A stretch of DNA of 64,000 bases from Bacteroidia bacterium. GTDB lineage: Bacteria; Bacteroidota; Bacteroidia; Flavobacteriales; Flavobacteriaceae. Below are positions 1-64,000 of the stretch, piece by piece (positions within the stretch are counted from its first letter, which is position 1; the number at the start of each line of letters is the position of its first letter). The translations under genes were made by a program, and so were the position numbers. The DNA is taken from contig JAUIEK010000009.1 of assembly GCA_030428865.1 (NCBI GenBank), forward strand, positions 4,876 to 68,875, read 5' to 3'. The notes under the pieces are model-generated. The model ran no database searches. It saw only the letters and a list, made by a program, of their open reading frames with translations, and was not told where the DNA came from.

Positions 1-88
1 TAATAAACATTTTCACTTAAATACTGATAATCAGTTAATTAATAGTTTTGAGAAGAAAAGTTGATTCATTAAAAAAGAATCAATAAAT

Positions 89-571
89 ATGAAACACGTT
101 ACATTATTTATGTTTTCCGTTATACTATTCGCTTGTAGTAAGGTTAAGGATAAAAAAATAGAAAATAAAAAGAGTGATTTATATATCGAAATATCAATTA
201 ATAATGATAAATCTAACTCTAATCAAATAGTAGGTAATATTAAATATCATTTTAAAATAAATGATACTTTAAAAATTGTAAATGATGATAAAAGACTTAT
301 ATATTTTATAGCTGATATTAAACCACATAAAGATGATGAGATTACGTTTAAAAATGATACTGTGTTTGAAAAACAATTAAGTTTTTCAAAAATAATAGTA
401 AATGATACGATTAATATTCCTTTTACTTTTAAAGGGAAGTTTAACGGAGGATTAAGAATTTTTGGAGGAATTAATGATACTTTTTTACTTAATTCTTATA
501 AGGGAGATGGAGAAAAAGTTAGGGTAATTTCTTATGACCATACTTTTAAAAAGGAAGTTTACTTAAATTAA
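89..571 (+). CDS. hypothetical lipoprotein
   Basis: ORF with an N-terminal signal peptide and lipobox-like LFAC|S. I recognise no family. Confidence 0.5.
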   Translation: MKHVTLFMFSVILFACSKVKDKKIENKKSDLYIEISINNDKSNSNQIVGNIKYHFKINDTLKIVNDDKRLIYFIADIKPHKDDEITFKNDTVFEKQLSFSKIIVNDTINIPFTFKGKFNGGLRIFGGINDTFLLNSYKGDGEKVRVISYDHTFKKEVYLN

Positions 572-605
572 TAAAATGTATTAATTTAAGTATCAGAATA
601 CCAAT

Positions 606-1190
606 ATGAGAAATAAAATAGATGCTAAGCACATGCGATTAATAGCTTATTGTATTCTTTTTCTTAGTGTTTGCGGTTGTTCTCCTAAGTTACCTATTTT
701 TGAAATAGAGGAAAAAATAAATGATGACTATACAGCTCATTTTGAAGGTGATATTGAACATATGATTAGAGATACACCTACTAAGCTCTTAAAAAAATAT
801 GGTGAAAAAGGTTTAAGAAAAAAGTTAATGTTAGTCTTTAACGATAGTAGGGAGTATCCTGTTGGTTATAGTAATATAGGAGAGTTAGATGTTAAAAGAG
901 AAGGCAAATGTCGTTCTTATCGTTATTATGATGTTACATATTTAGTAACAAAATCTCAAATGACACCTTTTATAGATTCTACAGCTTTAAAACTGAATTA
1001 TAAAGAATACGGTAAAGAGAATGTTTACCTTAATCCAAGTTCAAAGATTTTACATGTTACAGAAAGGAAGCATACAATATTAGTGTACGATAGAGACAAA
1101 AAATGGAAAGTACTCAGTTACGACATTAAATTTTTAGAAGAAGCCTTTGGTAAAAAGTTTTCTGATTGTTTAGAGAATAACGAAAATTAA
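606..1190 (+). CDS. hypothetical lipoprotein
   Basis: ORF with a hydrophobic N-terminus and a Cys-containing lipobox-like LSVCGC. The true start may be the internal Met (MRLIAYC...). I recognise no family. Confidence 0.5.
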   Translation: MRNKIDAKHMRLIAYCILFLSVCGCSPKLPIFEIEEKINDDYTAHFEGDIEHMIRDTPTKLLKKYGEKGLRKKLMLVFNDSREYPVGYSNIGELDVKREGKCRSYRYYDVTYLVTKSQMTPFIDSTALKLNYKEYGKENVYLNPSSKILHVTERKHTILVYDRDKKWKVLSYDIKFLEEAFGKKFSDCLENNEN

Positions 1191-1294
1191 ATATTGATTC
1201 AATAACTACAGATACAAAATTTAATCAATGATGTTACTCAAGTTAATACAACAGATGTTAAGAGAGTATCAGAAATTTTATTCAAACAATAAAT

Positions 1295-1537
1295 GTGAAC
1301 TTAGTTTTTGGGAAAGACACAACAATTGAACAACTTCTTTTTCATGTGGATTTAATAAGAGAAAGAGAAGACTTAGTATTTATAAAATATGATGGCTTAA
1401 GGGTTAATGATTTTATAACAGTTGTTATATCTTATCCCAATGACTTATCAAAACAACAAATAAAGTTTGAGGGAAATGATTTGAGAAAATTATTGAGTCA
1501 GGCGGTGATTAAATATTATGAAGAAAACAACTTATAA
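1295..1537 (+). CDS. hypothetical small protein (GTG start) that overlaps the downstream CPR-like gene
   Basis: 80-aa ORF whose 3-prime end overlaps the next ORF by 20 nt, which suggests translational coupling. I recognise no family. Confidence 0.35.
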   Translation: MNLVFGKDTTIEQLLFHVDLIREREDLVFIKYDGLRVNDFITVVISYPNDLSKQQIKFEGNDLRKLLSQAVIKYYEENNL

Positions 1538-1865
1538 GCTCTTTCTTGATGATATAAGAGATATAAAGATGGTATATCCTGATTCAAATGAAACAGATTT
1601 TAATCTTGTGAGAAATTATGAAGATTTTAAATCGGTAATTTTAAGGAAGGGGTTACCATCTTTTATAAGTTTTGATAATGATTTAGGGGTTGACAAAGAA
1701 GGCAACTTACTGCCAGACGGTTATGCTTGTGCTAAATGGTTAGTTTATGAAAGTGGACTTGATTTAGTAAATTTGAATTTTAGTGTTCATTCGGCTAATC
1801 CAGTTGCTTCAATTCAGATAAAATCATTGTTAAGTAATTACATTGAACATTTGAAAAAAGATTGA
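1518..1865 (+). CDS. cyclic-phosphate processing receiver (CPR/cREC)-like domain protein
   Basis: The motif pattern LFLDDIRD ... ISFDNDLG ... DGYACAKWL ... SVHSANPV matches my recollection of the divergent REC-fold cyclic-phosphate processing receiver domain described from RNA-repair and conflict systems. Not verified by a profile search. Confidence 0.55.
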   Translation: MKKTTYKLFLDDIRDIKMVYPDSNETDFNLVRNYEDFKSVILRKGLPSFISFDNDLGVDKEGNLLPDGYACAKWLVYESGLDLVNLNFSVHSANPVASIQIKSLLSNYIEHLKKD

Positions 1866-1941
1866 AAAACGCTTACGTGAAAAAAAGAGTTAGGAATAAG
1901 CAATCTTCTATAGTTTATAACTTGAATGACATAGATAAAAC

Positions 1942-2163
1942 ATGAAAGAACACGTAAAAAAGACTTCTGAAATACTTAGTAAAACTAAAGATTTTGAAAT
2001 TATTAATAAATATTTTGAAGCGAATAAGTTAGATGTTAAAGACAGGGTGTTTATCATTCAAGAAGTTTTGGCAATAAAAACGAGTCAAGCATTAGATATT
2101 GTTTTGCATAAGTACAGAGAAGAATTATCTGATAATCTTTTAGATAAATTTTTGGATGATTAA
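1942..2163 (+). CDS. hypothetical small protein
   Basis: 73-aa helical-looking ORF. Its stop overlaps the start of the next ORF by 8 nt. Confidence 0.35.
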   Translation: MKEHVKKTSEILSKTKDFEIINKYFEANKLDVKDRVFIIQEVLAIKTSQALDIVLHKYREELSDNLLDKFLDD

Positions 2164-2605
2164 GAAATCAAAAATTACTAACTGGAAATTACTGGAAGTC
2201 CTTGAAAATATTAAAATCATAAATAATGATTCAGGTAAATATTTTAATCTTATAGCTAAAAAGTTTGATATTCCTCTTACCAATTTTAGTGGAGTAGATA
2301 GAGAAAAAACACATATAGATTGGTCAAAAATGGCTAATTACAATAAATTTTTTTCTGGAGGTGAAGACGAATTAGAAAATATAATTGCTTTTAAAAACTC
2401 TAGATTAGCTAAGAAAGAAAATTTAGTTATGTTGTATGGCTATGATGAACCTACGGTTCTCATTCCTGCAGATTTATTTATCTCAGATTGGGAAGATTTT
2501 ATGGCTAGTACTCAATGGGAAACTATTATTTTCAGTGAAGACTTTGAATTAATTATGGAGGTAAGCAGAGATTATAACTTACATAGTAACTTCAAAATAA
2601 GATAA
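2156..2605 (+). CDS. hypothetical protein (possible immunity-type small protein)
   Basis: 149-aa acidic cytoplasmic ORF coupled to the upstream 73-aa ORF. No family is confidently recognised. Confidence 0.45.
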   Translation: MIKKSKITNWKLLEVLENIKIINNDSGKYFNLIAKKFDIPLTNFSGVDREKTHIDWSKMANYNKFFSGGEDELENIIAFKNSRLAKKENLVMLYGYDEPTVLIPADLFISDWEDFMASTQWETIIFSEDFELIMEVSRDYNLHSNFKIR

Positions 2606-2672
2606 AAAACATAGAACAGGGTATTTTGAAGAGAATTAGATTACTTAATGGACAAAGGTTATAAACTAAGCG

Positions 2673-3038
2673 ATGATGGTACAAGACTTATTAAATAAAA
2701 TAGTGGAGCTCCCAATAAAATTCTATAGCACTGAAAACAAACTGTCTATATATGAACTATTAGAAGAGACAGGCTACTTTAAGAGTTATGGTAACGTAAA
2801 ACAAAGAGATTTGCTTCAAGCACTTGAGAAATCTGGAGAATATATTAATCATTGGTTAAATTGGTCATCAAATAAGCGTACCACATCTGGTTGGTATTTT
2901 AAAAAAGAAAAAGACAGATACTTGGTTGGGTATTTTGATATGGAAAATAATATAGATGATAGTAAAGAGTATTACGACTCGAGAATAGCCTGCTCACACT
3001 ATATAAAAGAGGAAATAGAAGAAATTAGAAGAAGCTAA
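2673..3038 (+). CDS. hypothetical protein
   Basis: 121-aa ORF in the co-directional small-gene array. I recognise no family. Confidence 0.45.
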   Translation: MMVQDLLNKIVELPIKFYSTENKLSIYELLEETGYFKSYGNVKQRDLLQALEKSGEYINHWLNWSSNKRTTSGWYFKKEKDRYLVGYFDMENNIDDSKEYYDSRIACSHYIKEEIEEIRRS

Positions 3039-3065
3039 CTATAGTTAAGATCAAAACCTTACAAT

Positions 3066-3350
3066 ATGTATTCTAAAATAGATCCTGCTTTAAATGAATG
3101 GATAGAACATAAGAGTTTATATCTTCAAAAAGAATATAAAGGAGAGGAAGTGCGCTCTATAAATTACGTTACTGAAAAAGGAAACAAATACCAAATATGG
3201 TTAACTCCATCAAAAAGAAATATTGTCAAAATTACTGTTTGGGATTATAAAAAGAATAAAGTAGTATTTGAAGTTGAAAACAGATTCATTCAATCGTCTC
3301 TGAATGAGTGCATTAGTATAATAAACAGTTGGGATTTTGTTATGTTATAA
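3066..3350 (+). CDS. hypothetical protein
   Basis: 94-aa ORF in the same array. I recognise no family. Confidence 0.4.
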   Translation: MYSKIDPALNEWIEHKSLYLQKEYKGEEVRSINYVTEKGNKYQIWLTPSKRNIVKITVWDYKKNKVVFEVENRFIQSSLNECISIINSWDFVML

Positions 3351-3372
3351 TAATTTAACCCATTCTTAGATT

Positions 3373-3624
3373 ATGGAAATAGATATTGAAAATAAACTAA
3401 GGATAGATTTTAAAAATAACTTTGAAGAAGCCAAGAAGTTACTAGAATTATTTGAAGATAAACATCAATTAAGTTCCAGAGTAAGTAGAAGTATTATTAA
3501 ACTTTCTAACGGAGATATTAATGTTTTTATTGCTAAAATGAAAGAAGCTGAAGATGACTGGAGGGATGTAGTAGAGGATGCAGAAAGTTTTAGCTTTGAA
3601 CTTAATACTCCTTTTAAAGTTTAA
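3373..3624 (+). CDS. hypothetical protein
   Basis: 83-aa acidic ORF, the last gene of the array. I recognise no family. Confidence 0.4.
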   Translation: MEIDIENKLRIDFKNNFEEAKKLLELFEDKHQLSSRVSRSIIKLSNGDINVFIAKMKEAEDDWRDVVEDAESFSFELNTPFKV

Positions 3625-3720
3625 AAGTTTTTTAGTTTTAAGAATTTGTAAGTCTCCCTAAAAACTGGACCATTTATTATCCTACTAAATACAAGTTTAA
3701 TTGTCAGTTAAAAATTCAAA

Positions 3721-3751
3721 CACCTGTAAATAAATCATTTACAGGTGTTTT
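3721..3751. terminator. bidirectional intrinsic terminator between the small-gene array and ssrA
   Basis: Perfect 10-bp stem, cacctgtaaa (3721-3730) with tttacaggtg (3738-3747). It is followed by TTTT on the plus strand and by tttgaatttt on the minus strand. It lies directly after the tmRNA 3-prime end. Confidence 0.6.
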
Positions 3752-3753
3752 CG

Positions 3754-4150
3754 TGGAGACGCCGAGAATCGAACTCGGGTCCAAACAAGCAGTTAAAATG
3801 CTTTCTACATACTTAGTTTCTGTATCATTTTCGTCTAATAGCCAACCAAAAACAATCTACTACTAGCTTAGCTTCTTAATTTTCAAAATACAATCAAAGC
3901 AGTTGCATTTCTAGAGTTACTTTCACGATGTTTCTGGTCAGAACGCGGTAAATCAACGCTTTCTAGAAACATTTAGCTTGTGTATCTTATACACCGAGGC
4001 CTGTACCTTACTATAAATTCGGGTAATTAAGCAGCTAAAGCGTAATTATTTTCGCCGTTTAATTGTTTGAAATAAGTTTTACAAGTAGTCATTTCACTCC
4101 TTGGTATGCTTACACTCTCACTGTTCTTGCTGTCAAAACCAGTCGTCCCC
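3754..4150 (-). ncRNA. ssrA: tmRNA (transfer-messenger RNA)
   Basis: Read on the minus strand, the 5-prime end is GGGGACGACTGGTTTTGACAGC. The 3-prime end has a tRNA-like T-arm, ACCCGAGTTCGATTCTCGGCGTCTCCA. The acceptor stem GGGGACG/CGTCTCC contains a G3:U70 wobble, the alanine identity element. An internal tag reading frame GGC GAA AAT AAT TAC GCT TTA GCT GCT TAA encodes GENNYALAA-stop at 4027-4056. Total length is about 397 nt. Confidence 0.9.
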
Positions 4151-4274
4151 AAAAATGGGTTAGAAAGTAAAAGTTCTAAGAGTACAAAATTACTAAAATG
4201 AATTGAAAAAAGTATAACTTGTTTGTACTTGTAAAAACCAGTAAATTCGCAGGCACTCAAACAAACTTACAAAG

Positions 4275-5480
4275 ATGAAATTTGGTATTATTAAAGAAAG
4301 AAAGAATCCGCCAGACAGACGTGTTGTATTTTCACCTGAAAAACTAACTGAATTTAAAGCTGAGTTTCCAGAGGCAGAAATTGAAGTGGAATCATCAGAT
4401 ATTCGTGTTTTTTCTGATGAAGCTTATCAATTAAATGGATTTAAAGTTGTAGATGATATTAGTTCGTGTGATGTTTTGTTAGGTGTAAAAGAAGTACCTA
4501 TTGATGCGTTAATTCCGAATAAAAAATACTTTTTCTTTAGTCATACTATTAAAAAACAACCGTATAACAGAAAATTACTAAAAGCAATTTTAGATAAAAA
4601 TATTGAGTTGTATGATCATGAAGTGATTATAAGAGCAGACGGAAGTCGTTTAATTGGTTTTGGTCGATATGCGGGTATTGTTGGTGCATATAATGGTTTT
4701 AGAGCAATTGGCTTAAAAAATGAAAGCTATAATCTACCGAAAGCGGAAACACTACCAAATCAGCAAGCATTAATTGATGAGTTAAACGCGATTTCGATTC
4801 CAAAATTAAAAATACTATTAACAGGAAGTGGAAAAGTAGCGAATGGAGCAAAAGAAATGCTAGATGCTACGAACACCCAGGAAGTTTCTGTTGATGCGTA
4901 TTTATCTCAAGAATTTGACTCTTCTGTGTATTGTATGATTGACGTGCTAGACTACAACAAACGAAAAGATGGACAAGTAATAGATCGGTATGATTTTTAT
5001 AACAATCCCAAGCAATATGAATCTGATTTTATGCGATTTGCCAAAGTAACTGATTTTTTTATAGCAGGTCATTTTTATGGAGATGGAGCGCCTTACTTAT
5101 ATACACGGGAAGATGCTAAAAAATCAGATTTTAATATACAATACGTTGCTGATATTTCTTGTGACATTAATGGACCTGTAGCAAGTACTATTAAGCCTTC
5201 TACTATTGCAGATCCTATTTATGGTTATGATCCTATCTCAGAAAAAGAAGTTAATTATAAAGAACAAGGAGCAATCACAGTAATGGCGGTTGATAATTTA
5301 CCTTGTGAGCTTCCTGCAGATGCAAGTGAAGGATTTGGAGATATGTTTTTGCAACATGTAATTCCTGCTTTTTTTAATGGAGATAAGGACGGTATTTTAG
5401 CACGAGCCAAAATGACGGAAAACGGAAGATTAACAGATCGATTTCGATATCTACAAAACTATGTAGACGGAAAAGAATAA
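4275..5480 (+). CDS. AlaDH/PNT-family NAD(P)-dependent dehydrogenase (saccharopine dehydrogenase / lysine-ketoglutarate reductase-like)
   Basis: The N-terminus IIKERKNPPDRRVVFSPE and a Rossmann-type LLTGSGKVANGA resemble the alanine dehydrogenase/transhydrogenase fold. The exact substrate cannot be determined from the sequence. Confidence 0.65.
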   Translation: MKFGIIKERKNPPDRRVVFSPEKLTEFKAEFPEAEIEVESSDIRVFSDEAYQLNGFKVVDDISSCDVLLGVKEVPIDALIPNKKYFFFSHTIKKQPYNRKLLKAILDKNIELYDHEVIIRADGSRLIGFGRYAGIVGAYNGFRAIGLKNESYNLPKAETLPNQQALIDELNAISIPKLKILLTGSGKVANGAKEMLDATNTQEVSVDAYLSQEFDSSVYCMIDVLDYNKRKDGQVIDRYDFYNNPKQYESDFMRFAKVTDFFIAGHFYGDGAPYLYTREDAKKSDFNIQYVADISCDINGPVASTIKPSTIADPIYGYDPISEKEVNYKEQGAITVMAVDNLPCELPADASEGFGDMFLQHVIPAFFNGDKDGILARAKMTENGRLTDRFRYLQNYVDGKE

Positions 5481-5482
5481 GA

Positions 5483-6070
5483 CTATTTTTTTACCATCAA
5501 ACCATATACTACATGCCCAACTCCTGCAATTAACAGTGCGTTGTACCAATAAGTAGGAATGATAAAAGTTAACAGGGCAAGCATAAGAAAAAGACCTCCC
5601 ATAATGTATAATGATCTTTTTTTTCTAAAGTTATAGAGCAATAAGTAAATACCGTATAGCAACAGAAAAATAGCGGTTAACTGTAAGTAAAATCCTTGTG
5701 TATTTAAGTAATAAAGAACTAATATAACAACAATAGATAAAAAGAAACTAACCCAAAACGTAGCTTTGGTAGAGGCATTCCAAAACACCAAACTTTCTTT
5801 TCTGCAAATTCTTCTACTACTATAAAAAAGCGCGAAGTAAGAAAACAAAACAAATAATATCCCTAAAAATAAAATTTGATATTCAACCAATTCAATAGAT
5901 AATAGTAGTAATGGACTGCTATCAGATATAAATCCTTCTAGAATTGTTTTGGTAACGTAAGCAAAAATAAGCAGATAGATGCCAATTTGAATGCTGTTAA
6001 CACCCCTTAAAATAAAATTTGATTGCGAATTTATAGGTAAATTGTTACTTGTAACTTTTGCCATGATCAC
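5483..6070 (-). CDS. hypothetical integral membrane protein
   Basis: 195-aa ORF with several long hydrophobic segments. Confidence 0.5.
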   Translation of the reverse strand: MIMAKVTSNNLPINSQSNFILRGVNSIQIGIYLLIFAYVTKTILEGFISDSSPLLLLSIELVEYQILFLGILFVLFSYFALFYSSRRICRKESLVFWNASTKATFWVSFFLSIVVILVLYYLNTQGFYLQLTAIFLLLYGIYLLLYNFRKKRSLYIMGGLFLMLALLTFIIPTYWYNALLIAGVGHVVYGLMVKK

Positions 6071-6112
6071 TAGCTAATATACAAAAATTGATTCGGCAAT
6101 AGAAAGTTAAGC

Positions 6113-7069
6113 TTAAATGACTTGAACTTTAAATGACACAGCAAGTTCGTTATTAACAAAAAGATACAATTCTGTGTGAGTAGTTGGAGCAGGAATTGTC
6201 AAAAGTGAATTGATGGATTTTTTAATTTGTGGTTTTTTAGCGTATTGATCATTTTGGAAAACATAAAAAATAGATTCTTTTTCGGTAAGTCCTTTTACCT
6301 CGAGTTCTATAGATTTTCCCTTTTGTACTTTGATGATACCGGAAGTTGCTTTTGAAAAAGAGAGTCCTTTTCCTAAAAATGAATCAGTATAAATCGGTTG
6401 ATTATAGAAAGATTTCTTGCTATCAATTTTCCATAAAATTTGCCATTTTCTATCTATTGGAAAATGTGTTTTACCAATTAACTCAATAGGAATGTTAAAA
6501 TAATAAGCTCGAAAGCTTTTCTCCCACTTATTATTCAGTACATATCCAGCGGCCCAAGTAGCATCGATAATCATCCACTTGTTATTAATTTTTACAATAT
6601 TCCAGGCATGATTTGTTGCTGTTTCTGGTTTCCCAATACTCAGCGGAGAATTTCTGATATTTCCTTTTAAAACTTCGCATTCTATTTGCATTAAATCACA
6701 CAGTTTTTTTAGAGATTGCGCATATTCCTCACAAACACCTCTTTTATTTTTAAAAGCATCCGAAACAATTTTGTCTTTAATTTCTTTGACTTTTTGTAAT
6801 CTTTCAGCTTCATCAGTATAGCTAAAGCGAATAGACCTGTTTTTTTGATAAGAGTTGTCTAAACTATATGATATATTGTTTGTTAGCCATTTAAAGGCAG
6901 CTCGTACTTTATGGATATCTGAAGTAAAGTCTTTTTGAATCTGTTTAGCTAAATCTTCAACATTAGAATAGCGAGGGTACGAACTCACTTTTGCATCAAC
7001 CTTATCAAAAGATTGAGCTGAAATATGTTGGGAAATTATGATGGAGAGAAAAAACAAGAGTTTTTTCAT
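6113..7069 (-). CDS. secreted transglutaminase-like domain protein
   Basis: Cys-His-Asp pattern typical of the transglutaminase-like core: RGVCEEYAQ ... NHAWNIV ... IIDATWA. I place the start at the MKKLLFFLSIIISQHISAQ signal peptide; the longest ORF extends to 7135. Confidence 0.7.
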   Translation of the reverse strand: MKKLLFFLSIIISQHISAQSFDKVDAKVSSYPRYSNVEDLAKQIQKDFTSDIHKVRAAFKWLTNNISYSLDNSYQKNRSIRFSYTDEAERLQKVKEIKDKIVSDAFKNKRGVCEEYAQSLKKLCDLMQIECEVLKGNIRNSPLSIGKPETATNHAWNIVKINNKWMIIDATWAAGYVLNNKWEKSFRAYYFNIPIELIGKTHFPIDRKWQILWKIDSKKSFYNQPIYTDSFLGKGLSFSKATSGIIKVQKGKSIELEVKGLTEKESIFYVFQNDQYAKKPQIKKSINSLLTIPAPTTHTELYLFVNNELAVSFKVQVI

Positions 7070-7148
7070 AGCGTTTCGATTAAAAATTATAGAAACGAAT
7101 GGTTTATTAGGTCTCTCATTTTTAATCATTATCAAGATGTGCTTTTAT

Positions 7149-7571
7149 TTAGTTATTAGTAGGAAAAAACTTTAAACCTTTCACTTCTATTTCAACACCT
7201 TGCTCTTCTTTTAATTCTAAATCTCCTATTTCTGATTTTAATATAGAAATAAATTCTGGTCCTGTTTGTAAGTAAAGATCAATTAAAATATCATATTTAG
7301 TTTTTACTATTTGAATCACTCTTCCTTTTATTCTGAACCTGTTTTTAAGAAAGACGATGGAAGAATCAAAATCATCAAAATTTTCAATCAATTTAATGGA
7401 GATTAATTGGTCATAACTCATTTCTACACTTAGGTTTTTCTCCCCAATATAATCTTTTAAATTACCTTCTTCATCCCATATCTCTGCTGTCATTTTCTCA
7501 GAACCATGAGTTAATTCTGCTAATGAATATTGGCGTTTTTTACCTAGTATTTTGTGAATGGTTATTCCCAC
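7149..7571 (-). CDS. hypothetical protein (GTG start in the longest ORF)
   Basis: 140-aa ORF with no recognised family. The start codon is uncertain. Confidence 0.4.
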   Translation of the reverse strand: MGITIHKILGKKRQYSLAELTHGSEKMTAEIWDEEGNLKDYIGEKNLSVEMSYDQLISIKLIENFDDFDSSIVFLKNRFRIKGRVIQIVKTKYDILIDLYLQTGPEFISILKSEIGDLELKEEQGVEIEVKGLKFFPTNN

Positions 7572-7625
7572 TTGTATAATACGATTTATACATATAAAAA
7601 CAACTTATTTAGAAAAATAGTATTT

Positions 7626-8444
7626 CTAAAATTGATTGATTGTTTTTCGAATAGCTACAAGGTTTGATAATAGATTTTCTAGATAATCTAGATGAAGCAT
7701 ATTAGCGCCGTCACTTTTTGCATTTGCAGGATCAAAATGTGTTTCTATAAATAATCCATCAACATTATTTACAATACCAGCTCGTGCAATGGTTTCAATC
7801 ATATCGGGTCTGCCACCAGTAACACCAGATGTTTGATTGGGTTGCTGTAAAGAATGTGTAACATCTAATACAGTAGTGGCAAACGATCGCATTTCTGGAA
7901 TTCCTCTAAAATCTACAATCATATCTTGATAACCAAACATAGTTCCTCTATCAGTAACCATTACTTTATTGTTACCAGAATCTAAAACTTTTTGGACAGC
8001 ATGTTTCATTGCTCCCGGACTCATAAATTGTCCCTTTTTTAAGTTGACTACTTTTTTTGTGTTAGCAGCAGCAACGACCAAATCTGTTTGACGTACTAAA
8101 AAAGCTGGAATTTGCAATACATCAACATATTCAGCGGCCATATCTGCATCACTAACTTCATGAATATCAGTTACAGTTGGAATATTAAAGGTAGTTCCAA
8201 CTTTTGCTAATATTTTCAGTGCTTTTTCATCGCCAATTCCCGTAAAGCTATCTATTCTACTACGATTTGCTTTTTTAAAACTTCCTTTAAATACATAAGG
8301 AATTTGCAGGTCATCTGTAATTTTAACAACCTTTTCTGCAATTCGTAAAGCCATATCTTCACTCTCAATTGCACAAGGTCCAGCTAGTAGAAAAAAGTTA
8401 TCAGATTGCGTATGTTTTATCTTAGGGATAAGATTGATGTCCAT
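7626..8444 (-). CDS. kdsA: 3-deoxy-8-phosphooctulonate (KDO8P) synthase
   Basis: 272 aa with LAGPCAIES, FKGSFKKANRSR and typical KdsA conservation along the full length. Confidence 0.9.
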   Translation of the reverse strand: MDINLIPKIKHTQSDNFFLLAGPCAIESEDMALRIAEKVVKITDDLQIPYVFKGSFKKANRSRIDSFTGIGDEKALKILAKVGTTFNIPTVTDIHEVSDADMAAEYVDVLQIPAFLVRQTDLVVAAANTKKVVNLKKGQFMSPGAMKHAVQKVLDSGNNKVMVTDRGTMFGYQDMIVDFRGIPEMRSFATTVLDVTHSLQQPNQTSGVTGGRPDMIETIARAGIVNNVDGLFIETHFDPANAKSDGANMLHLDYLENLLSNLVAIRKTINQF

Positions 8445-8521
8445 TCAAAAAAATTTTCACAAAAATACAAAATTATAATTGCGACGGTTTCGGTATCTTT
8501 AAGGCTTTAAAATCGAAAATC

Positions 8522-9493
8522 ATGAAAAAACTGTTTTATACGCTTTTACTTATTTCTGTAGTTTTTACAGGTTGTAAAGAATTAAAAAAGGAAAAAAATA
8601 CATCTTCAAAAAAAGGAATTAGTATTGACTCTACAACTGTAAGGAAACACCTTTATACACTGGCTTCGGACGAAATGAATGGTAGAAGAGCGGGAACAGA
8701 AGGTATAGAAAAAGCAGCACAGTATATCGAAAAAGAATTTGAAAGAATTGGCTTAAAAAAATATGATACATTATCTACGTATCGTCAAAATTTTACATAT
8801 AAAAACATGAATATGTTTAATGTAATGGGTGTTTTAGAAGGAAAAAGTAAGAAAGACGAATTTGTAATTGTATCTGCTCATTACGATCACTTAGGAGCAA
8901 AAAAAGAGGGTGAGGGAGACTTAATTTATAATGGAGCCAATGATGATGCATCTGGTGTAACAGGCGTATTAGCTCTAGCAGAATATTTTGCTAAAAAAGG
9001 AAACGAACGTTCTATTTTGTTTGTTGCTTTTACTGCTGAAGAGATGGGATTGGTTGGTTCTCGTTATTTTGGAAAAGGAATTGACCCTGAAAAATTTGTG
9101 GCAGGAATTAATTTAGAAATGATTGGTAAAACCCCAGATACAGGACCTAAAACAGCTTGGTTAACTGGTTTTGAACGATCAGATTTTGGTAAAATTATTC
9201 AGAAAAATTTAGAAGGTACGGGATACAAACTATATCCAGATCCGTACAAGAAGTTCAATTTGTTTTTTAGGTCAGATAATGCTTCATTAGCCCGTCTAGG
9301 AGTACCTTCTCATACATTTTCTACCACACCTATTGATAGAGATAAAGACTATCATCAACCTAGTGACGAAGCGGAAACATTAGATATTTCTGTAATTACA
9401 GAAACAATAAAAGCCGTGGCAAAAGGAACAGAAAGTATTATTAGTGGAAAAGACACACCTACACGAGTTGTTATTGAAGAAAACAATAAGTAA
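8522..9493 (+). CDS. M28-family metallopeptidase lipoprotein
   Basis: Lipobox FTGC. M28 motifs SAHYDHLG, NGANDDASGV and FTAEEMGLVGS. Confidence 0.85.
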   Translation: MKKLFYTLLLISVVFTGCKELKKEKNTSSKKGISIDSTTVRKHLYTLASDEMNGRRAGTEGIEKAAQYIEKEFERIGLKKYDTLSTYRQNFTYKNMNMFNVMGVLEGKSKKDEFVIVSAHYDHLGAKKEGEGDLIYNGANDDASGVTGVLALAEYFAKKGNERSILFVAFTAEEMGLVGSRYFGKGIDPEKFVAGINLEMIGKTPDTGPKTAWLTGFERSDFGKIIQKNLEGTGYKLYPDPYKKFNLFFRSDNASLARLGVPSHTFSTTPIDRDKDYHQPSDEAETLDISVITETIKAVAKGTESIISGKDTPTRVVIEENNK

Positions 9494-9502
9494 GCTACAA
9501 TA

Positions 9503-10210
9503 TTGAAAAAAAACTTAATAAACTTAATAGACGTATCGACCAAGCAAGGAAAGATTTTTTCAATATTTATACAAGTACTCATAGTAGTATCTTTAATTTC
9601 TTTTTCAATTGATACATTACCCAATCTAGAACTAGAAACCCGAAGAGTTTTAGGAGTTGTAGAATTGTTTTCTGTAGTCATATTTTCTTTTGAATATTTA
9701 CTAAGAGTTTATGTATCTCCAAAAAGACCAAAGTTTGTATTTAGTTTTTTGGGAATTATAGATTTGTTGGCAATTCTTCCTTTTTATCTTTCACTAGGTG
9801 TTGATTTAAGATCGTTAAGAGCATTTAGATTATTAAGGCTTTTCAGATTATTTAAATTAGTGAGATATAATAAGGCGATAAATAAATTTTCTACAGCTTT
9901 AAAAGAAGCAAAAGAGGAATTAATTTTATTTTTCTTCATTACAATTTTATTATTATATCTATCAGCTGTCGGGATTTATTACTTTGAAAATGAAGCACAA
10001 CCTGATTCGTTTTCTTCAATATTTGATAGTTTGTGGTGGGCTGTTGCTACTTTAACTACAGTTGGTTATGGAGATGTATATCCCGTTACTGTTGGAGGAA
10101 AAATATTTACTTTTATAATCTTATTAATAGGGTTGAGTATAGTTGCAATTCCTGCGGGAATAATATCTTCTGCTCTTTCAAATGTAGTAAGTAAAAAAGA
10201 AATTAAATGA
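9503..10210 (+). CDS. small voltage-gated potassium channel (ion transport family)
   Basis: K+ selectivity filter TTVGYGD. S4-like Arg/Lys repeat LRSLRAFRLLRLFRLFKLVR. TTG start. The stop overlaps the mpl start (ATGA). Confidence 0.8.
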   Translation: MKKNLINLIDVSTKQGKIFSIFIQVLIVVSLISFSIDTLPNLELETRRVLGVVELFSVVIFSFEYLLRVYVSPKRPKFVFSFLGIIDLLAILPFYLSLGVDLRSLRAFRLLRLFRLFKLVRYNKAINKFSTALKEAKEELILFFFITILLLYLSAVGIYYFENEAQPDSFSSIFDSLWWAVATLTTVGYGDVYPVTVGGKIFTFIILLIGLSIVAIPAGIISSALSNVVSKKEIK

Positions 10211-11562
10211 AAATTCATTTTATTGCAATTGGTGGTAGTGCCATGCATAACTTAGCGTTGGCATTGCAAAGTAAAGGCTATCAAATTACAGGAAGTGATG
10301 ATACTATTCATGAACCCTCAAAAAGTAGATTACAAAAGAAAGGATTACTACCTGAATCTTTTGGTTGGTATCCTGATAAAATTACTGCAGATTTAGATGC
10401 TGTTATTCTAGGAATGCATGCCAAATCTGATAACCCAGAACTACTTAAAGCACAAAAGTTAGGACTGAAAATTTACTCGTATCCTGAATTTTTATTTGAA
10501 CAATCTAAAGATAAAACACGTGTAGTTATTGGAGGTTCTCATGGGAAAACAACTATTACTTCTATGATTTTGCATGTGATGCAGTATCACGAAAGAGAAG
10601 TCGATTTTATGGTTGGAGCGCAATTAGATGGTTTTGATACAATGGTTCATCTTACAGAAAAAAATGAGTTCATGGTTTTAGAAGGTGATGAATATTTGAG
10701 TTCACCAATAGATAGACGCCCTAAGTTTCATTTATACCAACCAAATATTGCTTTAATTAGCGGAATTGCATGGGATCATATTAACGTATTTCCTACTTAT
10801 GAAAACTATGTAGAACAATTTAAAATCTTTGTTGATTCATTAACAAATGGTGGAATTTTAGTTTATAATGAAGAAGATGAAGAAGTAAAACAGTTAGTAG
10901 AGAAATCAGAAAATCCGATCAAAAAATATCCTTATAAAACACCTAGCCACAAAATAGAAAATGGTATTACTTATCTTGAAACTTCAGAAGGAAATTTGCC
11001 TCTAGAGATTTTTGGAGAACACAATCTGCAGAATTTAGCAGGAGCAAAATGGATATGCCAGCATATGGGTGTAGATGAAGATGATTTCTATGAAGCTATA
11101 GCTTCTTTTAAAGGAGCTAATAAGCGTCTTGAAAAGATTGCAGAGAATTCACTAACCACAATTTTTAAAGATTTTGCGCACAGTCCCAGTAAAGTAATTG
11201 CTACAACTAGAGCAATAAAAGAGCAATATTCGAATAGAAAAGTAATTGCTTGTTTAGAATTACATACCTACAGTAGTTTAAACGCTTCCTTTTTGCAGGA
11301 ATATAAAGGAGCTTTGGACACTGCAGATGAAGCAATTGTTTTTTACTCGCCAGATGCTGTAGCTATTAAGCAATTAGAAGAGGTTAGCAGAGATCAAATT
11401 TTAAAGGCATTTACAAGAGAAGATTTAGAAGTGTTTATTAATCCAAAAGAATTTGAAAATTTTTTGTTGAATCAGTCTTTAGAAAATAGTGTTCTGTTGT
11501 TAATGAGCTCAGGAAATTATGGAGGATTAAACTTTGAGAAACTTATTTCTTTGGTTTTATAA
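10207..11562 (+). CDS. mpl: UDP-N-acetylmuramate:L-alanyl-gamma-D-glutamyl-meso-diaminopimelate ligase (Mur ligase family, Mpl-type)
   Basis: N-terminus MKIHFIAIGGSAMHNLALAL..GSDD and Mur ligase P-loop GGSHGKTTITSM. 451 aa. Confidence 0.7.
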   Translation: MKIHFIAIGGSAMHNLALALQSKGYQITGSDDTIHEPSKSRLQKKGLLPESFGWYPDKITADLDAVILGMHAKSDNPELLKAQKLGLKIYSYPEFLFEQSKDKTRVVIGGSHGKTTITSMILHVMQYHEREVDFMVGAQLDGFDTMVHLTEKNEFMVLEGDEYLSSPIDRRPKFHLYQPNIALISGIAWDHINVFPTYENYVEQFKIFVDSLTNGGILVYNEEDEEVKQLVEKSENPIKKYPYKTPSHKIENGITYLETSEGNLPLEIFGEHNLQNLAGAKWICQHMGVDEDDFYEAIASFKGANKRLEKIAENSLTTIFKDFAHSPSKVIATTRAIKEQYSNRKVIACLELHTYSSLNASFLQEYKGALDTADEAIVFYSPDAVAIKQLEEVSRDQILKAFTREDLEVFINPKEFENFLLNQSLENSVLLLMSSGNYGGLNFEKLISLVL

Positions 11563-12646
11563 TTCTTAACTGAATTAGTTTTTCTCTTCTCCAGTTTTTA
11601 TCCATAAAACGGCGATACATCCAAATTCTATTTTCTTTTCTAGAAAATGACTGACGTATAAATTTAACTCTCTTTTTAATAGCTATCTTTCTTTTCCAAG
11701 TCTTAAAGTACTTTGCACGGAATTTATCATCGTGTAGTATTCTGTTGTAAATTTCTAAGTATTTTTTAGTTTCATCTTTTTCTTGAAATAACAAACTATT
11801 AGAGTTGAAAGTTTGGTTGCATACGGCTAAAAAGTTATTAATAGGATTGAATAATTTGTCAAAATGTTCAATAGCTTTTAATGAATCTGTTTTTTGACTT
11901 AACAAGAACACATCATATCCGTTTCGTAAAGACATGTTATTAAAATACTGCCCATCGTCATTAACTTGTTTTGCTAAAATGGCTAAACACAATTGATTAG
12001 CATAACTCATAAAAGTAATTCCATCACTCGAAATAGTGTTTTGAGAAACAGTATCAAAATTGAATTCCGTTTCATATCCTTCAATCAATAATTCTTTATG
12101 AATCTCTACGGCTGCAATTTTAGAAGAATGATGGAGCCTTGGTAAGTGTTTGAATTGTGGAAAATGATAACTTTCTTTTGAGACATTTTGATAGTTATTA
12201 CTTACTAGTAATTCAGCTGTTTTTTCATACTTCTTTTCAGCGACGATAAAATCAATATCACCCACCATTCGCTCACTAATATCATTATAAATTCCTTGTA
12301 AAATAAGTGCTGAACCCTTAACGAAAATAGGATTGATATTATGTTGTTTTAGTAATAAATTGATTTCCTTTACTTGCCCAATGATTTGCATATTTCTATC
12401 ACGATTTAGTGAAGAAATATGTTCCATGTATGCCACAAGTTCGTTAGGTAAGAGAGATAAAAGATTCTCTTTTTTTAGGTTATGATACAGTGCAGGGAAA
12501 ACGAAGTGTCCCGTACTAACTTTAACTATGTTATCCCAATCAACTTTATCTTCTTTTATGTTTTGCTTGATCCAATCAAGATTCTCTTTTTCATAAGAAA
12601 TAGTTAAGCATCTAGCTATAAAAAACAAGGCTTCTTTATAAGTCAT
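11543..12646 (-). CDS. Pol-beta-superfamily nucleotidyltransferase (uncharacterised NTP_transf_5-like family)
   Basis: The hG[GS]-x(n)-D-h-D-h signature is present as KGSALILQGIYNDISERMVGDIDFIV. Overall it resembles the nucleotidyltransferases found beside HPr-kinase-like genes in peptide-modification loci. The start overlaps the upstream gene by 11 nt. Confidence 0.65.
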   Translation of the reverse strand: MTYKEALFFIARCLTISYEKENLDWIKQNIKEDKVDWDNIVKVSTGHFVFPALYHNLKKENLLSLLPNELVAYMEHISSLNRDRNMQIIGQVKEINLLLKQHNINPIFVKGSALILQGIYNDISERMVGDIDFIVAEKKYEKTAELLVSNNYQNVSKESYHFPQFKHLPRLHHSSKIAAVEIHKELLIEGYETEFNFDTVSQNTISSDGITFMSYANQLCLAILAKQVNDDGQYFNNMSLRNGYDVFLLSQKTDSLKAIEHFDKLFNPINNFLAVCNQTFNSNSLLFQEKDETKKYLEIYNRILHDDKFRAKYFKTWKRKIAIKKRVKFIRQSFSRKENRIWMYRRFMDKNWRREKLIQLRIIKPKK

Positions 12647-13766
12647 TCGAGAATAATTTAGATACTAAATCAATCATTTCTTGATTATCCGAATAAGTTA
12701 AGGAATAACAGGTAGTTGATTGAAACCAATCTAAAAAAGTTTCTACGTTTTCGGATTCTTTAGATATCCAAGAATCAGGCAGAAGTTTATGAAAAGCATC
12801 TACTTTAGAAATTTTTTTAAGTGCGGTCTTACTCTCTTTAGCGTATTTAATAAAAACTAAGATGCTACAATTTTCAGTTTTTTTATAGTTCTGATGACTA
12901 GGAGGTAAGTAACGAACAGTTTTGTCAAGAGGAGCAAAATAGTACTCTTTTTCTGTTTTTATTTGAGGAAAATAAGTAGAAAGTAAATTCCAGCTATTTT
13001 TCTTTAAACTAATAGCTGATGGAAAGGTGTAGACTTTTTGGTCATTTCCCATGGGGACAAAATCATCAGCTATGCAGTGAAAATTGTGTGCCTGTAATAG
13101 GGCTAAAGAAGTACTCTTCCCATCTCCAGAATCTCCTAAAAATAATATTGATTGTTCTCCATTACTTACTGCAGAGGCATGAAAAACGCCTAGCCATTCA
13201 TCTTCTGGTTTGTTGTAGATTTCTTCTACAACAAGCATATTTACTTTTCCTTGTAGAAAATGTATATCTCTTCTTTTCCAAACGTCATAAAATTTTTCAT
13301 TTCTATATAAAAACGTATCCTCTTTTTTAGAGAAAAGCTGAAAATGTACATGAATAGCTTCTTGTTTTTCCACTTCTAAATAAGAAAATTTAGGGTGGAT
13401 TAATTCGAACTCGAAATAAGATTGATATTCAAATAAAAAAACCGTGTTATTAATTCTGTAATATTTTTTGTATTCATAATCCCGATCACTCTCATAATTT
13501 TTTAAATGATGTTTCTTTTCAGGTTGAAATTTTATATTGGGCTCTACAATATTTTTGTTGACGTCTTTTATAAAGCTGATAGCATCCTCAACAGGTATAT
13601 TTAATTCATTTGCTAGTGATTTTCCTATAAAATCAATTTCTTTTTTTTGAATTAAAGCGATTACAATTTCAGCAGTTTTATTTTCTAAAACAAGATATTG
13701 ATTAGCGGGAGCCATCCAAAGAACAGTTTTATCTTCTATAGGTTTTGTAAGAAATTGAATGCTCAT
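12636..13766 (-). CDS. PqqD-like (RRE) domain fused to an HPr kinase/phosphorylase-like P-loop kinase domain
   Basis: The N-terminal ~75 aa (VLWMAPANQYLVLENKTAEIVIALIQKKEIDFIGKSLANELNIPVEDAISFIKDV) follow the PqqD/RRE pattern. The C-terminal half has the HprK-type Walker A and flanks: FHASAVSNGEQSILFLGDSGDGKSTSLALLQAHNFHCIADDFV. Confidence 0.7.
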   Translation of the reverse strand: MSIQFLTKPIEDKTVLWMAPANQYLVLENKTAEIVIALIQKKEIDFIGKSLANELNIPVEDAISFIKDVNKNIVEPNIKFQPEKKHHLKNYESDRDYEYKKYYRINNTVFLFEYQSYFEFELIHPKFSYLEVEKQEAIHVHFQLFSKKEDTFLYRNEKFYDVWKRRDIHFLQGKVNMLVVEEIYNKPEDEWLGVFHASAVSNGEQSILFLGDSGDGKSTSLALLQAHNFHCIADDFVPMGNDQKVYTFPSAISLKKNSWNLLSTYFPQIKTEKEYYFAPLDKTVRYLPPSHQNYKKTENCSILVFIKYAKESKTALKKISKVDAFHKLLPDSWISKESENVETFLDWFQSTTCYSLTYSDNQEMIDLVSKLFSNDL

Positions 13767-13775
13767 AATTTGTTT

Positions 13776-14996
13776 TTAAAATTTTTTACCTGTAAATAAG
13801 GACTTTATTTTTAACCAATACACTTGGAATATTCGTTTAACAATTTTATTGAATTTAAAATTAAATAATGTATTAATTAAATCATCAATTGTTGTTTTTT
13901 GATGAAAAAATCGAATTCTATTTTCAATTTGTTCATCCGTATATTTACTATACATTCGCTTGCTAGAGACCTCAGAAATTTGCCACTTTAACAAGTTATT
14001 TTTACGCCATCTTTTTCGATATTTTTGGAAATCGGCACTTCCATTTGATAGAAACTGATCAATATATTCACAAGCCATTTCTGCACTTTGCATAGCATAT
14101 CGAATACCTTCACCACCTAGTGGGTTTACAGCAGAAATTGCATCACCAACCGCAACTACTCGATCTTTGTAAAAAGTATCTTGTATACTAGGGCTATAAC
14201 GCAACGTTCCGCCATGTACATCTAGTAGTTTGTAATTTTCTGTTTTTATATACTCTTTAATAATCTTTTCAGTAAGCTTTTTAGTGGTTTTAGTTGTTTT
14301 CTCCTGATCTTTTGAAGCGATATGAATTTTTCCTGAACCAACTTTTAGAACCTTATTTTCCATTGGAAAAATCCATGAATAACCTTTTAGAGCCCATTTA
14401 TGTCCTAGAAAAAAGACCAATCTATCTTTATACTGATCATAAGTTTCTTGATTGACCTCAATTTGATATTCTATTCCGCTTCCTAAAACCATTTCGGGCT
14501 GATCATTTTTAGAGTCGTACATTACTTTTCGCAAAGGGCCTGTTGCGTCAACTACGAGTTTAGATTTGAATTGTATGTTTTTTGATGTTTCGCTATCAAC
14601 TAATTCAACAATAACGCCATTACTTAGTACCTCTTTCTTAACATACCGATGTCCCATTAAAACTGTAGCTCCTTTTTCTTGAGCTTCATCAGCTAAAAAT
14701 TGTCGCAATCTGCCAAAATCTAAAACAGCACCTTTTGTTTCATTTCCTTTCCATATATATTCTTTTTCTGAACATTGAATAGAAAGATCTTTCCAATACG
14801 AACCAATGACATTATCAGGTAAATTAAATTCTTTTAACGGAGCCAACGTCATACCCGCACTAGAGAAGTTATTGTCTTGAAAACTAGCGTAACGTTCTAC
14901 TAATAATACAGAATATCCTTTTTTACTTAAGTTTCTAGCTGTTTGACCTCCAGCAGGCCCACCTCCTATGATAACAACATCATACTCTACAGTCAT
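13776..14996 (-). CDS. FAD-dependent oxidoreductase (geranylgeranyl reductase / group A flavoprotein family)
   Basis: Dinucleotide-binding motif YDVVIIGGGPAGG at the N-terminus. GYSWIFPM and the GDAISAVNPLGGEGI motif are also present. I place the start at MTVEYD; the longest ORF runs to 15047. Confidence 0.8.
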   Translation of the reverse strand: MTVEYDVVIIGGGPAGGQTARNLSKKGYSVLLVERYASFQDNNFSSAGMTLAPLKEFNLPDNVIGSYWKDLSIQCSEKEYIWKGNETKGAVLDFGRLRQFLADEAQEKGATVLMGHRYVKKEVLSNGVIVELVDSETSKNIQFKSKLVVDATGPLRKVMYDSKNDQPEMVLGSGIEYQIEVNQETYDQYKDRLVFFLGHKWALKGYSWIFPMENKVLKVGSGKIHIASKDQEKTTKTTKKLTEKIIKEYIKTENYKLLDVHGGTLRYSPSIQDTFYKDRVVAVGDAISAVNPLGGEGIRYAMQSAEMACEYIDQFLSNGSADFQKYRKRWRKNNLLKWQISEVSSKRMYSKYTDEQIENRIRFFHQKTTIDDLINTLFNFKFNKIVKRIFQVYWLKIKSLFTGKKF

Positions 14997-15061
14997 TAAT
15001 ACTTTAATTTCTAAAGTGAGTAAAGATAGTTTTTCAAGACGATTCAATAAAAATTAAAAAT

Positions 15062-15097
15062 AAAAAAAACTCACTTTTATAAAGTGAGTTTTTTTTT
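15062..15097 (-). terminator. intrinsic terminator/attenuator hairpin between small peptide gene 1 and the flavoenzyme gene
   Basis: 8-bp stem, ctcacttt (15070-15077) with aaagtgag (15081-15088). An A8 run and a T9 run flank it, so the stem is followed by a U-run on either strand. Confidence 0.6.
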
Positions 15098-15121
15098 AAA
15101 TTCTGAATAGAAAAAACAATA

Positions 15122-15277
15122 TCAGAAACCTCCCCCTTGCCCTGATCCTGCTTGTGCGGTCTTAGGATTTAATAAAAAATAGGTTCCTAATGCAGTTAAA
15201 GCGGCGTATTTTCCATAATTACCTATTTTTTTTATGGCATCCTTACGAGTGATCTCGTTTTTTTGTGTATTTTTCAT
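15122..15277 (-). CDS. small precursor-like peptide 1 (51 aa): MKNTQKNEITRKDAIKKIGNYGKYAALTALGTYFLLNPKTAQAGSGQGGGF
   Basis: Translated by hand; it falls below the ORF-track length cutoff. ATG at 15275-15277, TGA at 15122-15124. It is a paralog of the ORF at 15502-15672, and the differences between the two copies are mostly synonymous. Confidence 0.6.
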   Translation of the reverse strand: MKNTQKNEITRKDAIKKIGNYGKYAALTALGTYFLLNPKTAQAGSGQGGGF

Positions 15278-15501
15278 GTTTTAATAGGCTTTAATTAAAA
15301 TTTTACTTGTTAAAAAAACATTCATAGTCGAGTTATAAAAACACTTAACTATTGTATTAGATTCCTAACTTTGCTACTGTTTTAAAGTTTGCTTTTTATT
15401 TTATCACAACTATAGGAATTTTCCATGATTATTTGATAAAATCCCTACAACGGTACAAATATAATTAAATTATTTAATATTTGATAAACTATTAAGTGTT
15501 T

Positions 15502-15672
15502 TTAGAAACCACTTCCTAGTCCCGAGGGAGTGGAACCCGCCTGAGCTGTTTTAGGGTTTAATAATAGATAAGTTCCTAAAGCGGTTAAGGTTGCATATTT
15601 TCCGTAGTTTCCTATTTTTTTTAAAGCTTCTTTACGAGTTATATCTTTGTTAGATTTTGATTGATCTTTCAT
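15502..15672 (-). CDS. small precursor-like peptide 2 (56 aa): MKDQSKSNKDITRKEALKKIGNYGKYATLTALGTYLLLNPKTAQAGSTPSGLGSGF
   Basis: Translated by hand. ATG at 15670-15672, TAA at 15502-15504. The start lies about 18 nt downstream of the stop of the 990-aa gene. It shares a 37-residue block with peptide 1. Confidence 0.6.
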   Translation of the reverse strand: MKDQSKSNKDITRKEALKKIGNYGKYATLTALGTYLLLNPKTAQAGSTPSGLGSGF

Positions 15673-15689
15673 AATAATATTAAATGTTG

Positions 15690-18662
15690 TTATTCAATAA
15701 TAATTTTCTTGTTCACAGACTTACCAGCAGTATCTAACTTTATAATGTAAATACCTGTATCTATGTTAGGAATACTTATATCATTTACAGAATTGCCTTC
15801 AAAAGAAATATTAAATACTTGTTGTCCAATAGTATTATACAAGCTGATATTAGTCGTTCCATTTTGTAAACCAACAACTCTTATGTTATTACTGCTGGTT
15901 TGGTAAATACTTAAATTATTTGTATCTAAATCATCCCCTGAACTTAAAACTCCTTGGTTTACGTGAAGATAAAAGCGACCGATACCATTTGTGTTTACAT
16001 TTATATTAGTATCATATTTTTCAACTTCGTTTAAATTGATAAACGTTCCTGCTTCTTTATCTTCTAGATATATATTATATCCATTAGGAAGGTTTGCTAT
16101 ATTTATAGAAAAGCTAATTTTGCCAGAATTATTAACATCAACACCTATAGGAATTATCATATTCTCATAATCAGAGTTTGGAAGCGATTGAATACCTAAC
16201 CTCTTTCCTTCTCCATCAGCAACAGCATGTGTGTAGAATGAAAAACTTTCATTTACACCAGAAAAGATAGAACTATCGTATCCATTATCAAATCCTGTTG
16301 TTGCTCCGTCAATAAAATAAATCTTAGTACTTCTTGTTATAGATCCATTTGTGGCAATCAATTCAATTTTTGCTTTTTCGGTTTCAGTATTATTTCTTTG
16401 AAATGAATCTGTTTGATGTGACTGCATTGCCTCAGTTATACTTAATGTATTTGCTCCATTGGAGTTCACAAAAAAACCTTGGCCTGGTGCAATATAGAAT
16501 GCTTCTGATGCTTGATTTATTTGATCGTAAGAAGAGGTTGATTGATTCCAGCACCAAAGAGTAGCTTCGGTAAGTAAATCAGAATCAATATCGTTTAATC
16601 TTAGGATATTATTTATGCCATCAGCACTATCATTAACAGCAATGTAAGATGGGTAAGGATTTCCTATGGCATTAAATCCGTTTATGTTTGAGGTAATGGA
16701 GATACCAATATCTGAAGTAGGGATAGTTCCTGTAAAAGAAATATTACCAGCTGAAGCTAATTTTACAGCATAACCTGTTCCAGAATTTACTGCTCCAGTA
16801 GAAGCTGCTGTAGAGTAATTCCAGTTAGTTCCATCATTAGCATAAGTAGAAATACCAATGTTACTACCAGTACCTGTATCAAAAGTATGATTTGCAATTA
16901 AATCTTCTATTGTTTCTCCAACAACAGGAGAAGAAACCAAATACCAGTTATTTGTAGCTAATACTCTTGTATATGTTACATTACCAGATGCAGTACCAGA
17001 AACTCTTAAAGAACCTCCACTAGCAATAGATAAGCCATCTGGTTCTGTTATCATAATGTCGTTGACTTCTGCACCAGTAGAAGCGCTAATAATTGGAGCA
17101 TTTATAACATCTGGAATAATCGCGTTTAAAGAACTCGTTGGTATACCATTGCTCCAGTTGCCTAAAGTTGCCCAATCTGTACCACTTGAACCCGTCCAAG
17201 TTGTTGCTAAAGAGATGTCAAAATCTTCGATTCTCCAAAGTTCTGTTGATCCACCACCTGTTCCCGTTGAAGTATAACGAAAAGCAAAAACCACAGCAGT
17301 ACCAGCAATACCAGATACATCTACATTACCAGAACTTGTACTTGTTTGTGAATCTGATGCTGGCCAAGTAGGACTTAAACTACTATTCCAACTAGTTGTT
17401 GATGGATCTCCTGTATAATTTGTTGTGTATAAAAATTCAATTTGTGGGCTAGAAGCATCAGCAAATCGAGTCCAACTGTTAAACGTTAAAACCTCACCTG
17501 TTTGAGCATCCATGTTAAATGATGGGCTGATTAAATAATCATCAGCAGCGCCTGAAGAATCAAAAGCATTCGCTTCAAAGTATCCGCTACCACAAGTCCA
17601 TTCCAGTTCTGCGCCTACAGTAGCTACTGTCCAATTTTGAGTGTTACAATCAGAAAAATCTTCATTGTAAGGAATAGAAGCTATAGGAAGCTCATCATCA
17701 GTTATTGTTACTGTATGTTGACTAGTTCCTAAATCTGCAGTGCCAGAAGAAACAGTAATGTTTAGAACTACTGTTTCATTATCACTATCAGCATCATTAT
17801 TGATATCTAGAGAGATGTTTTGAGTTCCGTTTGCATTGAAAACTAAAGAAGTTGTATTTAAAGTATAATCTCCACCTTCAGCAGTACTAGAACCATCAAC
17901 CGTAATACTTATAGTAACTGGAGCATCATGATTTGTAAATGTAACTGGGATATTTGCGCTAAAAGTGATATCTGTTTCGTTTTCAAAACTTGAGGCTGAA
18001 TCAAAGCTCACGGTAGGATTAGAAGCATCTGTAACAACAAGTGCTGTGGTATCGAAAGTTTGACCTGACCCAGAAGTAGTCCATTGAGCTGAATTATAAA
18101 TATTAATCAAATGCCCTGTTTTATTATTGCTAGTTCTTACTCCTGAATAAACACCATTGTCTCCGCCAAAATAAACAGCATTAGTACCTAAAGTTAACCC
18201 TGTACCTGTTAATGTTCCAGCATCACCACTATCTTCCCCCGCAAACCCTAAAATAGTATATGTTCCTGTATTGTATACGTTAGTAGAGGTTTGATAAATA
18301 TAAACACCATCACCACTATTACTTAAAGTGATATTACCTGCTCTTTGGGTTACAACTCCTCCATTCGACATAGTATCAGAATTGGCATCGTAAGTAAAAA
18401 CAGTGCCTGCAGTTATTGAAGGTGTTACCCACTCGTAAAAACCTTCTCCAGAGTTGAAAGATGAGCCATTCCATTCATCATCCGTGATGAATACTGATTG
18501 ACCAGAGGGTATGTCTGCTAATGCAACTAGAAGGATTTCTTCATTATCTACACCCACACCAATGATTGCTATATCTCCAGCAGATAAAGTTTGAGCATTT
18601 AAGTTGATGTTGCATAAAAACATCAATGGTAGTACGAATTTTAAAAAGTAATTTTTTTTCAT
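15690..18662 (-). CDS. large secreted surface protein with a T9SS C-terminal sorting domain
   Basis: Signal peptide ending NAQT. Calx-beta-like segment (GGDYTLNTTSLVFNANGTQNISLDINNDADSDNETVVLNI). Ser/Thr/Gly/Asn-rich beta-repeat regions. The C-terminal ~80 aa (ISLYNTIGQQV...GIYIIKLDTAGKSVNKKIIIE) are typical of Por/T9SS CTDs. Confidence 0.85.
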   Translation of the reverse strand: MKKNYFLKFVLPLMFLCNINLNAQTLSAGDIAIIGVGVDNEEILLVALADIPSGQSVFITDDEWNGSSFNSGEGFYEWVTPSITAGTVFTYDANSDTMSNGGVVTQRAGNITLSNSGDGVYIYQTSTNVYNTGTYTILGFAGEDSGDAGTLTGTGLTLGTNAVYFGGDNGVYSGVRTSNNKTGHLINIYNSAQWTTSGSGQTFDTTALVVTDASNPTVSFDSASSFENETDITFSANIPVTFTNHDAPVTISITVDGSSTAEGGDYTLNTTSLVFNANGTQNISLDINNDADSDNETVVLNITVSSGTADLGTSQHTVTITDDELPIASIPYNEDFSDCNTQNWTVATVGAELEWTCGSGYFEANAFDSSGAADDYLISPSFNMDAQTGEVLTFNSWTRFADASSPQIEFLYTTNYTGDPSTTSWNSSLSPTWPASDSQTSTSSGNVDVSGIAGTAVVFAFRYTSTGTGGGSTELWRIEDFDISLATTWTGSSGTDWATLGNWSNGIPTSSLNAIIPDVINAPIISASTGAEVNDIMITEPDGLSIASGGSLRVSGTASGNVTYTRVLATNNWYLVSSPVVGETIEDLIANHTFDTGTGSNIGISTYANDGTNWNYSTAASTGAVNSGTGYAVKLASAGNISFTGTIPTSDIGISITSNINGFNAIGNPYPSYIAVNDSADGINNILRLNDIDSDLLTEATLWCWNQSTSSYDQINQASEAFYIAPGQGFFVNSNGANTLSITEAMQSHQTDSFQRNNTETEKAKIELIATNGSITRSTKIYFIDGATTGFDNGYDSSIFSGVNESFSFYTHAVADGEGKRLGIQSLPNSDYENMIIPIGVDVNNSGKISFSINIANLPNGYNIYLEDKEAGTFINLNEVEKYDTNINVNTNGIGRFYLHVNQGVLSSGDDLDTNNLSIYQTSSNNIRVVGLQNGTTNISLYNTIGQQVFNISFEGNSVNDISIPNIDTGIYIIKLDTAGKSVNKKIIIE

Positions 18663-18710
18663 AATTTTTTATTGCTAATAATTTATTCCCCTAAAAAAGT
18701 GGTCAAACTT

Positions 18711-18740
18711 AAAAAAAAGTATTTGCCCATAAAATGGGCA
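18711..18740 (-). terminator. candidate intrinsic terminator downstream of trkH
   Basis: 7-bp stem, tgcccat (18724-18730) with atgggca (18734-18740). On the minus strand a T8 run (complement of 18711-18718) follows a few nt later. Confidence 0.45.
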
Positions 18741-18772
18741 TTTTAAAACTTTACTTAAGCTTAACTTTTCCT

Positions 18773-20272
18773 TTACGCTCTACGCCAAAAAGAAGGAGAA
18801 AACAAGATAAGAACGGTAAATAATTCGAGTCTACCTATTAGCATTAAGAAAGAGCAAAACCATTTAGCTCCGGTTGATAAATGTGCGAAATTATCTACAG
18901 GACTTACGCTACCAATTGCCGGACCAATATTTCCTAAACTAGAAGCTGCTGCGCCCATTGCAGAGATAAAATCAAGACCAAAAAATGTGAGAATAACAGA
19001 AGAGGTCATGAAGATGAGCATGTAGATTACAAAAAAAGACAGAATATTAAATACAATGTGTTGCTTGATAGCTTTCCCGTTGTATCTAACAGGAATAATT
19101 GCATTTGGGTGTAAGGATTTTTTAAATTCTAAAAAGCTGTTTTTTAGCATTATAATGTGTCTCATTACCTTAATACCTCCACTTGTAGAGCCCGCAGATC
19201 CTCCTAAAAAGAATAAAGCAAAGAAAATACCAGAAGCAAAAAAACTCCACATGGTAAAATCTGCGGATACAAAGCCTGTTGTAGTAATAACAGAAATCAC
19301 TTGAAATAAAGCATGCCGGATAGCACTTTCTGTTTCTCCAAAAACTTTAGGATGCTCAATTGAAGTTTGTAAAGTTGGTTCTTGAAAAAACAGAATGATA
19401 ATGGCAATAATACTTGTAATGCTAAGGATAGCGAAAACATAATATCTAAACTCTTCGCTTTCTATTACTTTTCTAACTTTTCCTTTCAAAGCAAAATAAG
19501 TTAGCACAAAGTTTGTGCCTGCAATGAACATGAAAAAGATGACAATGTATTGAATAATTGGGAAGTTGTTATAATGAGCTAAGCTAGCATTTTTAGTAGA
19601 AAACCCACCAGTACTAACAGTAGCCATTGCATGATTGATAGCATCAAACCAAGTCATTCCTGCTATTTTTAGCAAGAAAAATTCGGCAAATGTTAAAACA
19701 ACATAAATTAACCATAACCGCTTGGCTGTTTCCGTTATTCTTGGATGTAATTTATCTGCAGAAGGACCAGGCGCTTCAGCAGAGAATAACTGCATGCCTC
19801 CAATACCCAATAATGGAAGAATAGCAATGGTAAGCACAATAATTCCCATACCGCCGATCCAATGTGTAGCACTTCGCCAAAAGAGAATACCTTTGGGCAT
19901 TGATTCTATATTGTTTAGAATAGAAGAACCTGTAGTAGAATATCCAGAAATTGTTTCAAACAAAGCATCTGTTATATTTGGTATTGTGTCCGAGAGAAGA
20001 TATGGTAAACAGCCTGTGAAACTCAATGTTAACCAACCTAGAGTAACTATTAAATAACCTTCTTTACGCTGAATATTTGTGCTTTTGGGTTTATTTAATA
20101 CATATAATAAAAAGCCAATAATAACTGTAATAGTGCCTGCTCCTAATATACCCCATTGTGCTTCTTCATCATAATACCAGCTAAAAGGATAGGCTATAAA
20201 CATAAAAAAGCCATTTAAGATAGCAGTGAGCCCTAAAAAGCGTAGTATGATTTGTTGGTTTAAGCTTTGCAT
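18773..20272 (-). CDS. trkH: Trk/Ktr-type potassium uptake protein, membrane subunit
   Basis: 499-aa polytopic protein with repeated pore-loop-like GGF/GGS segments, adjacent to trkA. Confidence 0.9.
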   Translation of the reverse strand: MQSLNQQIILRFLGLTAILNGFFMFIAYPFSWYYDEEAQWGILGAGTITVIIGFLLYVLNKPKSTNIQRKEGYLIVTLGWLTLSFTGCLPYLLSDTIPNITDALFETISGYSTTGSSILNNIESMPKGILFWRSATHWIGGMGIIVLTIAILPLLGIGGMQLFSAEAPGPSADKLHPRITETAKRLWLIYVVLTFAEFFLLKIAGMTWFDAINHAMATVSTGGFSTKNASLAHYNNFPIIQYIVIFFMFIAGTNFVLTYFALKGKVRKVIESEEFRYYVFAILSITSIIAIIILFFQEPTLQTSIEHPKVFGETESAIRHALFQVISVITTTGFVSADFTMWSFFASGIFFALFFLGGSAGSTSGGIKVMRHIIMLKNSFLEFKKSLHPNAIIPVRYNGKAIKQHIVFNILSFFVIYMLIFMTSSVILTFFGLDFISAMGAAASSLGNIGPAIGSVSPVDNFAHLSTGAKWFCSFLMLIGRLELFTVLILFSPSFWRRA

Positions 20273-21619
20273 TTAGTTAAATAGTTCTTCTACTATAGCA
20301 ATAGCTTCGGGTAAACAAAAAATGATGGCTTTATCTCCGCTTTGAATTTGAAAATCTCCAAAAGACATCATAGCTTCTCCATTTCGTATAATCCCTCCAA
20401 AAACAGCTTCTCTTGGAAAGCGTAAATCCCGAATTGGTTTTTCGGTGACTTTTGCGCCTGGCTGAACTTCAAACTCAAAAACTTCAGCATCTATATTGTG
20501 TAAGTTAACTAACTCAATAACCTTTCCTTTTCTTATGTGTTTAAAAATATTACTAGCGGCAATGAGTTTTTTATTAACGAGTGTTTCTACACCAATGGTT
20601 TGAGAAATATCTATGTAGTCCATCTTTTCAACCAGTGCAATTGTCCTTTTTACACCTTTGGACTTTGCTACTAAGCAGGACATAATGTTGGTTTCGGAGT
20701 TACCTGTAACAGCAACAAAAGCATCCATTTCTCTAATATTTTCTTGCTCTAGTAATTCTAAATCTCTACCGTCACCATTAATTACTAATGTATCGATCAA
20801 CTCTTCAGCTAGAAGTAATGATTTTTCTTTGTCTTGCTCAATTAGTGAAACTCGAAAATTTTCTTTACAAAGATTTCTCGCAGTTTTAGAACCAACGCTA
20901 CTTCCACCTAAAACCATCACATTTTTGATGTTCAATTGCTTTTTACCAAGTAATTCATTTAGACTATTAACGCTGTACTTAGGAACAGAAAAATAGACCT
21001 GATCATTTACTTCAAAACGAATATCACCTCTGGGAATGATCGTTTGGGTGCTACCTTCTCTTTTTATGGCAATGATGATAAAATCAATTTTAGAAAACCG
21101 TTCTTTTGCTTCTCTTACAGTTAGATCTACAATGGGCGATTTGTAACTGAGCGTAGCTCCTAAAATGTTAAAAAGACCATTTTCAAACTCAACAGTATCA
21201 TTAAAAGAAGATTGATAAAGAAGCATTTTAATTTCTTCAGCAGCTAGCTCTTCTGGAGAGATCATAAAATCGACTCCTAGCTTTTTAAAATCAATTTCTT
21301 GACTATCTAGATATTCAGGGTTTTTAATACGGGCAATGGTTTTCTTGGCGCCTAAGTGCTTACCAATAACAGAAATGGCAATATTTGTATTTTGCGATTC
21401 CGTTACAGCAATAAGTAAATCAGCGGAATCAATTCCGATTTCTTTTAATAATTTAATAGATGTAGCATCTCCTTTTTTGGTAATTACATCTAGGTAGTTA
21501 TTAATATAATCCAGCTTGTCTGCATCAAAATCAATAATGTAGGTGTCCTGAGATTCGTAAGAGAGTAATTTAGCCAAATGAAATCCAACATCTCCCGCGC
21601 CCGCTATGATTATCTTCAT
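20273..21619 (-). CDS. trkA: Trk system potassium uptake protein, NAD-binding subunit
   Basis: Two tandem RCK/TrkA-N modules: MKIIIAGAGDVGFHLA and a second VMVLGGSSVGSKTA. 448 aa. Confidence 0.9.
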   Translation of the reverse strand: MKIIIAGAGDVGFHLAKLLSYESQDTYIIDFDADKLDYINNYLDVITKKGDATSIKLLKEIGIDSADLLIAVTESQNTNIAISVIGKHLGAKKTIARIKNPEYLDSQEIDFKKLGVDFMISPEELAAEEIKMLLYQSSFNDTVEFENGLFNILGATLSYKSPIVDLTVREAKERFSKIDFIIIAIKREGSTQTIIPRGDIRFEVNDQVYFSVPKYSVNSLNELLGKKQLNIKNVMVLGGSSVGSKTARNLCKENFRVSLIEQDKEKSLLLAEELIDTLVINGDGRDLELLEQENIREMDAFVAVTGNSETNIMSCLVAKSKGVKRTIALVEKMDYIDISQTIGVETLVNKKLIAASNIFKHIRKGKVIELVNLHNIDAEVFEFEVQPGAKVTEKPIRDLRFPREAVFGGIIRNGEAMMSFGDFQIQSGDKAIIFCLPEAIAIVEELFN

Positions 21620-21729
21620 ATGATTGAATCAAAAAAGTACTACAAAGATATAAACTTGCTTATTAGAAACAAAGAATAAAAAAATAGGCTTATTTATAAG
21701 CTATTTTGTACTTTTCTTAAAAATAGATA

Positions 21730-22416
21730 ATGAAAAAAATGACTATAAAAACATGGGCTCTAGACGATAGACCTAGGGAAAAACTCATTGAAAAAGGACA
21801 ACAATCACTTTCTGATGCAGAACTTATAGCAATTCTTATTGGTTCTGGGAATCAAGAAGAAACAGCCGTTGATTTATCTAAAAGGATACTTGCAAGTGTT
21901 GATAATAGAATTCAAGACTTGGCAAAACTCACAATAAATCAATTGATGCAATTTAGAGGAATAGGAGAGGCAAAAGCAGTGAGTATTATTACAGCTCTAG
22001 AGCTTGGAAAAAGAAGACAAACTGAATTGGCAAAAGTTAGAAAGACAGTTACATCTAGCCAAGATGTTTATGAGCTTATGGAACCTTTGTTAAGAGATTT
22101 AGCTCATGAAGAATTTTGGGTTTTGTATCTAAATAATTCTAACAAAGTACTGTTAAAAGAACAAATTAGTAAAGGCGGTATTACAGCTACGTTAGTAGAT
22201 ATTCGCTTGTTGTATAAAAGAGCGTTGGAACTTTCTGCAGTAGGACTTATATTATGTCATAATCATCCTTCAGGGAAAATACAACCGAGTCAATCTGATA
22301 AAAATTTAACAGAAAAAATTAATGGAGCAGGAGCTTCTTTAGATATTAAGCTGTTAGATCATTTAATAGTAACTGAAAAATCTTATTTTAGCTTTGCTGA
22401 TGAAGGCTTGATTTAA
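21730..22416 (+). CDS. radC: RadC-family JAB/MPN domain protein
   Basis: N-terminal HhH region (DRPREKL, LSDAELIAILIGSG) and the JAB motif HNHPSG. Confidence 0.85.
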   Translation: MKKMTIKTWALDDRPREKLIEKGQQSLSDAELIAILIGSGNQEETAVDLSKRILASVDNRIQDLAKLTINQLMQFRGIGEAKAVSIITALELGKRRQTELAKVRKTVTSSQDVYELMEPLLRDLAHEEFWVLYLNNSNKVLLKEQISKGGITATLVDIRLLYKRALELSAVGLILCHNHPSGKIQPSQSDKNLTEKINGAGASLDIKLLDHLIVTEKSYFSFADEGLI

Positions 22417-22426
22417 GTTATTAAGA

Positions 22427-23731
22427 TTGGTTTTAGTATATACACATAAAATTACACCTAGATTACGGTATATTTTTAAGCATATTTTTACGCGTATTCT
22501 AGATTTAGAAGTTGATTTTACTGATAAAGTTCAAAGTTTTGTTGCACATAACGGACCTAAGCTTTCCTATACAAAAAACGCCTTAGGAACCGAGTTTTTT
22601 ATACGGTCTTCCGATTTACTTTTTGAACAGGGCATTACGGACATTGATATAAATATTGCAGGTTGGGATGATCTGCCTTGTTTTTTTTATGTAGGAGGAA
22701 AAAGTGCTATTCCGTTTGATATTTTTGCAGCAAGTTTTTATCTAATAACTCGATATGAAGAATATCAGCCTCATGTAAAAGATATTCATGGTCGTTTTAC
22801 AGCAAAACAAAGTATAGCCTACAAAGCACGTTTTTTAGAAAAACCATTAATAGATATTTGGGCTTATAAGTTTCTAAAAATCTTACAGAGTAAATTTAAT
22901 AAAATAGAATTGCCAGATAGAAATTTCACATTTTTATCAACCATAGATATAGATAACGTGTTTGCTTATAAACAGAAAAGTATTATTCGATCTATTGCAG
23001 GATTTACACATGATCTTTTTCGACTAAAATTCAAACCTTTTTTTTATAGAGCACTCGTTTTATCAAAAATATTGAAAGATCCTTATGATACTTTTCAAGA
23101 GCTATTAAGGTTGCAGAAGAAGTATAATATTGAATCATTATTTTTCTTTTTGATAGGAAACTATACTACTTATGATACAAATATTTCTACTTCTAAAGCG
23201 AAGTTTAGGTTATTAATTAAACACATTGCAGATTTTTCGCGAGTTGGACTTCATCCTTCTTACTTTACTATGGATGATATTGATTTGTTGAAAAAAGAAA
23301 AAGAACGCTTGGAGTTAATCACAAACATTCCCGTATCATGCTCGCGTCAGCATTATCTTCGTTTGAGCTTGCCAGAAACATATCAAAACCTTATTGATTT
23401 GGAAATCTATGAAGATTATTCTATGGGGTATGCCAGTCACGTTGGTTTTAGAGCAAGTACTTGTATTCCGTTTTACTTTTATGATTTGGAGTTTGAAATT
23501 CAAACACCACTAAAAGTTTATCCTTTTGCTTTGATGGATACTACATTGAACGATTATATGAAATTAACACCTAAACAATCTGTAGGAAAAGTAGGAGAAC
23601 TTTTGCAACAAGTGAAATCTGTAGGAGGAACATTTATTACACTTTTCCATAACGAAAGTTTGAGCAATTATGGAAGATGGAGAGGATGGTCTCGATTATA
23701 TGAAGCGATGTTAAAGAAAGTAACTCAATAA
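22427..23731 (+). CDS. conserved hypothetical, polysaccharide deacetylase-like protein (TTG start)
   Basis: The N-terminus VLVYTHKITPRLRYIFKHIF resembles a conserved Bacteroidota family usually annotated as polysaccharide deacetylase family. This assignment rests on memory only. Confidence 0.45.
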   Translation: MVLVYTHKITPRLRYIFKHIFTRILDLEVDFTDKVQSFVAHNGPKLSYTKNALGTEFFIRSSDLLFEQGITDIDINIAGWDDLPCFFYVGGKSAIPFDIFAASFYLITRYEEYQPHVKDIHGRFTAKQSIAYKARFLEKPLIDIWAYKFLKILQSKFNKIELPDRNFTFLSTIDIDNVFAYKQKSIIRSIAGFTHDLFRLKFKPFFYRALVLSKILKDPYDTFQELLRLQKKYNIESLFFFLIGNYTTYDTNISTSKAKFRLLIKHIADFSRVGLHPSYFTMDDIDLLKKEKERLELITNIPVSCSRQHYLRLSLPETYQNLIDLEIYEDYSMGYASHVGFRASTCIPFYFYDLEFEIQTPLKVYPFALMDTTLNDYMKLTPKQSVGKVGELLQQVKSVGGTFITLFHNESLSNYGRWRGWSRLYEAMLKKVTQ

Positions 23732-24630
23732 TGATTATTTTTTTAGAAAGAGAGCAGATAGATGTAAATGCTTATGATACTTGTGTAACAAACTCTATTC
23801 ATTCTGAAATTTATGCGCTTTCTTGGTATTTAGATATAACAACAAATAATTCTTGGTGCGTTCTTGTTTTAGATAATTATAAAGCTGTAATGCCGCTTCC
23901 TTACAGAAAAAAAATAGGAATTCGTTATGTATACCAACCGTTCTGGAGTTTGCAACTAGGAGTTTTCTCTTCAAAAAAAATAGATATTAGCATCTTTATA
24001 AAAGAAATAAAAAAACATTTTTCTTACGCAGAGTTGCGTTTAAATCCAGGAAATTCTGAATTTAAACTACATGGTAATTTTGAAAATAAAACCAAACAGG
24101 TTTTAAAGGTTTCTAAGCATTTTAGTATAGATCAATTTCGAAAAGATCGGAAAAAAGATTTGAGAAAAGCTGCTGAAAGTAATTTGATTTTTAAAAGAAC
24201 TACCTCATCAGTTAACTTGATTAAACTTTATAAGCGAAGTATCGGAAAAAGAATACAGAAGTTATCAGCATCAGATTATATAAATTTAGAAAATTTAATT
24301 TGTGCTTGTTTAAGTACAGAAAAAGGAGTTGTTTTTGAGGTATATGCTGATAAAGAAGTGGTTGCTGCAGCATTTGTTTTGCTATATAAAAATAAAGCTA
24401 CGATTCTTGCATCTGCCACCGATTTGCAAAACAGAAGTAATGGAGCAAATACTTTTTTGCTTACTCAGATTATAAATTACTATAAAAACCAGATTATAGA
24501 GTTTGATTTTGGAGGATCTTCTATTCCTTCTATAGCATCATATTTTAAAAGCTTTGGAGCAGAAACGATTAACTATCTTTTTTTAAAAATTAATAATTTG
24601 CCTTTTCCCATTAAACTTTTTAAAAAGTAG
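23731..24630 (+). CDS. GNAT/FemAB-like acyltransferase-fold protein (tentative)
   Basis: 299-aa ORF whose start overlaps the upstream stop (ATGA). The resemblance to FemAB-like GNAT proteins is weak and not verified. Confidence 0.4.
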   Translation: MIIFLEREQIDVNAYDTCVTNSIHSEIYALSWYLDITTNNSWCVLVLDNYKAVMPLPYRKKIGIRYVYQPFWSLQLGVFSSKKIDISIFIKEIKKHFSYAELRLNPGNSEFKLHGNFENKTKQVLKVSKHFSIDQFRKDRKKDLRKAAESNLIFKRTTSSVNLIKLYKRSIGKRIQKLSASDYINLENLICACLSTEKGVVFEVYADKEVVAAAFVLLYKNKATILASATDLQNRSNGANTFLLTQIINYYKNQIIEFDFGGSSIPSIASYFKSFGAETINYLFLKINNLPFPIKLFKK

Positions 24631-25231
24631 ATTTCACAAATTCTTGAAATTTTTCAGGAAGCTTTTTATTAAATGTAATCAAATTTAAATCTTGATTATA
24701 AGGTTCTTTCTTCTTGATTACTTTGCAAGGATTTCCCACGGCTATTGAGTTTGAAGGGATATCTGAAGAAACTAAAGAATTGGCTCCAATAACAACGTTG
24801 TTTCCTATTGTAACTTCTGGAAGAATAGTGGTATTTGCTCCAATCCAAACATGATTGCCAATCGTAATTTTTTTAGATGTGGAGTGTTTGCTTAAATCTT
24901 CTAAATTATGATTGGCAGAAATAATAGAAACTCCGGGTCCTAACTCTACGTTAGAACCAAAATCAATTCCATTAATTGCTTGAATGTAATTATTGATATT
25001 ATCTCCAGGATCACATAAAATTCCTTTTGAAATGTTGTTTGGAGCGATCACTTTAGAAGTGAAATGAACAGGCCATTTTACTTTAGGATTCAGTCTGAAA
25101 ATTTTTTGAGGAATCCAGTAATGAAAAAATAAAATATAGTAACGTTGATAGCCCGATTTAGGTCTGTAATATTGTGGATATAACCAATTAATTAAGCGTC
25201 CAAAAATAAGAAAGTCTAATCGGGTTAGCAT
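24620..25231 (-). CDS. hexapeptide-repeat (left-handed beta-helix) O-acetyltransferase
   Basis: Hexapeptide repeats: GNHVWIGANTTILPEVTIGNNVVIGANSLVSSDIPSNSIAVGNPCKVI. Confidence 0.8.
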   Translation of the reverse strand: MLTRLDFLIFGRLINWLYPQYYRPKSGYQRYYILFFHYWIPQKIFRLNPKVKWPVHFTSKVIAPNNISKGILCDPGDNINNYIQAINGIDFGSNVELGPGVSIISANHNLEDLSKHSTSKKITIGNHVWIGANTTILPEVTIGNNVVIGANSLVSSDIPSNSIAVGNPCKVIKKKEPYNQDLNLITFNKKLPEKFQEFVKSTF

Positions 25232-26805
25232 TTTTTAATGAGATTTTGGCAGTAGTAAAGATACCACTGAATATTAATTTCATTAAAACTTTTATAGTTT
25301 TGATTATAAGGAAGCTGATTATCCTTTAAACATTCTTCTAACTCTTCAGTTATTTTTTTTGCGTTTAACCAGTCATTTTTTTTCAATCTATTTGTTATGA
25401 GTTTATTAGGTGTTATATTTTTTAGAGTATTCTTAGCTTTTAATTTCTTTAAATTAAAAATTGATGGATGCATTTCACTATTATAATTTATATCATACTC
25501 AGCAAATAGAGATTTTAAAATTTCTACATAAATTTTTTTATTAAACTTTTGCTCTAACGGAATTGTTTTAAAACAGGTTAATAAATTTTTATCCCAAAAA
25601 GGCATTCTATATTCATACCCAAAGAAATCATAAACTGATGAAGAATTAATAATAACTTTTGGGGTAACTTCTTTAAAAAGAAAATCTTCATAAACAGAAT
25701 GAGGCGTAAAATCAAAATATGATTTTTTCAGTATTTTTCTAATATGATTTTTTAGTTCAGCATGTTTTTCCTTTTCTGAGTACGTATAATTTTTAGCTAT
25801 TTGATTAATAATGTTTTTTTTTGTTAATTTTTGAGGAATCATTTTTAAAAAATATCCTCCTCCTAATGCACCTCCATCATGGCCAGGTATAAATACAGCA
25901 TTATTAGGAATCAAGTTATTTTCCTTTAAATATTTTACGGCAAAATATTCTTGTAAAAAAAGCATGGTTGAGTAATGAAAATTTTCTTTGCAGTATTCCT
26001 TGAAAATTTCCGTTTTAGAATATCCTTCTATTAAATCATCTTTATACTCTATAAAATTCCACTGAAACCCTAATTTCTCTGTAACCTCTTTGGATCTAAG
26101 CATATCAGCGTTATTAACTTTTCCATAAGTATAAGTGACTACATTTTTATAATTAAATTTTTTAAAATAATAGGCGATTAAACGAGAATCGAAACCACCA
26201 CTTAGCGGAATTACAACAGGCTTATTATTAAGAGATTTTATAAGGTTTTCGAATGTAGCATCTAACTGTATTTTAATTTCTTTTTTTAAAGAATTGCTGC
26301 TTTTTTTGCTATAATCTTTTGTAGTATGTGAGTAAGATATACCACTGTCTACAATTTTATTATTATCAAAAATTAAAAATTCACTTGCTTGTAATTGAAA
26401 TATTCCTTCTAGAAGCGTTGTATTTCCTAATGTAAAACCAAGTCTTTTAAATTCATAAGTATACTGTTGATTGATTGTTGGATTGATTTTTTTCTTTAAA
26501 AAGTTAATATCATCAGTAAGCCAGAGTATATTTTTATCCCAAGTATAAAATAACGGAAAGGCTCTAGTTGTATCGCAGGCAATATAAGTCTCATTACTAT
26601 TTTTAAAAATTACAGTAAATAGACCACTAATAGAATTTATTTTTTTTAGAAAATCAGCACGATTTTTTACATCATCAAAATAAGAATTAGCGGAATCTTT
26701 TGTATGGTAGTTGTTATGAGAATCAAAAAAAAATCCTTTAAAACAAATTTTAGTATCCGAATGCCATTGGAAACCTCTATTGTATTTTAAAACTATTTTA
26801 TGCAT
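25225..26805 (-). CDS. asparagine synthase-like ATP-pyrophosphatase domain protein lacking the N-terminal catalytic Cys
   Basis: PP-loop VVIPLSGGFDSR. The N-terminus is MHKIV..., with no Cys2 nucleophile. 526 aa. Confidence 0.7.
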   Translation of the reverse strand: MHKIVLKYNRGFQWHSDTKICFKGFFFDSHNNYHTKDSANSYFDDVKNRADFLKKINSISGLFTVIFKNSNETYIACDTTRAFPLFYTWDKNILWLTDDINFLKKKINPTINQQYTYEFKRLGFTLGNTTLLEGIFQLQASEFLIFDNNKIVDSGISYSHTTKDYSKKSSNSLKKEIKIQLDATFENLIKSLNNKPVVIPLSGGFDSRLIAYYFKKFNYKNVVTYTYGKVNNADMLRSKEVTEKLGFQWNFIEYKDDLIEGYSKTEIFKEYCKENFHYSTMLFLQEYFAVKYLKENNLIPNNAVFIPGHDGGALGGGYFLKMIPQKLTKKNIINQIAKNYTYSEKEKHAELKNHIRKILKKSYFDFTPHSVYEDFLFKEVTPKVIINSSSVYDFFGYEYRMPFWDKNLLTCFKTIPLEQKFNKKIYVEILKSLFAEYDINYNSEMHPSIFNLKKLKAKNTLKNITPNKLITNRLKKNDWLNAKKITEELEECLKDNQLPYNQNYKSFNEINIQWYLYYCQNLIKKC

Positions 26806-26811
26806 TATAGT

Positions 26812-28098
26812 CTAATAAATTTCACGATAATCTTTTTTTGATACGTGTAAGAAGTAACTCATAATAAAAATATTATAAATTACGCCAACTGCAGCAAACA
26901 TGGTAATTGCTATAACAGTACTGTTATAAAATTTATAGCCAATATAAATGCCTAAAAACCGCAATATTAATTTTAGTATATCAATTATTAAAATAATTTT
27001 CTGCTTTTTAAGTATAGTAATGATAGAAGAGATAGGTGCGTTTAAATAGGCAAAAAACACAAGAGGTAACAAAATTCTAGCATAAAGCCCTGCTTCACTC
27101 CAGTTATCTCCAAAAATTACATCTAAAAAAAATGATAAGACAAAAAGCAGCAGAAAAATCAATATACCAGAAATTAATAGTTTTTTATAAGTTGATTTTA
27201 CAAGCTGATACAAGTTCTCTTTGTTATTATAGATTTTACCTGCTCGATTAAAAAATACTTGACTTGCAGATTGACTCACTAAACCTGATGGTGTTTTTAA
27301 AACTTTTGATGCCAATCCGTAAAAAGCAACTTGTTGAAAACCAAAGAAATTAGCAATAAGAATCACAGGCAGTTCTGCTGATAATTGATCAGAAAAACTT
27401 AATAAACTGTTGAATAATGGAACATTCTTATATTTCTTTAGCAAGTAAAACATTCTTTTAAAAGACAAATGTTTTATATGTTTTCTAAGGCTATTGACTG
27501 AAACTAAGCATAAGTAAAAAGTTTGTGTAAACAGCCCTAAAACATGACCTAATATTAATCCTATTTTTTTAAACCAAAGACCCGTAGAAATTTGATAACT
27601 GGCTATAGAACTAGATTTTACAACAGATCCGGAAGCGATACCGTTAAAATATCCTACTCTGTTATTCCAATAATTAAGAGTTTCTGTAATATTGATAAAT
27701 AATAACCCTAAAGGGATAAAATAAATAAAACTCTGATAACGCTGTATATTAAATAATTCAATAAGGAATTCCTCAAGTATAAAGATGATAAGAAGTAAAA
27801 GAATAGTTAAAATAAAACCATAAAAAAAACTAAAAAACACAATGTTTATAGAATCTTTATCTCTTTTTGGTAAGAGAATAGAAAACTCTAAACTAAGAGT
27901 AGATATGGGTTTTAAAATAATTAATGATGAGCTAAAAAGTAGGTATAAGCCAATGGTATTTTCATCGAATAAACGAGTTAAGAAAATGAATGAGAAAAAT
28001 ACGATTGCTTGACTCAATGTAGAACCAAGAAATAAAGTTGCAAAACTTTTTGAAAAACCTTTTCTTAACTGAGAAAAAAACCGAATTTTACTTTTCAT
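26812..28098 (-). CDS. oligosaccharide/polysaccharide flippase (MOP/Wzx family)
   Basis: 428-aa protein with about 12 hydrophobic segments, positioned in a glycan-modification operon. Confidence 0.7.
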   Translation of the reverse strand: MKSKIRFFSQLRKGFSKSFATLFLGSTLSQAIVFFSFIFLTRLFDENTIGLYLLFSSSLIILKPISTLSLEFSILLPKRDKDSINIVFFSFFYGFILTILLLLIIFILEEFLIELFNIQRYQSFIYFIPLGLLFINITETLNYWNNRVGYFNGIASGSVVKSSSIASYQISTGLWFKKIGLILGHVLGLFTQTFYLCLVSVNSLRKHIKHLSFKRMFYLLKKYKNVPLFNSLLSFSDQLSAELPVILIANFFGFQQVAFYGLASKVLKTPSGLVSQSASQVFFNRAGKIYNNKENLYQLVKSTYKKLLISGILIFLLLFVLSFFLDVIFGDNWSEAGLYARILLPLVFFAYLNAPISSIITILKKQKIILIIDILKLILRFLGIYIGYKFYNSTVIAITMFAAVGVIYNIFIMSYFLHVSKKDYREIY

Positions 28099-28116
28099 TC
28101 ATCAAATATAATTCAA

Positions 28117-28803
28117 ATGCAAAAGATAGAACATGTGTTCTTTGATCTAGATCATACTTTATGGGATTTCGAAAAAAATTCAGCATTAACTTTTGAAAAA
28201 ATATTTACAGAAATCAATTTTTCAGTAGATATAAGCTCTTTTTTATCTTATTACAAACCAATTAATTTAGATTTTTGGAGACTTTACAGAGAAGATAAAA
28301 TTTCCAAACAAGAGTTGCGATATCAACGTTTGAAAACTACGTTTGATAACATGAACCTAAATATTTCAGATGATGCAATTGATCAGTTATCTGTTCTTTA
28401 TATAGAAAATTTACCAACTTTTAATCATCTTTTTGATGGAACAAAAGAAGTTTTAGATTATCTAGCTTGTAATTATACATTGCACATTATTACCAATGGA
28501 TTTGAAGAAGTTCAACTGAAAAAACTGAAAAAATCTGGAATCTATTCATATTTCAGTCAGGTAATTACTTCCGAATCCGTAGGAGTAAAAAAACCGAATC
28601 CGTTAGTTTTTGAATATGCATTACAACAATCTGGAGCTAGCATATCAAATTCTGTTATGATAGGTGATAGCTTTGAGGCTGATATTTTAGGAGCTCATGC
28701 GGTTGGTATGGATGTGATTTTTTGCAATTTTGATCAAATAAAAGTAAAGAAAAACACTTTTAAAACAATAAATAGATTAGTACATATAAAGAAGTTTCTT
28801 TAA
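28117..28803 (+). CDS. HAD-superfamily hydrolase (YjjG-like nucleotidase subfamily)
   Basis: HAD motif I FFDLDHTLWDF, motif III K (GVKKPNP) and motif IV GDSFEADI. Confidence 0.75.
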   Translation: MQKIEHVFFDLDHTLWDFEKNSALTFEKIFTEINFSVDISSFLSYYKPINLDFWRLYREDKISKQELRYQRLKTTFDNMNLNISDDAIDQLSVLYIENLPTFNHLFDGTKEVLDYLACNYTLHIITNGFEEVQLKKLKKSGIYSYFSQVITSESVGVKKPNPLVFEYALQQSGASISNSVMIGDSFEADILGAHAVGMDVIFCNFDQIKVKKNTFKTINRLVHIKKFL

Positions 28804-28844
28804 AACTTATTATTCAGATTGTTTTTCTGTATACATAAATATTA

Positions 28845-30113
28845 TCAGTATTTATTTTGCCATAGTTTTTTTAGTAATAGCTTTATTTTACTTTCCTTTT
28901 CATTAGTGGCCGGATTATAAAAAATTTCGTTTTCTATTTCTTTTGGCAAATATTCTTGCATTACAAAATTATTAGGATAATTATGAGGATAGAGATAATC
29001 TTTTCCGTAATCTAGATCTTTCATCAGTTTTGTGGGCGCATTTCTAAGATGAAGAGGAACAGATAAGTCTCCTGTTTTTCTAACAGTTTCCTGTGCATTT
29101 CCAATAGCTAGATAACTTGTATTGCTTTTAGGAGAAGCAGCAAGGTATATAGCACATTGACTCAAAATAATTCGAGCTTCTGGATAACCAATCTTTTCAA
29201 CAGCTTCAAAAGTTGAGTTAGCTAATAATAAAGCATTTGGATTTGCCAGTCCAATATCTTCCGAAGCAGAAATAATCATTCTCCTAGCAATAAATTTAAC
29301 GTCTTCTCCACCTTCAATCATTCTAGCTAACCAGTAAACAGTTGCATTAGGATCGCTTCCTCTAATAGATTTAATAAATGCAGATATAATATCATAATGT
29401 TGCTCTCCTGTTTTATCATATCGCACAGGATTTGATTGTACTTCTTGTAAAACAACTTTATTAGTTATAATATATGGAGGTTCCATTGAATTAATAACTA
29501 GCTCAAATAAATTCAATAGTTTCCTTGCATCTCCGCTAGAAACTCGAACAAGTGCGTCAATTTCTTTGAGTTTTATATCTAATTTAGAAAGCTCATTATC
29601 ATTTTTAATAGCTCTATCTAAAAGTTGGTTTAAATCTTCTTTGTTAAAAGAATTAAGTGTGTATACTTGGCATCTTGAAAGTAAAGCAGGAATTACTTCA
29701 AAACTAGGATTTTCGGTCGTGGCACCAATTAATGTAATAATGCCTTTTTCAACAGCATTGAGTAAAGAATCTTGTTGTGATTTGCTAAACCGATGAATTT
29801 CATCAATAAATAGAATAGGATTTTTTGCAGTAAACAACCCGCCAGATTTTTGAGCATTTTGAATTACTTCTCTAACATCTTTTACGCCAGAATTGATAGC
29901 ACTCAGAGTAAAAAAAGAACGCCCCGTTTCTTGCGCAATAATAGTGGCTAAAGTTGTTTTTCCTGTTCCTGGAGGTCCCCAAAAAATCATGGAAGGAATA
30001 ATCCCGGTCTTGATATGTTTTGTTAAAATTCCGGTATCACCTACTAAGTGTTTTTGGCTTAAATAATCATTTAAGGTTTTAGGTCTAATGCGTTCTGCTA
30101 AAGGAATATTCAT
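28845..30113 (-). CDS. rarA: replication-associated recombination protein A (AAA+ ATPase)
   Basis: Walker A GPPGTGKTT, Walker B LFIDEIHRF and the conserved MgsA C-terminal region (YDIISAFIKSIRGSDPNA..YWLARM). Confidence 0.9.
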   Translation of the reverse strand: MNIPLAERIRPKTLNDYLSQKHLVGDTGILTKHIKTGIIPSMIFWGPPGTGKTTLATIIAQETGRSFFTLSAINSGVKDVREVIQNAQKSGGLFTAKNPILFIDEIHRFSKSQQDSLLNAVEKGIITLIGATTENPSFEVIPALLSRCQVYTLNSFNKEDLNQLLDRAIKNDNELSKLDIKLKEIDALVRVSSGDARKLLNLFELVINSMEPPYIITNKVVLQEVQSNPVRYDKTGEQHYDIISAFIKSIRGSDPNATVYWLARMIEGGEDVKFIARRMIISASEDIGLANPNALLLANSTFEAVEKIGYPEARIILSQCAIYLAASPKSNTSYLAIGNAQETVRKTGDLSVPLHLRNAPTKLMKDLDYGKDYLYPHNYPNNFVMQEYLPKEIENEIFYNPATNEKESKIKLLLKKLWQNKY

Positions 30114-30181
30114 AGTTTAAAATTACTAAAGTTTTTGAGTGCACAATTCAATAATTATAGACAATTTAGTATTTTCATTTT

Positions 30182-30841
30182 ATGGATAACGAAGAGGAAT
30201 TAGCGTTTACAAAGAAACCTTTTTTAATCAGTTTATTATTTGCTTTTATAATTTGGGTTGTTTATTGGGTCGAGATTCAGTTTGATTTAAACTTTAATAA
30301 GTTAGGAATTCAACCTCTTTATTTTTTAGGGCTTAGAGGCATTCTTTTTTCTCCTTTTATACATGCAAATACAAGTCATTTAATCAATAATACCATTCCA
30401 TTATTTGTGTTGAGTTATTTACTTTTTTTCTTTTACAGAGTAGTTTCTTGGAAAGTGTTGATTTATGGAGTTTTACTAACAGGTTTTTTTACTTGGTTGA
30501 TAGGAGAGAAAGGGAATCATATTGGAGCAAGTGGAGTTATTTACATGCTTTTTGGGTTTTTGATAATGAGTGGAATATTAAAAAAATACTATAGACTTTT
30601 ATCAATTTCATTGATTATTATTTTTTTATACGGAAGTATGATTTGGTATGTATTTCCCATTAAAGACGGTATGTCTTGGGAAGGGCATTTATCTGGTCTT
30701 CTTGTAGGGGTTTTATTATCGCTAACCTTTAGAAACAGAGGGATAAACAAACCAAAAATAATTTTTAAAAGAACTGAGTTTGATGAGCTATTTGATGAAG
30801 ACGGTAATTTTATTTCAGATGTAAAAGAAGAAATAGATTAA
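30182..30841 (+). CDS. rhomboid-family intramembrane serine protease
   Basis: Multi-pass membrane protein with GASGVIYMLFG (GxSG catalytic Ser) and a downstream His-containing TM segment (WEGHLSG). Confidence 0.75.
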   Translation: MDNEEELAFTKKPFLISLLFAFIIWVVYWVEIQFDLNFNKLGIQPLYFLGLRGILFSPFIHANTSHLINNTIPLFVLSYLLFFFYRVVSWKVLIYGVLLTGFFTWLIGEKGNHIGASGVIYMLFGFLIMSGILKKYYRLLSISLIIIFLYGSMIWYVFPIKDGMSWEGHLSGLLVGVLLSLTFRNRGINKPKIIFKRTEFDELFDEDGNFISDVKEEID

Positions 30842-31575
30842 AAATTCCGTTGCCTTACAGCTTCGTATAAAAATACTCCACAAGCTACAGAAACATTTAA
30901 TGACTCAATTTTTCCATATAGAGGAATCCGAGCTTTATAATCAGCTAGCTTTAAGATTGATAGATGAATTCCTTTGTCTTCAGACCCCATTATGATTGCA
31001 ATACCTTCAGACATTGGCACATCATAAATGCTACTATCTGTTTTCTCTGTAGCAGCAACAATTTTAATATTGTGAGATTGTAAAGTAAAAATAGCATCTT
31101 TTATATGATTTACTTTACAAATAGGAATCTTGTAAGCAGCTCCAGCAGATGTTTTAATACTTTCTGCATTAACAGGAGCATTTCCGCTTTGAGGAATAAT
31201 AATTGCGTCTACACCGGTACATTCTGCACTTCTTATAATTGCTCCAAAATTTCTAACATCAGAAATTCGATCTAGTAGTAAAAATAGCGGGTTTTTATTT
31301 TTTTGAAGCGCGCTTTCTACTGTAGAATTTAAGTCATGAAATTCAATCGGGGAAATAATTGCTACAGCTCCTTGATGGTTATTGTTTTTAGATAATCTAT
31401 CTAGTTTTTCAACAGGAACATAGCTTATTGATAAATTTTCTTGCTTGATTTTTTTTTCTAGCTCTGAAAACAGACTACCTTTCAACCCTTTTTGCAAATA
31501 TATTTTTTGGATTGATTTACCACTTTCTATAGCTTCTAGAATTGCTCTTGTGCCGAATATTTCTAATTTTATCAT
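30838..31575 (-). CDS. rlmB: SpoU/TrmH-family 23S rRNA 2-prime-O-ribose methyltransferase
   Basis: N-terminal substrate-binding domain plus SpoU motifs (NFGAIIRSA, IIMGSEDKGI, IPLYGKIESLNVSVA). Confidence 0.75.
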   Translation of the reverse strand: MIKLEIFGTRAILEAIESGKSIQKIYLQKGLKGSLFSELEKKIKQENLSISYVPVEKLDRLSKNNNHQGAVAIISPIEFHDLNSTVESALQKNKNPLFLLLDRISDVRNFGAIIRSAECTGVDAIIIPQSGNAPVNAESIKTSAGAAYKIPICKVNHIKDAIFTLQSHNIKIVAATEKTDSSIYDVPMSEGIAIIMGSEDKGIHLSILKLADYKARIPLYGKIESLNVSVACGVFLYEAVRQRNF

Positions 31576-31589
31576 TTTGAATTAAAATT

Positions 31590-31625
31590 AAAAAGCTAGA
31601 ACTTTCGTAGATGTTCTAGCTTTTT
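31590..31625. terminator. bidirectional intrinsic terminator downstream of the SusD gene
   Basis: Stem aaaaagctagaac with gttctagcttttt, flanked by A and T runs. Confidence 0.6.
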
Positions 31626-31645
31626 AAATATAAATTTAAATTTTT

Positions 31646-33136
31646 TTACCAGCCAGGATTTTGTTGACCAGCTATATTAGGATTAATTGTAATATCTCTT
31701 GTAGGTATTCCCCATGTAAATTTATTAGCTGTAGCATCTTGCGTCATAGAATCATAAGTAGTCCCTGTCTGAATAATATCCGTATTTTGTGGGTCTCTAC
31801 GAGTAAAACCTAATCCCCATCTTCTCAAATCATCTAATCTAAAACCTTCAAAAGCTAACTCTCTAGTTCTTTCTTCCCTAATTGCATTTTCTAGCGCAGT
31901 TCCAGATAAACCTGCCAAAGGAGAAGCATTTCTAGCAGCTCTAAGTTCATTAATTCTTGTTAGAGGATCTCCTGAAGAGTAAAAGGCTGCTTCAGCCGAA
32001 ATTAAATACATTTCAGCAATTCTGAAAAGTATAGGTGCGTGTTGATAATTAGTATTAGCACCAGTAAATAAAGCTGGATTCCCAGGATATTTATTTACCA
32101 TCCATGTATTAGGATATAATATAGCCTGTTGTTCAACAGTAACTTGTTGAAAATAAACATCTCTTCTGTAATCAGTAGGCTCATACATATCAACAACCCA
32201 TTGAGAAGGAAGAAAATCTGGAGCAAAATTCCCTGTAGCAGGAATAAAACCAACATAAATAGAATTTGTGTTTGCTAACTCATTCGGGGCAGATGTGAAA
32301 AGAGAAGATATTACTTCCTGATGGAAATCATTAGTCCACATATTAGAAAGATCAGCTTGTGTTGTAATTAATTGATATCTATTTTCATTAATTAATTCTT
32401 CAGCAACAGTTCTGGCATCAGAATATCTTTCCATATATAATAAAACACGAGCTTCTAACGCTCTAGCAACATCAACATTAAACGAGGTAGCCCCTGGAGA
32501 ACCAGTAGTATTTGATAGCAAATTTTTAGCCGTTTGAATATCACTTAGAATTTGATCATAAATCTCTTGAACTGTATTTCTAGAAGGTAATCTATTGACA
32601 TCAAATTCTAACAAAAGGGGAACTCCCAAATCTGTTGAAGCAGTAGCTGGATTATACATGTCAGCAAATCTAACCACAAGATTGTGATAATAATAGGCTC
32701 TAGCTAAGTAAGCATCACCGGCTACTTTATCAAGACGTGATTGATCTGAAGGATCAATATCGATAGTTTGGAAGCCAGCTATTGCTGCATTAATATTAGC
32801 TAAGCCGTTGTAATATCCCCCCCAAAGTGTACTTAATAGTCCATCATCAGCTAAAAACTCAACCCATCTGTGAGGATTTCCATTTCTGTTCCCAAACGTT
32901 AATGAAGCATTTAATTGATCTGCTTGTATATCAGTTGAATACATAAAAGCACCATATACATCTGTTTTTAATGTAGCATACATTCCTGTAGACCACCTTT
33001 CAGCATCTTCTATACTCTGAAAAGACTGAGATCTATCTATTTGATCTGTAGGAACTCTTTCTAGATTATCGCAAGAAATAAAGAATAATAAACTTGCAAC
33101 TATTGTAAAAAAAGTTTTTTTATTAATAAGTTTCAT
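31646..33136 (-). CDS. SusD/RagB-family outer-membrane lipoprotein
   Basis: Lipobox FISC|D. TPR-like SusD conservation and a C-terminus ending NPGW. Lies immediately downstream of a SusC-like gene. Confidence 0.85.
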   Translation of the reverse strand: MKLINKKTFFTIVASLLFFISCDNLERVPTDQIDRSQSFQSIEDAERWSTGMYATLKTDVYGAFMYSTDIQADQLNASLTFGNRNGNPHRWVEFLADDGLLSTLWGGYYNGLANINAAIAGFQTIDIDPSDQSRLDKVAGDAYLARAYYYHNLVVRFADMYNPATASTDLGVPLLLEFDVNRLPSRNTVQEIYDQILSDIQTAKNLLSNTTGSPGATSFNVDVARALEARVLLYMERYSDARTVAEELINENRYQLITTQADLSNMWTNDFHQEVISSLFTSAPNELANTNSIYVGFIPATGNFAPDFLPSQWVVDMYEPTDYRRDVYFQQVTVEQQAILYPNTWMVNKYPGNPALFTGANTNYQHAPILFRIAEMYLISAEAAFYSSGDPLTRINELRAARNASPLAGLSGTALENAIREERTRELAFEGFRLDDLRRWGLGFTRRDPQNTDIIQTGTTYDSMTQDATANKFTWGIPTRDITINPNIAGQQNPGW

Positions 33137-33161
33137 AAGTTTCTAAATATAATTTTGTTTT

Positions 33162-36113
33162 CTAAAATGTAACTTCAACTCCAAATGATAACTGCTTAGT
33201 ATTTGGATTACTACCAATTGCTAGATTAGAATCTACTTCAGGGTCTGGACCTGTGTAGTTAGTAAATGTTAACAAGTTTCTTCCAATCGCAAAAAATCTT
33301 AAATTTTTAAGACCTAAATCCTTAATCATATCACTAGAGAAGTTATAACTCAATACGATGTTTTTCATTCTTATGAAAGAAGCGTCTTCAATAAGAGAAG
33401 AGTCAAATTGAGTAAACCTAGGGCCATCAAATCTAGGGTATCTGGTAACATCTCCAGGTTGCTTCCAATAATCTAAAACTCTCACAGATTGATTAAATCC
33501 AGGAAATAAATTAGGATTATCAGAGAAGAATCTATCATTATTAATTAAATATTTACCACTAGCAAAAGAAAAATCTGCTTGAAGAGTAAAACCTTTATAA
33601 CCAGCATTAAATCCAAAACCACCTATAAATGGTGCATTTCTTCTAATACCTGTATTTTGTTGTAAAGCAGCGGTATTAAAAGTAGTAGTAACATTATTAG
33701 GGTCTTCATTATTAACCGCCGGATCACTACCAGGAACATACCATTCAGATAAACCCGTTTGAGAATTTACTCCAGCATGGATAGGATAAAAATATGATAT
33801 TGGTTGTCCAACAGCCCAAGCTACACCTGTATTAGGAATAATCCAAAAATCTCTTCCTTGGAATAATTCAGTAATTTCTTCTTTATTGTAGTTAAAATTA
33901 ACATATGGGGTGAAAAAAAGATCACCTTTTCTTATTACATCAGCACTTAACTCTACATCAATCCCTCTATTAACTAACTCACCAACGTTCGAAGTTATAC
34001 TAGCAAAACCAGACGTTAGAGGAAAAGGAACATCAACTAACATGCTACTTGTCTTTCTATTATAGAATTCTACATTGAAGTTAATTCTATCTAAAACTCT
34101 ACCATTTATGCCTATAGTCAATTTAGACTGTTCCTCCCAAGTTAATCCATCATTTCCAGGATTGCTAATTAACCAACCTGTGCTTCCATTGTATTGATTA
34201 ACTCCAACAGACGCTAAGCTATCATAGTCTCCAATTCCACTAGAGTTACCACTTGTACCATAACTTGCTCTTAATGAAAGAGCATTTAACCAGTTGACAT
34301 CGGATAAAAAGTCCTCTTTACTAACTTTCCATAAAGCACCAGAAGACCAGAAAGTAGTTTTTCTATTATTAGCTCCAAATCTAGAAGAACCATCTTGACG
34401 AAGAGAGAAATCAAAGAAATATTTATCAGTATAACTATAATCTATTCTACCAAAGAAAGATTCAAAAACATATTCTGAATTAGATTCCGTTACAGTTTGA
34501 TTATCAGGTCCTGCATCTAATTCAAGTAAACGATCATCTGATTGACCAGTAGATGAACCTCCAAAAGAAAGAAAATCATTATCAATAAGTTCATGACCTA
34601 ACAGGAATACAAATTTGTTTTTATTATCTAGATCAAATTTATATTCAGCCGTATTCGTAACTGTTAAAGTTCTTCCTCTGTCAAACCTTTTACTCGCTGC
34701 ACCATTACCAACACTGCCTAAGAAAGAAGGTAATGTTGCCGTATTTCTAGTGAAATCGTAAAAATCAAGACCTGCTTGAGTTTTTATTGTAAGGTTTTCT
34801 ATGGGTTTTATTTGAACAAAACCAGATGGGTTAAATTGAAAATTCTTTCCTACACTAAGGATTTTTTCTTCTCTGTACTCTGGATGAAATCTGTTCCAAC
34901 CTGGTATTAAATCATATCTATCTCCATTCTCATCAACAGGAGAAAACCAGGGCTGAGCTAACCAAAATAATCCAAAATTAGTACTATTAGTAGTGCTTGG
35001 ATTTGTTTGTCTTTCATCATAACCTAATGAAAGATTTACACCAACTTTCAACCAATTTTTAACATCAGAAGTAATATTAGTTCTGATTGTGTATCTTTCA
35101 AAATCTGATTGATATGCTAATCCTTCTTGTTTTATATGACTTGCAGATATAAAGTAAGTAGATCTTTCTCCACCTCCGCTGATAGATATATCATTTTGAA
35201 TCATAGGTACATTATCCTTAAAGTAGACATCTTCCCATCTAGTATCGGCAGGGTTCGCTTGTAAAATATTATCCATTAACGCTTGGCTTGTAATCCCTGT
35301 TTCGACAAAGAATTGCGATAATTGATTTCTATTCATCATTTGATCATAAAAATCCTGATTTGCTAGATTCGTTATACTATATTGACTTCTAACAGTCACT
35401 AAATCTTCAGAATTCTTTTTACCTTTTTTTGTAACAATGTACACAACACCATTTGCAGCTCTTGATCCGTATATTGATGTAGAAGATGCGTCTTTTAATA
35501 CGTTAACGCTTTCAAAATCATTAGGATTTAAAGAAACTAAAGTTCCATTGTCAACAGGAATTCCATCAATTACAATTAACGGAGTAGAACTGCCGCTTAA
35601 TGAACCTGTACCATGAAGTCTGAACGAAGGAGTTGCTGAAGGTTCTCCTGAAGACGTATAGACTTGTAAACCAGCAACACGACCTTGCAAACCATCCATT
35701 ACACTGGGAGAAGGTCTATCAGCAATTTCTTTGGCACTAATAGATGCAACTGAACCAACCACAGAACCTAGTTTTTTACCCGATCCATAACCAATAACTA
35801 CCACTTCATCTAAAACAGTTCCACCTTCTTCTAGTTTAACGTTAATACTGCTGTTAACTCCCACAATTCTCTCTACTGTTTTATATCCTAGATAAGAGAA
35901 AACTAACACATCACCTACTTTCACTTTAATAGAATACTTCCCATCAAAATCTGTATCTGTACCTTTTGTTGTACCTTTAATTAAAACACTTACACCTGGT
36001 AAACCACCTGAATCATCAGTAACAGTACCAGAGACAGTTTTTTCTTGCGCAAACGAAATCTGCACAACCAACGCTAAAAACAGCGTTAAAATTCCATTAA
36101 ACTTTGTCTTCAT
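33162..36113 (-). CDS. SusC/RagA-family TonB-dependent outer-membrane transporter
   Basis: Signal peptide, then a carboxypeptidase-regulatory-like domain (VSGTVTDDSGGLPGVSVLIKGT), a plug domain and a barrel that ends in F. Confidence 0.9.
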   Translation of the reverse strand: MKTKFNGILTLFLALVVQISFAQEKTVSGTVTDDSGGLPGVSVLIKGTTKGTDTDFDGKYSIKVKVGDVLVFSYLGYKTVERIVGVNSSINVKLEEGGTVLDEVVVIGYGSGKKLGSVVGSVASISAKEIADRPSPSVMDGLQGRVAGLQVYTSSGEPSATPSFRLHGTGSLSGSSTPLIVIDGIPVDNGTLVSLNPNDFESVNVLKDASSTSIYGSRAANGVVYIVTKKGKKNSEDLVTVRSQYSITNLANQDFYDQMMNRNQLSQFFVETGITSQALMDNILQANPADTRWEDVYFKDNVPMIQNDISISGGGERSTYFISASHIKQEGLAYQSDFERYTIRTNITSDVKNWLKVGVNLSLGYDERQTNPSTTNSTNFGLFWLAQPWFSPVDENGDRYDLIPGWNRFHPEYREEKILSVGKNFQFNPSGFVQIKPIENLTIKTQAGLDFYDFTRNTATLPSFLGSVGNGAASKRFDRGRTLTVTNTAEYKFDLDNKNKFVFLLGHELIDNDFLSFGGSSTGQSDDRLLELDAGPDNQTVTESNSEYVFESFFGRIDYSYTDKYFFDFSLRQDGSSRFGANNRKTTFWSSGALWKVSKEDFLSDVNWLNALSLRASYGTSGNSSGIGDYDSLASVGVNQYNGSTGWLISNPGNDGLTWEEQSKLTIGINGRVLDRINFNVEFYNRKTSSMLVDVPFPLTSGFASITSNVGELVNRGIDVELSADVIRKGDLFFTPYVNFNYNKEEITELFQGRDFWIIPNTGVAWAVGQPISYFYPIHAGVNSQTGLSEWYVPGSDPAVNNEDPNNVTTTFNTAALQQNTGIRRNAPFIGGFGFNAGYKGFTLQADFSFASGKYLINNDRFFSDNPNLFPGFNQSVRVLDYWKQPGDVTRYPRFDGPRFTQFDSSLIEDASFIRMKNIVLSYNFSSDMIKDLGLKNLRFFAIGRNLLTFTNYTGPDPEVDSNLAIGSNPNTKQLSFGVEVTF

Positions 36114-36232
36114 TATTATACTTTTTGAATTAATTAGGCCAAAAGTCCTAAATTAATCTTAAAGATCCAATTTTTTAACATAAAAAACATGGTGATTTTT
36201 AAAAAAACGCTTGATAGGACTTCAATAAATTT

Positions 36233-36259
36233 AAAAGACCGTCATAATGACGGTCTTTT
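36233..36259 (-). terminator. intrinsic terminator between the two SusC/D pairs
   Basis: Stem aaaagaccgtca with tgacggtctttt, flanked by A and T runs. Located downstream of the SusD-like gene at 36307. Confidence 0.55.
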
Positions 36260-36306
36260 AAATTTATAAGAATAAAATTATTCCTTAAAACTAAAATTTT
36301 TAAATT

Positions 36307-37737
36307 TTAGTTAACATCCCACCAAACTTTGGCTGTCATATCTCCAGGGTTGTTTGTAACTGTATTTAACTCAGTTGAATTAGATTGCGTTTCAGATAGC
36401 GGATATGGCATGCGAACAGGGATAGTTGATAGTTGTGCAGCAGCTGGTACAGATAGCTGTGGGTAATCTAACCTTCTCCATTCGTTCCAAGCTTCAAAAC
36501 CATTCATGTAAAGAGCGATCCACTTTTGAACTCCTATTGATTCTTTCCAGTTTGCAGGATTATAAGGATTATTAGAAATGTAGTCGTTTATTACGGTTGC
36601 ATCACTAACACCCCAATAACTCATTGAAGCGGTAACTCCGTTAGCATAAGCATTTGCTGCATCTCCTGTTAAAATACCTCTCTGATATGCTTCTGCTAAT
36701 AAGAACTGCACTTCTGCATAAGAAATGATAACATGTGGTGTTGTAGCAGCTCTCACATTATCATTTGGTCTAGATGTAGTAGGTTTTAATACTGTTGCAT
36801 CATTATCATTTAAACCATAAGGCATCCCAACGATATTGCCAGAACTTGCAGGTTTAGCAAACATTTCTAACCTAGGATCTCCTAAACCATTTAGAGTAGT
36901 TACAAGATATTCTGAAATAGCATAGTCGTCTCTATTTCCGCTTAAAGGTGAATAATTACGAAATAATGGGTTGGCTCTGGCTAAACTAGACTGAAATGTA
37001 AACAATGCGTTTTCTGAATTACTAGAGATTAAGTTAGATGCTGCTAAGTTAATATATCGGTCAGCAGTAACAGGATCAATATCCACAATACGCATTGCAT
37101 AACGAAGCATTAAAGAATTAGTTAATTTAATCCACATGGCGATATCTCCATTATATATAATCTCTCCAGAATCAAATGATGGCGAGGAGGCACTAAATGT
37201 TGCTGAAGCATTTTCTAAGGTAGCTAAGATATCATTGTAAATTGTTTCTTGAGTGTCATAAGCTGGAAGGTTTTCTGTACCTATAGCTTCTGCATAAGGT
37301 ACAGAACCAAAACCATCTGTTAAGAAACAAAATGCTTGAACACTCATAACATCAAGAATATTCTTTTGGTTAGTCCTTACTGCATCTAGCATATCTTGAT
37401 TATCTACTAAAGTCTTAGCGGCGTCTAACTCTTTTAAAACATTCGCATACATAGTAGACCAGGTGCCATCAAAGAAGGTAATGTCTTGATTGTATCTACT
37501 GTCATCAGTATATTCATTTTGAGCCCATTGTTGAACCATTAGAAGTCCCCATTGAGCATTTATTGCAACACCTTGAAGAGTATTATAATAGTTGTATTGC
37601 GCTGTAGTTAAAAGGGTAGAGGGATCTACATTAACAGCGTTATTTGGGTCTGTATTTAAATCTGATAAGTTGTTATCACACTTAGAGAACAACAGTATAG
37701 ATAAAATAAATAGTGAGTATATTTTAATTTTTTTCAT
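36307..37737 (-). CDS. SusD-like outer-membrane lipoprotein (second type)
   Basis: Lipobox FSKC|D. 476 aa. Lies directly downstream of a SusC-like gene. Confidence 0.8.
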   Translation of the reverse strand: MKKIKIYSLFILSILLFSKCDNNLSDLNTDPNNAVNVDPSTLLTTAQYNYYNTLQGVAINAQWGLLMVQQWAQNEYTDDSRYNQDITFFDGTWSTMYANVLKELDAAKTLVDNQDMLDAVRTNQKNILDVMSVQAFCFLTDGFGSVPYAEAIGTENLPAYDTQETIYNDILATLENASATFSASSPSFDSGEIIYNGDIAMWIKLTNSLMLRYAMRIVDIDPVTADRYINLAASNLISSNSENALFTFQSSLARANPLFRNYSPLSGNRDDYAISEYLVTTLNGLGDPRLEMFAKPASSGNIVGMPYGLNDNDATVLKPTTSRPNDNVRAATTPHVIISYAEVQFLLAEAYQRGILTGDAANAYANGVTASMSYWGVSDATVINDYISNNPYNPANWKESIGVQKWIALYMNGFEAWNEWRRLDYPQLSVPAAAQLSTIPVRMPYPLSETQSNSTELNTVTNNPGDMTAKVWWDVN

Positions 37738-37747
37738 TGTCTTATTT

Positions 37748-40700
37748 TTAAAATTTAGCAGAAATATTTAATCCGAAAGAACTTGTAGCTGGTATTTGAG
37801 CGTTCTCTAGCCCTTGAGCATTCCCTGCTCCAGTTATTACTTGAGGATCAATAAATGGCACTTCTGAATATAAAATTCCTAAGTTTCTACCAAAAGCGCT
37901 TAAGTTTAAACTTGTAAATGGTGTTTTGCTTAAAAATTCAGATGGAAAACTATAACTCAACCTAACATCTCTAAACTTAATAAAACTAGCATCATATACA
38001 TTAGGAGCAGCCCTATTCCAGTATGTTTGATAATAAGTTTGAGGGTCAATTCTTATATCATTTGGAGAACCATCAGCTTTAACGCCAGGCAAAACCATTC
38101 CGTTAGCTCTTACATCACTCTCGCCATTAAATGATACTGTTTCTGGATGCATTCCTGAATATTTAGACCATTGTAAAGAAGTTGAATGGATTATACCTCC
38201 AACTTGAAAATCAAATAAAGCAGATAGAGTAAAATTTTTATAAGTGAAAGAGGTGTTAAAACCTCCTGTCCAGTCGGCAATAGCAGAACCTAAATACTCT
38301 CTATCAGCTGTAAATTGATAATTCCCATTGCTGTCTACTAATCTATTTCCATTTTCGTCAAAAACATAATTTTGACCAAACAATGCCATGTAAGGAAGAC
38401 CTTCTTGGATTCTTAAATCAGCAGCCCATGTACTTCCAGCGTCAATACTCTCTACTACAGTATTTCCATTTTCATCTTTGAGAAGTTTAACTACTTCATT
38501 GTTTAGGCTAGTTAAATTAAGTCCAACATCCCACCTAAAATCTTCTGTTTGAATGGGCGTTCCGTTAATTTGTAATTCGAGACCATAATTTCTCATTTCA
38601 CCAGCATTTAACAATTGTGATGTATAACCTGTTGCAGAAGATACTGGAACGTTAAATATTTGATCATCAGTGGTTCTGTCATAATAAGCTGCGTCAATAC
38701 TTAACCTGTTTCTAAACATCCTTATTAAAAACCCAAATTCTATTTCTGTAGTTAATTCATTAACTAAATTTGGGTTTTGTCTTGAGTTTGGAACAGAATA
38801 CAATGGATTAGTACCAAAATTGGGTGTAATAGGATTATATACATCAACTAACCTGTAAGGATCAGCATCACTACCTGCTTGAGCTACACTCAATCTTATC
38901 TTTCCGAAATTAATAATATCGCTTTCTTTTATTGAGGGTAATTCAGAGAACGCAAAACTTAAAGAGGCTGATGGGTAAAAATAACTATTATTTTCTTTTG
39001 GTAAGGTAGATGACCAGTCGTTTCTTGCTGTAAGATCTAAAAACAGCATGTCTTTCCAACTAAAAGATGCGGAGCCGAAAATACTATTAATCCCCTTTTG
39101 AGATTCAAAAGTATCTGTAATTGGTGAATCTGCAGAATTACCAATATTAAAAAACTGATCAACAACTAACCCTCCATTAGTTTCAGAGGTTAATCTTTTA
39201 GAAAATTGCCTCATCCTATTAGCCCCAACAAACCCGCTGAATGAAAAATCTTCAGAAAAATCTTTATTATAATTTAATCTAAGTTCTATGTTTGTTTCTT
39301 GAAACCTTCTTTCGGTTTCTTCATATCTAGAGCCAAGCACAGATCCTAAAGGAATGCCTTCCCTTATGCTAAATTGGAAAAAATCAGTACTAAACTGAGT
39401 TGTTACATTGAGATTTTCATTTATTTCATAAGAAAGATTTACATTGCCAAAAACTCTATTTTTCACATCTTCTTGTAAAAAGTTTTCCCTTACCCAATAA
39501 GGATTATCAAAATAGTTAGGAGAAGGATCAAAAGATTGTAACTGACCGTTGTTGTCTATAGTAAGGCCTTTGGGGTTCCAAGTATATTGATTTCCCTCAG
39601 TTGTATTTTGTTGGCGCCCCAATCTTTTAATATCTAATTGAGACTGCCACCATTGCGTGAAACCTTGTAAAGGGTTTGTACTATTATAACCCGTTGCATT
39701 TCTGTTTTCGGCTTCGGTTTTTACATAAGTAAATGCAACTCTAGATTTCAATTTGTCAGTTAAGTTGTAATTACTATTTAAATTTATAGTGTTTCTTTGT
39801 AACTCTCCTTTCGGAATAGTACCTTTTTGATCTAAATTTGTATAAGATAATCTATAGGATCCTTTTTCATTACTTCCTGATAATGCAATTGTATTAATAT
39901 AAGTAACACCAGTGTTAAAAAATGATTCGTATGAATTTTCTGGAGCAACCCATGGCCTTGTTTCTTTGTAATTACTAGCACCTGGATCCCAAGAATCCCA
40001 GTGTCTTACAAGTACATTTGGATCAAACCTGGGTCCCCATGACCCGTCTTTAGCATAGTTTGGGGCTAAATAAGCAACACCATCTTGAATAAACTCATTA
40101 AATCCACTGTCAGTATCATATATAGAGCCCCCACCATAAGTTGTTTGAATAGGGATTAGATTTCTAACTTTATCAAAAGTAACACTTGAGTCAAAAGAAA
40201 CTCCCATTCCTTTTTGATTTTTTCCAGACTTAGTAGTAATTAAGATAACACCATTTGCGCCTCTAGATCCGTAAGCAGCAGTTGCTGCTGCACCTTTTAA
40301 AACACTCATAGAAGCAATATTAGAAGGGTCTATTTCTGATGCAGCATTTCCATAGTCATATGCACCACCACCGAAACCTGTTTGTTGAGCACTACTAGAA
40401 TACTCTGCATTACTGATTGGAACACCATCTACAATAAACAAAGGTTGGTTGTCTCCTAAGAAAGAATTTGAACCACGAATTGTTATTCTAGAAGCTCCCC
40501 CTAAAGAAGAAGGACTACCTTGAATTTGTACACCTGCAATTCTACCTTGCAAGGAGTTTACAAGATTTGGTTCTTTTGCATCTTCAATTTTTTTGCCAGA
40601 AATTTTCTGTACTGCATAACCAATCGCTTTTTCTTTTTTTGAGATTCCTAAAGCAGTAACGATTACTTCATCCAAAATCTCTCCACTTTCTTCCATTTTC

Positions 40701-40975
40701 AAGTTTATTGAATTAGAAGAGCCTACTGTTTTTTCAATGGTTTTGTATCCGATAAATGAGAATACAAGCACATCACCCATCTTGGCATTAATTGAGTACT
40801 TACCATCAAAATCTGTGTATATGCCTTTTGAGGTGCCTTTAATTATTACACTAACTCCTGGTAAACCTCCTGATTCGTCAGTAACAGTACCGGAGATGGT
40901 TTTCTCTTGTGCAAATGAAACTTGCACTACCAACGCCAGAAATAGCGTTAAAAATCCGTTTAACGTTGTCTTCAT
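37748..40975 (-). CDS. SusC/RagA-family TonB-dependent outer-membrane transporter
   Basis: The N-terminus is nearly the same as that of the 33162-36113 paralog. It has the carboxypeptidase-regulatory-like domain, plug and barrel. 1075 aa, ending in F. Confidence 0.9.
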   Translation of the reverse strand: MKTTLNGFLTLFLALVVQVSFAQEKTISGTVTDESGGLPGVSVIIKGTSKGIYTDFDGKYSINAKMGDVLVFSFIGYKTIEKTVGSSNSINLKMEESGEILDEVIVTALGISKKEKAIGYAVQKISGKKIEDAKEPNLVNSLQGRIAGVQIQGSPSSLGGASRITIRGSNSFLGDNQPLFIVDGVPISNAEYSSSAQQTGFGGGAYDYGNAASEIDPSNIASMSVLKGAAATAAYGSRGANGVILITTKSGKNQKGMGVSFDSSVTFDKVRNLIPIQTTYGGGSIYDTDSGFNEFIQDGVAYLAPNYAKDGSWGPRFDPNVLVRHWDSWDPGASNYKETRPWVAPENSYESFFNTGVTYINTIALSGSNEKGSYRLSYTNLDQKGTIPKGELQRNTINLNSNYNLTDKLKSRVAFTYVKTEAENRNATGYNSTNPLQGFTQWWQSQLDIKRLGRQQNTTEGNQYTWNPKGLTIDNNGQLQSFDPSPNYFDNPYWVRENFLQEDVKNRVFGNVNLSYEINENLNVTTQFSTDFFQFSIREGIPLGSVLGSRYEETERRFQETNIELRLNYNKDFSEDFSFSGFVGANRMRQFSKRLTSETNGGLVVDQFFNIGNSADSPITDTFESQKGINSIFGSASFSWKDMLFLDLTARNDWSSTLPKENNSYFYPSASLSFAFSELPSIKESDIINFGKIRLSVAQAGSDADPYRLVDVYNPITPNFGTNPLYSVPNSRQNPNLVNELTTEIEFGFLIRMFRNRLSIDAAYYDRTTDDQIFNVPVSSATGYTSQLLNAGEMRNYGLELQINGTPIQTEDFRWDVGLNLTSLNNEVVKLLKDENGNTVVESIDAGSTWAADLRIQEGLPYMALFGQNYVFDENGNRLVDSNGNYQFTADREYLGSAIADWTGGFNTSFTYKNFTLSALFDFQVGGIIHSTSLQWSKYSGMHPETVSFNGESDVRANGMVLPGVKADGSPNDIRIDPQTYYQTYWNRAAPNVYDASFIKFRDVRLSYSFPSEFLSKTPFTSLNLSAFGRNLGILYSEVPFIDPQVITGAGNAQGLENAQIPATSSFGLNISAKF

Positions 40976-41118
40976 ATTATGATTATTTGAATTAAATTAG
41001 CGGCAAATGTGTTAAAATAATATTAAATACACAAATGAATAAGTTAAAAAAAAGACATAATCACAATCTTTTTATTAAATAACTAAGAATAATTAATTGG
41101 TAAAGGTGTTGTAGTCGG

Positions 41119-42786
41119 TTAAAAGAAACTTTTGAAGCTAATATTTAATCTAGATGCATCAAAATTAAAGTTTGTCTTTTGGCTTTTCCCCAATACATAA
41201 CTAAGATTGATTTGAGAAGTTTTGATATTAAAAAAATAACCAAATCCCAATCCGATATAATACTCATTAGATAGAGTAATAGTTTTTATATAACCAAAAT
41301 CTGTTAATAAATAAAGGTAAGATAGTGAATCTGTTAAATGTCTGTACTCAAGATTTATGTAACTGAATTTTGGAGTAAAAATACTTTGATCTGCGAAGCC
41401 TCTTAACGAATTAATTCCGCCAATTCTGTATAGTTCATTAAATAAGTAATTTTTTGATTGTAAAAAACCAGTTTGATTTCTTATGTATATGGAATTTTTA
41501 GAACTCAATTTAAATTGAGAAATCACTTCTAAATCAAATTTAAACTGGTTGATTGATTCACTTATTTTTTTTCTGTTTCCAAAAGCTATTTGTGAAAAGA
41601 GTAGCAAATTCTGATTATTAAGAGAATTTAAGTTGGCTTTTTTATATTCATAAGTAACGCCTACCATATTGCTACTAAAATCATCAATATTATTTTGCTG
41701 AGGATTGTCGTTAATCAAGTTAGAAATCTCAGAGTTGTATGATACGCCTAAAGTGTTCTTGTGATTCAAATTATAAAATACATTTCCGTAGAATTTAGTA
41801 TTTAGAAAAGAGGAATCTTGTTTGTAAATGTTTAAAGATGTGTTTAGTTGAAAACGTGAACTAAATAAGTAAGGCAGTGTAATCTTAGTATTGAATTCTT
41901 GACGGTCTTCTCCGTAGCTTCTCCAAAAAACAGAAAAAGACTCACCAAAATCTAAATTATTGTTGAGTGTCAAATCGAGAGTTCCATTAAAGATGACTCC
42001 ATTTCCATTAGGATTATTTCCAAAATTTAGCAAACCGTCAAAACTACTATTTCCTCTTTTTTCTACATATATATATATAATGGTAGAATCTTGTTTGAAT
42101 AAAACTTCAGATTGCTTTTGTTTTTTTATAAAAGAAAGATTGTCTAATCGCTGATCTGTTTCTTTAAGCAAATCGTTTGTGAAAACTGTATTAGAATCAA
42201 TTTCTAAATAATGTTTGATAAATGATTTAGGTAATTTTTCGTATCCTTTAACTAATACTTTATTGATAAATCTTACTTCTGACTTTGAAATAACTAAATC
42301 AAGAAATAGTTTATTTTCTTTTAATCTATAATTTTGAAAAGAAATTTTTGAAAAAGGGACTCCCAAGTTACTCAACGTTTTAGAAACTTCTTTTTTAAAA
42401 GTGCTCAAGCTTTTAATGGAAAACCGTTTTTGTTTTTTTATTGCTCCTAATATTTTTAAGAATTCTTCAGGAATATTTACAACTAACTCTTCTGTTCGCT
42501 TTCCTAAAAGGAAAGTAGCTAGATAAGTGTTGTTATCTTGTCTTACCATAGTATCTAGATGAGCTGTGAAAAAACCTTCTAGTTTTAAAGAGTCTAAAAT
42601 TTTAAACAGCTCCTGATTAATGCTTTTTACAGATGGGTGAGTTTTTTGGTAAGAGATTTTTTCTATAAAATGTAAGTTGTCTGTTTTTTTCGAGTTCACT
42701 TTTAAAGTGAGGTTTTGAGAAAAAACCTCTTTTGAAAAACCGAAGAAGAAGATTATTGATAAAAATATAGTGGAAAAAAATCTCAA
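41119..42786 (-). CDS. Omp85/BamA-family-like outer-membrane beta-barrel protein
   Basis: Signal peptide, a POTRA-like N-terminal half, the motif RIGGINSLRGF in the barrel half and a C-terminal F. Confidence 0.55.
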   Translation of the reverse strand: MRFFSTIFLSIIFFFGFSKEVFSQNLTLKVNSKKTDNLHFIEKISYQKTHPSVKSINQELFKILDSLKLEGFFTAHLDTMVRQDNNTYLATFLLGKRTEELVVNIPEEFLKILGAIKKQKRFSIKSLSTFKKEVSKTLSNLGVPFSKISFQNYRLKENKLFLDLVISKSEVRFINKVLVKGYEKLPKSFIKHYLEIDSNTVFTNDLLKETDQRLDNLSFIKKQKQSEVLFKQDSTIIYIYVEKRGNSSFDGLLNFGNNPNGNGVIFNGTLDLTLNNNLDFGESFSVFWRSYGEDRQEFNTKITLPYLFSSRFQLNTSLNIYKQDSSFLNTKFYGNVFYNLNHKNTLGVSYNSEISNLINDNPQQNNIDDFSSNMVGVTYEYKKANLNSLNNQNLLLFSQIAFGNRKKISESINQFKFDLEVISQFKLSSKNSIYIRNQTGFLQSKNYLFNELYRIGGINSLRGFADQSIFTPKFSYINLEYRHLTDSLSYLYLLTDFGYIKTITLSNEYYIGLGFGYFFNIKTSQINLSYVLGKSQKTNFNFDASRLNISFKSFF

Positions 42787-42876
42787 AGTAGTATTTTAAA
42801 ACAGGGCTAAATGTAATATAAAATCAATAGATGAGCTGATTTTAATAAAGGGGGCGAAAAAATAATCCAATGCTAT

Positions 42877-42906
42877 TTGAATAAATGGAAATTAATCGTA
42901 CATTTG
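42877..42906 (+). promoter_or_regulatory. Bacteroidota-type sigmaA promoter for the rpsL operon
   Basis: TTG at 42877-42879, then a 19-nt spacer, then TACATTTG at 42899-42906. This matches the -33 TTG / -7 TAnnTTTG consensus. It lies about 58 nt upstream of the rpsL ATG. Confidence 0.5.
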
Positions 42907-42964
42907 CGCTCTCTTAAATAGAGAGTAAAATTTAAGTACAAACGAAAATTAGTAACATTTTAGT

Positions 42965-43339
42965 ATGCCAACTATTCAACAATTAGTTCGAAAAGGAAGA
43001 GCCAAAACAACTAAGAAGAGTAAATCGGCTGCCTTGACGTCTTGTCCTCAAAGGCGTGGTGTTTGTACGCGTGTATATACAACAACTCCAAAAAAACCGA
43101 ACTCAGCAATGCGTAAAGTAGCGAGAGTAAGGTTAACGAATGGAAACGAAATTAACGCGTATATCCCAGGTGAAGGACATAATCTTCAAGAGCACTCGAT
43201 AGTATTAGTTAGGGGTGGAAGGGTAAAAGATTTGCCAGGAGTTAAGTACCACGTTGTTCGTGGAGCTTTGGATACTGCGGGAGTTGAGGGAAGAACTCAG
43301 CGAAGATCAAAGTATGGTGCAAAACGCCCTAAAAAGTAA
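42965..43339 (+). CDS. rpsL: 30S ribosomal protein S12
   Basis: [12 protein letters not shown]... is unmistakably uS12. Confidence 0.97.
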
Positions 43340-43364
43340 GTATTAACTTTTTAATGTTTTAAAC

Positions 43365-43841
43365 ATGAGAAAAAGAAGAGCTAAAAAAAGAGTTTTGTTG
43401 CCAGATCCAAGATTTAACAATCAATTAGTAACTCGATTCGTTAATAATTTAATGTGGGATGGTAAGAAATCTGTAGCATTTAAAGTGTTTTATGATGCAA
43501 TTGATATTGTAGAGCAAAAGAAAGAAGATAGTGAAAAGTCGGCTTTGGAAGTTTGGGAAGATGGATTATCTAATGTAATGCCTCATGTGGAGGTTCGTTC
43601 AAGGCGAGTTGGGGGAGCAACATTCCAAATTCCAATGCAAATTAGACCAGACCGTAAGGTTTCTATGGCTATGAAGTGGATGATATCTTATGCTAGAAAG
43701 CGTAATGAGAAAACCATGGCGCAACGCCTTGCAGCGGAAATTTTAGCTGCAGCTAAAGAAGAAGGTGCGGCGGTTAAGAAGCGAATGGATACGCATAAAA
43801 TGGCAGAAGCAAACAAAGCATTCTCTCACTTTAGATTCTAA
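43365..43841 (+). CDS. rpsG: 30S ribosomal protein S7
   Basis: uS7 sequence in the str operon position. Confidence 0.97.
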   Translation: MRKRRAKKRVLLPDPRFNNQLVTRFVNNLMWDGKKSVAFKVFYDAIDIVEQKKEDSEKSALEVWEDGLSNVMPHVEVRSRRVGGATFQIPMQIRPDRKVSMAMKWMISYARKRNEKTMAQRLAAEILAAAKEEGAAVKKRMDTHKMAEANKAFSHFRF

Positions 43842-43844
43842 AAA

Positions 43845-45962
43845 ATGGCAAGAGATTTAAAATATACTAGAAATATAGGAATTGCTGCTCATATTGACGC
43901 AGGTAAAACTACTACAACAGAGAGAATTCTTTATTATACTGGAGTCTCTCATAAGATTGGTGAGGTTCATGATGGAGCTGCAACAATGGATTGGATGGAG
44001 CAAGAGCAAGAAAGAGGTATTACAATTACTTCTGCTGCTACAACATGTACTTGGCAGTTTCCTACAGAAAATGGGAAGCCTACAGCAGATGCACAAGGTT
44101 ACCACTTTAATATTATTGATACTCCAGGTCACGTAGATTTTACAGTTGAGGTAAATAGATCATTACGTGTTTTAGATGGTCTTGTTTTCTTGTTTTCTGC
44201 TGTTGATGGAGTAGAGCCTCAATCAGAAACTAACTGGAGGTTAGCAGATAATTACAAGGTTCCAAGAATGGGCTTTGTTAATAAAATGGATCGTCAAGGT
44301 TCTGACTTTTTAAATGTTTGTCGCCAAGTAAAAGAAATGTTAGGCTCAAATGCAGTGCCTATCGTTTTGCCTATTGGTGATGAAGCTGATTTTAAGGGTA
44401 TTGTAGACTTGGTTAAAAACAGAGCTATTGTTTGGCATGAAGATACGCAAGGTTCTACATTTGATGTTATTGACATTCCAGATGATTTAAAAACGGAGGC
44501 AGCTGAGTATAGAGCAATGTTAATAGAGGAGGTAGCTGCTTACGACGAGAATCTGTTAGAGAAGTTTATGGAAGATGAAGACTCAATTACGGAAGATGAA
44601 ATTCATGCTGCATTAAGAGCTGCAGTAATGGATATGTCTATCATCCCAATGATCTGTGGTTCTGCTTTCAAAAATAAAGGTGTGCAGTTTTTATTAGATG
44701 CTGTATGTCGTTACTTGCCATCACCAATAGATAAAGATGCTATTATTGGTACAGATCCAGATACAGGTGAGGAAATTACACGTAAACCAGATGCAAAAGA
44801 ACCTTTTTCGGCTTTAGCGTTTAAGATTGCTACAGATCCATTTGTAGGACGTTTAGCATTTTTTAGAGCATATTCAGGTCGTTTAGATGCAGGATCATAT
44901 GTGTTGAATAATCGTTCAGGTAACAAAGAGCGTATTTCACGTATCTATCAGATGCATGCAAATAAGCAAAATGCGATTGAATATATTGAAGCAGGAGATA
45001 TAGGTGCTGCAGTTGGATTTAAAGACATTAAAACAGGAGATACATTATCTGCAGAAAAGTCGCCAATTGTTTTGGAATCTATGGATTTCCCAGATCCAGT
45101 AATTGGTATTGCTGTGGAGCCTAAGACAAAGGCAGATGTAGATAAATTAGGGATGGCTTTAGCAAAATTAGCTGAAGAAGATCCAACATTTACTGTAAAA
45201 ACAGATGAAGCTTCTGGTCAAACCATTATCTCTGGTATGGGAGAGCTTCACTTGGATATTATTATAGACCGTTTAAAACGTGAGTTTAAAGTAGATGTAA
45301 GTCAAGGTCAACCTCAAGTTGAGTACAAAGAGGCACTTACGGCTACTGCAGAACACAGAGAAGTTTATAAGAAGCAATCTGGAGGACGAGGTAAGTTCGC
45401 AGATATCGTGTTCAGAATGGAGCCTGCTGAGGAAGGAAAACAAGGTCTTGATTTTGTTTCTGAGATAAAAGGAGGAAACGTGCCTAAAGAATTTGTTCCT
45501 TCAGTAGAAAAAGGATTTAAAGAAGCAATGAAAAATGGTCCTTTAGCGGGTTATGAAATGGATGCGATGAAGATTACTCTATTAGATGGTTCTTTCCATC
45601 CTGTAGATTCTGATCAACTTTCTTTCGAATTAGCTGCTAAATTAGGTTACAAATCTGCTGCTAAACAGGCAAAAGCTGTAATCATGGAGCCAATTATGAA
45701 ATTAGAAGTTCTTACCCCAGAAGAAAATATGGGAGATATTGTAGGAGACTTAAATAGAAGGAGAGGTCAAGTGTCTAATATGTCAGATAGAGCAGGATCT
45801 AAGGTTGTAAAAGCAACTGTTCCATTATCAGAAATGTTTGGATATGTTACTTCTTTAAGAACGTTATCTTCTGGTAGAGCTACTTCTACAATGGAGTTCT
45901 CTCACTATGCAGAAACACCTTCTAATGTTTCAGAGGAAGTAATTGCTAAAGCTAAAGGTTAA
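43845..45962 (+). CDS. fusA: elongation factor G
   Basis: GTPase motifs [14 protein letters not shown] and NKMD. 705 aa. Confidence 0.97.
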
Positions 45963-45972
45963 TTAGAGAAAG

Positions 45973-46278
45973 ATGAGTCAAAAAATTAGAATAAAGCTAA
46001 AATCTTACGATTATAACTTGGTTGACAAGTCGGCAGAAAAAATCGTAAAAACAGTAAAGAGTACAGGAGCAGTTGTTAATGGTCCTATTCCTTTACCAAC
46101 AAATAAAAAGATTTTTACGGTATTACGTTCTCCGCACGTAAATAAAAAATCAAGAGAACAATTTCAGCTTTCTGCATATAAGCGTTTGTTAGACATTTAT
46201 AGTTCTTCTTCTAAGACTATTGATGCACTAATGAAGCTTGAACTACCAAGTGGTGTAGAAGTAGAAATTAAAGTATAA
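45973..46278 (+). CDS. rpsJ: 30S ribosomal protein S10
   Basis: uS10 sequence (IRIKLKSYD...). Confidence 0.97.
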
Positions 46279-46291
46279 GTAGAAAGAACGA

Positions 46292-46313
46292 CAATGCCAA
46301 GAGATTGGCATTG
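46292..46313 (+). promoter_or_regulatory. stem-loop in the rpsJ-rplC spacer
   Basis: Perfect 8-bp stem, caatgcca (46292-46299) with tggcattg (46306-46313). Confidence 0.4.
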
Positions 46314-46358
46314 ACATGTCCGGAGGGTTTCGCGAAGGAAAAACGGTAAAAATACATT

Positions 46359-46392
46359 CAGGGTTAGAACGTATTTTGACCCTGTTTTTTTT
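46359..46392 (+). terminator. terminator/attenuator-like hairpin plus T8 run inside the ribosomal protein cluster
   Basis: cagggt (46359-46364) pairs with accctg (46379-46384), immediately followed by tttttttt (46385-46392). It lies 57 nt upstream of rplC. Confidence 0.45.
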
Positions 46393-46448
46393 CAAAGAGA
46401 TCAAAAGGAGTAAATAAATAAGTAAATAATAATTAATTAATAATTAAA

Positions 46449-47066
46449 ATGTCTGGGTTAATAGGAAGAAAAATCGGAATGACCAGCTTATTTGATGAAA
46501 ATGGGAAGAATATCCCTTGTACAGTAATCGAAGCAGGTCCATGCGTTGTAACCCAAGTCAGAACCGAAGAGGTTGACGGATACAATGCGTTACAACTTGG
46601 TTTCGATGACAAAAAAGCAAAAAGTTCTAACAAAGCGTTAGATGGCCACTTTAAAAAAGCTGGTACTACTGCAAAAAGAAAAGTCATTGAATTCCAAGGT
46701 TTTGAAGGAGAGTATAAATTAGGAGACTCAATTACTGTAGAACACTTTGAAGAAGGTGAGTTTGTAGATGTATCGGGTATTTCTAAAGGAAAAGGATTTC
46801 AAGGAGTTGTGAAGCGTCATGGTTTTGGCGGAGTTGGTCAAGCAACTCATGGGCAACATAACCGTTTAAGAGCGCCAGGTTCTATTGGTGCTGCTTCATA
46901 TCCTGCAAGAGTGTTCAAAGGAATGCGAATGGCAGGAAGAATGGGCGGTGAGAAAGTGAAGGTAGAAAACTTAAGAGTATTAAAAGTGGTTCCAGAAAAG
47001 AACTTACTTGTTGTTAAAGGAGCAGTTCCTGGTCACAAAAACTCTTACATAACTATTGAGAAGTAA
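46449..47066 (+). CDS. rplC: 50S ribosomal protein L3
   Basis: uL3 sequence in the S10 operon order. Confidence 0.97.
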
Positions 47067-47695
47067 TGAAAGTAGCAGTTTTAGACATTAACGGAAAAGA
47101 TACTGGGAGAAAAGTAGAACTTTCTAAAGAAGTATTTGAAATAGAGCCTAATAATCATGCTATTTATTTAGATGTAAAGCAATACTTGGCAAATCAAAGA
47201 CAAGGAACGCATAAATCTAAAGAAAGAGCAGAGATTACAGGAAGTACAAGAAAAATTAAAAAACAAAAAGGAACGGGTACTGCACGTGCTGGTAGTATAA
47301 AGTCTCCTGTTTTTAGAGGTGGAGGTCGAATTTTTGGACCAAGACCTAGAAATTATTCTTTTAAATTGAATAAAAACTTAAAGCGTTTAGCGCGTAAGTC
47401 AGCTTTAAGTATTCAGGCAAAAGAGAACAATTTAGTGGTAATTGAAGATTTTAATTTTGAAGCACCAAAAACAAAGAATTTTATCAATGTCTTAAAGGCT
47501 TTAGAGTTAGATTCTAAAAAGTCACTGTTTGTCTTGGGAACGTCAAATAATAACGTATATTTGTCGTCGCGAAATTTAAAGAGTTCTAAAGTTGTAAACT
47601 CATCAGAATTAAGCACTTATGGTATTTTAAATGCTAATAAAATTGTTTTATCAGAGAGTTCTTTAGAAGGGATTAATAAGAATTTAAGTAAGTAG
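47066..47695 (+). CDS. rplD: 50S ribosomal protein L4
   Basis: uL4 sequence in the expected operon order. Confidence 0.95.
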
Positions 47696-47697
47696 GG

Positions 47698-47988
47698 ATG
47701 AGTATTTTAGTAAAACCTATTATTACGGAAAAAGCGACAAATGATAGTGAGTTAAATAACCGCTATACTTTTGTTGTAGATAAAAAAGCTAATAAAGTTG
47801 AAATTAAAGATGCTGTAGAAACAGCTTATGGAGTTTCAATTTTAAGTGTAAAGACAATGAACTATCCAATTAAAAGAAGTACAAAGTATACTAAAAAAGG
47901 TTTAGTATCGGGTGCTAAAAGTGGATATAAAAAAGCTGTCGTTCAGTTAGCTGAAGGAGAAAGTATTGATTTTTATAACAATCTGTAA
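47698..47988 (+). CDS. rplW: 50S ribosomal protein L23
   Basis: uL23 sequence in the expected operon order. Confidence 0.95.
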
Positions 47989-47999
47989 GAAAAGACGAA

Positions 48000-48824
48000 A
48001 TGTCAGTTAGAAAATTAAAACCAATAACACCAGGTCAGCGTTTTAGAGTTGTAAATGGGTTCGACACCATAACAACTGATAAGCCGGAGAAAAGTTTGTT
48101 AGCTCCGAAAAAAAGATCTGGAGGTCGAAACAATCAGGGAAGAATGACTACGCGTAATATCGGTGGTGGTCATAAACAAAAATACCGTGTTATCGATTTT
48201 AAAAGAGATAAAAATGGTGTTCCTGCTACAGTTAAAACTATTGAGTACGACCCAAATCGTACTGCATTTATTGCTTTAGTAGTTTATGCTGATGGAGAAA
48301 AGCGTTATGTAATTGCGCAAAATGGATTAAAAGTAGGTCAAACTATTGTTTCTGGTTCTGGATCAGCACCAGAGATAGGAAATACAATGCCATTAAGTGA
48401 AATTCCTTTAGGAACAACTATTTCTTGTATAGAATTACGTCCAGGGCAAGGGGCAGTAATGGCTCGTTCCGCAGGTTCATTTGCTCAGTTGATGGCGAGA
48501 GATGGTAAGTATGCAACTGTAAAATTGCCTTCAGGTGAAACAAGATTAATCTTGTTAACGTGTATGGCTACAATAGGAGTTGTATCAAACTCAGATCATC
48601 AATTATTAGTATCTGGTAAAGCAGGTAGAAGTAGATGGTTGGGTAGAAGACCAAGAACAAGAGCTGTTGTAATGAACCCTGTAGATCACCCAATGGGAGG
48701 TGGTGAAGGTCGTTCTTCAGGAGGTCATCCAAGATCAAGAAATGGTATTCCTGCAAAAGGATACAAAACGAGATCTAAGACTAAGGCTAGTAATAAATAT
48801 ATTATCGAACGTAGAAAGAAATAA
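48000..48824 (+). CDS. rplB: 50S ribosomal protein L2
   Basis: uL2 sequence ([21 protein letters not shown]). Confidence 0.97.
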
Positions 48825-48830
48825 GAAATC

Positions 48831-49109
48831 ATGGCAAGATCATTAAAAAAAGGACCTTACGTTCATTATAAATTAGAAAGAAAAGTATTGGCTAATGTAG
48901 AGTCGGGTAAAAAGTCAGTAATTAAAACTTGGTCTAGAGCAAGTATGATTACACCTGATTTTGTAGGTCAAACGATTGCAGTGCATAATGGTCGTCAATT
49001 TGTACCTGTTTATGTAACTGAGAATATGGTAGGTCATAAGTTAGGCGAATTTTCACCAACACGTTCATTCCGTGGGCATGCAGGTGCAAAAAATAAAGGA
49101 AAAAAATAA
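48831..49109 (+). CDS. rpsS: 30S ribosomal protein S19
   Basis: uS19 sequence (MARSLKKGP...). Confidence 0.97.
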
Positions 49110-49116
49110 GTAGGTT

Positions 49117-49521
49117 ATGGGAAGTCGTAAACACAACATGGCACAACAGTTAAAAGAAGCTAGAAAACAACGTGTTTTTGCTAAGCTAACTAACTGTCCT
49201 ACGTCACCAAGAAAGATGCGTTTGGTAGCAGATCAAGTAAGAGGAGTAGAGGTGGAAAAAGCACTACAAATTTTAAAGTTCAGTCCAAAAGAAGCTTCTA
49301 GAAATTTGGAAAAGTTATTGATGTCTGCTATCGCAAATTGGCAAGCTAAAAATGAAGATGCAAGTATTGAAAATGCTGGATTATTTGTGAAGTCTATTTG
49401 TGTAGATAGCGCAGGAATGTTAAAGAGATTAAGACCTGCTCCACAAGGACGTGCGCATAGAATTCGTAAGCGTTCTAATCACGTTACAATAGAGTTGGGA
49501 GCAAAAAACATGAGTAATTAA
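49117..49521 (+). CDS. rplV: 50S ribosomal protein L22
   Basis: uL22 sequence in the expected operon order. Confidence 0.95.
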
Positions 49522-49535
49522 TATCATTAGTAGAG

Positions 49536-50255
49536 ATGGGACAAAAAACGAATCCAATAGGAAACCGATTAGGAATTATCAGAGGATGGGAATCTAACTG
49601 GTACGGAGGAAGAAACTACGGTGATAAAATTGCTGAAGATGATAAGATAAGAAAGTATATTGATGCTAGATTATCAAAAGCAAGTGTTTCTCGAATCATT
49701 ATTGAGCGTACACTTAAACTTGTAACCGTTACTATCACTACAGCGCGTCCTGGTATCATCATTGGTAAAGGAGGTCAAGAGGTAGACAAGTTAAAGGAAG
49801 AGCTTAAAAAGATTACAGGAAAGGAAGTTCAAATTAATATTTTTGAGATTAAGCGACCAGAACTAGATGCCAAGTTAGTTGCAGCGAGTATTGCTCGTCA
49901 AATTGAAAATAGAATTTCTTACAAGAGAGCGATTAAGATGGCTATTGCAGCTGCTATGCGTATGAATGCAGAGGGAATTAAAGTTCAAATTTCAGGTCGT
50001 TTAAACGGTGCAGAAATGGCACGTTCAGAGCATTATAAAGAAGGAAGAATACCTCTTTCTACTTTTAGAGCAGATATTGATTATTCACTTGTTGAAGCAC
50101 ATACTACATACGGAAGACTTGGTGTGAAAGTATGGATTATGAAAGGTGAGGTTTATGGGAAGAGAGAATTATCTCCGCTAGTAGGACTATCTAAGAAACA
50201 AGGTAGCAATAAAGGAGGAGGTAATAACAAACGTCAACCTCGTAGAAGAAAATAA
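49536..50255 (+). CDS. rpsC: 30S ribosomal protein S3
   Basis: uS3 sequence ([13 protein letters not shown]...). Confidence 0.97.
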
Positions 50256-50278
50256 TTTTTAAAAATTAGAAATTAAAG

Positions 50279-50710
50279 ATGTTACAGCCAAAAAGAGTAA
50301 AATACCGTAAGGTACAGAAGGCGAAAGGAAATATGAATGGTAATTCGGGTAGAGGACACCGACTTTCTAACGGAATGTTTGGTATTAAGTCTCTAGACCA
50401 AAACCTACTTACCTCTCGTCAGATTGAAGCAGCTCGTATTGCGGCAACTCGTTATATGAAAAGAGAAGGGCAACTTTGGATTAAAATTTTCCCAGACAAA
50501 CCAATAACTAGAAAGCCACTAGAGGTTCGTATGGGTAAAGGTAAAGGAGCTCCAGATCATTTTGTAGCTGTTGTAAAACCAGGTAGAATTTTGTTTGAGG
50601 TTGGTGGTGTGCCAATGGATATAGCAAAAGAAGCATTGCGTTTAGCAGCACAAAAACTTCCTGTTAAAACGAAGTTTGTGATTGCAAGAGATTTTGATTA
50701 TAACGCTTAA
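50279..50710 (+). CDS. rplP: 50S ribosomal protein L16
   Basis: uL16 sequence ([11 protein letters not shown]...). Confidence 0.97.
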
Positions 50711-50720
50711 TTCTAAAATT

Positions 50721-50912
50721 ATGAAACAATCAGAAATTAAAGAATTATCAACGGCTGATTTACAAGAGAAACTTGGAGCGTTGCAAAAAGATTACACAGA
50801 TCTTAAGATGGCGCATGCTATAACTCCATTGGAAAATCCTTTGCAGTTGAGAACGTTGAGAAGAACTGTAGCAAGACTTGCAACAGAATTAACCAAAAGA
50901 GAATTACAATAA
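50721..50912 (+). CDS. rpmC: 50S ribosomal protein L29
   Basis: uL29 sequence starting MKQSEIKELS. The track ORF from 50682 would overlap rplP, so I trimmed it to the internal ATG. Confidence 0.9.
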   Translation: MKQSEIKELSTADLQEKLGALQKDYTDLKMAHAITPLENPLQLRTLRRTVARLATELTKRELQ

Positions 50913-50931
50913 TTCTAAGTCAGTTTAAAAG

Positions 50932-51189
50932 ATGGAAAACAGAAATCTTAGAAAAGAAAGAATAGGTGTTGTTTCTAGCAATAAAATGGAGAAATCTATT
51001 GTTGTTTCAGAAGTAAAAAGAGTAAAACACCCAATGTACGGTAAATTCGTATTAAAAACGAAAAAGTATGTTGCTCATGACGAAAAGAATGATTGCAACA
51101 TTGGAGATACTGTAAAGATCATGGAAACAAGACCTTTAAGTAAATCGAAACGTTGGAGATTAGTAGAAATCCTAGAAAGAGCTAAATAA
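50932..51189 (+). CDS. rpsQ: 30S ribosomal protein S17
   Basis: uS17 sequence in the expected operon order. Confidence 0.95.
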
Positions 51190-51191
51190 TT

Positions 51192-51560
51192 ATGTTACAG
51201 ACAGAATCAAGATTAAAAGTAGCAGACAATACGGGAGCAAAAGAAGTTCTTGTAATTAGAGTTTTAGGTGGAACTAAAAAACGATATGCCAGCGTTGGAG
51301 ATAAAATTGTTGTAACGGTTAAGTCTGCAACTCCAAACGGAACTGTAAAAAAAGGTCAGGTGTCAAGAGCCGTAGTTGTTCGTACGAAAAAAGAAGTAAG
51401 ACGTAAAGACGGATCTTATATTAGATTTGATGATAATGCATGTGTTCTTTTAAATCCTACAGAGGAAATGAGAGGAACTCGTGTGTTTGGTCCTGTTGCT
51501 CGTGAGTTACGAGAAAAGCAGTTTATGAAAATAGTATCATTAGCACCTGAGGTGCTTTAA
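51192..51560 (+). CDS. rplN: 50S ribosomal protein L14
   Basis: uL14 sequence ([17 protein letters not shown]...). Confidence 0.97.
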
Positions 51561-51571
51561 AATTAAAGACC

Positions 51572-51880
51572 ATGACAAAGTTTAAAATTAAAGTAGGAGA
51601 TACTGTTAAAGTAATCGCAGGAGATAACAAAGGGTCTGAAGGAAAAGTTTTACAAATCCTTAGAGATAAAAACAGAGCAATTGTAGAAGGTGTAAATATG
51701 GTTTCTAAACACACGAAGCCAAGTGCTCAAAATCCGCAAGGAGGAATTGTAAAAAAAGAGGCTTCTATTCACATTTCAAACTTATCACTATCAGAAAGTG
51801 GTGATGCGGTAAGAGTGGGTTATAGAATGGAAGAAGATAAAAAAGTAAGATTTTCAAAGAAATCAGAAAAAGCAATATAA
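51572..51880 (+). CDS. rplX: 50S ribosomal protein L24
   Basis: uL24 KOW-domain sequence in the expected operon order. Confidence 0.95.
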
Positions 51881-51882
51881 TC

Positions 51883-52434
51883 ATGAGTTACGTGCCAAGA
51901 TTAAAAGCAGAATATAAAGAAAGAGTTATAAAGGCTCTTACTGATGAATATAGCTATAGTAACGTTATGCAAGTGCCTAAACTACAGAAAATAGTTGTTA
52001 GTAAGGGTGTTGGAGCTGCTATTGCAGATAAGAAGTTAATTGACTATGCGGTAGAAGAGTTAGCAGCAATTACAGGTCAAAAGCCAATTTCAACTTTGTC
52101 TAAAAAAGACGTAGCTTCTTTCAAATTGCGTAAAGGAATGCCTATTGGCGTTAAAGTTACGTTACGAGGAGATAAAATGTACGAGTTTTTAGATAGACTA
52201 ATAACGGCTTCTTTACCTCGTGTAAGAGATTTTAACGGAATTAAAGCTAACGGATTTGATGGTAGAGGTAATTATAACTTAGGAATTACTGAGCAAATTA
52301 TCTTTCCAGAGATCAATATTGACAAAGTGAAAAAAATCAATGGTATGGATATTACTTTTGTAACATCTGCAAATACTGATAAGGAAGCGAAGTCATTATT
52401 AGAAGAATTAGGATTACCATTCAAAAAAAATTAA
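51883..52434 (+). CDS. rplE: 50S ribosomal protein L5
   Basis: uL5 sequence in the expected operon order. Confidence 0.97.
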
Positions 52435-52437
52435 GAG

Positions 52438-52707
52438 ATGGCTAAAGAATCAATGAAAGCCCGTGAGGTTAAAAGAGCAAAAATGGTTGCTAAGTATGCT
52501 GAAAAAAGAAAAGCTTTAAAAGAAGCTGGAGATTATGAAGCGTTACAGAAGTTGCCAAAAAATGCTTCACCTGTTAGAATGCACAATCGTTGTAAATTAA
52601 CAGGAAGACCAAAAGGGTATATGCGTCAATTCGGAATTTCTCGTGTGACTTTCCGTGAGATGGCAAATCAAGGATTGATACCAGGAGTTAAAAAAGCAAG
52701 CTGGTAA
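52438..52707 (+). CDS. rpsN: 30S ribosomal protein S14 (long, zinc-independent form)
   Basis: uS14 sequence, 89 aa, with a single Cys and no CxxC pairs. Confidence 0.95.
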
Positions 52708-52801
52708 AAAAAGAATTATTAATTGATTTTAGGTTTAATTGTCACAGAGAAATCTGTAGGTAAATAGAGGCAGTTAAAAACCGAAATCGCAAACTAGTTA
52801 T

Positions 52802-53200
52802 ATGTATACAGATCCAATCGCAGATTTTCTAACTAGAGTTAGAAACGCAATCGGTGCAGGACACAGAGTTGTTGAAATTCCAGCTTCAAATTTGAAGAAG
52901 GAAATGACAAAGATTTTGTTTGATCAAGGGTATATTTTAAGCTATCAATTTAAAAATGATACTGTACAAGGTACCATTAAAATAGCTTTAAAATATGACA
53001 CTGACACAAAAGAATCGGTTATTAGAAAGATTCAAAGAATCAGTACACCAGGTTTACGTAAGTACGTTAGCTCAAAAGAAATGCCTAGAGTATTAAACGG
53101 ACTTGGAATTGCTATTGTATCAACATCAAAAGGCGTGATGACTAATAAGAAAGCACGTCAAGAAAATGTTGGAGGAGAAGTTTTATGTTACGTTTATTAA
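52802..53200 (+). CDS. rpsH: 30S ribosomal protein S8
   Basis: uS8 sequence ([13 protein letters not shown]...). Confidence 0.97.
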
Positions 53201-53212
53201 AAAGTTGTTGAA

Positions 53213-53758
53213 ATGAGTAGAATAGGAAACAACCCAATTAACATCCCACAAGGTGTAGAAGTTAATGTAAACGATAATGTAGTTACAGTAAAAGGTAAAT
53301 TAGGAGAATTATCACAAGAAATCTCTGATGCTGTAACAATTAAGATAGAAGAAGGAAGCCTAACTATAGAAAGAGCTTCTGATAGTAAACCACACAAAGC
53401 GCAACACGGTTTGTACAGATCATTAATCAGTAACATGGTTGAAGGTGTTAGCAAAGGTTTTACCAAAGAGTTAGAGTTGGTAGGTGTAGGTTACAGAGCC
53501 TCTAATCAAGGACAAAAACTTGATTTAGCAATTGGATTTTCTCATAATATTGTTATAGAATTAGCACCAGAAGTTAAGGTGGAAACTATTTCTGAAAAAG
53601 GGAAAAACCCAATCGTAAAACTTACTTCTCATGATAAACAATTAGTAGGTCAAGTTGCGGCAAAGATTCGTTCTTTCCGTAAACCAGAGCCGTACAAAGG
53701 AAAGGGAATTAAGTTTGTAGGTGAACAAATTAGAAGAAAAGCAGGTAAATCTGCATAA
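53213..53758 (+). CDS. rplF: 50S ribosomal protein L6
   Basis: uL6 sequence (MSRIGNNPI...). Confidence 0.97.
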   Translation: MSRIGNNPINIPQGVEVNVNDNVVTVKGKLGELSQEISDAVTIKIEEGSLTIERASDSKPHKAQHGLYRSLISNMVEGVSKGFTKELELVGVGYRASNQGQKLDLAIGFSHNIVIELAPEVKVETISEKGKNPIVKLTSHDKQLVGQVAAKIRSFRKPEPYKGKGIKFVGEQIRRKAGKSA

Positions 53759-53770
53759 TTGAATTGAGTT

Positions 53771-54121
53771 ATGGCATTATCTAAGCTAGAAAGAAGACAA
53801 CGTATTAAGCATAGAATCAGAAAAATTGTTTCGGGCACAGCAACCAAACCAAGGTTAACGGTTTTTAGAAGCAACAAAGAGATTTATGCTCAGTTAGTAG
53901 ACGACGTAAATGGTGTTACAATTGCATCTGCATCGTCTAGAGATAAAGAAATTAAAGCAAGTACAAAACAAGAAGCCGCTGTTGCAGTTGGTAAAGCAAT
54001 TGCAGAGAAAGGAGCGAAAGCTGGAGTAGAAACTGTAGCCTTTGATAGAAATGGATATTTATATCATGGTAGAGTAAAAGCTTTAGCAGATGCTGCAAGA
54101 GAAGCTGGTTTAAAATTTTAA
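53771..54121 (+). CDS. rplR: 50S ribosomal protein L18
   Basis: uL18 sequence in the expected operon order. Confidence 0.95.
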
Positions 54122-54132
54122 TTCGGATTAAT

Positions 54133-54657
54133 ATGTATCATAAATATAAAAACGTAGAAAGAGTTAAACCAAGTGGATTAGAGCTTGTTGATAGACTTGT
54201 TGGTGTACAACGTGTAACAAAAGTAACAAAAGGAGGTAGAGCGTTTGGTTTTTCTGCTATTGTTGTTGTAGGAGATGGTAATGGAGTAGTAGGACATGGT
54301 TTAGGAAAATCTAAAGACGTTTCTTCCGCTATTGCAAAAGCAGTAGAAGACGCTAAGAAAAATTTAGTAAGAGTTCCTATTATAAATGGAACATTACCAC
54401 ATGAACAAAAAGGTAAGTTTGGAGGAGCAAAAGTTTTTATCAAGCCAGCCTCAAGTGGTACCGGAGTTATCGCAGGTGGAGCCGTTCGTGCGGTTCTAGA
54501 ATCTGTTGGAGTACACGATGTTTTATCAAAATCTCAAGGATCTTCAAACCCTCACAATGTAGTAAAAGCTACTTTTGATGCATTATTGCGATTAAGAAGT
54601 GCTGCTACAATTGCGAAGCAAAGAGGAGTTTCTTTAGAGAAAGTATTTAACGGTTAA
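54133..54657 (+). CDS. rpsE: 30S ribosomal protein S5
   Basis: uS5 sequence in the expected operon order. Confidence 0.97.
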
Positions 54658-54667
54658 ATCTAACACG

Positions 54668-54847
54668 ATGGCAAAAATTAGAGTAAAGCAAGTAAAAAGT
54701 CAAATCGGTCGCCTTCAAAATCAAAAAAGAACATTAGAGGCATTAGGTTTACGTAAAATGAACCAAGTTGTAGAGCATGAAGCTACTCCACAAATTCTTG
54801 GTATGGTAAATAAAGTGAAACACTTAGTTTCTGTAGAAGAAATTTAA
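54668..54847 (+). CDS. rpmD: 50S ribosomal protein L30
   Basis: Translated by hand; it falls below the track cutoff. MAKIRVKQVKSQIGRLQNQKRTLEALGLRKMNQVVEHEATPQILGMVNKVKHLVSVEEI (59 aa). It sits in the expected position between rpsE and rplO. Confidence 0.9.
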   Translation: MAKIRVKQVKSQIGRLQNQKRTLEALGLRKMNQVVEHEATPQILGMVNKVKHLVSVEEI

Positions 54848-54861
54848 TATAAGATATTACG

Positions 54862-55311
54862 ATGAGTTTACATAACTTAAAACCAGCAGAAGGATCTGTA
54901 AAAAACGGGAAACGAATCGCAAGAGGAGAAGGCTCTGGTAAAGGTGGTACAGCTACTAGAGGTCATAAAGGAGCTCAATCTCGTTCAGGTTATTCTAGAA
55001 AAGTTGGATTTGAAGGAGGGCAAATGCCACTTCAAAGACGTGTGCCTAAGTTCGGTTTCAAAAATAGAAATCGTAAAGAATACGTTGGTATCAACTTAAG
55101 CAAACTTCAAACTTTAGTAGAAAACGGAAAAGTTACAGATACAGTTACCCTAGATATTTTAGTAGAAAATAAGTTAGTAGGTAAAAATGATCTAGTTAAG
55201 ATTTTAGGTGGAGGTGAATTAAAAACTAAATTAACTATAACTGTACACAAATTTACTGCTACTGCTAAAGCAGCTATTGAAGCAGCAGGTGGTGAAGCTG
55301 TAACTTTATAA
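54862..55311 (+). CDS. rplO: 50S ribosomal protein L15
   Basis: uL15 sequence in the expected operon order. Confidence 0.95.
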   Translation: MSLHNLKPAEGSVKNGKRIARGEGSGKGGTATRGHKGAQSRSGYSRKVGFEGGQMPLQRRVPKFGFKNRNRKEYVGINLSKLQTLVENGKVTDTVTLDILVENKLVGKNDLVKILGGGELKTKLTITVHKFTATAKAAIEAAGGEAVTL

Positions 55312-55321
55312 GATCGTGTAA

Positions 55322-56647
55322 ATGATGAAATTAATCAGCACAATAAAAGACATTTGGAAGATAGAAGAGTTAAAAAATAAAATTCTTCTTACGCTAGGTT
55401 TAATTGCAGTATATCGTTTTATGGCAGGGGTTCCTTTACCAGGAATCGATCCATTACAATTAGCTGCTTTAAAAGAAAGCACAGCAGATGGTCTTTTAGG
55501 ATTATTAAACGCATTTACAGGAGGAGCTTTTTCGAGAGCATCTATTATGGCATTAGGAATAATGCCTTACATCTCTGCCTCAATTGTAGTTCAGTTGATG
55601 CAAATTGCAGTTCCGTATTTACAGAAGTTGCAAAAAGATGGAGAAAGTGGTAGAAAGAAAATAACACAGATCACTCGTTGGTTAACAATTGCTATTACAA
55701 TGGTTCAAGGACCAACTTATATTACGGCAATTCAGTCAGGGTTTAATTTGCCAGAAGAAGCATTTTTGGTAGGCGGAGCTACTTTTTGGATATCATCTAT
55801 GATATTGTTAACAGCAGGAACAATCTTCGCTATGTGGTTGGGAGAGCGTATAACGGATAAAGGAGTTGGAAATGGAATATCATTGCTAATTACAGTAGGT
55901 ATTATTGCTAATTTTCCAGCAGCATTTTTAGGAGAAATTGTATCTAAAACGGATGGAGCTGCCGCTGGAGGTTGGATGATGATATTATTAGAAGCAATTA
56001 TCTGGTTTGTGGTTATCTTGCTAACGGTTTTCTTAGTAACTGCAGTAAGAAAAATTCCAATTCAGTATGCTAGAAGAACTGTGGCAGGAAATATTCAAAA
56101 CGTTGCAGGATCTAGAGATTATATTCCTTTAAAGTTGAATGCAGCAGGTGTTATGCCAATTATTTTTGCCCAAGCAATTATGTTTTTACCATTAGCCTTA
56201 GGACAAAGAATTCCTGCATTAGCCAGTTTAACAAATCCTAACGGATGGCAATACAATGCGATCTTTGCTCTGTTGATTATAGTATTTAGCTTTTTCTACA
56301 CAGCAATTACAGTTCGTACTGATGAAATGGCTCAAAACTTAAAAAGAAACGGAGGTTTTATTCCTGGTATTAGACCAGGAAAGGATACAGCTGATAGATT
56401 AGATTCAGTTTTGTCAAGAATTACATTCCCAGGATCATTATTCTTGGCTGCGTTATCAATTTTACCAGCAATTGTTGTACAATTTGGAGTTCAGCAAAAT
56501 TGGGCTCTTTTTTACGGGGGTACGTCATTAATTATCATGGTTGGAGTTGCAATTGACACCTTACAGCAAATTAATTCATATTTACTAAATCGTCACTACG
56601 ATGGTTTAATGAAAACAGGAACAAGTAATAGAAAATCATCTAAGTAA
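55322..56647 (+). CDS. secY: preprotein translocase subunit SecY
   Basis: 10-TM SecY sequence in the spc operon position. Confidence 0.97.
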
Positions 56648-56651
56648 ATTT

Positions 56652-56867
56652 ATGGCTAAACAACCAGCAATTCAACAAGACGGAACTATTACAGAAGCAT
56701 TATCAAATGCTATGTTTCGAGTAGAGTTAGAGAATGGACACATTGTAACGGCTCATATCTCAGGAAAAATGCGTATGCATTATATCAAATTATTACCAGG
56801 AGATAAAGTAAAGCTAGAAATGAGTCCTTATGATTTAACAAAAGCTAGAATTACTTATAGATACTAA
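56652..56867 (+). CDS. infA: translation initiation factor IF-1
   Basis: S1-like IF-1 sequence, 71 aa. Confidence 0.97.
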
Positions 56868-56880
56868 AAAAATAGAACTG

Positions 56881-56997
56881 ATGAAAGTAAGAGCATCAAT
56901 TAAAAAAAGAAGTGCTGACTGCAAAATTGTACGCAGAAAAGGCAGATTATATGTAATTAACAAACAGAATCCTAGATTTAAACAAAGACAAGGGTAA
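56881..56997 (+). CDS. rpmJ: 50S ribosomal protein L36 (zinc-ribbon-less type)
   Basis: Translated by hand: [38 protein letters not shown] (38 aa). It has a single Cys. Its stop overlaps the rpsM ATG (TAATG). Confidence 0.9.
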
Positions 56998-57362
56998 TGG
57001 CAAGAATAGCAGGTATAGATATCCCAAAGAATAAGAGAGGCGTTATTAGCTTAACATATATCTTTGGTGTAGGCAAAAGCAGAGCTAAAGAAATTTTAGC
57101 AAATGCTAAAGTAGAAGAGAATATCAAAGTTCAAGATTGGACAGATGCTCAAATCGCTGCAATTAGAGAACAAGTTGGAACTTATACTATAGAAGGTGAG
57201 TTGCGTTCTGAAGTTCAATTAAACATTAAGCGTTTGATGGATATTGGATGTCAGAGAGGAATTCGTCATAGACTAGGATTACCTCTTAGAGGTCAAAGAA
57301 CTAAGAACAATTCTAGAACTAGAAAAGGTAAGAGAAAAACGGTAGCTAACAAGAAAAAATAA
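56997..57362 (+). CDS. rpsM: 30S ribosomal protein S13
   Basis: uS13 sequence ([10 protein letters not shown]...). Confidence 0.97.
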
Positions 57363-57406
57363 GGTTAGTGGCTGATATTTTTATCAGTCTCTAAAAGAAT
57401 ACAATT

Positions 57407-57790
57407 ATGGCAAAAACAAGTTCAAAAAAGCGTAAAGTTATTGTTGATGCAGTTGGAGAAGCACACATTTCGGCTTCTTTTAACAACATTATCATCTCTT
57501 TAACGAATAAAAAAGGAGATGTAGTAGCTTGGTCATCTGCAGGTAAAATGGGTTTTAGAGGTTCTAAAAAGAACACGCCTTATGCAGCCCAATTAGCAGC
57601 AGAAGATTGTGCCTCTACAGCTCATGAAGCAGGATTACGTAAAGTAAAAGTATTTGTGAAAGGACCTGGTAATGGTAGAGAATCCGCTATTCGATCTATT
57701 CACAATGCAGGTATTGAGGTTACTGAAATTATTGATGTAACTCCTATTCCACACAATGGTTGTCGTCCGCCAAAAAGAAGACGTGTATAA
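57407..57790 (+). CDS. rpsK: 30S ribosomal protein S11
   Basis: uS11 sequence in the alpha operon order. Confidence 0.97.
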
Positions 57791-57805
57791 TAAAAATTCT
57801 AATCA

Positions 57806-57856
57806 GATAGGAATCACGATTATCGAAGGAGGAAGCCTTAATTCATAATCCCTATC
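57806..57856 (+). promoter_or_regulatory. structured leader upstream of rpsD (candidate S4 autoregulatory leader)
   Basis: gatagg (57806-57811) pairs with cctatc (57851-57856). This encloses an inner aagg/cctt helix around a purine-rich loop (aggaggaag). It lies in the 80-nt rpsK-rpsD spacer. Confidence 0.35.
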
Positions 57857-57870
57857 ATAATTTAAGTAAG

Positions 57871-58476
57871 ATGGCAAGATATACAGGACCAAAAACTAAA
57901 ATTGCTCGTAAGTTTGGCGAAGCAATTTTCGGAGAAGATAAAAACTTCGAAAAAAGAAACTACCCCCCAGGACAACATGGGGCAGCAAAGAGAAGAGGTA
58001 AAAAATCTGAATATGCTGTTCAGTTAATGGAAAAGCAAAAAGCTAAGTATACGTATGGTATTCTTGAGCGTCAGTTCAGTAATTTATTTAAAAAAGCATC
58101 TCGATCAAAAGGGATTACAGGTGAGGTATTATTACAATTATGTGAATCTCGTTTAGATAATGTGGTATATCGTTTAGGTATTTCAAATTCTAGAAGGGGA
58201 GCACGCCAATTAGTTTCTCACAGACATATTACTGTTAATGGAGAAATTGTAAATATTCCATCATATTCTTTAAAAGAAGGAGATGTAGTTGCTGTAAGAG
58301 AAAAATCAAAATCATTACAAGCGATCGAAGAATCATTAACTTCTAGCAGTGCTGTATATGAGTGGTTAACTTGGAATGCAGATAAAAAAGAAGGAACGTT
58401 TGTAAAAGTGCCAGAAAGGCTACAGATTCCAGAAAACATCAAAGAACAATTAATCGTAGAGTTGTACTCTAAATAA
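57871..58476 (+). CDS. rpsD: 30S ribosomal protein S4
   Basis: uS4 sequence ([17 protein letters not shown]...). Confidence 0.97.
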
Positions 58477-58576
58477 TAAATTAATCATATTGGTATTTAG
58501 CCAAAGGGTCTGTTCGTATTTCTTCACACTTATAGACCGCGCAACTAAATAACAATTAAAACGAAGAAAACATAAT

Positions 58577-59569
58577 ATGGCAATTTTAAATTTTCAAAAG
58601 CCCGATAAAGTGATCATGATAGAATCTACAGATTTTTCTGGTAGATTTGAATTCAGACCATTAGAACCAGGATTTGGTTTAACTGTAGGAAATGCTCTAA
58701 GAAGAGTGTTATTATCTTCTTTAGAAGGTTTTGCTATTACTTCATTACGAATTGATGGAGTAGAGCATGAGTTTTCTACTATAAGTGGTATTGTAGAAGA
58801 TGTTACAGAAATTATTCTTAACCTTAAGCAAGTTCGCTTTAAAAAGCAAATTGAAGATTCTGATAGAGAAACAATATCGTTAGCAGTATCAGGACAGGAA
58901 CAATTAACAGCGGGAGATCTTCAGAAATTTATTTCTGGATTTCAAGTATTAAATCCAGAGTTAGTAATCTGTAATATGGATAGTTCTGTAAAGTTAAATA
59001 TGGAGATTACTATTGAAAAAGGTAGAGGATTTGTTCCTGCAGAAGAAAACAAAAAATCAGGTGCGCCAATTGGTACAATTTTTACCGATTCTATTTACAC
59101 GCCTATAAAGAATGTAAAGTACGCTATCGAGAATTTCCGTGTAGAGCAAAAAACAGATTACGAGAAATTAGTTTTTGATATTGATACAGATGGATCTATA
59201 CACCCAAAAGATGCATTAACAGAGGCTGCAAAAATATTAATTCACCACTTTATGTTGTTTTCTGATGAGAGAATTACGTTAGAGGCTGATGAAATTGCAC
59301 AAACTGAAACATATGATGAAGAATCATTGCATATGCGTCAGTTATTAAAAACTAGATTAATTGATATGGATCTTTCTGTAAGAGCTTTAAACTGTTTAAA
59401 AGCGGCAGAAGTAGATACATTAGGAGATTTAGTTTCTTTTAACAAAAGTGATTTAATGAAATTCAGAAACTTTGGTAAGAAGTCATTAACAGAATTAGAA
59501 GAGTTAGTGAACGTTAAAGGATTAAGTTTTGGAATGGACTTAGGTAAATATAAATTAGATAGAGATTAA
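58577..59569 (+). CDS. rpoA: DNA-directed RNA polymerase subunit alpha
   Basis: RpoA N-terminal and C-terminal domains. 330 aa. Confidence 0.97.
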
Positions 59570-59647
59570 TAAAAAATGAACCCTTCCATATTTTGCTCTT
59601 CAGCAAAGTTTGAATTGTAGCAAGATGGAAGCTAAAACAAAACGGTC

Positions 59648-60148
59648 ATGAGACACGGAAAAAAGTTCAATCATTTAGGAAGAAAGTCGGCACATAGAAA
59701 GGCTATGTTGGCAAATATGGCTTGTTCTTTAATAGAGCATAAAAGAATCAATACAACTGAAGCCAAAGCAAAAGCTTTACGTCAGTATGTTGAACCATTA
59801 ATCACAAAATCAAAAAGTGATACAACACACAACAGAAGAGTTGTCTTTAGCTATTTGAAAAACAAATATGCTGTAACAGAGTTGTTTAAAGAAATTTCTG
59901 TAAAAGTAGGTGACAGACCAGGAGGGTATGTTCGTATTATCAAGTTAGGAAATCGTCAAGGAGATAACGCTTCTATGGCAATGATAGAGTTGGTAGATTA
60001 TAATGAACTATACAATCCAAAAGGTAAGAAAGCTAAAAAGTCTACTCGTAGAGCAGGAAGAAAAAAGAAATCTGACGAAGCTCAAGCTCCTGTAAAAGAG
60101 GTAGCTGCTTCAGAAGAAAAAGAAACGGAAGGAAAATCTGAAGAATAG
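59648..60148 (+). CDS. rplQ: 50S ribosomal protein L17
   Basis: bL17 sequence ([21 protein letters not shown]...) with a Lys/Glu-rich C-terminal tail. Confidence 0.97.
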
Positions 60149-60173
60149 AATGAAAATTTTCTACGTTAAATAT

Positions 60174-60207
60174 AAAAAGGATAAACAATTTTGTTTATCC
60201 TTTTTTT
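60174..60207 (+). terminator. intrinsic terminator at the end of the ribosomal protein supercluster
   Basis: Stem ggataaaca with tgtttatcc, followed by ttttttt. Confidence 0.7.
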
Positions 60208-60285
60208 GTAAATAAATTGAAGTATTTATTAGAATTTGAAATCAATCTGAATTCTTATTTTTGAAAAACCATTTTCCACACAATT

Positions 60286-61404
60286 ATGAAATATCAAAGA
60301 AGAAAAAAAGCACTTGTTTTACTAGCTGATGGAACCATTTTTTATGGTAAATCGATTGGAATAGAAGGTACTGCTACTGGAGAAATTTGTTTCAATACAG
60401 GAATGACAGGGTATCAAGAAATTTTTACAGATCCTTCATACTTTGGTCAAATTATGGTTACAGCCAATGCACATATTGGTAATTATGGAGTAAACAATAA
60501 TGAAATAGAGTCAGACGGAATTAAAATAGCAGGATTAATTGTTAGAAACTTCAGTTTTGACCATTCCAGAGTAGATTCAGACGGAAATTTGAAAGATTGG
60601 TTTGAAAAGCACAATTTGGTAGCAATATCAGATGTAGATACAAGAGCATTGGTTTCTTACATACGTGATAATGGAGCTATGAATGCTGTCATATCAACAG
60701 AGGTAGAAAATATAGAATTGTTAAAGAAGCAATTAAAGGATATTCCTAGTATGGAAGGATTGGAGTTGGCTTCTAAAGTTTCTACCAAAGAAGCTTATTT
60801 TGTTGGGGAAAAAGATGCACCTATAAAAGTTGCAGCAATAGATATTGGTATCAAAAAAAATATACTCAGAAACTTAACAAAAAGAGGCGCGTATGTAAAG
60901 GTTTTTCCTTACAATACAACATTTCAAGAAATGCAAGAATGGAATCCAGATGGCTATTTTATTTCTAACGGACCTGGAGATCCAGCACCTCTAAAAGAAG
61001 CTCAAGAAGCAGCAAAAGAGATAATTGAAAGAGATTTACCATTATTTGGTATTTGCTTAGGTCATCAAGTAATTGCACTAGCAAACGGAATTTCTACTTA
61101 TAAGATGCACAATGGTCATCGTGGAATTAACCATCCTGTTATCAATAAATTAACAGGAAAAGGAGAAATTACGTCACAAAATCACGGCTTTGCTATTAAC
61201 AGAGAAGAAACAGAAGCACATCCTGATGTAGAAATAACACATGTGCATTTAAATGATAATACGGTGGCAGGAATTCGGATGAAAAACAAAAACTGTTTTT
61301 CCGTTCAATATCATCCAGAAGCAAGTCCAGGACCTCACGATGCAGAATACCTTTTCGATCAGTTTATAGAAAACATAAAAAAGTCAAAAGAAGCGGTTGT
61401 TTAA
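60286..61404 (+). CDS. carA: carbamoyl-phosphate synthase small (glutaminase) subunit
   Basis: CPSase small-subunit N-domain plus a class I GATase with catalytic GICLGHQ. 372 aa. Confidence 0.95.
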   Translation: MKYQRRKKALVLLADGTIFYGKSIGIEGTATGEICFNTGMTGYQEIFTDPSYFGQIMVTANAHIGNYGVNNNEIESDGIKIAGLIVRNFSFDHSRVDSDGNLKDWFEKHNLVAISDVDTRALVSYIRDNGAMNAVISTEVENIELLKKQLKDIPSMEGLELASKVSTKEAYFVGEKDAPIKVAAIDIGIKKNILRNLTKRGAYVKVFPYNTTFQEMQEWNPDGYFISNGPGDPAPLKEAQEAAKEIIERDLPLFGICLGHQVIALANGISTYKMHNGHRGINHPVINKLTGKGEITSQNHGFAINREETEAHPDVEITHVHLNDNTVAGIRMKNKNCFSVQYHPEASPGPHDAEYLFDQFIENIKKSKEAVV

Positions 61405-61416
61405 CCGCTCTTTTTT
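61392..61416 (+). terminator. intrinsic terminator overlapping the carA stop codon
   Basis: Stem agcggtt with aaccgct, followed by c-tttttt. Confidence 0.55.
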
Positions 61417-61499
61417 ATAGAAAACGATTTCGTAGTTTCAATAAATAGGATAAGAATAAACGTATCATCTTTACTTAAATTAGTAATCTAAAAAATTAA

Positions 61500-62813
<1,314 letters not shown>

Positions 62814-62833
62814 TTGAGAATGGATTTTATAAA

Positions 62834-62866
62834 CAAAAAACTCATAGAAATTCTATGAGTTTTTTG
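62834..62866. terminator. bidirectional intrinsic terminator between the convergent eno and beta-barrel genes
   Basis: Stem ctcatagaa with ttctatgag, flanked by an A-run and a T-run. Confidence 0.65.
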
Positions 62867-62885
62867 TTTTCTGTTATAAGGATTT

Positions 62886-64000
62886 CTACAAATTGTATCC
62901 TATACTAATCATTATTACACGAGGTAAGATGAAAGTTTTGGTATCTGAAATTAAATATTGAGAAAAAGAATTGTTTCTTTTAAAAGCAGTATTAAATAAG
63001 TTATTTGAAAAGACTTTGTATGTCCATGCACTATTTTCTTTTTGGTATGATAAGAAAAAGTTTGCTACATCAAATCGATTTTTTTGGTTTAAGGCTCTAT
63101 TTTGATAGTCATACAAGTTGTATTCAAGTGAAAAAATAAACCCTTTAAAAAAATCGTAATCAATTTTAATAAAAGGCTCATTAGTGATGAACTTTGAAGT
63201 GTTGTTGCTAGATGTAAATTGACCTATACTTCTTTTGAATCCAACATCTATATTAGGGAAATTTTTAAATAATGTTTCCAACCCAATACTATAAGAATAA
63301 TTATTGTTTTTGTTTTCTTGCAATACATTATTTACTTCTTGTATATATTTTGAAAAGGAAGCTGATCCACTAAACTTATATCTGACTTTGTTGATTTTTT
63401 TGTGCGCACTACTTTTAAAATTCAAATTTTCATAAGGGTTGTTAAACAATTGAGGCGTAAGAAATTGATTAACCCCATCAAATTCAACAGTATTTCTTAC
63501 ACCTTTAATTTGTTTAGAGTAATCAGCACTCATGTGTATCATTAAACCACGATACAGACTAAATCTGCTGTAATACAATCTTGCGGAATGGAAGAGGTTA
63601 TTTTCCAAACGATTATTTCCTCTAAAGACAGAATTATACGATTGCAAATAGTATCTGTTAGCAAGCTTGCTAGCGTCGGAAAAAGAAGTTTGTAATTTAT
63701 AATTAAATTGAAGTTTTCTTGATTTATTAAATTCAATTTTTGCTGAAAAATCAGGTAAAACCACCCATTTATTTTGATTGAATTGGTTTTGTTGATTTAC
63801 TTTCCAACTGTAGTTATGAAAATTAACTCCTTGTTTTACTATAAAAATCCCCGTTCTAAACTTATAATGAACTCCTAAGAAAAAATCATTCAACATAAAA
63901 TCTAAATCATTTCCAAACCCATCGTTAGAAAAGTTGTTAATACTTCCATCATCTAGCTCTTGCCTATCATTGGTTGAAAAATGTTCTTGTAAATAGTTAT
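62886..64000 (-). CDS. outer-membrane beta-barrel protein (TonB-dependent-receptor-like), C-terminal part; partial at the window edge
   Basis: Composition rich in alternating aromatic and Asn/Ser beta-strands. By my translation the reading frame stays open upstream of the track Met (63896) to the end of the window. Confidence 0.55.
   Translation of the reverse strand, partial: NYLQEHFSTNDRQELDDGSINNFSNDGFGNDLDFMLNDFFLGVHYKFRTGIFIVKQGVNFHNYSWKVNQQNQFNQNKWVVLPDFSAKIEFNKSRKLQFNYKLQTSFSDASKLANRYYLQSYNSVFRGNNRLENNLFHSARLYYSRFSLYRGLMIHMSADYSKQIKGVRNTVEFDGVNQFLTPQLFNNPYENLNFKSSAHKKINKVRYKFSGSASFSKYIQEVNNVLQENKNNNYSYSIGLETLFKNFPNIDVGFKRSIGQFTSSNNTSKFITNEPFIKIDYDFFKGFIFSLEYNLYDYQNRALNQKNRFDVANFFLSYQKENSAWTYKVFSNNLFNTAFKRNNSFSQYLISDTKTFILPRVIMISIGYNL

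Follow-up and report, generated by a model that had tools for sequence, protein, structure and literature searches.

Linear polyphosphorylated peptides (LPP) have been described from Bacillota, where LppK polyphosphorylates Ser3 of the core, directly after a signal-peptidase-I-type cleavage site, and where the unphosphorylated precursor is cleaved poorly (Nat Commun 2026, PMC13381572). In the same pathway, LppN belongs to the NTP_transf_5 family and LppB is a PqqD-type RRE (PMC13381572). Paeninodin kinases and the nucleotidyltransferase of pseudomycoidin have been described as well (PMC8498205), and in pseudomycoidin the enzyme homologous to the NTP_transf_5 protein discussed below adds hexoses. 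The locus considered here lies in a 64,000-nucleotide stretch of a marine flavobacterial contig (JAUIEK010000009.1, assembly GCA_030428865.1), referred to as the window. An earlier note on this DNA had read five of its genes as a peptide maturation unit of an architecture known from no characterised system. That interpretation is partly supported: its domain assignments stand, while the limits of the unit, the proposed sequence hallmark of the peptides and, given the existence of the LPP family (PMC13381572), the novelty of the architecture do not.

Putative Precursor Peptides and Their Adhesin Partner

The five genes, NT, KIN, FAD, pepB and pepA, are indeed all located on the minus strand. 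pepA (15502-15672, minus) encodes a putative precursor peptide of 56 aa, whose conserved, signal-peptide-like leader ends in NPKTAQA and is followed by an 11-aa core, GSTPSGLGSGF, with Ser47 as the family-invariant Ser at position +2. pepB (15122-15277, minus) encodes a paralogue of 51 aa with the core GSGQGGGF and is a peptide-only duplicate, having no adhesin gene of its own. Judged from the sequences, these small ORFs are real genes rather than chance ORFs. The two differ by 18 synonymous versus 4 non-synonymous codon differences over a 36-codon block, their homologues form 1257 clusters in the protein database, and at least 574 metagenome stretches match them. Among 114 distinct DNA copies, the entropy at the three codon positions amounts to 0.42, 0.14 and 1.17 bits, the values at positions 1 and 2 being biased low by the selection of this set through a protein motif. 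The pepA/pepB family is the only conserved family of small ORFs nearby.

The leader follows the pattern ...(S/T)R-x-x-A(L/I)...G-x-x-A-A-L-T-A...L-N-P-x-K-A-x-A, and its residues hardly vary between genera whose Mpl and TrkH share about 77-80% identity, so that the leader is better conserved than the flanking housekeeping proteins. The leader is built like a signal peptide, its n-region being basic, its hydrophobic region short and its A-x-A site in keeping with the -3/-1 rule, and export of the peptides is plausible; in the Tat-like motif of the leader, the second basic residue is not conserved (R-G in L074). The core, too, is conserved across genera. The divergent Gly/Ser-rich tails pointed out earlier are a property of pepA and pepB, which carry atypical versions of the close-family motif x-S-(x)-P-x-x-P-G-x-G-F, and not of the close family as such. 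Within the close clade, Ser+2 is present in all 112 peptides and the C-terminal GF in 108 of them. The G-x-G-F ending once taken as a hallmark is restricted to this clade; the deep invariants of the family are the leader, the A/V-x-A site and, as the invariant feature of the core, the Ser two residues after that site.

The gene coupled most tightly to the peptides was left out of the interval delimited earlier. It lies immediately upstream (15690-18662, minus) and encodes a RemA/RemZ-like surface protein of 990 aa secreted by the T9SS. A signal peptide is followed by variable domains (Calx-beta, choice-of-anchor J), a conserved RemA/RemZ-like module of about 430 aa (residues ~480-910) and a C-terminal T9SS type A sorting domain (Pfam and NCBIfam matches). 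The partner proteins of other loci have only the C-terminal ~500 aa in common. A profile of the module matches RemA (8gl6_D, E 3.6e-31) and RemZ (8gl8_D, E 1.4e-18) of F. johnsoniae. The peptide gene follows a RemA-like gene in 63 of the 67 peptide-anchored cases, mostly after a gap of 11-30 nt, which in the window measures 17 nt.

A pattern scan for -7 boxes found a Bacteroidetes-type match, TAAGTTTG (18704-18711, minus), which precedes the start codon of the adhesin gene by 49 nt, and a second, TATATTTG (15456-15463, minus), between pepA and pepB. Both are matches to the consensus only, the first being a candidate promoter of the adhesin-pepA unit and the second a possible separate promoter for pepB. 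The hairpin with a U-run reported earlier was found at 15062-15096 (minus, read from 15096 to 15062), with 16 pairs, a 3-nt loop and a T-rich tail, which places it between the peptide and the enzyme genes. Of 46 related loci, 41 likewise have a terminator-like hairpin and then a T-run after the last peptide gene and ahead of the kinase gene; the stem sequences differ among them. A terminator at this place would yield more precursor than enzyme; it fits separate, unrelated transcription units equally well.

Candidate Modifying Enzymes

RRE domains are binders of peptide leaders. KIN (12636-13766, minus; 376 aa) is a fusion of such a domain with an HprK-like kinase, and a peptide substrate is therefore to be expected. 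The N-terminal domain (PqqD-like, beta3-alpha3; residues 1-80, 13527-13766, minus), a predicted leader-binding module, is identified as an RRE by its predicted fold and by PqqD-family HMM matches in homologues. In the AF2 model its pLDDT is ~91, and the best Foldseek matches in the PDB are the TbiB1-leader complexes 5v1u and 5v1v (TM 0.71-0.73), with 6jx3, ThcOx, PqqD 5sxy, McbB, CteB and MibB among the further top matches. The PqqD/RRE assignment of the earlier note thus holds through fold and homologues, while the Pfam search of the window protein itself did not detect the domain. Among 15 KIN homologues, 4 match PqqD of Pfam, and NCBIfam models match as WgkC (11), lasso PqqD (6) and TIGR04353 (2). 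The remainder of KIN (residues ~81-376; 12636-13526, minus) is a P-loop kinase of the HprK/PEPCK fold, as had been proposed. TIGR04352 (HprK_rel_A) matches residues 194-371 (E 9.5e-16), the motifs GDSGxGKS and C-x-ADDFVP are invariant in the alignment, the Walker A/P-loop and ADD motifs align to HprK/P of L. casei, and Foldseek matches this part to PEPCK and HprK/P.

The coordinates bear out the tight packing of the enzyme genes, with an 11-nt overlap between KIN and NT and 9 nt between FAD and KIN. NT (11543-12646, minus; 367 aa) is a Pol-beta-fold nucleotidyltransferase, a call that the profile search upheld (PF14907, NTP_transf_5, E 3.7e-36). FAD (13776-15047, minus) encodes 423 aa if read from a TTG, the ATG at 14996 being the probable start. 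Its assignment to the geranylgeranyl-reductase family of FAD-dependent oxidoreductases agrees with matches to FAD_binding_3 and GGR_cat (Pfam), and TIGR02032 scores 157.7 bits, just below the cutoff of 158.8; QhpG, LodB and GoxB are weak matches. This flavoprotein is an accessory, lineage-specific gene. It is found in only 5 of 81 loci (the window, L004, L013, L033 and L077), at 66-71% identity, and in none of 50 peptide-anchored metagenome loci, which speaks against the five genes forming a unit.

Distribution and Gene Neighborhoods

Of 80 kinase-anchored loci, 54 have a peptide gene directly upstream of the kinase; about 20 kinase loci lack a peptide in the neighborhood. In most of the 80 loci, the gene after that of the kinase encodes an NT homologue, and the two genes usually overlap. 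The kinase-NTase pair stands beside mpl, convergent to it, in 72/80 loci and adjoins trkH in 46/80, and the 54 adjacencies should therefore be regarded as largely one inherited arrangement rather than as independent events. In many genomes the adhesin-peptide block is gone from the mpl position and the pair is still there, and the kinase is only 45-50% identical where the flanking proteins reach 77-80%. Most copies of the peptide gene do not adjoin the enzymes: of 50 peptide copies for which the downstream sequence is long enough, only 8 have a kinase within 2 kb. In GCA_964036605.1, the kinase and NTase occur without a peptide (L174) and an adhesin-peptide pair is located elsewhere (L083), which is counted here as support for action in trans.

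The cassette of adhesin, in some cases peptide, kinase and NTase recurs with different flanks at 26-34% kinase identity, and four contexts were seen with a RemA-like adhesin beside RRE-kinase genes. At L166 (kinase 29% identical) the order is adhesin, 59-aa peptide and kinase; at L173 (34%) two adhesin-peptide pairs and a third adhesin precede kinase and NTase; and at L172 (27%) a peptide precedes the kinase. The deep-branching L169 has adhesin, kinase and an NT homologue after it, and no peptide, so that the role of true partner or substrate could fall to the adhesin or to something else.

Proposed Pathway and Alternative Explanations

The reading we prefer, with a probability of about 0.55, is that the locus represents LPP-like phosphorylation of peptides in a Bacteroidota version, one that works partly in trans and is linked in function to RemA-like adhesins. 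pepA and pepB would be translated as precursors of 51-56 aa, pepA being co-transcribed with the adhesin gene, and the RRE of KIN would bind the highly conserved leader. By parallel with LppK acting on core Ser3, the kinase is proposed to phosphorylate the invariant Ser two residues past the A/V-x-A site, possibly several times; the NTP_transf_5 enzyme may then extend the phosphate, as with the hexoses of pseudomycoidin, and the flavoprotein may make some further addition or change in the lineage of the window. Because the leader has signal-peptide anatomy, export and leader removal would probably rely on general machinery (type I signal peptidase), and a phospho(glyco)peptide of ~8-11 residues would be released into the cell envelope. 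One kinase-NTase pair may serve several precursor genes scattered in the genome, each following its own RemA-like adhesin gene, and since precursor genes follow adhesin genes, the product most likely acts with the adhesins in gliding or surface adhesion and not as an antibiotic.

Alternatively, the peptides could be ordinary micro-proteins that are exported to the envelope, act for the adhesin, e.g., as anchor, pilot or assembly factor, and are left unmodified by the neighboring enzymes, the RRE-kinase and NTase having another target (adhesin, other peptide or glycan) and lying nearby only because the adhesin is that target. We consider this rather unlikely, even though the peptides are coupled to the adhesin far more strongly than to the kinase, L169 combines adhesin and enzymes without a peptide, a terminator separates peptide from enzyme genes and the leader resembles a signal peptide in keeping with the -3/-1 rule. 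RREs bind peptide leaders and the loci offer no other candidate leader; this leader is conserved far above the needs of a generic signal peptide, the invariant Ser by the predicted cleavage site mirrors a proven phosphosite of LPP, and in three contexts that diverge deeply, peptide genes stand between those of adhesin and kinase.

Two further explanations carry less weight than phosphorylation of the peptides. The close packing of the flavoprotein gene against KIN, its good conservation where present and the membership of peptide- or protein-modifying enzymes (QhpG, LodB, GoxB) in its superfamily could indicate that the five genes are a RiPP cluster complete in itself, with the flavoprotein as core enzyme and a novel linear product, redox-modified, phosphorylated or nucleotidylated, e.g., an antimicrobial. 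This is improbable, as 76 of 81 loci and all 50 metagenome loci lack the gene, cores at flavoprotein loci (ASPEDPGTGF) are the same as those without it, the core is conserved across genera where antimicrobial RiPPs usually diversify theirs, and neither an immunity or exporter gene nor a PADLOC match was found. Very improbable is a general envelope or housekeeping function of the kinase-NTase pair with merely inherited synteny to adhesin and peptide: the frequent position near mpl and trkH and the persistence of the pair after local loss of the block would suit it, but the same arrangement recurs with unrelated flanks, the kinase, unlike a housekeeping enzyme, evolves fast, and it carries an RRE.

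Comparison With Known Systems

The combination of RRE, HprK-like kinase and NTP_transf_5 enzyme is also known as a module of paeninodin-type lasso peptides, and the RRE of KIN matches leader-bound lasso B1 RREs in fold. As the earlier note had stated, the surroundings of the locus encode no lasso cyclase, radical-SAM enzyme, YcaO or LanM. The leader has no [Y/W]xxP motif, which the RREs of lasso and LPP systems use. The likeness to LPP lies in the same three components, which act on linear peptides there and are predicted to do so here, with NT and LppN in one Pfam family and the invariant Ser placed by the predicted cleavage site. In contrast to LPP, with its dedicated LppS/LppD pair, general export and leader removal are probable here, and nearly every peptide gene is joined to a gene for a secreted surface protein whose C-terminal module resembles RemA and RemZ, the gliding adhesins of F. 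johnsoniae.

Organization of the locus

The five co-directional minus-strand genes described in the earlier note are borne out by the ORF coordinates and by the hairpin that divides them. Two small precursor-peptide genes, pepA (15502-15672, 56 aa) and pepB (15122-15277, 51 aa), are followed by a hairpin of 16 pairs with a T-run (15096-15062, minus strand) and then by genes for a flavoprotein (13776-15047), a fusion of an RRE domain with an HprK-like kinase (12636-13766) and a nucleotidyltransferase (NTase, 11543-12646), with a gap of 9 nt between the flavoprotein and kinase genes and an overlap of 11 nt between those for kinase and NTase. Outside the interval considered in that note, a minus-strand gene for a 990-aa RemA-like T9SS adhesin (15690-18662) ends 17 nt upstream of pepA. 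Matches to the Bacteroidetes-type -7 promoter box (TAnnTTTG) are located on the minus strand at 18704-18711, 49 nt ahead of the start codon of the adhesin gene, and at 15456-15463, between pepA and pepB; none was found in front of the flavoprotein, kinase and NTase genes, so that these enzymes may be expressed by transcription reading through the 15096-15062 hairpin. In 41 of 46 loci, a terminator-like hairpin separates the kinase from the last peptide gene, with differing stem sequences. The sigma-70 promoter scan performed no better than on shuffled sequence, Rfam and tRNA scans gave no match within the locus, and no PADLOC defence-system model matched.

Elsewhere in the window, a tmRNA gene is found on the minus strand at 3751-4150 (Rfam RF00023, 146 bits; ARAGORN tag peptide GENNYALAA), and an S4-Flavobacteria ribosomal protein leader (RF03141) on the plus strand at 57818-57850. 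The latter is enclosed by a long plus-strand stretch (~42-62 kb) with strong positive GC and AT skew, presumably made up of ribosomal protein operons.

The peptide family

The small ORFs have the sequence signature of genuine genes. Over 36 codons, pepA and pepB differ at 18 codons synonymously and at only 4 non-synonymously, and variation is concentrated in the third codon position (1.17 bits, vs 0.42 and 0.14 at the others, although the copies were picked by protein motif, which biases positions 1 and 2 low). Homologues form 1257 clusters in the protein collection, and at least 574 metagenome stretches match.

The leader is near-invariant, ...(I/L)(S/T)RKEA(I/L)KKIGNYGKYAALTALGTY(L/M)ILNP(K/Q)KAQA, with a consensus that may also be written ITRKEAIKKIGNYGKYAALTALGTYxILNPxKAQA and that lacks YxxP. 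Downstream of it lies a conserved core, x-S-(x)-P-x-x-P-G-x-G-F, of 10-11 residues; the window cores, GSTPSGLGSGF and GSGQGGGF, contain no Asp or Glu. The serine at position +2 is present in 112/112 peptides. The expectation that the small ORFs end in G-x-G-F holds for these close relatives, 108 of 112 of which end in GF, but not at deep divergence: when the window peptides are aligned with distant ones, the invariant features are the leader Arg, several further leader positions, Ala-1 (with A/V at -3) and Ser+2, and the terminal GF is lost. The possibility of a strict twin-arginine (Tat) signal was given less weight, since the residues in question are R-K, and R-G in locus L074. Several precursors are unusually long, namely a 143-aa one with a normal leader and Ser+2 and a Cys-rich tail with a KYKSKY repeat (L074, 3611-4051), one with a normal leader and Ser+2 and a long Ser-rich tail (L065, 7675-7902), and peptides of 87-90 aa in L173; evidently, certain lineages allow the core to be lengthened at its C-terminus. 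Our literature search on the peptide motif returned nothing relevant.

Enzymes of the cassette

The domain assignments made from the sequence alone (an NTP_transf_5 enzyme, a GGR-family flavoprotein and an RRE joined to an HprK-like kinase) proved correct once profiles, folds and homologues were considered together, with one qualification concerning the RRE. The NTase is a clear NTP_transf_5 protein (PF14907, E 3.7e-36), and the flavoprotein belongs to the geranylgeranyl-reductase family (TIGR02032, 157.7 bits vs a cutoff of 158.8), with weaker matches to QhpG, LodB and GoxB, which are peptide- or protein-modifying flavoenzymes. For the kinase part, the best NCBIfam match is TIGR04352, "HprK-related kinase A" (E 9.5e-16, residues 194-371), at 57.7 bits against an equivalog cutoff of 200 bits and over profile positions 98-280 only, with just the C-terminal half covered. 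Its invariant GDSGxGKS and ADDFVP motifs align to the corresponding P-loop and signature motifs in L. casei HprK/P, and its AlphaFold2 model (pLDDT 90) has a fold similar to PEPCK and HprK/P.

The qualification is that Pfam PqqD, expected in the fusion protein, was detected neither in the window protein nor in its first 93 residues, so that the RRE was recognized through homologues and fold. Among 15 homologues of the domain, Pfam PqqD is called in 4, and the NCBIfam models WgkC, lasso PqqD and TIGR04353 in 11, 6 and 2, respectively. Matches to the kinase fold prevailed in the whole-chain Foldseek search, and a separate model was therefore built for the N-terminal domain (pLDDT ~91). Its first 80 residues are predicted to form three strands and three helices (DSSP elements E5-10, E13-18, E23-28, H29-39, H44-55, H59-78), which in the model gives the three-stranded sheet and three-helix bundle of an RRE-type (PqqD-like) fold. 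The top Foldseek matches are TbiB1-leader complexes (5v1u and 5v1v, TM 0.71-0.73, probability 1.00); a further lasso B1 RRE in complex with its leader peptide, 6jx3, is among the best PDB matches, followed by ThcOx, PqqD, McbB, CteB and MibB. The RRE sequence profile gave only spurious weak matches against PDB sequences.

The kinase comprises >1100 clusters at 90% identity, and 239 representative clusters at 50% identity with E <= 1e-30; the family is thus large, and it is entirely unannotated. A distant kinase homologue (L166, 4902-6029) has a weak precomputed Pfam match to PF27840 "ScmC", a family associated with a radical-SAM peptide-modification cassette; the match points to a possible relationship with a further family of HprK-like proteins.

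Coupling to RemA-like adhesins

An unexpected finding was the coupling of the peptides to adhesins. In the peptide-anchored metagenome sample, the peptide gene follows a gene for a large T9SS-sorted protein in 63 of 67 cases. Gap lengths, taken from a set of 63 such gene pairs, are 11-30 nt in most. The partner proteins have only their C-terminal ~500 residues in common. A ~430-aa module before the C-terminal sorting domain corresponds to residues 891-1334 of F. johnsoniae RemA (module profile, E 3.6e-31) and to residues 617-1013 of its homologue RemZ (E 1.4e-18), and the sorting domain matches TIGR04183 (E 4.6e-08), so that the partner protein combines, by profile, the pre-CTD module and T9SS sorting domain typical of the RemA family. 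It was only the profile that reached RemA and RemZ; a single-sequence phmmer search of the C-module against the PDB gave no match.

Adhesin-peptide pairs occur as tandem duplicates in several loci and are also found far from the kinase: among the 50 peptides for which sufficient sequence was available downstream, only 8 have the kinase within 2 kb. No peptide gene lies downstream of a RemA-like gene in Flavobacterium sp. P21, and hence the coupling is not a general property of RemA homologues; the search for the remA locus of F. johnsoniae UW101 returned a fragment as its sole match.

Association of the peptide with the kinase and nucleotidyltransferase

Neighbourhood mining was based on 80 genome loci anchored on the kinase, whose named records are all Flavobacteriaceae (Polaribacter, Tenacibaculum, Lutibacter, Asprobacillus and MAGs). 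The proposed co-occurrence of enzymes and small ORFs held in part: the peptide adjoins the kinase in 54/80 loci, and about 20 of the 80 have kinase and NTase with no peptide nearby. In 72 loci kinase and NTase lie opposite mpl in convergent orientation, and in 46 they have trkH nearby; with this shared flank, the 54 adjacencies are mostly one inherited arrangement. Distant relatives recovered by exhaustive search retain the fusion architecture down to 26% identity in contexts with unrelated flanks and provide independent evidence for the link between peptide and enzymes. At 34% kinase identity, L173 has two adhesin-peptide pairs, a third adhesin, kinase and NTase; at 29%, L166 has a T9SS protein with a RemA-like module, a 59-aa peptide and the kinase; at 27%, L172 has peptide and kinase. 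The deepest-branching cassette (L169, 4311-9233, 26%) consists of a T9SS gene with a RemA-like module and, 11 nt further, kinase and NTase, flanked by FtsX/BacA on one side and purD/accD/lepA on the other; no peptide ORF is detectable there by the family HMM, and this is the strongest observation against the peptide as an obligatory substrate. In GCA_964036605.1, kinase, NTase and mpl lie together with no adjoining peptide (L174) and an adhesin-peptide pair is found on another contig (L083), a layout consistent with a single pair of enzymes that serves scattered precursors in trans.

Three tandem NTP_transf_5 paralogues follow the kinase gene in L049 (2682-5884), and in L040 and L047 the NTase genes are fragmented and a truncated extra peptide remnant, MTQYATLTALVTYLILSPQKEQAFSIETP, is present; these features suggest that the cassette has been duplicated and has decayed locally.

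Proposed function and alternatives

Added to the observed gene set, domain folds, conservation pattern and genomic coupling, published work on the linear polyphosphorylated peptides (LPPs) of Bacillota (PMC13381572) and on pseudomycoidin (PMC8498205) allows a mechanism to be proposed. The RRE would bind the leader and the fused HprK-like kinase would phosphorylate Ser+2, perhaps repeatedly, after which the NTP_transf_5 enzyme would extend the phosphate, the GGR-like flavoprotein contributing a lineage-specific added step. The signal-peptide-like leader would direct export and be cut by type I signal peptidase at the A/V-x-A site, and the resulting small phospho(glyco)peptide would act together with RemA-like adhesins. 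The chemistry of the cassette is probably familiar; Ser47 of pepA, the invariant Ser+2, is predicted to gain +80 Da units in a kinase-dependent manner.

As for the purpose of this chemistry, the most far-reaching reading, to which we assign a probability of roughly 0.2, is a RiPP-type pathway that serves to assemble the cell surface and not as a means of antibiosis. For each RemA-like adhesin, a single copy of a short exported peptide would be made, a shared RRE-kinase and NTase would phospho-(glyco)sylate the cleavage-adjacent Ser, and the modified peptide would be the physical partner of the adhesin, as an envelope anchor, as an acceptor of the adhesin C-terminus after T9SS processing or, for a lectin-like adhesin, as its cognate phosphoglycan ligand. 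The main rival of the proposed mechanism, possible though doubtful, takes the micro-protein to be an accessory factor of the adhesin left untouched by the enzymes, which would have the adhesin or another molecule as their true partner. The peptide-free L169 cassette, the weak adjacency of peptide to kinase and the terminator between peptide and enzyme genes agree with it; the invariant Ser, the presence of an RRE and the unusual conservation of the leader count against it.

The earlier note had proposed a five-gene unit with the flavoprotein as a full member, and here its observation is confirmed whereas its interpretation is supported in part only. Across the window and the 80 kinase-anchored loci, the flavoprotein is found only in the window and in L004, L013, L033 and L077, and in none of 50 peptide-anchored metagenome loci; it is an accessory gene, and a flavoprotein-centred model is improbable, surviving only as a lineage-specific embellishment. 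The flavoprotein is 66-71% identical among its five loci and the adjacent kinase only 45-48%, which suggests that the flavoprotein is either under much stronger constraint or has recently spread laterally. In L077 the order is adhesin, flavoprotein, kinase, and no peptide gene lies between them. Pure synteny or housekeeping, by which the genes would merely share a neighbourhood, could draw on the shared mpl/trkH flank but is at odds with the distant cassettes and their different flanks, and we consider it very unlikely.

The surface-assembly reading, if true, would add a hitherto unknown accessory layer to the biology of T9SS adhesins and to gliding or adhesion in marine Flavobacteriia. The hosts include Polaribacter, abundant and associated with marine blooms, and Tenacibaculum, with its fish pathogens, for which adhesion and gliding matter in ecology and in virulence.

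Comparison with known systems

RemA and RemZ (PMC10994853, in which Shrivastava et al. 2012 is cited) share with the partner protein the module before the sorting domain and the T9SS sorting domain itself, and differ from it in their N-terminal domains. Both are gliding adhesins of F. johnsoniae and T9SS type A substrates (PMC10994853). The cited RemA literature describes no link of RemA to small peptides or kinases, and the coupling of a peptide cassette to T9SS adhesins has no counterpart in the cited LPP, lasso or RemA literature.

Lasso peptides of the paeninodin/pseudomycoidin type are phosphorylated or phosphoglycosylated: an HprK-like kinase phosphorylates a precursor Ser in a leader-dependent manner, and in pseudomycoidin a homologous transferase adds hexoses to the phosphoserine (PMC8498205). 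The locus shares with them an HprK-like kinase, an NTP_transf_5-type transferase and an RRE fold nearest to lasso B1. As the earlier note had remarked, there is neither an adjacent lasso cyclase nor a leader protease: the Asn-synthetase-like macrolactam cyclase (C) and the transglutaminase-like B2 protease are both absent from the locus. The window cores, moreover, have no Asp or Glu at positions 7-9, and with cyclase, protease and acidic ring-forming residue all missing a lasso-peptide reading was rejected; the target Ser would also lie at the N-terminal end of the core, unlike the C-terminal end in the paeninodin type. Lasso B2 leader peptidases are also transglutaminase-like, and a gene of that kind with a signal peptide lies at 6113-7135 on the minus strand (Pfam Transglut_core, E 1.1e-11), but as a syntenic flank beyond kdsA (12/80 loci) that is absent from distant cassettes it was rejected as a leader peptidase.

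The uncharacterised genomic signature HPr-rel-A (TIGR04352/TIGR04353) likewise pairs a PqqD-like domain with an HprK-like kinase; here the two are fused, and the TIGR04352 score stays below its cutoff. The HPr-rel-A system belongs to Proteobacteria and has HprK-related kinase B as a second kinase. Our literature search on HPr-rel-A and TIGR04352 found nothing relevant.

The closest counterpart is the LPP cluster (lppA-K-B-S-D-N) of Bacillota (Popov et al., Nat Commun 2026; PMC13381572), which combines an RRE, an HprK-like kinase and an NTP_transf_5 enzyme, contrary to the earlier view that no characterised system has this architecture. LppK polyphosphorylates core Ser3, a homologue of signal peptidase I, acting poorly on unphosphorylated precursor, cuts off the leader, and LppN is an NTP_transf_5 protein and putative NTP transferase, its product not yet known (PMC13381572). 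Common to both are a linear precursor with no macrocyclase, the PqqD-type RRE with its kinase and NTP_transf_5 enzyme, a proven (LPP) or likely (Ser+2) target Ser at the start of the core, leader removal at a signal-peptidase-I-type site, predicted here, and a genomic tie to cell-surface functions, through capsule loci in LPP and surface adhesins here. The locus thus appears to work like an LPP system, yet it is not a member of the LPP family as defined, because the RRE is fused to the kinase and no discrete gene corresponds to LppB; the SipW-like LppS (a type I signal peptidase of the archaeal kind) and the MsbA-like exporter LppD are missing; the leader is signal-peptide-like, without the YxxPxVLxHQxIxFETxxS motif; the cores are short (8-11 aa) and conserved, in contrast to the variable C-termini of LPP precursors of 35-200 aa; and the host phylum is Bacteroidota, whereas LPPs are, according to their authors, restricted to Bacillota (PMC13381572). 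LppS and LppD are not among the locus neighbours (Mur ligase, ion channel, M28 peptidase, KdsA, TrkH and TrkA), nor are they present in the distant loci L166, L169 and L173. The precursor genes also differ in being multi-copy and scattered, each attached to a T9SS adhesin gene.

We therefore regard the locus as a representative of a large, unannotated Bacteroidota family of LPP-like, putative peptide-phosphorylation cassettes tied genetically to RemA-like T9SS adhesins. The attachment to adhesins offers a possible and testable biological context for LPP and paeninodin chemistry, the role of which is not known. If the proposal is true, the leader-guided (poly)phosphorylation of Ser in linear peptides, together with their tailoring by NTP_transf_5 enzymes, would extend from Bacillota into Bacteroidota, in an architecture that differs by its fused RRE-kinase, its signal-peptide-like leader and its lack of a dedicated peptidase or exporter.

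Follow-up and report, generated by a model that had tools for sequence, protein, structure and literature searches.

Does the open reading frame at 12636-13766 join a peptide-binding domain and a kinase in a single chain, and if so, what does this kinase phosphorylate? The locus lies in a window of 64,000 nucleotides, by which we mean the whole stretch of DNA that was analysed. Its initial annotation had described a PqqD-like N-terminus fused to an HprK-like core and had concluded that the substrate is a ribosomal peptide rather than HPr. The reading frame is present, with a length of 376 aa, and lies on the minus strand, which the initial annotation had left unstated; the N-terminal sequence quoted there corresponds to residues 23-69. 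The gene is laid out as follows:

12636-13766, minus strand: RRE-kinase open reading frame, 376 aa
13527-13766, minus strand: RRE (PqqD-like winged-helix) domain, residues 1-80 (AF2, Foldseek, homologue HMMs)
13479-13526, minus strand: variable linker, residues 81-96 (low pLDDT, poor conservation in the alignment)
12639-13478, minus strand: HprK-related kinase body, residues 97-376 (TIGR04352, Foldseek, PDB profile search)
13167-13181, minus strand: HASAV motif, residues 196-200, whose His aligns with the catalytic-core His region of HprK/P
13110-13136, minus strand: Walker A/P-loop GDSGDGKST, residues 211-219, aligned with the HprK/P P-loop
13062-13070, minus strand: ADD motif, residues 233-235, equivalent to the catalytic Asp pair of HprK/P

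The fusion of RRE and kinase is real, with matches at a level far beyond chance, and we consider it probable that this marine flavobacterial gene codes for an RRE-kinase in one chain, which would be the central enzyme of a module of four genes for leader-guided phosphopeptides in Bacteroidota. As small conserved peptide genes adjoin it, the fusion most likely belongs to an as yet undescribed system of Bacteroidota, related to the recently discovered phosphorylated ribosomal peptides of Bacillota.

Single-sequence searches of Pfam and the PDB with the RRE-kinase yielded only marginal matches (Hpr_kinase_C, 0.058; ABC-transporter P-loops), which made family-wide scans and structure prediction necessary; the HMM scores of both domains are all under the curated family cut-offs. 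We found 1,103 homologues, all about 375 aa long and matched with 98-100% coverage. Clusters at 50% identity number 4,859 at E<=1e-3, 1,651 at 1e-10 and 370 at 1e-30, and the best 150 are nearly all full length. Named members are all from Bacteroidota, including the two organism-named entries among ten sampled distant cluster representatives (Bacteroidota bacterium, Marinilabiliales bacterium), and among the abundant marine Flavobacteriaceae, Polaribacter and Tenacibaculum for example, the family is common. Its database annotation is uninformative, some records reading 'HPr kinase' or 'serine kinase'. Nothing relevant emerged when the literature was searched for fused RRE-kinases, HprK-related kinase A, or RiPPs with a kinase in Bacteroidota, and kinases are not mentioned in the RRE-Finder paper or in the 2025 structure-based RRE paper. 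The full-length AlphaFold model has a pLDDT of 91.3 and a pTM of 0.87, predicting that the two domains sit in a fixed position relative to each other; the linker is its sole block of low pLDDT (67, and 54 in the model of the N-terminus).

Since Foldseek searches with the whole protein are dominated by PEPCK and are silent on the N-terminus, a separate model and search were made for the N-terminal 88 residues. The AF2 model of the RRE domain (pLDDT 90.5) has the winged-helix RRE fold, a three-stranded antiparallel β-sheet (residues 5-10, 13-18 and 23-28) followed by three helices (29-39, 44-55 and 59-78). Its six best matches in the PDB are to the lasso B1 RREs TbiB1 (5v1u/5v1v) and TfuB1 (6jx3), with TM 0.64-0.72 and rmsd 2.5-3.3 A, and the next are to the RRE-bearing McbB, ThcOx and CteB, then to PqqD itself. 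The window protein has no match to Pfam PqqD at E<=1 and reaches the curated threshold of no PqqD-family profile. In its homologues such matches occur below threshold, to Pfam PqqD in 16 of 40 (best 2.4e-4) and, among 26 N-terminal domains, to PqqD_rel_WgkC in 16 (best 2e-5) and to lasso_PqqD_Strm in 14. The PqqD-like character first proposed for the N-terminus is thus borne out by the homologue HMMs, the AlphaFold model and the Foldseek matches. In the homologue alignment, K13, W17, N22, Y24 and E28 are invariant and F65 is conserved in at least 90%; the conserved residues map to strands 2-3 and helix 3, with N22 and Y24 in strand 3 and F65 in helix 3. As indirect support, N22, Y24 and F65 agree with a domain that most likely docks the leader of a precursor peptide, which would bind in the groove of strand 3 and helix 3.

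The kinase body consists of a β-rich subdomain and a PEPCK/HprK-like P-loop domain. Foldseek with the whole protein finds PEPCK at 1e-6 and HprK/P (2qmh, 1kkl) at 1.5e-3 with a probability of 1.0, and a PDB profile search aligns GDSGxGKS...ADD with HprK/P of L. casei. The three motifs lie where the initial annotation had placed them and provide the HprK/P set of a P-loop GxSGxGKS with an upstream His and a downstream ADD; models, Foldseek and profile searches back both an RRE-like N-terminus and an HprK-like P-loop domain. Across 40 homologues, which are 44-52% identical to the query bar one close relative at 88%, the invariant residues are H196, A197 and S198, then G211, D212, S213, G214, G216, K217, S218 and T219, and the whole of ADD, which aligns with the ADD of 1jb1/1ko7; the exception in the P-loop is D215, an N in almost all other members.

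The closest curated family is TIGR04352 (HprK_rel_A), the best match of 40 out of 40 homologues (best 8.6e-19). The window protein matches it with E 9.5e-16 over residues 194-371, but its 57.7 bits fall short of the cut-off, which is 200, and the match spans only positions 98-280 of a 280-position profile, less than a full-length equivalog. TIGR04352 and TIGR04353 make up the 'HPr-rel-A system' of NCBIfam, and the description of TIGR04353 pairs this kinase with a PqqD-family chaperone, in likeness to our protein; there, however, the PqqD partner is separate, whereas here it is fused, and TIGR04353 is weakly matched by only 2 of 26 N-terminal domains.

Some homologue records are named as HPr or serine kinases, as mentioned, and 23 of the 40 homologues have weak matches to the genuine HPr(Ser) kinase family TIGR00679, which would suit an HPr kinase/phosphorylase of carbon catabolite control. 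We hold this to be extremely improbable. The window protein scores 12.4 bits with TIGR00679 (cut-off 240), in the P-loop core only, and 13.4 bits with PF07475 (cut-off 33.3); as a whole protein it departs from HprK/P in having an RRE instead of the HprK/P N-terminal domain; and its gene is embedded in a module with peptides and a transferase. No PTS components were found among the 27 window ORFs scanned.

This module, which is flanked by TrkH and Mpl in the window, comprises the following features in addition to the RRE-kinase:

15690-18662, minus strand: large T9SS-sorted protein, 990 aa (Por_Secre_tail TIGR04183, 4.6e-8)
15502-15672, minus strand: precursor-like peptide B, 56 aa (ORF; conserved peptide-family alignment)
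15538-15672, minus strand: leader of peptide B, residues 1-45, ending AQA (alignment)
15505-15537, minus strand: core of peptide B, GSTPSGLGSGF (alignment)
15122-15277, minus strand: precursor-like peptide A, 51 aa (ORF; conserved peptide-family alignment)
15149-15277, minus strand: leader of peptide A, residues 1-43, ending AQA (alignment)
15125-15148, minus strand: core of peptide A, GSGQGGGF (alignment)
15062-15096, minus strand: terminator-like hairpin, a 16-bp stem and then a T-run, closely following peptide A, ahead of the enzyme genes
13776-15047, minus strand: FAD-dependent oxidoreductase of the geranylgeranyl-reductase family (TIGR02032, FAD_binding_3)
11543-12646, minus strand: NTP_transf_5 (PF14907) nucleotidyltransferase, 367 aa (Pfam E 3.7e-36)

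The order of T9SS-sorted large protein, 51-65-aa peptide, RRE-kinase and NTP_transf_5 is kept in distant members, recurring amid different flanking genes in four loci (L081, L082, L084, L086). In 47 of 74 informative genomes, and in all four distant Bacteroidota loci examined, the kinase, or the FAD gene where one is inserted, is preceded by a peptide gene at a distance of no more than 400 nt, and this conserved position strengthens the case for a ribosomal peptide as substrate made in the initial annotation. A homologue of the T9SS-sorted protein precedes the peptide in 47 of the 47 loci with an adjacent one. Its C-terminal ~450-500 aa are 28-32% identical to the proteins in the same position of the four loci named above, which share 28-41% identity among themselves; a PDB sequence search with the conserved region gave only noise (nanobody matches, E>0.05). 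NTP_transf_5, whose start overlaps the kinase stop by 11 nt, follows the kinase directly in 66 of 75 loci, and also in all three distant loci that extend past the kinase (L081, L082, L086); its absence from the other 9 of 75 we count against the mechanism proposed below. The FAD oxidoreductase (TIGR02032, 157.7 bits with a cut-off of 158.8; FAD_binding_3, 6.7e-19) stands between peptide A and the kinase, a position it occupies in only 4 of 74 other loci, and is therefore accessory rather than core.

These neighbours also allow a reading in which the kinase acts on a substrate distinct from the adjacent peptide (for instance a protein, a small molecule or the precursor of the T9SS cargo), the RRE-like domain serves as a general-purpose winged helix for docking or regulation, and the peptide is a micro-protein, secreted or anchored in the membrane, that shares a transcript with the T9SS gene. 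In 27 of 74 loci an intact kinase, usually with its transferase, has no peptide gene within 400 nt upstream, some having TrkH immediately upstream instead, and in 18 such loci checked no alternative precursor gene was found upstream of the kinase; the substrate would therefore be encoded elsewhere in these genomes, or be a different one, and this too we count against the leader-guided mechanism. The tightest coupling of the peptide gene is to the T9SS gene, the start of peptide B lying 18 nt past its stop, and in about 10 genomes the T9SS and peptide genes have been duplicated together; the terminator-like hairpin stands between peptide A and the enzyme genes, and the leader resembles an ordinary signal peptide. 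Against this, structure comparison pairs the N-terminal domain best with peptide-binding RREs and not with DNA-binding winged helices, the order of peptide, kinase and transferase persists in distant Bacteroidota amid unrelated flanking genes, the LPP systems discussed below use the same enzyme trio on a linear peptide, and the peptide core has a near-invariant Ser. We therefore judge this second reading unlikely, though it is the most serious of the alternatives.

An HprK-like kinase and an NTP_transf_5 protein are typical tailoring enzymes of paeninodin-type lasso clusters (PMC8498205), in which the kinase phosphorylates Ser and the nucleotidyltransferase PsmN adds a hexose to the phosphate (PMC8498205). 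Our module resembles these systems in its enzymes: in paeninodin and pseudomycoidin, a kinase of the HprK superfamily acts on a Ser of the precursor before leader removal and an NTP_transf_5-type enzyme then places a sugar on the phosphate (PMC8498205). It differs in that the B1 RRE of lasso clusters is a separate protein and that lasso kinases target a C-terminal Ser, whereas here the C-terminus is Phe and the Ser lies near the N-terminus of the core. Neither the module nor the distant loci contain a lasso cyclase, a B2 peptidase, a dedicated leader peptidase or an exporter. A third reading is a tailoring kinase of a lasso pathway, with an Asn_synthase-family protein about 6.5 kb from the operon (25225-26805) as its cyclase. 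We rejected this candidate cyclase: it scores 26 bits against the lasso cyclase cut-off of 525, over 100 residues only; its neighbours, a MOP flippase, an acetyltransferase and a sugar deacetylase, indicate a glycan locus; and a homologue occurs in one related locus only (L042, within 8-kb flanks), which has no adjacent peptide gene, and was not seen in the distant loci. As there is also no B2 (Transglut_core3) peptidase in the module and the window cores lack, at positions 7-9, an Asp or Glu with which a ring could close, a lasso pathway is very improbable. A transglutaminase-like protein at 6113-7135 matches Transglut_core and not the B2 type; it has a hydrophobic, signal-like N-terminus, and its best NCBIfam match, far below cut-off, is a family of transglutaminase-related lipoproteins.

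The peptides belong to a family of 1,257 database members of about 51-61 aa, none of them named, a number close to the size of the kinase family. Their leaders follow the consensus I[ST]RKEALKKIGNYGKYAALTALGTYxILNPxKAQA (as a pattern, I[ST]RKEA[LI]KKIGNYGKYAALTALGTY.ILNP.KAQA), in which R11, L36 and P38 are invariant, and have the shape of a signal peptide, with a basic n-region, a 12-residue hydrophobic stretch, a Pro, a basic c-region and an AxA end. The cores comprise 8-14 residues with the consensus xSPExPGxGF and end in F or W, or have one of these within the last four residues. Ser occupies position +2 in at least 90% of the sequences, usually as Ser-Pro, and the window cores begin with GS. 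In one peptide, that of locus L050, the conserved Ser is replaced by Asn, which we also count against the mechanism.

The shape of the leader raises the possibility that the RRE-like domain is mainly a signal-peptide chaperone, comparable to Tat proofreading, which holds a leader that is foremost a Tat-type export signal until modification is complete. The leader motif S/T-R-K-x-A-L-K-K, the moderately hydrophobic h-region (mean Kyte-Doolittle about 1.6-1.7), the Pro at -6, the basic residues of the c-region and the AxA end all agree with this, as does a module that brings no exporter or peptidase of its own. There is also a parallel in bufferins, MNIO-modified RiPPs that carry Sec signal peptides and are exported through them (PMC11626156). 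Like our peptides, bufferins have an RRE-containing partner and a signal peptide of the general-secretion type instead of a classical leader, and their clusters encode neither an exporter nor a peptidase of their own; they differ in that an MNIO enzyme forms thiooxazoles, the products are folded proteins of 60-70 residues, and the signal peptide is dispensable for modification (PMC11626156). As a recognised Tat signal, however, the leader was rejected. The TAT_signal profiles TIGR01409 and PF10518 match none of the peptides, Tat-target families give single weak matches only (E 0.011-0.11, 1 of 28 peptides each), and the motif is R-K rather than R-R, with Lys in the second position in 59 of 60 aligned peptides and Ser in the other. 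A role mainly as chaperone is therefore improbable; it would be compatible with the RRE-kinase mechanism and does not exclude it.

The closest counterparts to our module are the linear polyphosphorylated peptide (LPP) clusters of Bacillota (Popov et al., Nat Commun 2026, PMC13381572), where a PqqD protein, an HprK-like kinase and an NTP_transf_5 enzyme act on a linear precursor and the kinase LppK polyphosphorylates Ser3 of the core (PMC13381572). Both systems combine a PqqD-type RRE, an HprK-like kinase and NTP_transf_5 with a linear precursor and no cyclase. The acceptor of LPP is Ser3 after leader cleavage, and here a near-invariant Ser follows AxA at +2; leader removal is of the signal-peptidase-I type in LPP, and here the leader ends in a signal-peptidase-type AxA. 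The core Ser at +2 is consistent with (poly)phosphorylation as in LPP. There are also differences. The RRE is discrete in LPP, where it has been shown to present the leader to the peptidase, but fused to the kinase here; a discrete RRE, an SpI-like leader peptidase (TIGR02228) and an MsbA-like exporter were found neither in the module nor in the distant loci; the leader is unrelated and does not contain the LPP motif YxxPxVLxHQxIxFETxxS; the core has 8-14 residues, whereas that of LppA, the characterised example, has 45; the module includes a large T9SS-sorted protein; and LPPs have been described as restricted to Bacillota (PMC13381572), whereas our module is from Bacteroidota.

Domain architecture, catalytic-residue conservation, gene order and peptide features are established for this module, and the mechanism that we infer from them is the following. 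A 51-59-aa peptide would be made on the ribosome and its conserved leader bound by the N-terminal RRE, bringing the short core beside the fused HprK-like P-loop domain. With ATP, the kinase would phosphorylate the near-invariant core Ser at +2, perhaps repeatedly, and the translationally coupled NTP_transf_5 might then elaborate the phosphate, for example by phosphoglycosylation. As neither a peptidase nor an exporter is encoded in the module, general machinery would probably export the peptide and remove its leader. RRE and kinase are separate proteins in the known systems, as the initial annotation had stated for lasso systems and as PMC8498205 and PMC13381572 with its Supplementary Data 2 agree. 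The enzyme that the RRE has been shown to assist in these lasso and LPP systems is the leader peptidase and not the kinase (PMC8498205; PMC13381572), and lasso kinases require little besides a C-terminal Ser (PMC8498205), so that RRE-guided phosphorylation has no direct precedent. The leader also does not carry the [Y/W]xxP motif bound by lasso-type RREs, a further point that we count against the mechanism.

More tentatively, and with doubts that outweigh our confidence, the module could represent a Bacteroidota-wide RiPP class in which the leader serves both as RRE dock and as Sec/Tat-type export signal, leader-guided Ser phosphorylation is the class-defining step, NTP_transf_5 elaborates the phosphate and the product acts at the envelope. 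If this is true, the product would be a phospho(glyco)peptide of 8-14 residues ending in Gly-Phe or Trp and active in the periplasm or at the cell surface, where it might act with the co-encoded T9SS-sorted protein, for example as a ligand, a cofactor or a covalent decoration.

Phosphorylation is rare among the modifications of ribosomal natural products. To our knowledge, the enzymes of this superfamily studied so far are only the lasso kinases and LppK, which occur beside a separate, peptidase-serving RRE. A covalent RRE-kinase would be the first whose architecture itself argues for leader guidance of the kinase, and together with its peptide it would offer a compact two-component system in which to study and engineer site-specific peptide phosphorylation. 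The constant presence of a T9SS-sorted surface protein and the signal-peptide-like leader point to a function in the cell envelope rather than as a classical antibiotic, and the module would take the LPP story past Bacillota into Bacteroidota.

The open reading frame at 12636-13766, on the minus strand, encodes a single protein of 376 residues, which the initial annotation had read as a PqqD-like RRE domain fused to an HPr-kinase-like kinase; translation of the same interval on the plus strand meets many stops. The kinase motifs lie where this reading placed them (HASAV 196-200, GDSGDGKST 211-219, ADD 233-235). By itself, the window protein has marginal Pfam matches (Hpr_kinase_C, E 0.058) and a clear match, below the cut-off, to 'HprK-related kinase A' of NCBIfam (TIGR04352; residues 194-371 to profile positions 98-280, E 9.5e-16). 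In an alignment of 40 homologues, all 44-52% identical to the query except one at 88%, residues H196, A197, S198, G211, D212, S213, G214, G216, K217, S218, T219, A233, D234 and D235 are invariant. HprK_rel_A was matched by all 40, the true HPr(Ser) kinase model by 23, HprK_rel_B by 22 and ScmC by 11, and the family profile aligns the P-loop and the ADD motif to the HprK/P structures of L. casei and S. xylosus. Foldseek searches with an AlphaFold model of the full protein, built from this alignment (pLDDT 91.3, pTM 0.87), retrieved ATP-dependent PEP carboxykinases (1e-6) and HprK/P (2qmh, 1kkl; 1.5e-3, probability 1.0). HprK/P and PEP carboxykinase have one nucleotide-binding fold in common.

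Pfam detected no PqqD domain in the window protein and only weak ones in 16 of the 40 homologues (best 2.4e-4). Among the PqqD-family chaperone models compared with the first 88 residues from 26 members of the family, WgkC matched 16, Streptomyces-type lasso B1 14 and TIGR04353 2, and the family profile had a weak match to TfuB1 in the PDB. The predicted N-terminal fold (pLDDT 90.5) consists of three strands in one sheet (5-10, 13-18, 23-28) and, after it, three helices (29-39, 44-55, 59-78). With this domain alone as query, the top six Foldseek matches were to TbiB1 (5v1u, 5v1v) and TfuB1 (6jx3), with TM 0.64-0.72, rmsd 2.5-3.3 Å and probability 1.0, both of them proteins whose structures were solved with leader peptides bound; the next matches included the RRE-bearing McbB, ThcOx and CteB, and PqqD itself. 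In solved RRE complexes the leader site lies between strand 3 and helix 3, and the invariant residues of our domain (K13, W17, N22, Y24, E28, together with F65, conserved in at least 90%) are located on strands 2 and 3 and on helix 3. Given the kinase motifs and profiles on one side, and the RRE fold, its Foldseek matches and the PqqD-family profile matches on the other, both halves of the proposed fusion are confirmed.

A database search yielded 1,103 kinase homologues. The best 120 of these all have 369-395 residues and cover 98-100% of the query, and the named sources among the best matches are mainly Polaribacter and Tenacibaculum. When 1.8 billion cluster representatives were searched exhaustively by HMM, 370 clusters matched at E≤1e-30, and the number rose to 4,859 at E≤1e-3. 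Since nearly all of the best 150 clusters align near full length (370-390 residues, from position ~3-15 through the end), it is the whole RRE-kinase fusion that is widespread, beyond the kinase alone. Two of ten distant representatives checked carried organism names, 'Bacteroidota bacterium' and 'Marinilabiliales bacterium'. One protein of 490 residues (P0123) aligned only from profile position 84, with another N-terminal region of 196 residues replacing the RRE.

In the window, the RRE-kinase belongs to a run of six co-directional genes, bordered by trkH and a gene for an Mpl-type ligase:

18773-20272: trkH, bordering the run on one side
15690-18662, minus strand: protein of 990 residues with a T9SS C-terminal sorting domain
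15502-15672, minus strand: peptide B, 56 residues
15122-15277, minus strand: peptide A, 51 residues
15062-15096, minus strand: hairpin with a 16-bp A/T-rich stem and then a T-run, directly 3' of peptide A and ahead of the FAD and kinase genes
13776-15047, minus strand: FAD-dependent oxidoreductase of the geranylgeranyl-reductase family (157.7 bits to TIGR02032, cut-off 158.8), between peptide and kinase
12636-13766, minus strand: RRE-kinase
11543-12646, minus strand: PF14907 NTP_transf_5 nucleotidyltransferase, 367 residues, its start overlapping the kinase stop by 11 nt
10207-11562, opposite strand to the run: Mpl-type ligase, bordering the run on the other side

The hairpin may attenuate transcription as a terminator and so set how much precursor is made relative to the enzymes. 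Beyond the run, a transglutaminase-like protein with a hydrophobic, signal-like N-terminus (PF01841, E 1e-11; 6113-7135, minus strand) is encoded ~4.4 kb past the module end and ~5.5 kb from the kinase. It is of the wrong type for a lasso B2 protein; a homologue lies ~1 kb upstream of the kinase in one other locus (L019, 5896-6906), and its vicinity to the module is probably mere conserved neighbourhood. Two tandem SusC/SusD-like pairs (TonB-dependent receptor and SusD-family lipoprotein; 31646-40975, minus strand) are typical Bacteroidota polysaccharide-utilisation genes without relation to the RRE-kinase.

We fetched 80 genome loci and mapped the window proteins onto them. The kinase nearly always lies in the interval from trkH to mpl. 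Of 75 informative loci, 66 have NTP_transf_5 as the next gene after the kinase, its start overlapping the kinase stop as in the window; in the other nine it is missing and mpl is next. Apart from the window, just four loci (L004, L013, L033, L077) have the FAD gene at this position, and it is therefore accessory; the peptide cores next to it are of the ordinary ASPEDPGTGF type in the first three, and L077 yielded no peptide gene. One locus (L049, 2682-5884) has three NTP_transf_5 paralogues in tandem after the kinase, and two others (L040, 1752-5292, and L047) contain downstream transferase fragments, the remnant of a kinase and a shortened peptide-like ORF (MTQYATLTALVTYLILSPQKEQAFSIETP), which suggests that the module was duplicated locally and has decayed.

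In 47 of 74 loci, a homologue of the small peptide is encoded at most 400 nt upstream of the kinase (or of the FAD gene where this is inserted), and in every one of the 47 a homologue of the T9SS protein precedes it. About ten genomes carry this whole [T9SS protein + peptide] unit in duplicate (e.g. L003, L007, L008, L023, L039, L057). In four distant Bacteroidota loci with unrelated flanks, the order of large protein, peptide (52-65 residues) and RRE-kinase is kept, and NTP_transf_5 follows in all three that reach beyond the kinase (L081, L082, L086). Their large proteins are located as follows:

L081: 3094-5634
L082: 1409-5728
L084: 2106-5663
L086: 3482-5758

Over the C-terminal ~450-500 residues, which end in the T9SS sorting domain, these are 28-32% identical to the window protein of 990 residues and 28-41% identical to each other. 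No Pfam domain was found in this common region, and the large protein upstream of the peptide genes forms a family of its own.

The initial annotation took the fusion to imply a leader-guided Ser/Thr kinase with a ribosomal peptide as its substrate. The main rival reading assigns the kinase a different substrate and ties the peptide functionally to the T9SS protein. It draws on the 27 of 74 genomes, about a third of the loci, in which no peptide gene stands in the 400 nt ahead of the RRE-kinase (L005, L010, L021, L022, L032, L042, L053, L061, L067, L076 and others), where the transferase is usually kept and trkH often lies directly upstream. Further, the peptide gene is physically nearest to the T9SS gene, and the terminator-like hairpin stands between it and the enzyme genes.

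The peptides themselves, 60 distinct ones from the loci and the four distant ones, aligned readily, with the consensus M-(variable, Lys/Asn-rich)-I[ST]RKEA[LI]KKIGNYGKYAALTALGTYxILNPxKAQA-xSPExPGxGF. R11, L36 and P38 are invariant, and the serine after AQA, the second core residue or Ser(+2), is present in at least 90%; one peptide has asparagine in its place, a point against phosphorylation of this residue by the kinase. The final residue is phenylalanine in all 60 flavobacterial peptides, and the distant ones end in tryptophan or have Phe/Trp among their last four residues. Peptides A and B keep the leader and have Gly-rich cores (GSGQGGGF and GSTPSGLGSGF, respectively). The leader is built like a signal peptide: its first 24 residues have a net charge of +4 to +5, and there are a hydrophobic stretch of 12 residues (mean Kyte-Doolittle hydropathy 1.6-1.7), proline at -6 and, as a rule, two basic residues ahead of the AxA site. 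It resembles a Tat signal in S/T-R-K-x-A-L-K-K; Tat-signal HMMs did not recognize it. In the databases the peptide family numbers 1,257 members (~51-61 residues), none with a name or Pfam domain. A version of 143 residues (L074, 3620-4051) combines the same leader and a core starting with STPPDPGGGGGTF with a long extension rich in Cys and in Asn/Gly, and a tail of KSKY repeats.

Kinases of this type are known from paeninodin/pseudomycoidin-type lasso clusters, where an HprK-like kinase phosphorylates the C-terminal serine of the precursor, a nucleotidyltransferase adds hexose to the phosphate, and the RRE, B1, is a protein of its own (PMC8498205), as the initial annotation had stated for lasso systems. 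A lasso pathway is excluded for our module. The sole Asn_synthase-like gene in the window (25225-26805, 526 residues) could be taken for a lasso cyclase, but it reaches only 26 bits on the cyclase model, whose cut-off is 525. Its alignment to the asparagine synthase profile starts at position 117, and the gene is not carried along with the module. It sits in a glycan-type gene group (22427-28098) with a VimE-like sugar deacetylase, a MOP flippase, a protein of 299 residues without NCBIfam match and an ORF of 203 residues that we read by eye as a putative hexapeptide-repeat acetyltransferase.

The closest likeness is to the 'linear polyphosphorylated peptides' (LPPs) of Bacillota, described in 2026 and, according to their authors, restricted to that phylum (PMC13381572). 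Their clusters, which have no cyclase, encode a precursor, an HprK-like kinase (LppK) that places several phosphates onto Ser3 of the core, a discrete RRE (LppB) for which presentation of the leader to LppS, the SpI-like leader peptidase, was demonstrated, an exporter, and an NTP transferase (LppN) that showed no activity in the heterologous host; the supplementary domain table assigns PqqD and NTP_transf_5 (PMC13381572). The window module has the same three families, a linear precursor and a conserved serine beside the predicted cleavage site. It differs in that the RRE is fused to the kinase, a dedicated peptidase and exporter are lacking, the leader resembles a signal peptide and is unrelated to that of LPPs, the core comprises very few residues, and a T9SS-sorted protein forms part of the module. 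We found no paper on an RRE-kinase fusion or on this Bacteroidota family among open-access papers and bioRxiv.

The most economical reading of the module is that the RRE domain would dock the leader, the fused kinase would phosphorylate Ser(+2), and the translationally coupled transferase would extend the phosphate, with export and leader removal left to general machinery. Bufferins are a precedent for RiPPs with a general signal peptide (PMC11626156), and a peptide of 51-59 residues would leave the ribosome at about the time its hydrophobic segment emerges, allowing time for cytoplasmic modification. That the RRE serves a peptidase in characterised relatives and that lasso kinases need no leader also speak against leader-guided phosphorylation of Ser(+2), and it is because of such points that a different substrate is the main rival. 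The interpretation of the initial annotation is supported in its essentials; all enzymatic steps are inferred. The RRE-kinase belongs to a large family without annotation, and its module is best described as a fused, Bacteroidota-specific variant of the HprK-kinase/RRE/NTP_transf_5 systems, one that would act in peptide phosphorylation.

Follow-up and report, generated by a model that had tools for sequence, protein, structure and literature searches.

Two short open reading frames lie close together on the minus strand of the DNA analysed here, a stretch of 64,000 nucleotides from a Flavobacteriaceae contig (the window). A reading made from the letters alone took them for unannotated paralogous genes under purifying selection and, because it saw a conserved leader followed by a hypervariable core, for precursors of a RiPP or bacteriocin. 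Are they genes at all, and if so, what do their peptides do?

A large family of conserved peptide genes

The two ORFs and their translations are exactly as first proposed: peptide 1 (15122-15277, minus strand) has 51 amino acids and peptide 2 (15502-15672, minus strand) has 56. Peptide 2 consists of a variable N-terminal tip, the leader ITRKEALKKIGNYGKYATLTALGTYLLLNPKTAQA and the tail GSTPSGLGSGF; peptide 1 has a similar leader and an atypical 8-residue tail, GSGQGGGF. In the 37-codon block that they share (ITRK...AQAGS) we again counted 19 synonymous differences and 4 amino acid changes, with 14 codons identical. Third codon positions account for 22 of the 25 nucleotide differences in this block and second positions for none, and the Nei-Gojobori estimates for the pair are pS = 0.79, which is saturated, and pN = 0.047. 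We rejected the idea that the two genes resemble each other through a recent tandem duplication or through gene conversion, because synonymous sites are saturated and the 224-nt spacer between the genes (15278-15501, minus strand) is unique. It resembles neither the 3' end of the T9SS gene upstream nor any locus that we fetched; with the flanking sequence unrelated, it is only the coding block that is conserved.

Both ORFs are genuine genes, and the peptide family to which they belong is large and has no name. They match the HMM of this family with E = 2.8e-32 (peptide 2) and E = 3.1e-27 (peptide 1), and the family comprises at least 1257 protein clusters at E <= 0.01, or 300 clusters at 50% identity at E <= 1e-3. 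Among GTDB species genomes we confirmed 491 places, several per genome, and the hosts are marine Flavobacteriaceae–Polaribacter, Tenacibaculum and their relatives. For a set of 89 family members we obtained a median pairwise dN/dS of 0.074 and summed column entropies of 15.0 / 4.9 / 43.7 at the first, second and third codon positions, and the 35-residue leader contains no frame-breaking indels; the reading frame is kept in more than 170 copies. Conservation in a codon pattern to this extent is far beyond chance, and the view that these are selected coding genes was right. Homologs are present at the syntenic position in many genomes. Peptide 2, for example, has an ortholog with 93% identity (P0001) at the equivalent position in loci L080 and L081. 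Peptide 1 is an additional copy, which the closest relative (L081) lacks, and copy number varies between close strains: that relative, whose kinase is 97% identical to the one in the window, has one peptide and the window has two.

No Pfam or NCBIfam model matches the family, source annotation is limited to "hypothetical", and literature searches (by sequence, by RRE/HprK combinations, and by T9SS together with small peptides) returned nothing on it. The description of the genes as unannotated is correct at the level of the family only, because homologs are called "hypothetical protein" in several NCBI genomes.

The peptides have a constant architecture. A variable N-terminal tip rich in K, N and Q is followed by the near-invariant leader motif [IL]-[TS]-R-K-x-A-[IL]-K-K-[IM]-G-(NYG)-K-Y, a moderately hydrophobic part of 12-13 residues (AALTALGTYxIL), and an ending N-P-(K/Q)-K-A-Q-A that makes a well-formed c-region of the signal-peptidase-I type, with Pro at -6 and Ala at -3 and -1. 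By inspection the leader looks like a Sec-type signal (a K/R-rich n-region, the hydrophobic part, the Pro at -6, and AQA in 199 of 230 members), with an n-region that is unusually long and conserved. Neither signal peptides nor RiPP leaders are usually conserved over their whole length, as this one is over 35 residues, and the function might therefore reside in the leader itself. The tail is short and conserved, with the family consensus AQA-x-S-(x)P-x-x-P-G-x-G-[FW] and a length of 8-13 residues; in Polaribacter and Tenacibaculum it is a conserved 10-11-mer, x-S-(V/A)?-P-E-A-P-G-T-G-F. The Ser at position +2 after AQA occurs in all 89 members (224 of 230 in a wider set), and 78 of the 89 end in GF. 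Peptide 1 is an outlier, having the sole 8-residue tail among the 89. The supposed hypervariable core is therefore not a property of the family: variability is confined to a distant subfamily, in which tails are longer and, in distant members, Cys-rich and 60-90 residues long. Cys-rich tails of this kind would fit export into an oxidising compartment.

The T9SS cargo gene upstream

The dominant association of the peptide genes, absent from the sequence-only reading, is with T9SS cargo: they almost always lie directly behind a T9SS cargo gene. In the window, the gene for peptide 2 starts 17 nt past the stop codon of a gene (15690-18662, minus strand) for a 990-residue protein. This protein begins with a Sec-type signal peptide (identified by inspection) and a variable Calx-beta-like part, continues with a conserved all-beta module of about 450 residues (window positions 15903-17252, minus strand), and ends in a C-terminal sorting domain (CTD; about 15693-15902, minus strand). 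The sorting domain is of type A, scoring 32.9 bits against TIGR04183 (cut-off 23), and in the AF2 model of the protein (pLDDT 87) the last 75 residues resemble the CTD structures of NucA and RemA with a target-normalised TM-score of about 0.74. The module has at least 1020 homologs, in which no Pfam domain was found apart from Por_Secre_tail, and Foldseek matched it only to generic Ig-like or adhesin arrays, in addition to the CTD, which gives no functional clue.

The peptide gene follows 0-35 nt after the cargo gene in 88 of 102 members of the cargo family. Of the 88 genome loci examined from the peptide side, 85 have the end of a T9SS module just upstream of the peptide gene, as have 53 of 57 metagenome loci, and in a reverse look-up starting from T9SS hits a family peptide was next in 5 of 6 genes. 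Within genomes, the T9SS paralogs are 30-50% identical, whereas the peptides encoded behind them are 85-100% identical (about 80% nucleotide identity). The motif PGxGF of the peptide tail also occurs at a fixed place in the T9SS module. Mimicry of the module by the tail was rejected, and we treat the sharing as a probable coincidence, because alignment scores do not exceed those of shuffled sequences (median z 1.25).

A terminator-like hairpin with a T-run (15062-15096, minus strand) lies 3' of peptide 1, before the enzyme genes, and an equivalent hairpin and T-run occurs within 110 nt after 74 of 88 family peptide genes, those that precede a kinase included. We also considered a promoter for the peptide that would lie within the T9SS gene and dismissed it, since the Bacteroidota -7 element TAnnTTTG is not enriched in the 400 nt upstream. 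In the window, the spacer between the two peptide genes contains TATATTTG (15463-15456), which by inspection fits this element.

Related genera keep the block trkA-trkH-T9-peptide-kinase-NTase-mpl in synteny. Neighbours that recur around the system are trkA/trkH, mpl, a phage-tail-collar-like protein, two-component systems, SusC/D, a small outer-membrane-protein-like protein and a reverse-transcriptase insertion.

The enzymes encoded downstream

Downstream of the peptides, 1.4 kb away, is a gene (12636-13766, minus strand) for a 376-residue protein with the P-loop domain of an HprK/PEPCK-type kinase at residues 190-376. Its AF2 model (pLDDT 90.5) matches PEPCK (about 1e-6) and HprK/P (about 2e-3) in Foldseek, and the motif GDSGxGKST and the pair D234-D235 are invariant in its homologs. 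It matches TIGR04352 (HprK-related kinase A) with E = 9.5e-16 over residues 194-371 only, scoring 57.7 bits against a cut-off of 200; because this is below the cut-off, although fold and P-loop are shared, we regard the protein as a relative and not a member of that family. N-terminal to a middle domain (residues 99-184), residues 1-78 have a predicted beta-beta-beta-alpha-alpha-alpha topology, and this part is probably a PqqD-like recognition element (RRE). In addition to the topology, there is weak to moderate HMM support: the Pfam PqqD model matches 6 of 15 kinase homologs (best E-value 5.6e-5), NCBIfam PqqD families match 9 and 5 of the 15, and the N-terminus of one homolog matches TIGR04353. 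A Foldseek search with the whole kinase model did not single out the PqqD-like domain.

A kinase gene lies within 3.5 kb downstream of the peptide gene in 28 of 88 genome loci and 18 of 34 metagenome loci. One T9-peptide locus per genome continues into the kinase, and the locus in the window is of this type; a reverse look-up from kinase hits found the order T9-peptide-kinase-NTase in both cases (2 of 2). The adjacency of peptide and kinase is kept at kinase identities of 25-33%, also where the order of the enzymes is inverted to NTase-kinase.

The NTase gene (11543-12646, minus strand), which overlaps the kinase gene by 11 nt, encodes a 367-residue nucleotidyltransferase-fold protein with a G-S...D-I-D motif. 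It belongs to PF14907 (NTP_transf_5; E = 3.7e-36, 125.4 bits, gathering cut-off 31.2) and accompanies the kinase in most loci, being missing from L008, L027, L063, L071 and L163. Between peptide and kinase in the window lies a third gene (13776-14996, minus strand; start MTVEYD at 14996), for a 406-residue FAD-dependent oxidoreductase of the geranylgeranyl-reductase family (TIGR02032, E = 5.2e-46; weaker matches to QhpG and LodB). The only one of 159 related loci to have it is L039 (68% identity); the close relative L081 has it too, and it is an accessory gene limited to the small clade of this strain. No further conserved enzyme, protease or transporter was found around the system. In particular, neither the locus in the window nor any of the 159 related loci has a dedicated protease, ABC exporter, immunity gene or lasso cyclase.

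Two marks of a RiPP system are present here: a gene-encoded precursor under selection (dN/dS about 0.07, frame kept) and, encoded with it, an enzyme with a putative leader-recognition domain. A RiPP-type relationship is plausible because the downstream kinase carries this N-terminal PqqD-like element, and to that extent the earlier proposal gains from the genes around the peptides, the adjacency being kept to deep divergence.

A candidate role and its relation to known systems

We suggest that the ORFs are precursors of a conserved, exported and modified short peptide that is made in stoichiometric amounts with a family of T9SS surface proteins, a reading to which we give an even chance. Peptide and upstream cargo would be made from one bicistronic transcript closed by the terminator. 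While the precursor is in the cytoplasm, the kinase would bind the conserved N-terminal part of its leader through the PqqD-like domain and phosphorylate, through the HprK-like domain, the invariant Ser two residues past AQA. The PF14907 enzyme may then elaborate the phosphoserine, by analogy with the addition of hexose by PsmN in pseudomycoidin, and in this strain's small clade only, the flavoenzyme may add a further step. The leader would next serve as an export signal and be cut off after AQA, leaving a modified peptide of 8-13 residues ending in Gly-Phe in the periplasm or at the cell surface, where the conserved C-terminal module of its cognate cargo protein could be its target or its partner. 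Since about two-thirds of the peptide genes have no kinase nearby, action of the enzymes in trans must be assumed. Sec export of a phosphoglycosylated peptide would be unusual, which counts against this proposal. In a stronger form, to which we attach a rather low probability, the peptide would be an unrecognised stoichiometric part of T9SS cargo biogenesis: one phospho(glyco)sylated decapeptide per type-A-CTD protein, binding or attaching to its C-terminal module after export, with the RRE-kinase and NTase serving all copies.

The alternative that deserves most attention keeps the partnership with the cargo and dispenses with the chemistry. The peptide could be a small unmodified Sec-targeted or signal-anchored peptide of the inner membrane, with a 10-residue periplasmic tail, that serves the cargo as escort, cap, anchor or assembly factor, while the kinase and NTase are mere syntenic neighbours that act elsewhere. 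This would suit the leader, with its n-, h- and c-regions and AQA, as well as the near-universal presence of the T9SS neighbour when a kinase is behind only about one-third of the copies; and since the block from trkA to mpl is syntenic among genera, the adjacency could partly be inherited gene order. We consider it rather unlikely nonetheless, because a kinase with a peptide-recognition domain needs a peptide substrate and the locus has no other small conserved ORF, because the adjacency outlives deep divergence, inversion of gene order and insertion of the FAD gene between peptide and kinase, and because the invariant Ser beside the leader is left unexplained. Another route of export would be by Tat, the leader's T-R-K-x-A-I-K-K, together with its mildly hydrophobic h-region and the basic residue ahead of AQA, being read as a twin-arginine signal (the leader resembles S/T-R-R-x-F-L-K) and the RRE as a proofreading chaperone for a peptide modified in the cytoplasm. 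Modification before export suits the logic of Tat, a basic residue is present in the c-region of 226 of 230 members, and a few distant members have R-R. Tat transport is strongly dependent on the arginine pair, however, and the second position of the pair is K in 223 members, one of G/E/Q/N/S/T/A/I in about 30, and R in only about 7; moreover, neither peptide of the window matches any NCBIfam model, TAT-signal models included, at E <= 1. We rejected a strict Tat signal on this variability and regard Tat export in general as unlikely.

The classical antimicrobial originally proposed, with a conserved leader and a hypervariable core, seems to us more doubtful still. The conserved leader, an RRE enzyme nearby, several precursor copies and the variable tails of the distant subfamily are all in its favour, but the tail is a 10-11-mer conserved from genus to genus, in which Ser, Pro, PG and GF are fixed, no dedicated protease, ABC exporter or immunity gene occurs in the 159 loci, and precursors that are scattered and each tied to a T9SS cargo gene are unlike the organisation of a bacteriocin locus. 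The system also appears to be core and syntenic in whole genera, not a strain-variable weapon. That it is a lasso peptide or the remnant of a lasso cluster is extremely improbable and was rejected. In its favour, lasso tailoring is the role in which HprK-type kinases and PF14907 enzymes are otherwise known, the pair is present here together with an RRE, and there is an Asn-synthase-like gene 10 kb away (25225-26805). Against this, cyclase and B2 peptidase are absent from all loci (the window and the 159), the Asn-synthase homolog scores 26 bits against the 525-bit lasso cyclase cut-off and belongs to a cluster of polysaccharide and Vim-type genes, and the tail has no conserved Asp/Glu at positions 7-9 and, with 8-11 residues, is too short for a ring and a threaded tail. 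Just as hard to credit is a non-coding origin, as an RNA element or 3' regulatory region of the T9SS gene: only the tight placement after that gene and before the terminator speaks for it, and it is ruled out by the codon pattern (third-position variation, dN/dS of 0.07, a frame kept in more than 170 copies), with no Rfam match at the peptide locus.

Polaribacter and Tenacibaculum are major degraders of polysaccharides from algal blooms, and some Tenacibaculum are pathogens of fish; surface proteins secreted by the T9SS have a central part in both ways of life. A gene of some 55 residues that sits behind hundreds of cargo genes and is better conserved than the cargo, with no name in databases and no trace in the literature that we searched, points to a missing piece in the making, export or display of that cargo. 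If the stronger proposal is true, the decapeptide might be a cap, linker or acceptor in cargo transit or surface attachment. For research on peptide natural products, the system would be an RRE-dependent one with a kinase and a PF14907 transferase as its only dedicated enzymes–a combination known previously, to our knowledge, only from the tailoring of lasso peptides–and with a leader serving for export as well and precursors encoded at scattered places in the genome.

The closest parallel is with the lasso peptides paeninodin and pseudomycoidin, in which HprK-type kinases phosphorylate a Ser of the precursor, to which PsmN then attaches hexose (PMC6993621, PMC9266682). Like PadeK/PsmK and PsmN, the enzymes of the window are an HprK-family P-loop kinase with a catalytic Asp-Asp, whose candidate target is a Ser of a leader-bearing ribosomal precursor, and a PF14907-like enzyme that may decorate the phosphoserine, with an RRE involved. 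They differ in having no lasso cyclase, B2 protease or ABC exporter, in the position of the conserved Ser (tail position 2 here, the C-terminus there), in the apparent fusion of the RRE to the kinase, in the signal-peptide-like leader, in the phylum (Bacteroidota), and in having their precursors encoded at dispersed sites in the genome, behind T9SS cargo genes. The uncharacterised HPr-rel-A system of NCBIfam (TIGR04352 with TIGR04353, PqqD_rel_X) likewise brings together an HprK-related kinase and a PqqD-family peptide chaperone, and TIGR04352 is the best NCBIfam match of our kinase, though far under its cut-off (57.7 versus 200 bits) and with the two domains fused in our case; we know of no substrate peptide or T9SS link described for that system. 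The family also resembles PqqA/PqqD and mycofactocin MftA/MftB: there is a probable RRE of the PqqD type, the core is very short, highly conserved and closed by an aromatic residue, and genomes carry several copies of the precursor. It differs from them in having no radical-SAM or other cross-linking enzyme, in its proposed kinase/NTase chemistry, in its signal-peptide-like leader and in its linkage to T9SS. On the secretion side, T9SS cargo with a type-B CTD has its cognate PorP/SprF-like partner gene adjacent, as described in the F. johnsoniae literature. Both arrangements give each copy of the cargo gene its own small partner gene in a shared operon, a predicted one here; in our case the CTD is of type A, the partner is a peptide of 51-60 residues and not an outer-membrane beta-barrel, and a putative modification enzyme is added.

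Two small ORFs and their peptide family

The two minus-strand ORFs, peptide 2 (15502-15672, 56 aa) and peptide 1 (15122-15277, 51 aa), translate as given in the sequence-only reading, and a recount of their 37 shared codons returned its 19 synonymous and 4 non-synonymous differences, with 14 codons identical. Third codon positions hold 22 of the 25 base differences in this block, and by the Nei-Gojobori method pS is 0.79 (saturated) and pN is 0.047. The two-ORF observation is confirmed, far beyond chance. The 224-nt spacer and the flanks have no similarity to each other or to other loci. Rfam has no match at the peptide locus; its matches in the window, a tmRNA gene (146 bits; 3751-4150, minus strand) and a Flavobacteria S4 ribosomal-protein leader (57818-57850, plus strand), lie elsewhere.

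Neither peptide matches Pfam or NCBIfam. A protein search with peptide 2 found 1257 clusters (E <= 0.01) from Polaribacter, Tenacibaculum and marine metagenomes, all 51-61 residues long, lacking a Pfam domain and at most labelled 'hypothetical protein'. Scanning one genome per GTDB species gave 491 confirmed places, several per genome, and we compiled statistics from 89 copies at these loci. The consensus is M-(K/N/Q-rich tip)-[DE]ITRKEA[IL]KKIGNYGKYAALTALGTYM[IL]LNP[QK]KAQA-x-S-(V/A)?-P-E-A-P-G-T-G-F. Its 35-residue leader, ending in AQA, aligns without gaps, and so without frame-disrupting indels, across the 89 copies. The purifying selection proposed for the pair extends to the collected homologs (family median dN/dS 0.074; column entropy by codon position 15, 4.9 and 43.7). 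The proposed hypervariable core, in contrast, is not borne out: the tail following AQA is 10 or 11 residues long in 80 of 89 copies, its second residue (+2) is invariably Ser, and 78 copies end in Gly-Phe. It is the tail of peptide 1, GSGQGGGF, that is the family outlier.

Among 1.8 billion representatives, a profile search picked out 300 clusters (E <= 1e-3), including a second subfamily (...ITRK[EQ]AIKKMGKYAALTA[IV]GTF.ILNPKKAQA-x-S...) with more varied, sometimes long or Cys-rich tails. The pattern R...A..KK.G..Y.ALTA.GT..IL.P..AQA-x-S is kept across the whole family, with AQA in 199 and Ser in 224 of 230 members. Some distant members have long tails behind an intact leader and AQA-x-S (P0430, P0436, P0453, P0463; loci L147, L154, L157, L159), either Cys-rich and 60-90 residues long or made up of S-K-P-S-[ML] repeats with a basic stretch at the end. 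Judging from these, the leader evidently tolerates larger cargo.

The upstream T9SS cargo gene

The dominant partner of the peptide genes is the T9 gene upstream, which in the window (15690-18662, minus strand) encodes a 990-residue cargo protein with a type-A T9SS sorting domain; 17 nt separate its stop codon from the start of peptide 2. At genome loci, a homolog of the T9 module (the shared C-terminal ~450 residues) ends just upstream of the peptide gene in 85 of 88 cases, and a peptide gene follows 88 of 102 T9-family proteins, with a gap of 0-35 nt (most commonly 25-29 nt). Look-ups seeded by T9 matches instead of peptides found a family peptide behind five of six T9-family genes. The 400 nt that precede the peptide genes contain no promoter motif, and a hairpin with a T-run lies behind 74 of 88 of these genes (in the window at 15096-15062, minus strand, after peptide 1). 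The tight spacing, missing promoter motif and hairpin together point to a bicistronic operon of T9 cargo plus peptide.

T9 paralogs within a genome are old, with 30-50% identity in the shared module, whereas their peptides are 85-100% identical as proteins and only ~80% identical as DNA. This argues for strong selection and against gene conversion as the source of the similarity. For the module, which lacks Pfam annotation, we count at least 1020 homologs; in its AF2 model (pLDDT 87) a series of beta domains leads to a canonical CTD at the end, and none of the solved structures compared with it suggests a function. The peptide ending P-G-x-G-[FW] also occurs at one fixed module site in 45 of 102 proteins (AFYIAPGQGFFV in the window, 16448-16483), against a background of 3 occurrences per 310,000 residues. 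Local alignment of tail to module is no better than shuffles (median z 1.25), and this shared motif is probably a coincidence.

The surroundings of T9-peptide units differ widely; polysaccharide utilisation loci and two-component systems are among them. The window has two SusC-like/SusD-like pairs (TonB-dependent receptors and SusD-family lipoproteins; 31646-40975, minus strand), neither of which has a T9-peptide unit attached within the window. In many loci from Tenacibaculum and some from Polaribacter (L013, L020, L023, L037, L052, L053, L057, L058, L061, L068, L070, L072, L078), the gene immediately before the T9 gene encodes a protein of ~190-230 residues whose N-terminus, by eye, looks like a phage-tail-collar domain; a histidine kinase and a LuxR-type regulator come before this gene in some cases.

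Linked enzymes and neighbouring genes

The second partner of the peptide genes is a set of enzymes, encoded in the window on the minus strand: a FAD enzyme of the geranylgeranyl-reductase family (13776-14996), a kinase (12636-13766) and an NTase (11543-12646), a solid PF14907 member. As in the window, one T9-peptide unit per genome lies inside a syntenic block, trkA-trkH-T9-peptide-kinase-NTase-mpl. The kinase is downstream of 28 of 88 peptide genes at genome loci, and both look-ups seeded by kinase matches showed the T9-peptide-kinase-NTase arrangement. The NTase is missing from some kinase loci. Among related loci, and apart from the close relative L081, the FAD enzyme occurs only in L039, so it is a clade-specific accessory. 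A metagenome scan with the distant subfamily recovered the association, with the T9 module upstream of the peptide in 53 of 57 loci and, for 18 of 34, the kinase downstream; the kinases are as little as 25-33% identical, and the order is sometimes peptide-NTase-kinase. A three-way linkage that outlasts kinase divergence and rearrangement argues for function. In one metagenomic lineage (L107, 1451-3571; also L140) a reverse-transcriptase-like ORF, which by eye looks retron- or DGR-like, sits with small helper ORFs between peptide gene and kinase.

The kinase has 1103 homologs, mostly annotated 'hypothetical'. Its AF2 model (pLDDT 90.5) has three parts: an RRE-like N-terminus (residues 1-78, beta-beta-beta-alpha-alpha-alpha), a middle domain and a P-loop domain. 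Foldseek matches the model to PEPCK (~1e-6) and HprK/P (~2e-3), and the best NCBIfam match is HprK-related kinase A, with a score under the cut-off. GDSGxGKST and an Asp-Asp pair are invariant among homologs; PsmK needs the equivalent pair. Repeated family matches are confined to the N-terminal domain: Pfam PqqD matches 6 of 15 homologs (best 5.6e-5), the NCBIfam PqqD chaperones match 9 of 15 (WgkC) and 5 of 15 (lasso type), and the N-terminal profile weakly matches the lasso RRE TfuB1. We read the modelled protein as a putative RRE (peptide-recognition domain) fused to a Ser kinase.

Peptide copy number varies between strains: a metagenomic relative with a 97% identical kinase (order T9-peptide-FAD-kinase-NTase) has a single peptide, with tail GSAPISAGSGF, against two in the window. 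The relative's sequence aligns on its 5' side to peptide 2 and on its 3' side to peptide 1 onward, so recombination between the two leader sequences gave rise to one of the two arrangements.

At 22427-28098, 6.8 kb away from the peptide locus, is a group of Vim/Wbp-like genes. One encodes a VimE-like deacetylase (NF053580, E = 1.8e-53, 182 bits, short of the cut-off of 440; Pfam DUF7033), and another, of GNAT/FemAB-like type, may be VimA-like; the others encode a hexapeptide acetyltransferase, a MOP flippase and an amidotransferase that is Asn-synthase-like and possibly WbpS-like. The P. gingivalis Vim pathway makes a 'linking sugar' joined to T9SS cargo C-termini (PMC7468200). In Polaribacter and Tenacibaculum (clusters c9 and c13; L080), the DUF7033 and GNAT genes appear, judged by their size and position, to be syntenic with the trkA-trkH-T9-peptide-kinase block; they are absent near distant-subfamily loci.

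Proposed mechanism and known systems

In paeninodin and pseudomycoidin, a Ser of the linear precursor is phosphorylated by an HprK-type kinase, and pseudomycoidin PsmN (PF14907-like) is needed for hexose addition to the phosphate (PMC6993621, PMC9266682). Beyond gene linkage and domain identity, we infer every step of the following scheme. The kinase RRE would bind the conserved n-region of the leader; the invariant Ser beside the leader would be phosphorylated and then further decorated; the rest of the leader would serve as a signal-peptidase-I export signal, cut after AQA; and the product would be a modified peptide of ~10 residues, 1:1 with its T9SS cargo. We consider this scheme as a whole evenly poised between right and wrong.

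The leader remainder has a mildly hydrophobic stretch of 12-13 residues, Pro at -6 and Ala-x-Ala. This signal-peptidase-I-like shape and the Cys-rich tails of distant members suggest that the peptide is probably exported and cleaved after AQA. The leader also looks similar to a Tat motif. Most members, however, carry K at the second 'arginine', a position that is free to vary in ~30, so we rank a Tat signal below Sec. Besides signal peptidase acting on a Sec-exported leader, a rhomboid-family intramembrane protease (30182-30841, plus strand; PF01694, 5e-14) is a conceivable alternative, since rhomboids cut beside small residues near membrane segments.

The literature searched makes no mention of the peptide sequence or of this gene combination. 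The window system resembles the kinase/NTase tailoring branch of some lasso clusters. It lacks both a cyclase and a B2 peptidase, and its core is unsuitable, so it is not a lasso system. It is related to the uncharacterised NCBIfam HPr-rel-A set, though not a member. Type-B-CTD T9SS cargo is paired with PorP/SprF-like partners, a loose analogue of the copy-by-copy T9SS pairing seen here. We class the peptide system as a putative RRE-dependent modified peptide, a variant on a known type; that it instead belongs to T9SS cargo biogenesis as a new component is less likely, though it has a real chance of being right.

Follow-up and report, generated by a model that had tools for sequence, protein, structure and literature searches.

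Two small genes of a marine flavobacterium encode peptides that would be the precursors of a Flavobacteriaceae-specific family of modified ribosomal peptides similar to the linear polyphosphorylated peptides (LPPs) of Bacillota (Popov et al., Nat Commun 2026, PMC13381572), with a leader that would play a dual role, in enzyme recognition and as secretion signal. We regard this reading as about equally likely to be right or wrong. A signal-like leader with a signal peptidase site could explain how such a peptide exits without a dedicated protease or pump.

The window, i.e. the whole stretch of 64,000 nucleotides that was analysed, contains both genes on the minus strand, where the sequence-only reading had placed them, and its description of a shared leader block followed by cores of 8 and 11 residues proved correct, the two peptides being 78% identical in a pairwise comparison. 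A1 (51 amino acids, 15122-15277, minus strand), which is supported by its translation and by homologues, reads MKNTQKNEITRKDAIKKIGNYGKY / AALTALGTYFLL / NPKTAQA / GSGQGGGF, with the leader (residues 1-43) at 15149-15277, the core GSGQGGGF (8 residues) at 15125-15148 and the stop codon at 15122-15124. A2 (56 amino acids, 15502-15672, minus strand) reads MKDQSKSNKDITRKEALKKIGNYGKY / ATLTALGTYLLL / NPKTAQA / GSTPSGLGSGF. Its leader (residues 1-45, 15538-15672) is composed of an n-region of 26 amino acids, an h-region of 12 and the c-region NPKTAQA, followed by the core GSTPSGLGSGF (11 residues, 15505-15537) and the stop codon (15502-15504).

The peptide family and its gene neighbourhood

The likeness of the two leaders is not due to chance, since a third paralogue is encoded on a different contig of the same genome, homologues form 1257 clusters at 90% identity and a profile search found 380 representatives at 50% identity. 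No Pfam or NCBIfam family matched the peptides, even at an E-value of 10. The family is widespread and hitherto undescribed. To define its distribution, we used 301 Flavobacteriaceae genomes representing 300 genera, with the genome of the window included. The peptide was present in 26 of them and the neighbouring kinase in 25, both together in 23; genomes with only one of the two were incomplete or had the locus at a contig end. When genome contigs were searched with a single kinase sequence, the one match, to a genome of a cyanobacterium, was weak and partial.

Comparison of 21 kinase loci (the window and 20 others) revealed a conserved cassette consisting of the gene c1, the peptide, the kinase, a transferase and sometimes a gene resembling an outer membrane barrel. 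The peptide gene is located 2-200 nucleotides upstream of the kinase gene in 18 of the 20 other loci. Neither a peptidase nor an ABC pump is conserved in the cassette across the 21 loci.

The kinase (12636-13766, minus strand) is HprK-like, as indicated by a weak TIGR04352 match, an AF2 model (pLDDT 92) and fold comparison. Residues 190-376 form the P-loop kinase, and PEPCK and HprK dominate the Foldseek matches of the whole model. Judged by the modelled fold, the N-terminal domain (residues 2-79, three strands and three helices) is an RRE, in agreement with the sequence-only reading, which had placed such a domain at this locus; PqqD was not detected by Pfam in this part of the protein, so that the RRE is apparent only by fold. 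VIA-align of the model gave Z-scores of 9.0 for 6jx3_B, 8.7 for 5v1u_A and 12.4 for 1ko7_B. The start of the next gene, a PF14907 (NTP_transf_5) nucleotidyltransferase (11543-12646, minus strand, E 3.7e-36), overlaps the kinase stop codon, and in 19 of 21 loci such a transferase comes after the kinase.

The flavoenzyme encoded at 13776-14996 (minus strand) belongs to the geranylgeranyl reductase family (TIGR02032, 157.7 bits); translation probably starts at the ATG at 14996 and not at the TTG (15047) of the list of open reading frames. Of the 21 kinase loci, only that of the window has it, and in four congeners the orthologous genes are located elsewhere, in a housekeeping context. The conserved cassette does not include the enzyme, which was probably recruited recently or is a mere passenger. 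The earlier suggestion that it acts on the terminal aromatic residue of the core was rejected as a family feature on these grounds, and the enzyme is not a component of the family.

Upstream of A2 the gene c1 (15690-18662, minus strand) encodes a T9SS cargo protein of 990 amino acids and ends 17 nucleotides before the A2 start. In the loci examined, the peptide gene is always preceded by a gene for a T9SS surface protein. This pairing, which the sequence-only reading did not connect with the leader, extends to orphan copies of the peptide, which likewise come after a gene for T9SS cargo. The part conserved beside peptide genes elsewhere is the C-terminal stretch of about 440 amino acids, comprising a beta-sandwich module and the T9SS CTD. 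A fold search with the c1 module, by means of an AF2 model, yielded only generic Ig/FN3-like adhesin stalks and the T9SS CTD.

Leader anatomy, cut site and cores

The leader consensus of the family is ITRKEA.KK.G..KYAALTA.GT...LNP.KAQA. The resemblance to an export signal noted earlier is borne out by a real n/h/c anatomy that is conserved across the family: in A1 and A2 a basic n-region is followed by 12 uncharged residues, N-P and A-Q-A. The n-region has a net charge of +5 in both peptides (family mean +4.6), the h-region has a charge of 0 with exactly 12 uncharged residues in all 149 members compared, and the cores have a mean net charge of -1.2, being zero or negative in 98% of members. 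This charge pattern predicts an orientation with the N-terminus inside and the C-terminus outside (N-in/C-out).

The A-Q-A motif had been likened to a signal peptidase I site, and failure of homologues to conserve A-x-A had been named as one of the findings that would speak against the export reading. Position -3 is A, S, T, G or V in 263 of 265 members and position -1 is A, S or G in 245 of 265, so that the -3/-1 rule is obeyed in 92% of members; in addition, the proline at -6 is invariant. Where the site is lost, it is usually compensated: 13 of the 20 exceptions at -1 have L or A at -5, creating an [LA]-x-A|Q site two residues upstream, compared to 10 of the 245 other members (Fisher p 2e-11, with members counted irrespective of phylogeny). 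These exceptions belong to several subtypes of the leader, and the kinase tree, itself poorly resolved, does not group them in a single supported clade. Three or four members with K-K-A-Q-[DE] are without an acceptable cut site. Together with the lack of a protease or exporter in the cassette, the cut-site and charge data support processing of the signal peptidase I type and N-in/C-out export.

For Bacteroidetes, a so-called Q-rule holds that glutamine occupies +1 after the signal peptidase cut (PMC5837995). Among the controls, about 16 of the 18 T9SS cargo proteins of the window's genome and all 10 c3 proteins have Q just after the apparent cut site, which was judged by eye. With a cut after A-Q-A, position +1 is Q in 31% of the family and G in A1 and A2. 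A cut at A|Q-A would place Q at +1 in 96% of members, but -3 would then be K or Q in most of them. The genome encodes one LepB, and no peptidase of the SipW type (TIGR02228) was found in it. The computed [M+H]+ values of the unmodified putative products are 666.284 for GSGQGGGF and 966.453 for GSTPSGLGSGF, each to be raised by n x 79.966 in phosphorylated forms; for the A|Q-A cut they are 848.353 for pyroGlu-AGSGQGGGF and 1148.522 for pyroGlu-AGSTPSGLGSGF.

Most cores of the family have 8-13 amino acids. Of the N-terminal Gly-Ser described as conserved in the sequence-only reading, the serine is invariant (Ser+2 in 265 of 265 members), but the glycine is not, +1 being Q, A, S, G or another residue. 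The proposal that serine is a kinase target gains plausibility from this invariance: Ser3 of LPPs offers an analogue (PMC13381572), and Ser+2 fits such a target. The second feature described as conserved, the terminal G-F, holds among close homologues (115 of 120) but not family-wide (3 of 24 peptides of kinase-anchored loci in other genera, 13 of 121 representatives at 50% identity), and is a subclade trait. An aromatic residue within the last three positions is found in 19 of the 24 kinase-anchored peptides of other genera. The A1 core is atypical, as it does not contain the proline seen at core position 3-4 in most relatives. Relatives with long cores have 2, 2, 6, 6, 8 and 8 cysteines, even counts that look disulfide-like.

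Alternative readings: recognition only, membrane retention or Tat export

By its composition the leader reads as an atypical Sec signal, with a long n-region, lower hydrophobicity and 81% conservation. The n-region has 23-25 amino acids, compared to mostly 2-9 in the signal peptides of 18 T9SS cargo proteins of the same genome. When the three peptides of this genome were compared with these 18 proteins, the Kyte-Doolittle mean of the 12 residues was 1.57-1.69 for the leaders and 1.9-2.95 for 17 of the 18 cargo signals; the remaining one, which is probably mis-started, had 1.32. The c-region contains a lysine, unlike what is typical of the cargo signals. Across ten genera the identity of the leader is 81%, while the signal peptide of a neighbouring gene has 35% in the same genera, and polar T and G are near-invariant within the h-region (positions T, A, G, T). 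Because of this identity and these polar residues, the hydrophobic stretch may exist mainly for recognition by a protein.

Taken further, these observations allow for a leader that serves in recognition by the RRE and the enzymes only. The hydrophobic stretch would dock on the RRE-kinase as a strand or helix, the A-Q-x-x-S region would be a recognition motif of the kinase, and protease and transporter would be encoded elsewhere, as for many RiPP clusters without their own. We consider such a leader rather unlikely. The contrast between 81% and 35% identity, the near-invariant T, A, G and T, the hydrophobicity below that of the Sec signals of the genome and the Q at -2 in 96% of members, which goes beyond what signal peptidase I requires, all speak for it, as do two proteins with C39 domains encoded elsewhere in the genome. 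C39 peptidases, however, cleave after Gly-Gly, a motif absent from these leaders, and no protease or pump co-occurs in the 21 loci. Pure recognition also leaves unexplained why -1 and -5 covary in a way that restores the -3/-1 site, why the uncharged run is fixed at 12 residues with a positive-inside asymmetry, and why long cores have even numbers of cysteines and the peptide is constantly paired with a T9SS protein.

It might also be that the peptide is not cleaved at all but is a small N-in/C-out membrane protein displaying its modified tail in the periplasm, for instance as anchor, primer or partner for the T9SS protein. The positive-inside charge pattern and the tight pairing with c1, orphan copies included, would agree with this, and weak hydrophobicity would be tolerable if a partner protein holds the peptide. 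We consider this version improbable: a stable membrane-spanning helix needs about 19-20 residues, and the 12 uncharged residues between Lys and Asn-Pro are too few for it. In addition, the small-x-small site, the proline at -6 and the compensatory shifts point to cleavage.

The n-region had been described as Tat-like, and a working Tat signal, with R-K for R-R, would take the peptide across the membrane once it has been modified. Like Tat signals, the leader has a long basic n-region with a T-R-x-x-x-[IL]-K-like motif, its h-region is weakly hydrophobic and its c-region contains a basic residue; T-R-K-E-A-[IL]-K-K-[IM]-G resembles S-R-R-D-F-L-K-Y-M-G, a Tat signal of the same genome, the hydrophobicity of 1.57-1.69 lies between those of the two clear Tat signals of the genome (1.30 and 1.79), TatC is encoded (211 bits), and Tat tolerates cargo that has matured in the cytoplasm. 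Nevertheless, we rejected membership among Tat signals and consider Tat export very improbable, as the residue after the conserved Arg is R in only 6 of 281 members (K in 242, and non-basic, i.e. E, N, G, Q, I, T, A, S, D or V, in 33), the F position of the motif is Ala, no Tat signal family of Pfam or NCBIfam was matched by any of 25 members at E-values up to 10 (one member had a weak TIGR02811 match, E 0.035), and the long-leader clade has an 8-residue spacer with two Lys between motif and h-region.

Two further assignments were rejected. A lasso peptide does not agree with a cassette without macrolactam cyclase or B2 protease and with an A1 core that lacks Asp and Glu and hence an acidic acceptor at core position 7-9, and membership in the bufferin type was dismissed because the cluster proteins match neither the MNIO enzyme (DUF692) and its DUF2063 partner nor the Cys-bearing precursor of the DUF2282 type.

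Proposed mechanism and known systems

For the dual-role leader we propose the following course. In the cytoplasm, the conserved leader (I-T-R-K-E-A-[IL]-K-K-[IM]-G ... K-Y-A-A-L-T-A-x-G-T) would be bound by the RRE fused to the kinase, which would phosphorylate Ser+2; the PF14907 transferase may extend this group, as the chemistry of LPPs and paeninodin suggests. Anatomy and comparative data are consistent with subsequent N-in/C-out insertion of the leader into the inner membrane via the general Sec machinery or YidC, and with cleavage by the housekeeping signal peptidase I, LepB. The cut would most likely be located after A-Q-A, releasing GSGQGGGF and GSTPSGLGSGF; a cut two residues earlier (A|Q-A) would generate a pyroglutamyl N-terminus. 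The short, acidic or neutral, Pro/Gly-rich product would then be outside the cytoplasm, probably acting together with the T9SS surface protein encoded upstream.

A more specific version would have the kinase RRE read the leader first, as a holdase comparable to Tat chaperones (REMPs), cytoplasmic proteins that may hold a signal until maturation is finished, before general secretion and signal peptidase take over. A phosphorylated, perhaps nucleotidylated or glycosylated, peptide of 8-13 residues would exit without a dedicated protease or pump and then serve the T9SS protein that is always encoded just upstream, be it as its specific ligand, as a cofactor or as a partner for attachment. We put this forward tentatively and think it rather unlikely to hold in full; if true, such a peptide-plus-adhesin pair would be new to both T9SS and RiPP biology. 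We know of no precedent for Sec passage of a phosphorylated, possibly further extended, peptide; whether a phosphorylated tail can get through Sec or YidC is a concrete question that the proposed mechanism would raise. The authors of the bufferin study remarked that bulky modifications should make poor Sec substrates (PMC11626156).

The closest comparison is with LPPs, in which a signal-peptidase-I-type enzyme removes the leader and Ser3 is phosphorylated (PMC13381572); this processing favours the phosphorylated form of the precursor. Both systems combine an RRE, an HprK-like kinase and a PF14907-type NTP transferase with a linear precursor and without a lasso cyclase, and the modified serine is close to the leader/core junction (Ser3 in LPPs, the invariant Ser+2 as putative target here). 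However, the RRE is fused to the kinase here and not discrete, the dedicated SipW-like peptidase (LppS) and the MsbA-like exporter are not conserved in the 21 loci, and the leader motif YxxPxVLxHQxIxFETxxS (P-x9-F-x-[T/A]) is replaced by the n/h/c layout of a signal peptide. Furthermore, the cores have mostly 8-13 amino acids compared to 45 in the LPP studied, the host phylum is Bacteroidota, and a gene for T9SS cargo goes together with the cassette.

Bufferins, RiPPs with Sec signal peptides that are modified by MNIO enzymes, take the Sec route and are then cleaved by signal peptidase (PNAS 2024, PMC11626156). The logic we propose is alike, with cytoplasmic modification guided by an RRE-type domain followed by Sec export and signal peptidase in place of a dedicated protease and pump. 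The chemistry of bufferins (thiooxazoles on Cys) is unrelated, their cores are folded mini-proteins of 60-70 amino acids, and their signal peptide is dispensable for modification, whereas here no part of the precursor is as conserved as the leader. DAG-RiPPs, first characterised in Chryseobacterium (PNAS 2026, PMC13056109), likewise co-opt a general signal-peptide pathway, that of lipoproteins, for maturation, but with a lipobox, signal peptidase II, lipidation and MNIO enzymes; there is no lipobox Cys in the peptides described here. Tailoring of paeninodin-type lasso peptides uses the same pair of HprK-like kinase and nucleotidyltransferase, and the RRE has the lasso B1 fold (the match to 6jx3_B), but cyclase and B2 protease are missing here, as is an acidic residue for the macrolactam in the A1 core, and the modified serine is C-terminal there and putatively near the N-terminus of the core here.

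If the dual-role reading is true, marine Bacteroidota share the kinase/nucleotidyltransferase peptide chemistry of Bacillota, reduced to a form in which the leader itself substitutes for a signal-peptidase-like protease and an ABC pump. It would be the third, chemically different, RiPP case using general secretion after bufferins and DAG-RiPPs, and in no earlier case would a signal-like leader at the same time be what the RRE reads and what is best conserved in the precursor. In abundant marine genera, Polaribacter and Tenacibaculum among them, a modified peptide would be connected with cargo of type IX secretion. For genome mining, such clusters could be sought by a simple rule: an RRE fusion without protease or pump, beside which a small ORF has a conserved leader resembling a signal.

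In metatranscriptomes, four runs of one study contained fragments of a strain that is about 96-97% identical, on low-depth contigs only, which show neither how strongly the genes are transcribed nor where transcripts end. Downstream of A1, 25 nucleotides past its stop codon and before the downstream genes, a hairpin with a stem of 16 pairs followed by a T-run is located at 15062-15096 (minus strand), and by its sequence it looks like a terminator or attenuator.

The precursor genes and their locus

The two small genes with a shared leader block described in the sequence-only reading were confirmed. A2 (15502-15672, minus strand) encodes 56 aa, MKDQSKSNKDITRKEALKKIGNYGKY / ATLTALGTYLLL / NPKTAQA / GSTPSGLGSGF, and A1 (15122-15277, minus strand) encodes 51 aa, MKNTQKNEITRKDAIKKIGNYGKY / AALTALGTYFLL / NPKTAQA / GSGQGGGF. 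Both contain the block, and the peptides are 78% identical. Transcription on the minus strand runs from the gene for a T9SS cargo protein of 990 aa (c1, 15690-18662) through A2, A1, a hairpin with a U-run (15096-15062), a geranylgeranyl-reductase-family flavoenzyme (13776-15047) and an HprK-like kinase of 376 aa (12636-13766) to a PF14907 nucleotidyltransferase (11543-12646). A metatranscriptome contig (run X3, record 17; window 15076-15739), ~97% identical, aligns at 15533-15739 and 15076-15094 with ~56 unaligned letters in between; since this single low-depth contig shows two aligned blocks with a short gap, a related strain may lack the A1 copy.

A third paralogue of 62 aa (...LLNPKMSQA / SSCPPNTEGCPGGQGDGFND) is located on another contig of the same genome (G000:C7:353850-354005, minus strand; locus L003, 1456-1644), with a c1-type T9SS protein upstream, a Fib_succ_major-domain protein downstream and no enzymes nearby. 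It contains two Cys and a G-F that is present but not terminal, and a terminal G-F was not supported as a family-wide trait. The proposal that the flavoenzyme acts on the terminal Phe found no comparative support, since among 21 loci only the one in this window contains the enzyme, the sole copy in its genome. In four congeners the orthologues (50-63% identity) are flanked by a DnaJ-like gene and ileS, and no peptide, kinase or c1 gene is found within 8 kb. Thus, the flavoenzyme gene seems to have relocated to the peptide locus in this lineage, along with the extra copy A1 and the hairpin; we regard it as a displaced gene of housekeeping type or, at most, one recruited recently.

The conserved cassette and its T9SS partner

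The peptide family comprises 1257 clusters at 90% identity in the sequence search, most of them from marine Flavobacteriaceae (Polaribacter and Tenacibaculum, for example), and a profile search yielded 380 representatives at 50% identity. We surveyed one genome per genus for 300 Flavobacteriaceae genera plus the window's own and found the kinase in 25 genomes, the peptide in 26 and both in 23, with neither in the other 275; the few cases of one without the other involve incomplete assemblies or contig ends. In a 400-genome sample across the phylum, the full-length RRE-kinase was restricted to Flavobacteriaceae, and 18 of the 20 kinase-anchored loci sampled in other genera have a peptide gene 2-200 nt upstream of the kinase.

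The composition of the conserved cassette is not the one assumed earlier. Over 21 loci the order is c1, peptide(s), RRE-kinase, PF14907 transferase and sometimes a barrel-like gene, and no conserved peptidase or transporter was found among them. The c1 position is occupied by one or more T9SS cargo genes, often two or three tandem paralogues per genome, at -10 to ~300 nt from the peptide gene. In the window and in loci L035-L059 these genes have variable N-terminal parts and a common C-terminal module of ~440 aa, modelled as a string of beta-sandwich domains with the T9SS CTD at the end. The partnership extends to peptide copies away from the kinase (the third paralogue of this genome and copies in three other genomes), which in five of seven such loci stand immediately downstream of a gene with the c1 module. 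In 10 of the 21 loci (L040 7932-8492 and nine others, none in the window) the nucleotidyltransferase is followed by a gene whose 186-aa product carries a typical Sec signal and weakly matches models of outer-membrane beta-barrels (TIGR04565, E 0.013); this protein could offer the peptide a way out through the outer membrane.

The leader as a putative Sec-type signal

The best explanation for the leader, in which we place middling confidence, is predicted signal-peptidase-I-type processing together with N-in/C-out export. Over 149 members the n-region has a net charge of +4.6, the h-region consists of exactly 12 uncharged residues followed by the c-region N-P-x-x-A-Q-A, and the core has a net charge of -1.2 (zero or negative in 98%); this positive-inside layout is that of an N-in/C-out signal. 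Among 265 members, position -3 relative to a cut after A-Q-A is A, S, T, G or V in 263, -2 is Q in 255 and -1 is A, S or G in 245. Where -1 is none of these (20 members), L or A stands at -5 in 13 cases (15 counting Met), giving [LA]-x-A/Q (slash, cut) two residues upstream, compared with 10 of the remaining 245 (Fisher p 2e-11, not corrected for phylogeny). These exceptions belong to several leader subtypes and, in a kinase tree of poor resolution, do not group into one supported clade. Such a compensating shift is what the -3/-1 rule of signal peptidase I predicts; it is not predicted for a motif that serves kinase recognition alone. The genome encodes one LepB, a search for a SipW-type peptidase in it gave no hit, and the constant upstream partner c1, which encodes a secreted protein, also counts toward export.

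The export-signal reading proposed earlier is partly supported, by anatomy, -3/-1 site and compensating shifts; a Tat reading of the leader is not supported. The resemblance is real, since T-R-K-E-A-L-K-K-I-G can be aligned to the genome's own Tat signal S-R-R-D-F-L-K-Y-M-G, the leader's hydrophobicity falls between the values of the two clear Tat signals there (1.30 and 1.79) and the genome encodes TatC, but the conserved Arg is followed by K in 242 of 281 members, by R in only 6 and by a non-basic residue in 33, and none of 25 members matched a Tat signal model (Pfam and NCBIfam).

Several features count against the Sec-type reading or complicate it. As controls we used 18 T9SS cargo proteins of this genome, which must use Sec. 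Their n-regions mostly span 2-9 aa, compared with 23-25 aa in the peptides, and their 12-residue Kyte-Doolittle means are 1.9-2.95 (one probable mis-start, 1.32), compared with 1.57-1.69. The c-region of the peptides includes a Lys, and their +1 residue is G. Most controls start with MKK, and ~16 of 18 have Gln after the apparent cut site, as read by eye; they obey closely the Bacteroidetes Q-rule, which places Gln at +1 (PMC5837995). Despite this rule, only 31% of the family have Q at +1 of the cut after A-Q-A. A cut between A and Q would place Q at +1 in 96%, but K or Q at -3 in most members. The -1/-5 covariation favours the cut after A-Q-A as the predicted default, with the A/Q cut as a fallback.

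From I-T-R to A-Q-A the leader is 81% identical across ten genera, whereas in those genera identity is 35% for the signal peptide encoded by the adjacent barrel-like gene; within the h-region, T, A, G and T hardly vary. This conservation implies a second constraint on the leader, one imposed specifically by protein recognition, for which the RRE is the obvious candidate. In the AlphaFold2 model of the kinase (pLDDT 92), residues 2-79 fold into three strands and three helices that superpose on leader-bound lasso B1 RREs (6jx3_B, Z 9.0, rmsd 2.6 A over 76 residues; 5v1u_A, Z 8.7) and on PqqD (Z 7.2), and residues 190-376 match HprK/P (Z 12.4). The premise that the RRE reads the leader is thus structurally sound on the predicted fold.

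Comparison with known systems and long-core relatives

The closest system is that of the LPPs of Bacillota (Popov et al. 2026, PMC13381572). Besides an RRE and a PF14907-type transferase, it has an HprK-like kinase, which polyphosphorylates Ser3 of the core; a SipW-like signal peptidase I removes the leader, and the exporter is MsbA-like. All three maturation domains recur in the flavobacterial system, which likewise has an invariant Ser close to the junction, at +2, the likely kinase target. Unlike LPPs, it has no peptidase, pump or LPP leader motif, and its leader has signal-peptide anatomy, as expected if general Sec/LepB took over both functions. Bufferins, which use Sec and signal peptidase (PMC11626156), and DAG-RiPPs, which use the lipoprotein pathway (PMC13056109), show that RiPP export via general secretion is not new in principle. 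New is the combination with kinase/transferase chemistry, very short cores, a signal-like leader read by an RRE and the T9SS link.

Relatives with long cores contain 2, 2, 6, 6, 8 or 8 Cys, numbers that would be expected for disulfide-bonded extracytoplasmic domains and that likewise favour export. One subfamily (P0201, P0209, P0218 and P0237) combines the same leader with cores that span 60-95 aa, contain 6 or 8 Cys and have Lys-rich tails; its members look like small secreted disulfide-bonded proteins and not like short peptides. Another genome contains four tandem matches to the peptide model (L047 10680-12456), and the two that we inspected have long Gly/Pro/Lys/Asn-rich cores, for instance with repeated KPGKP.
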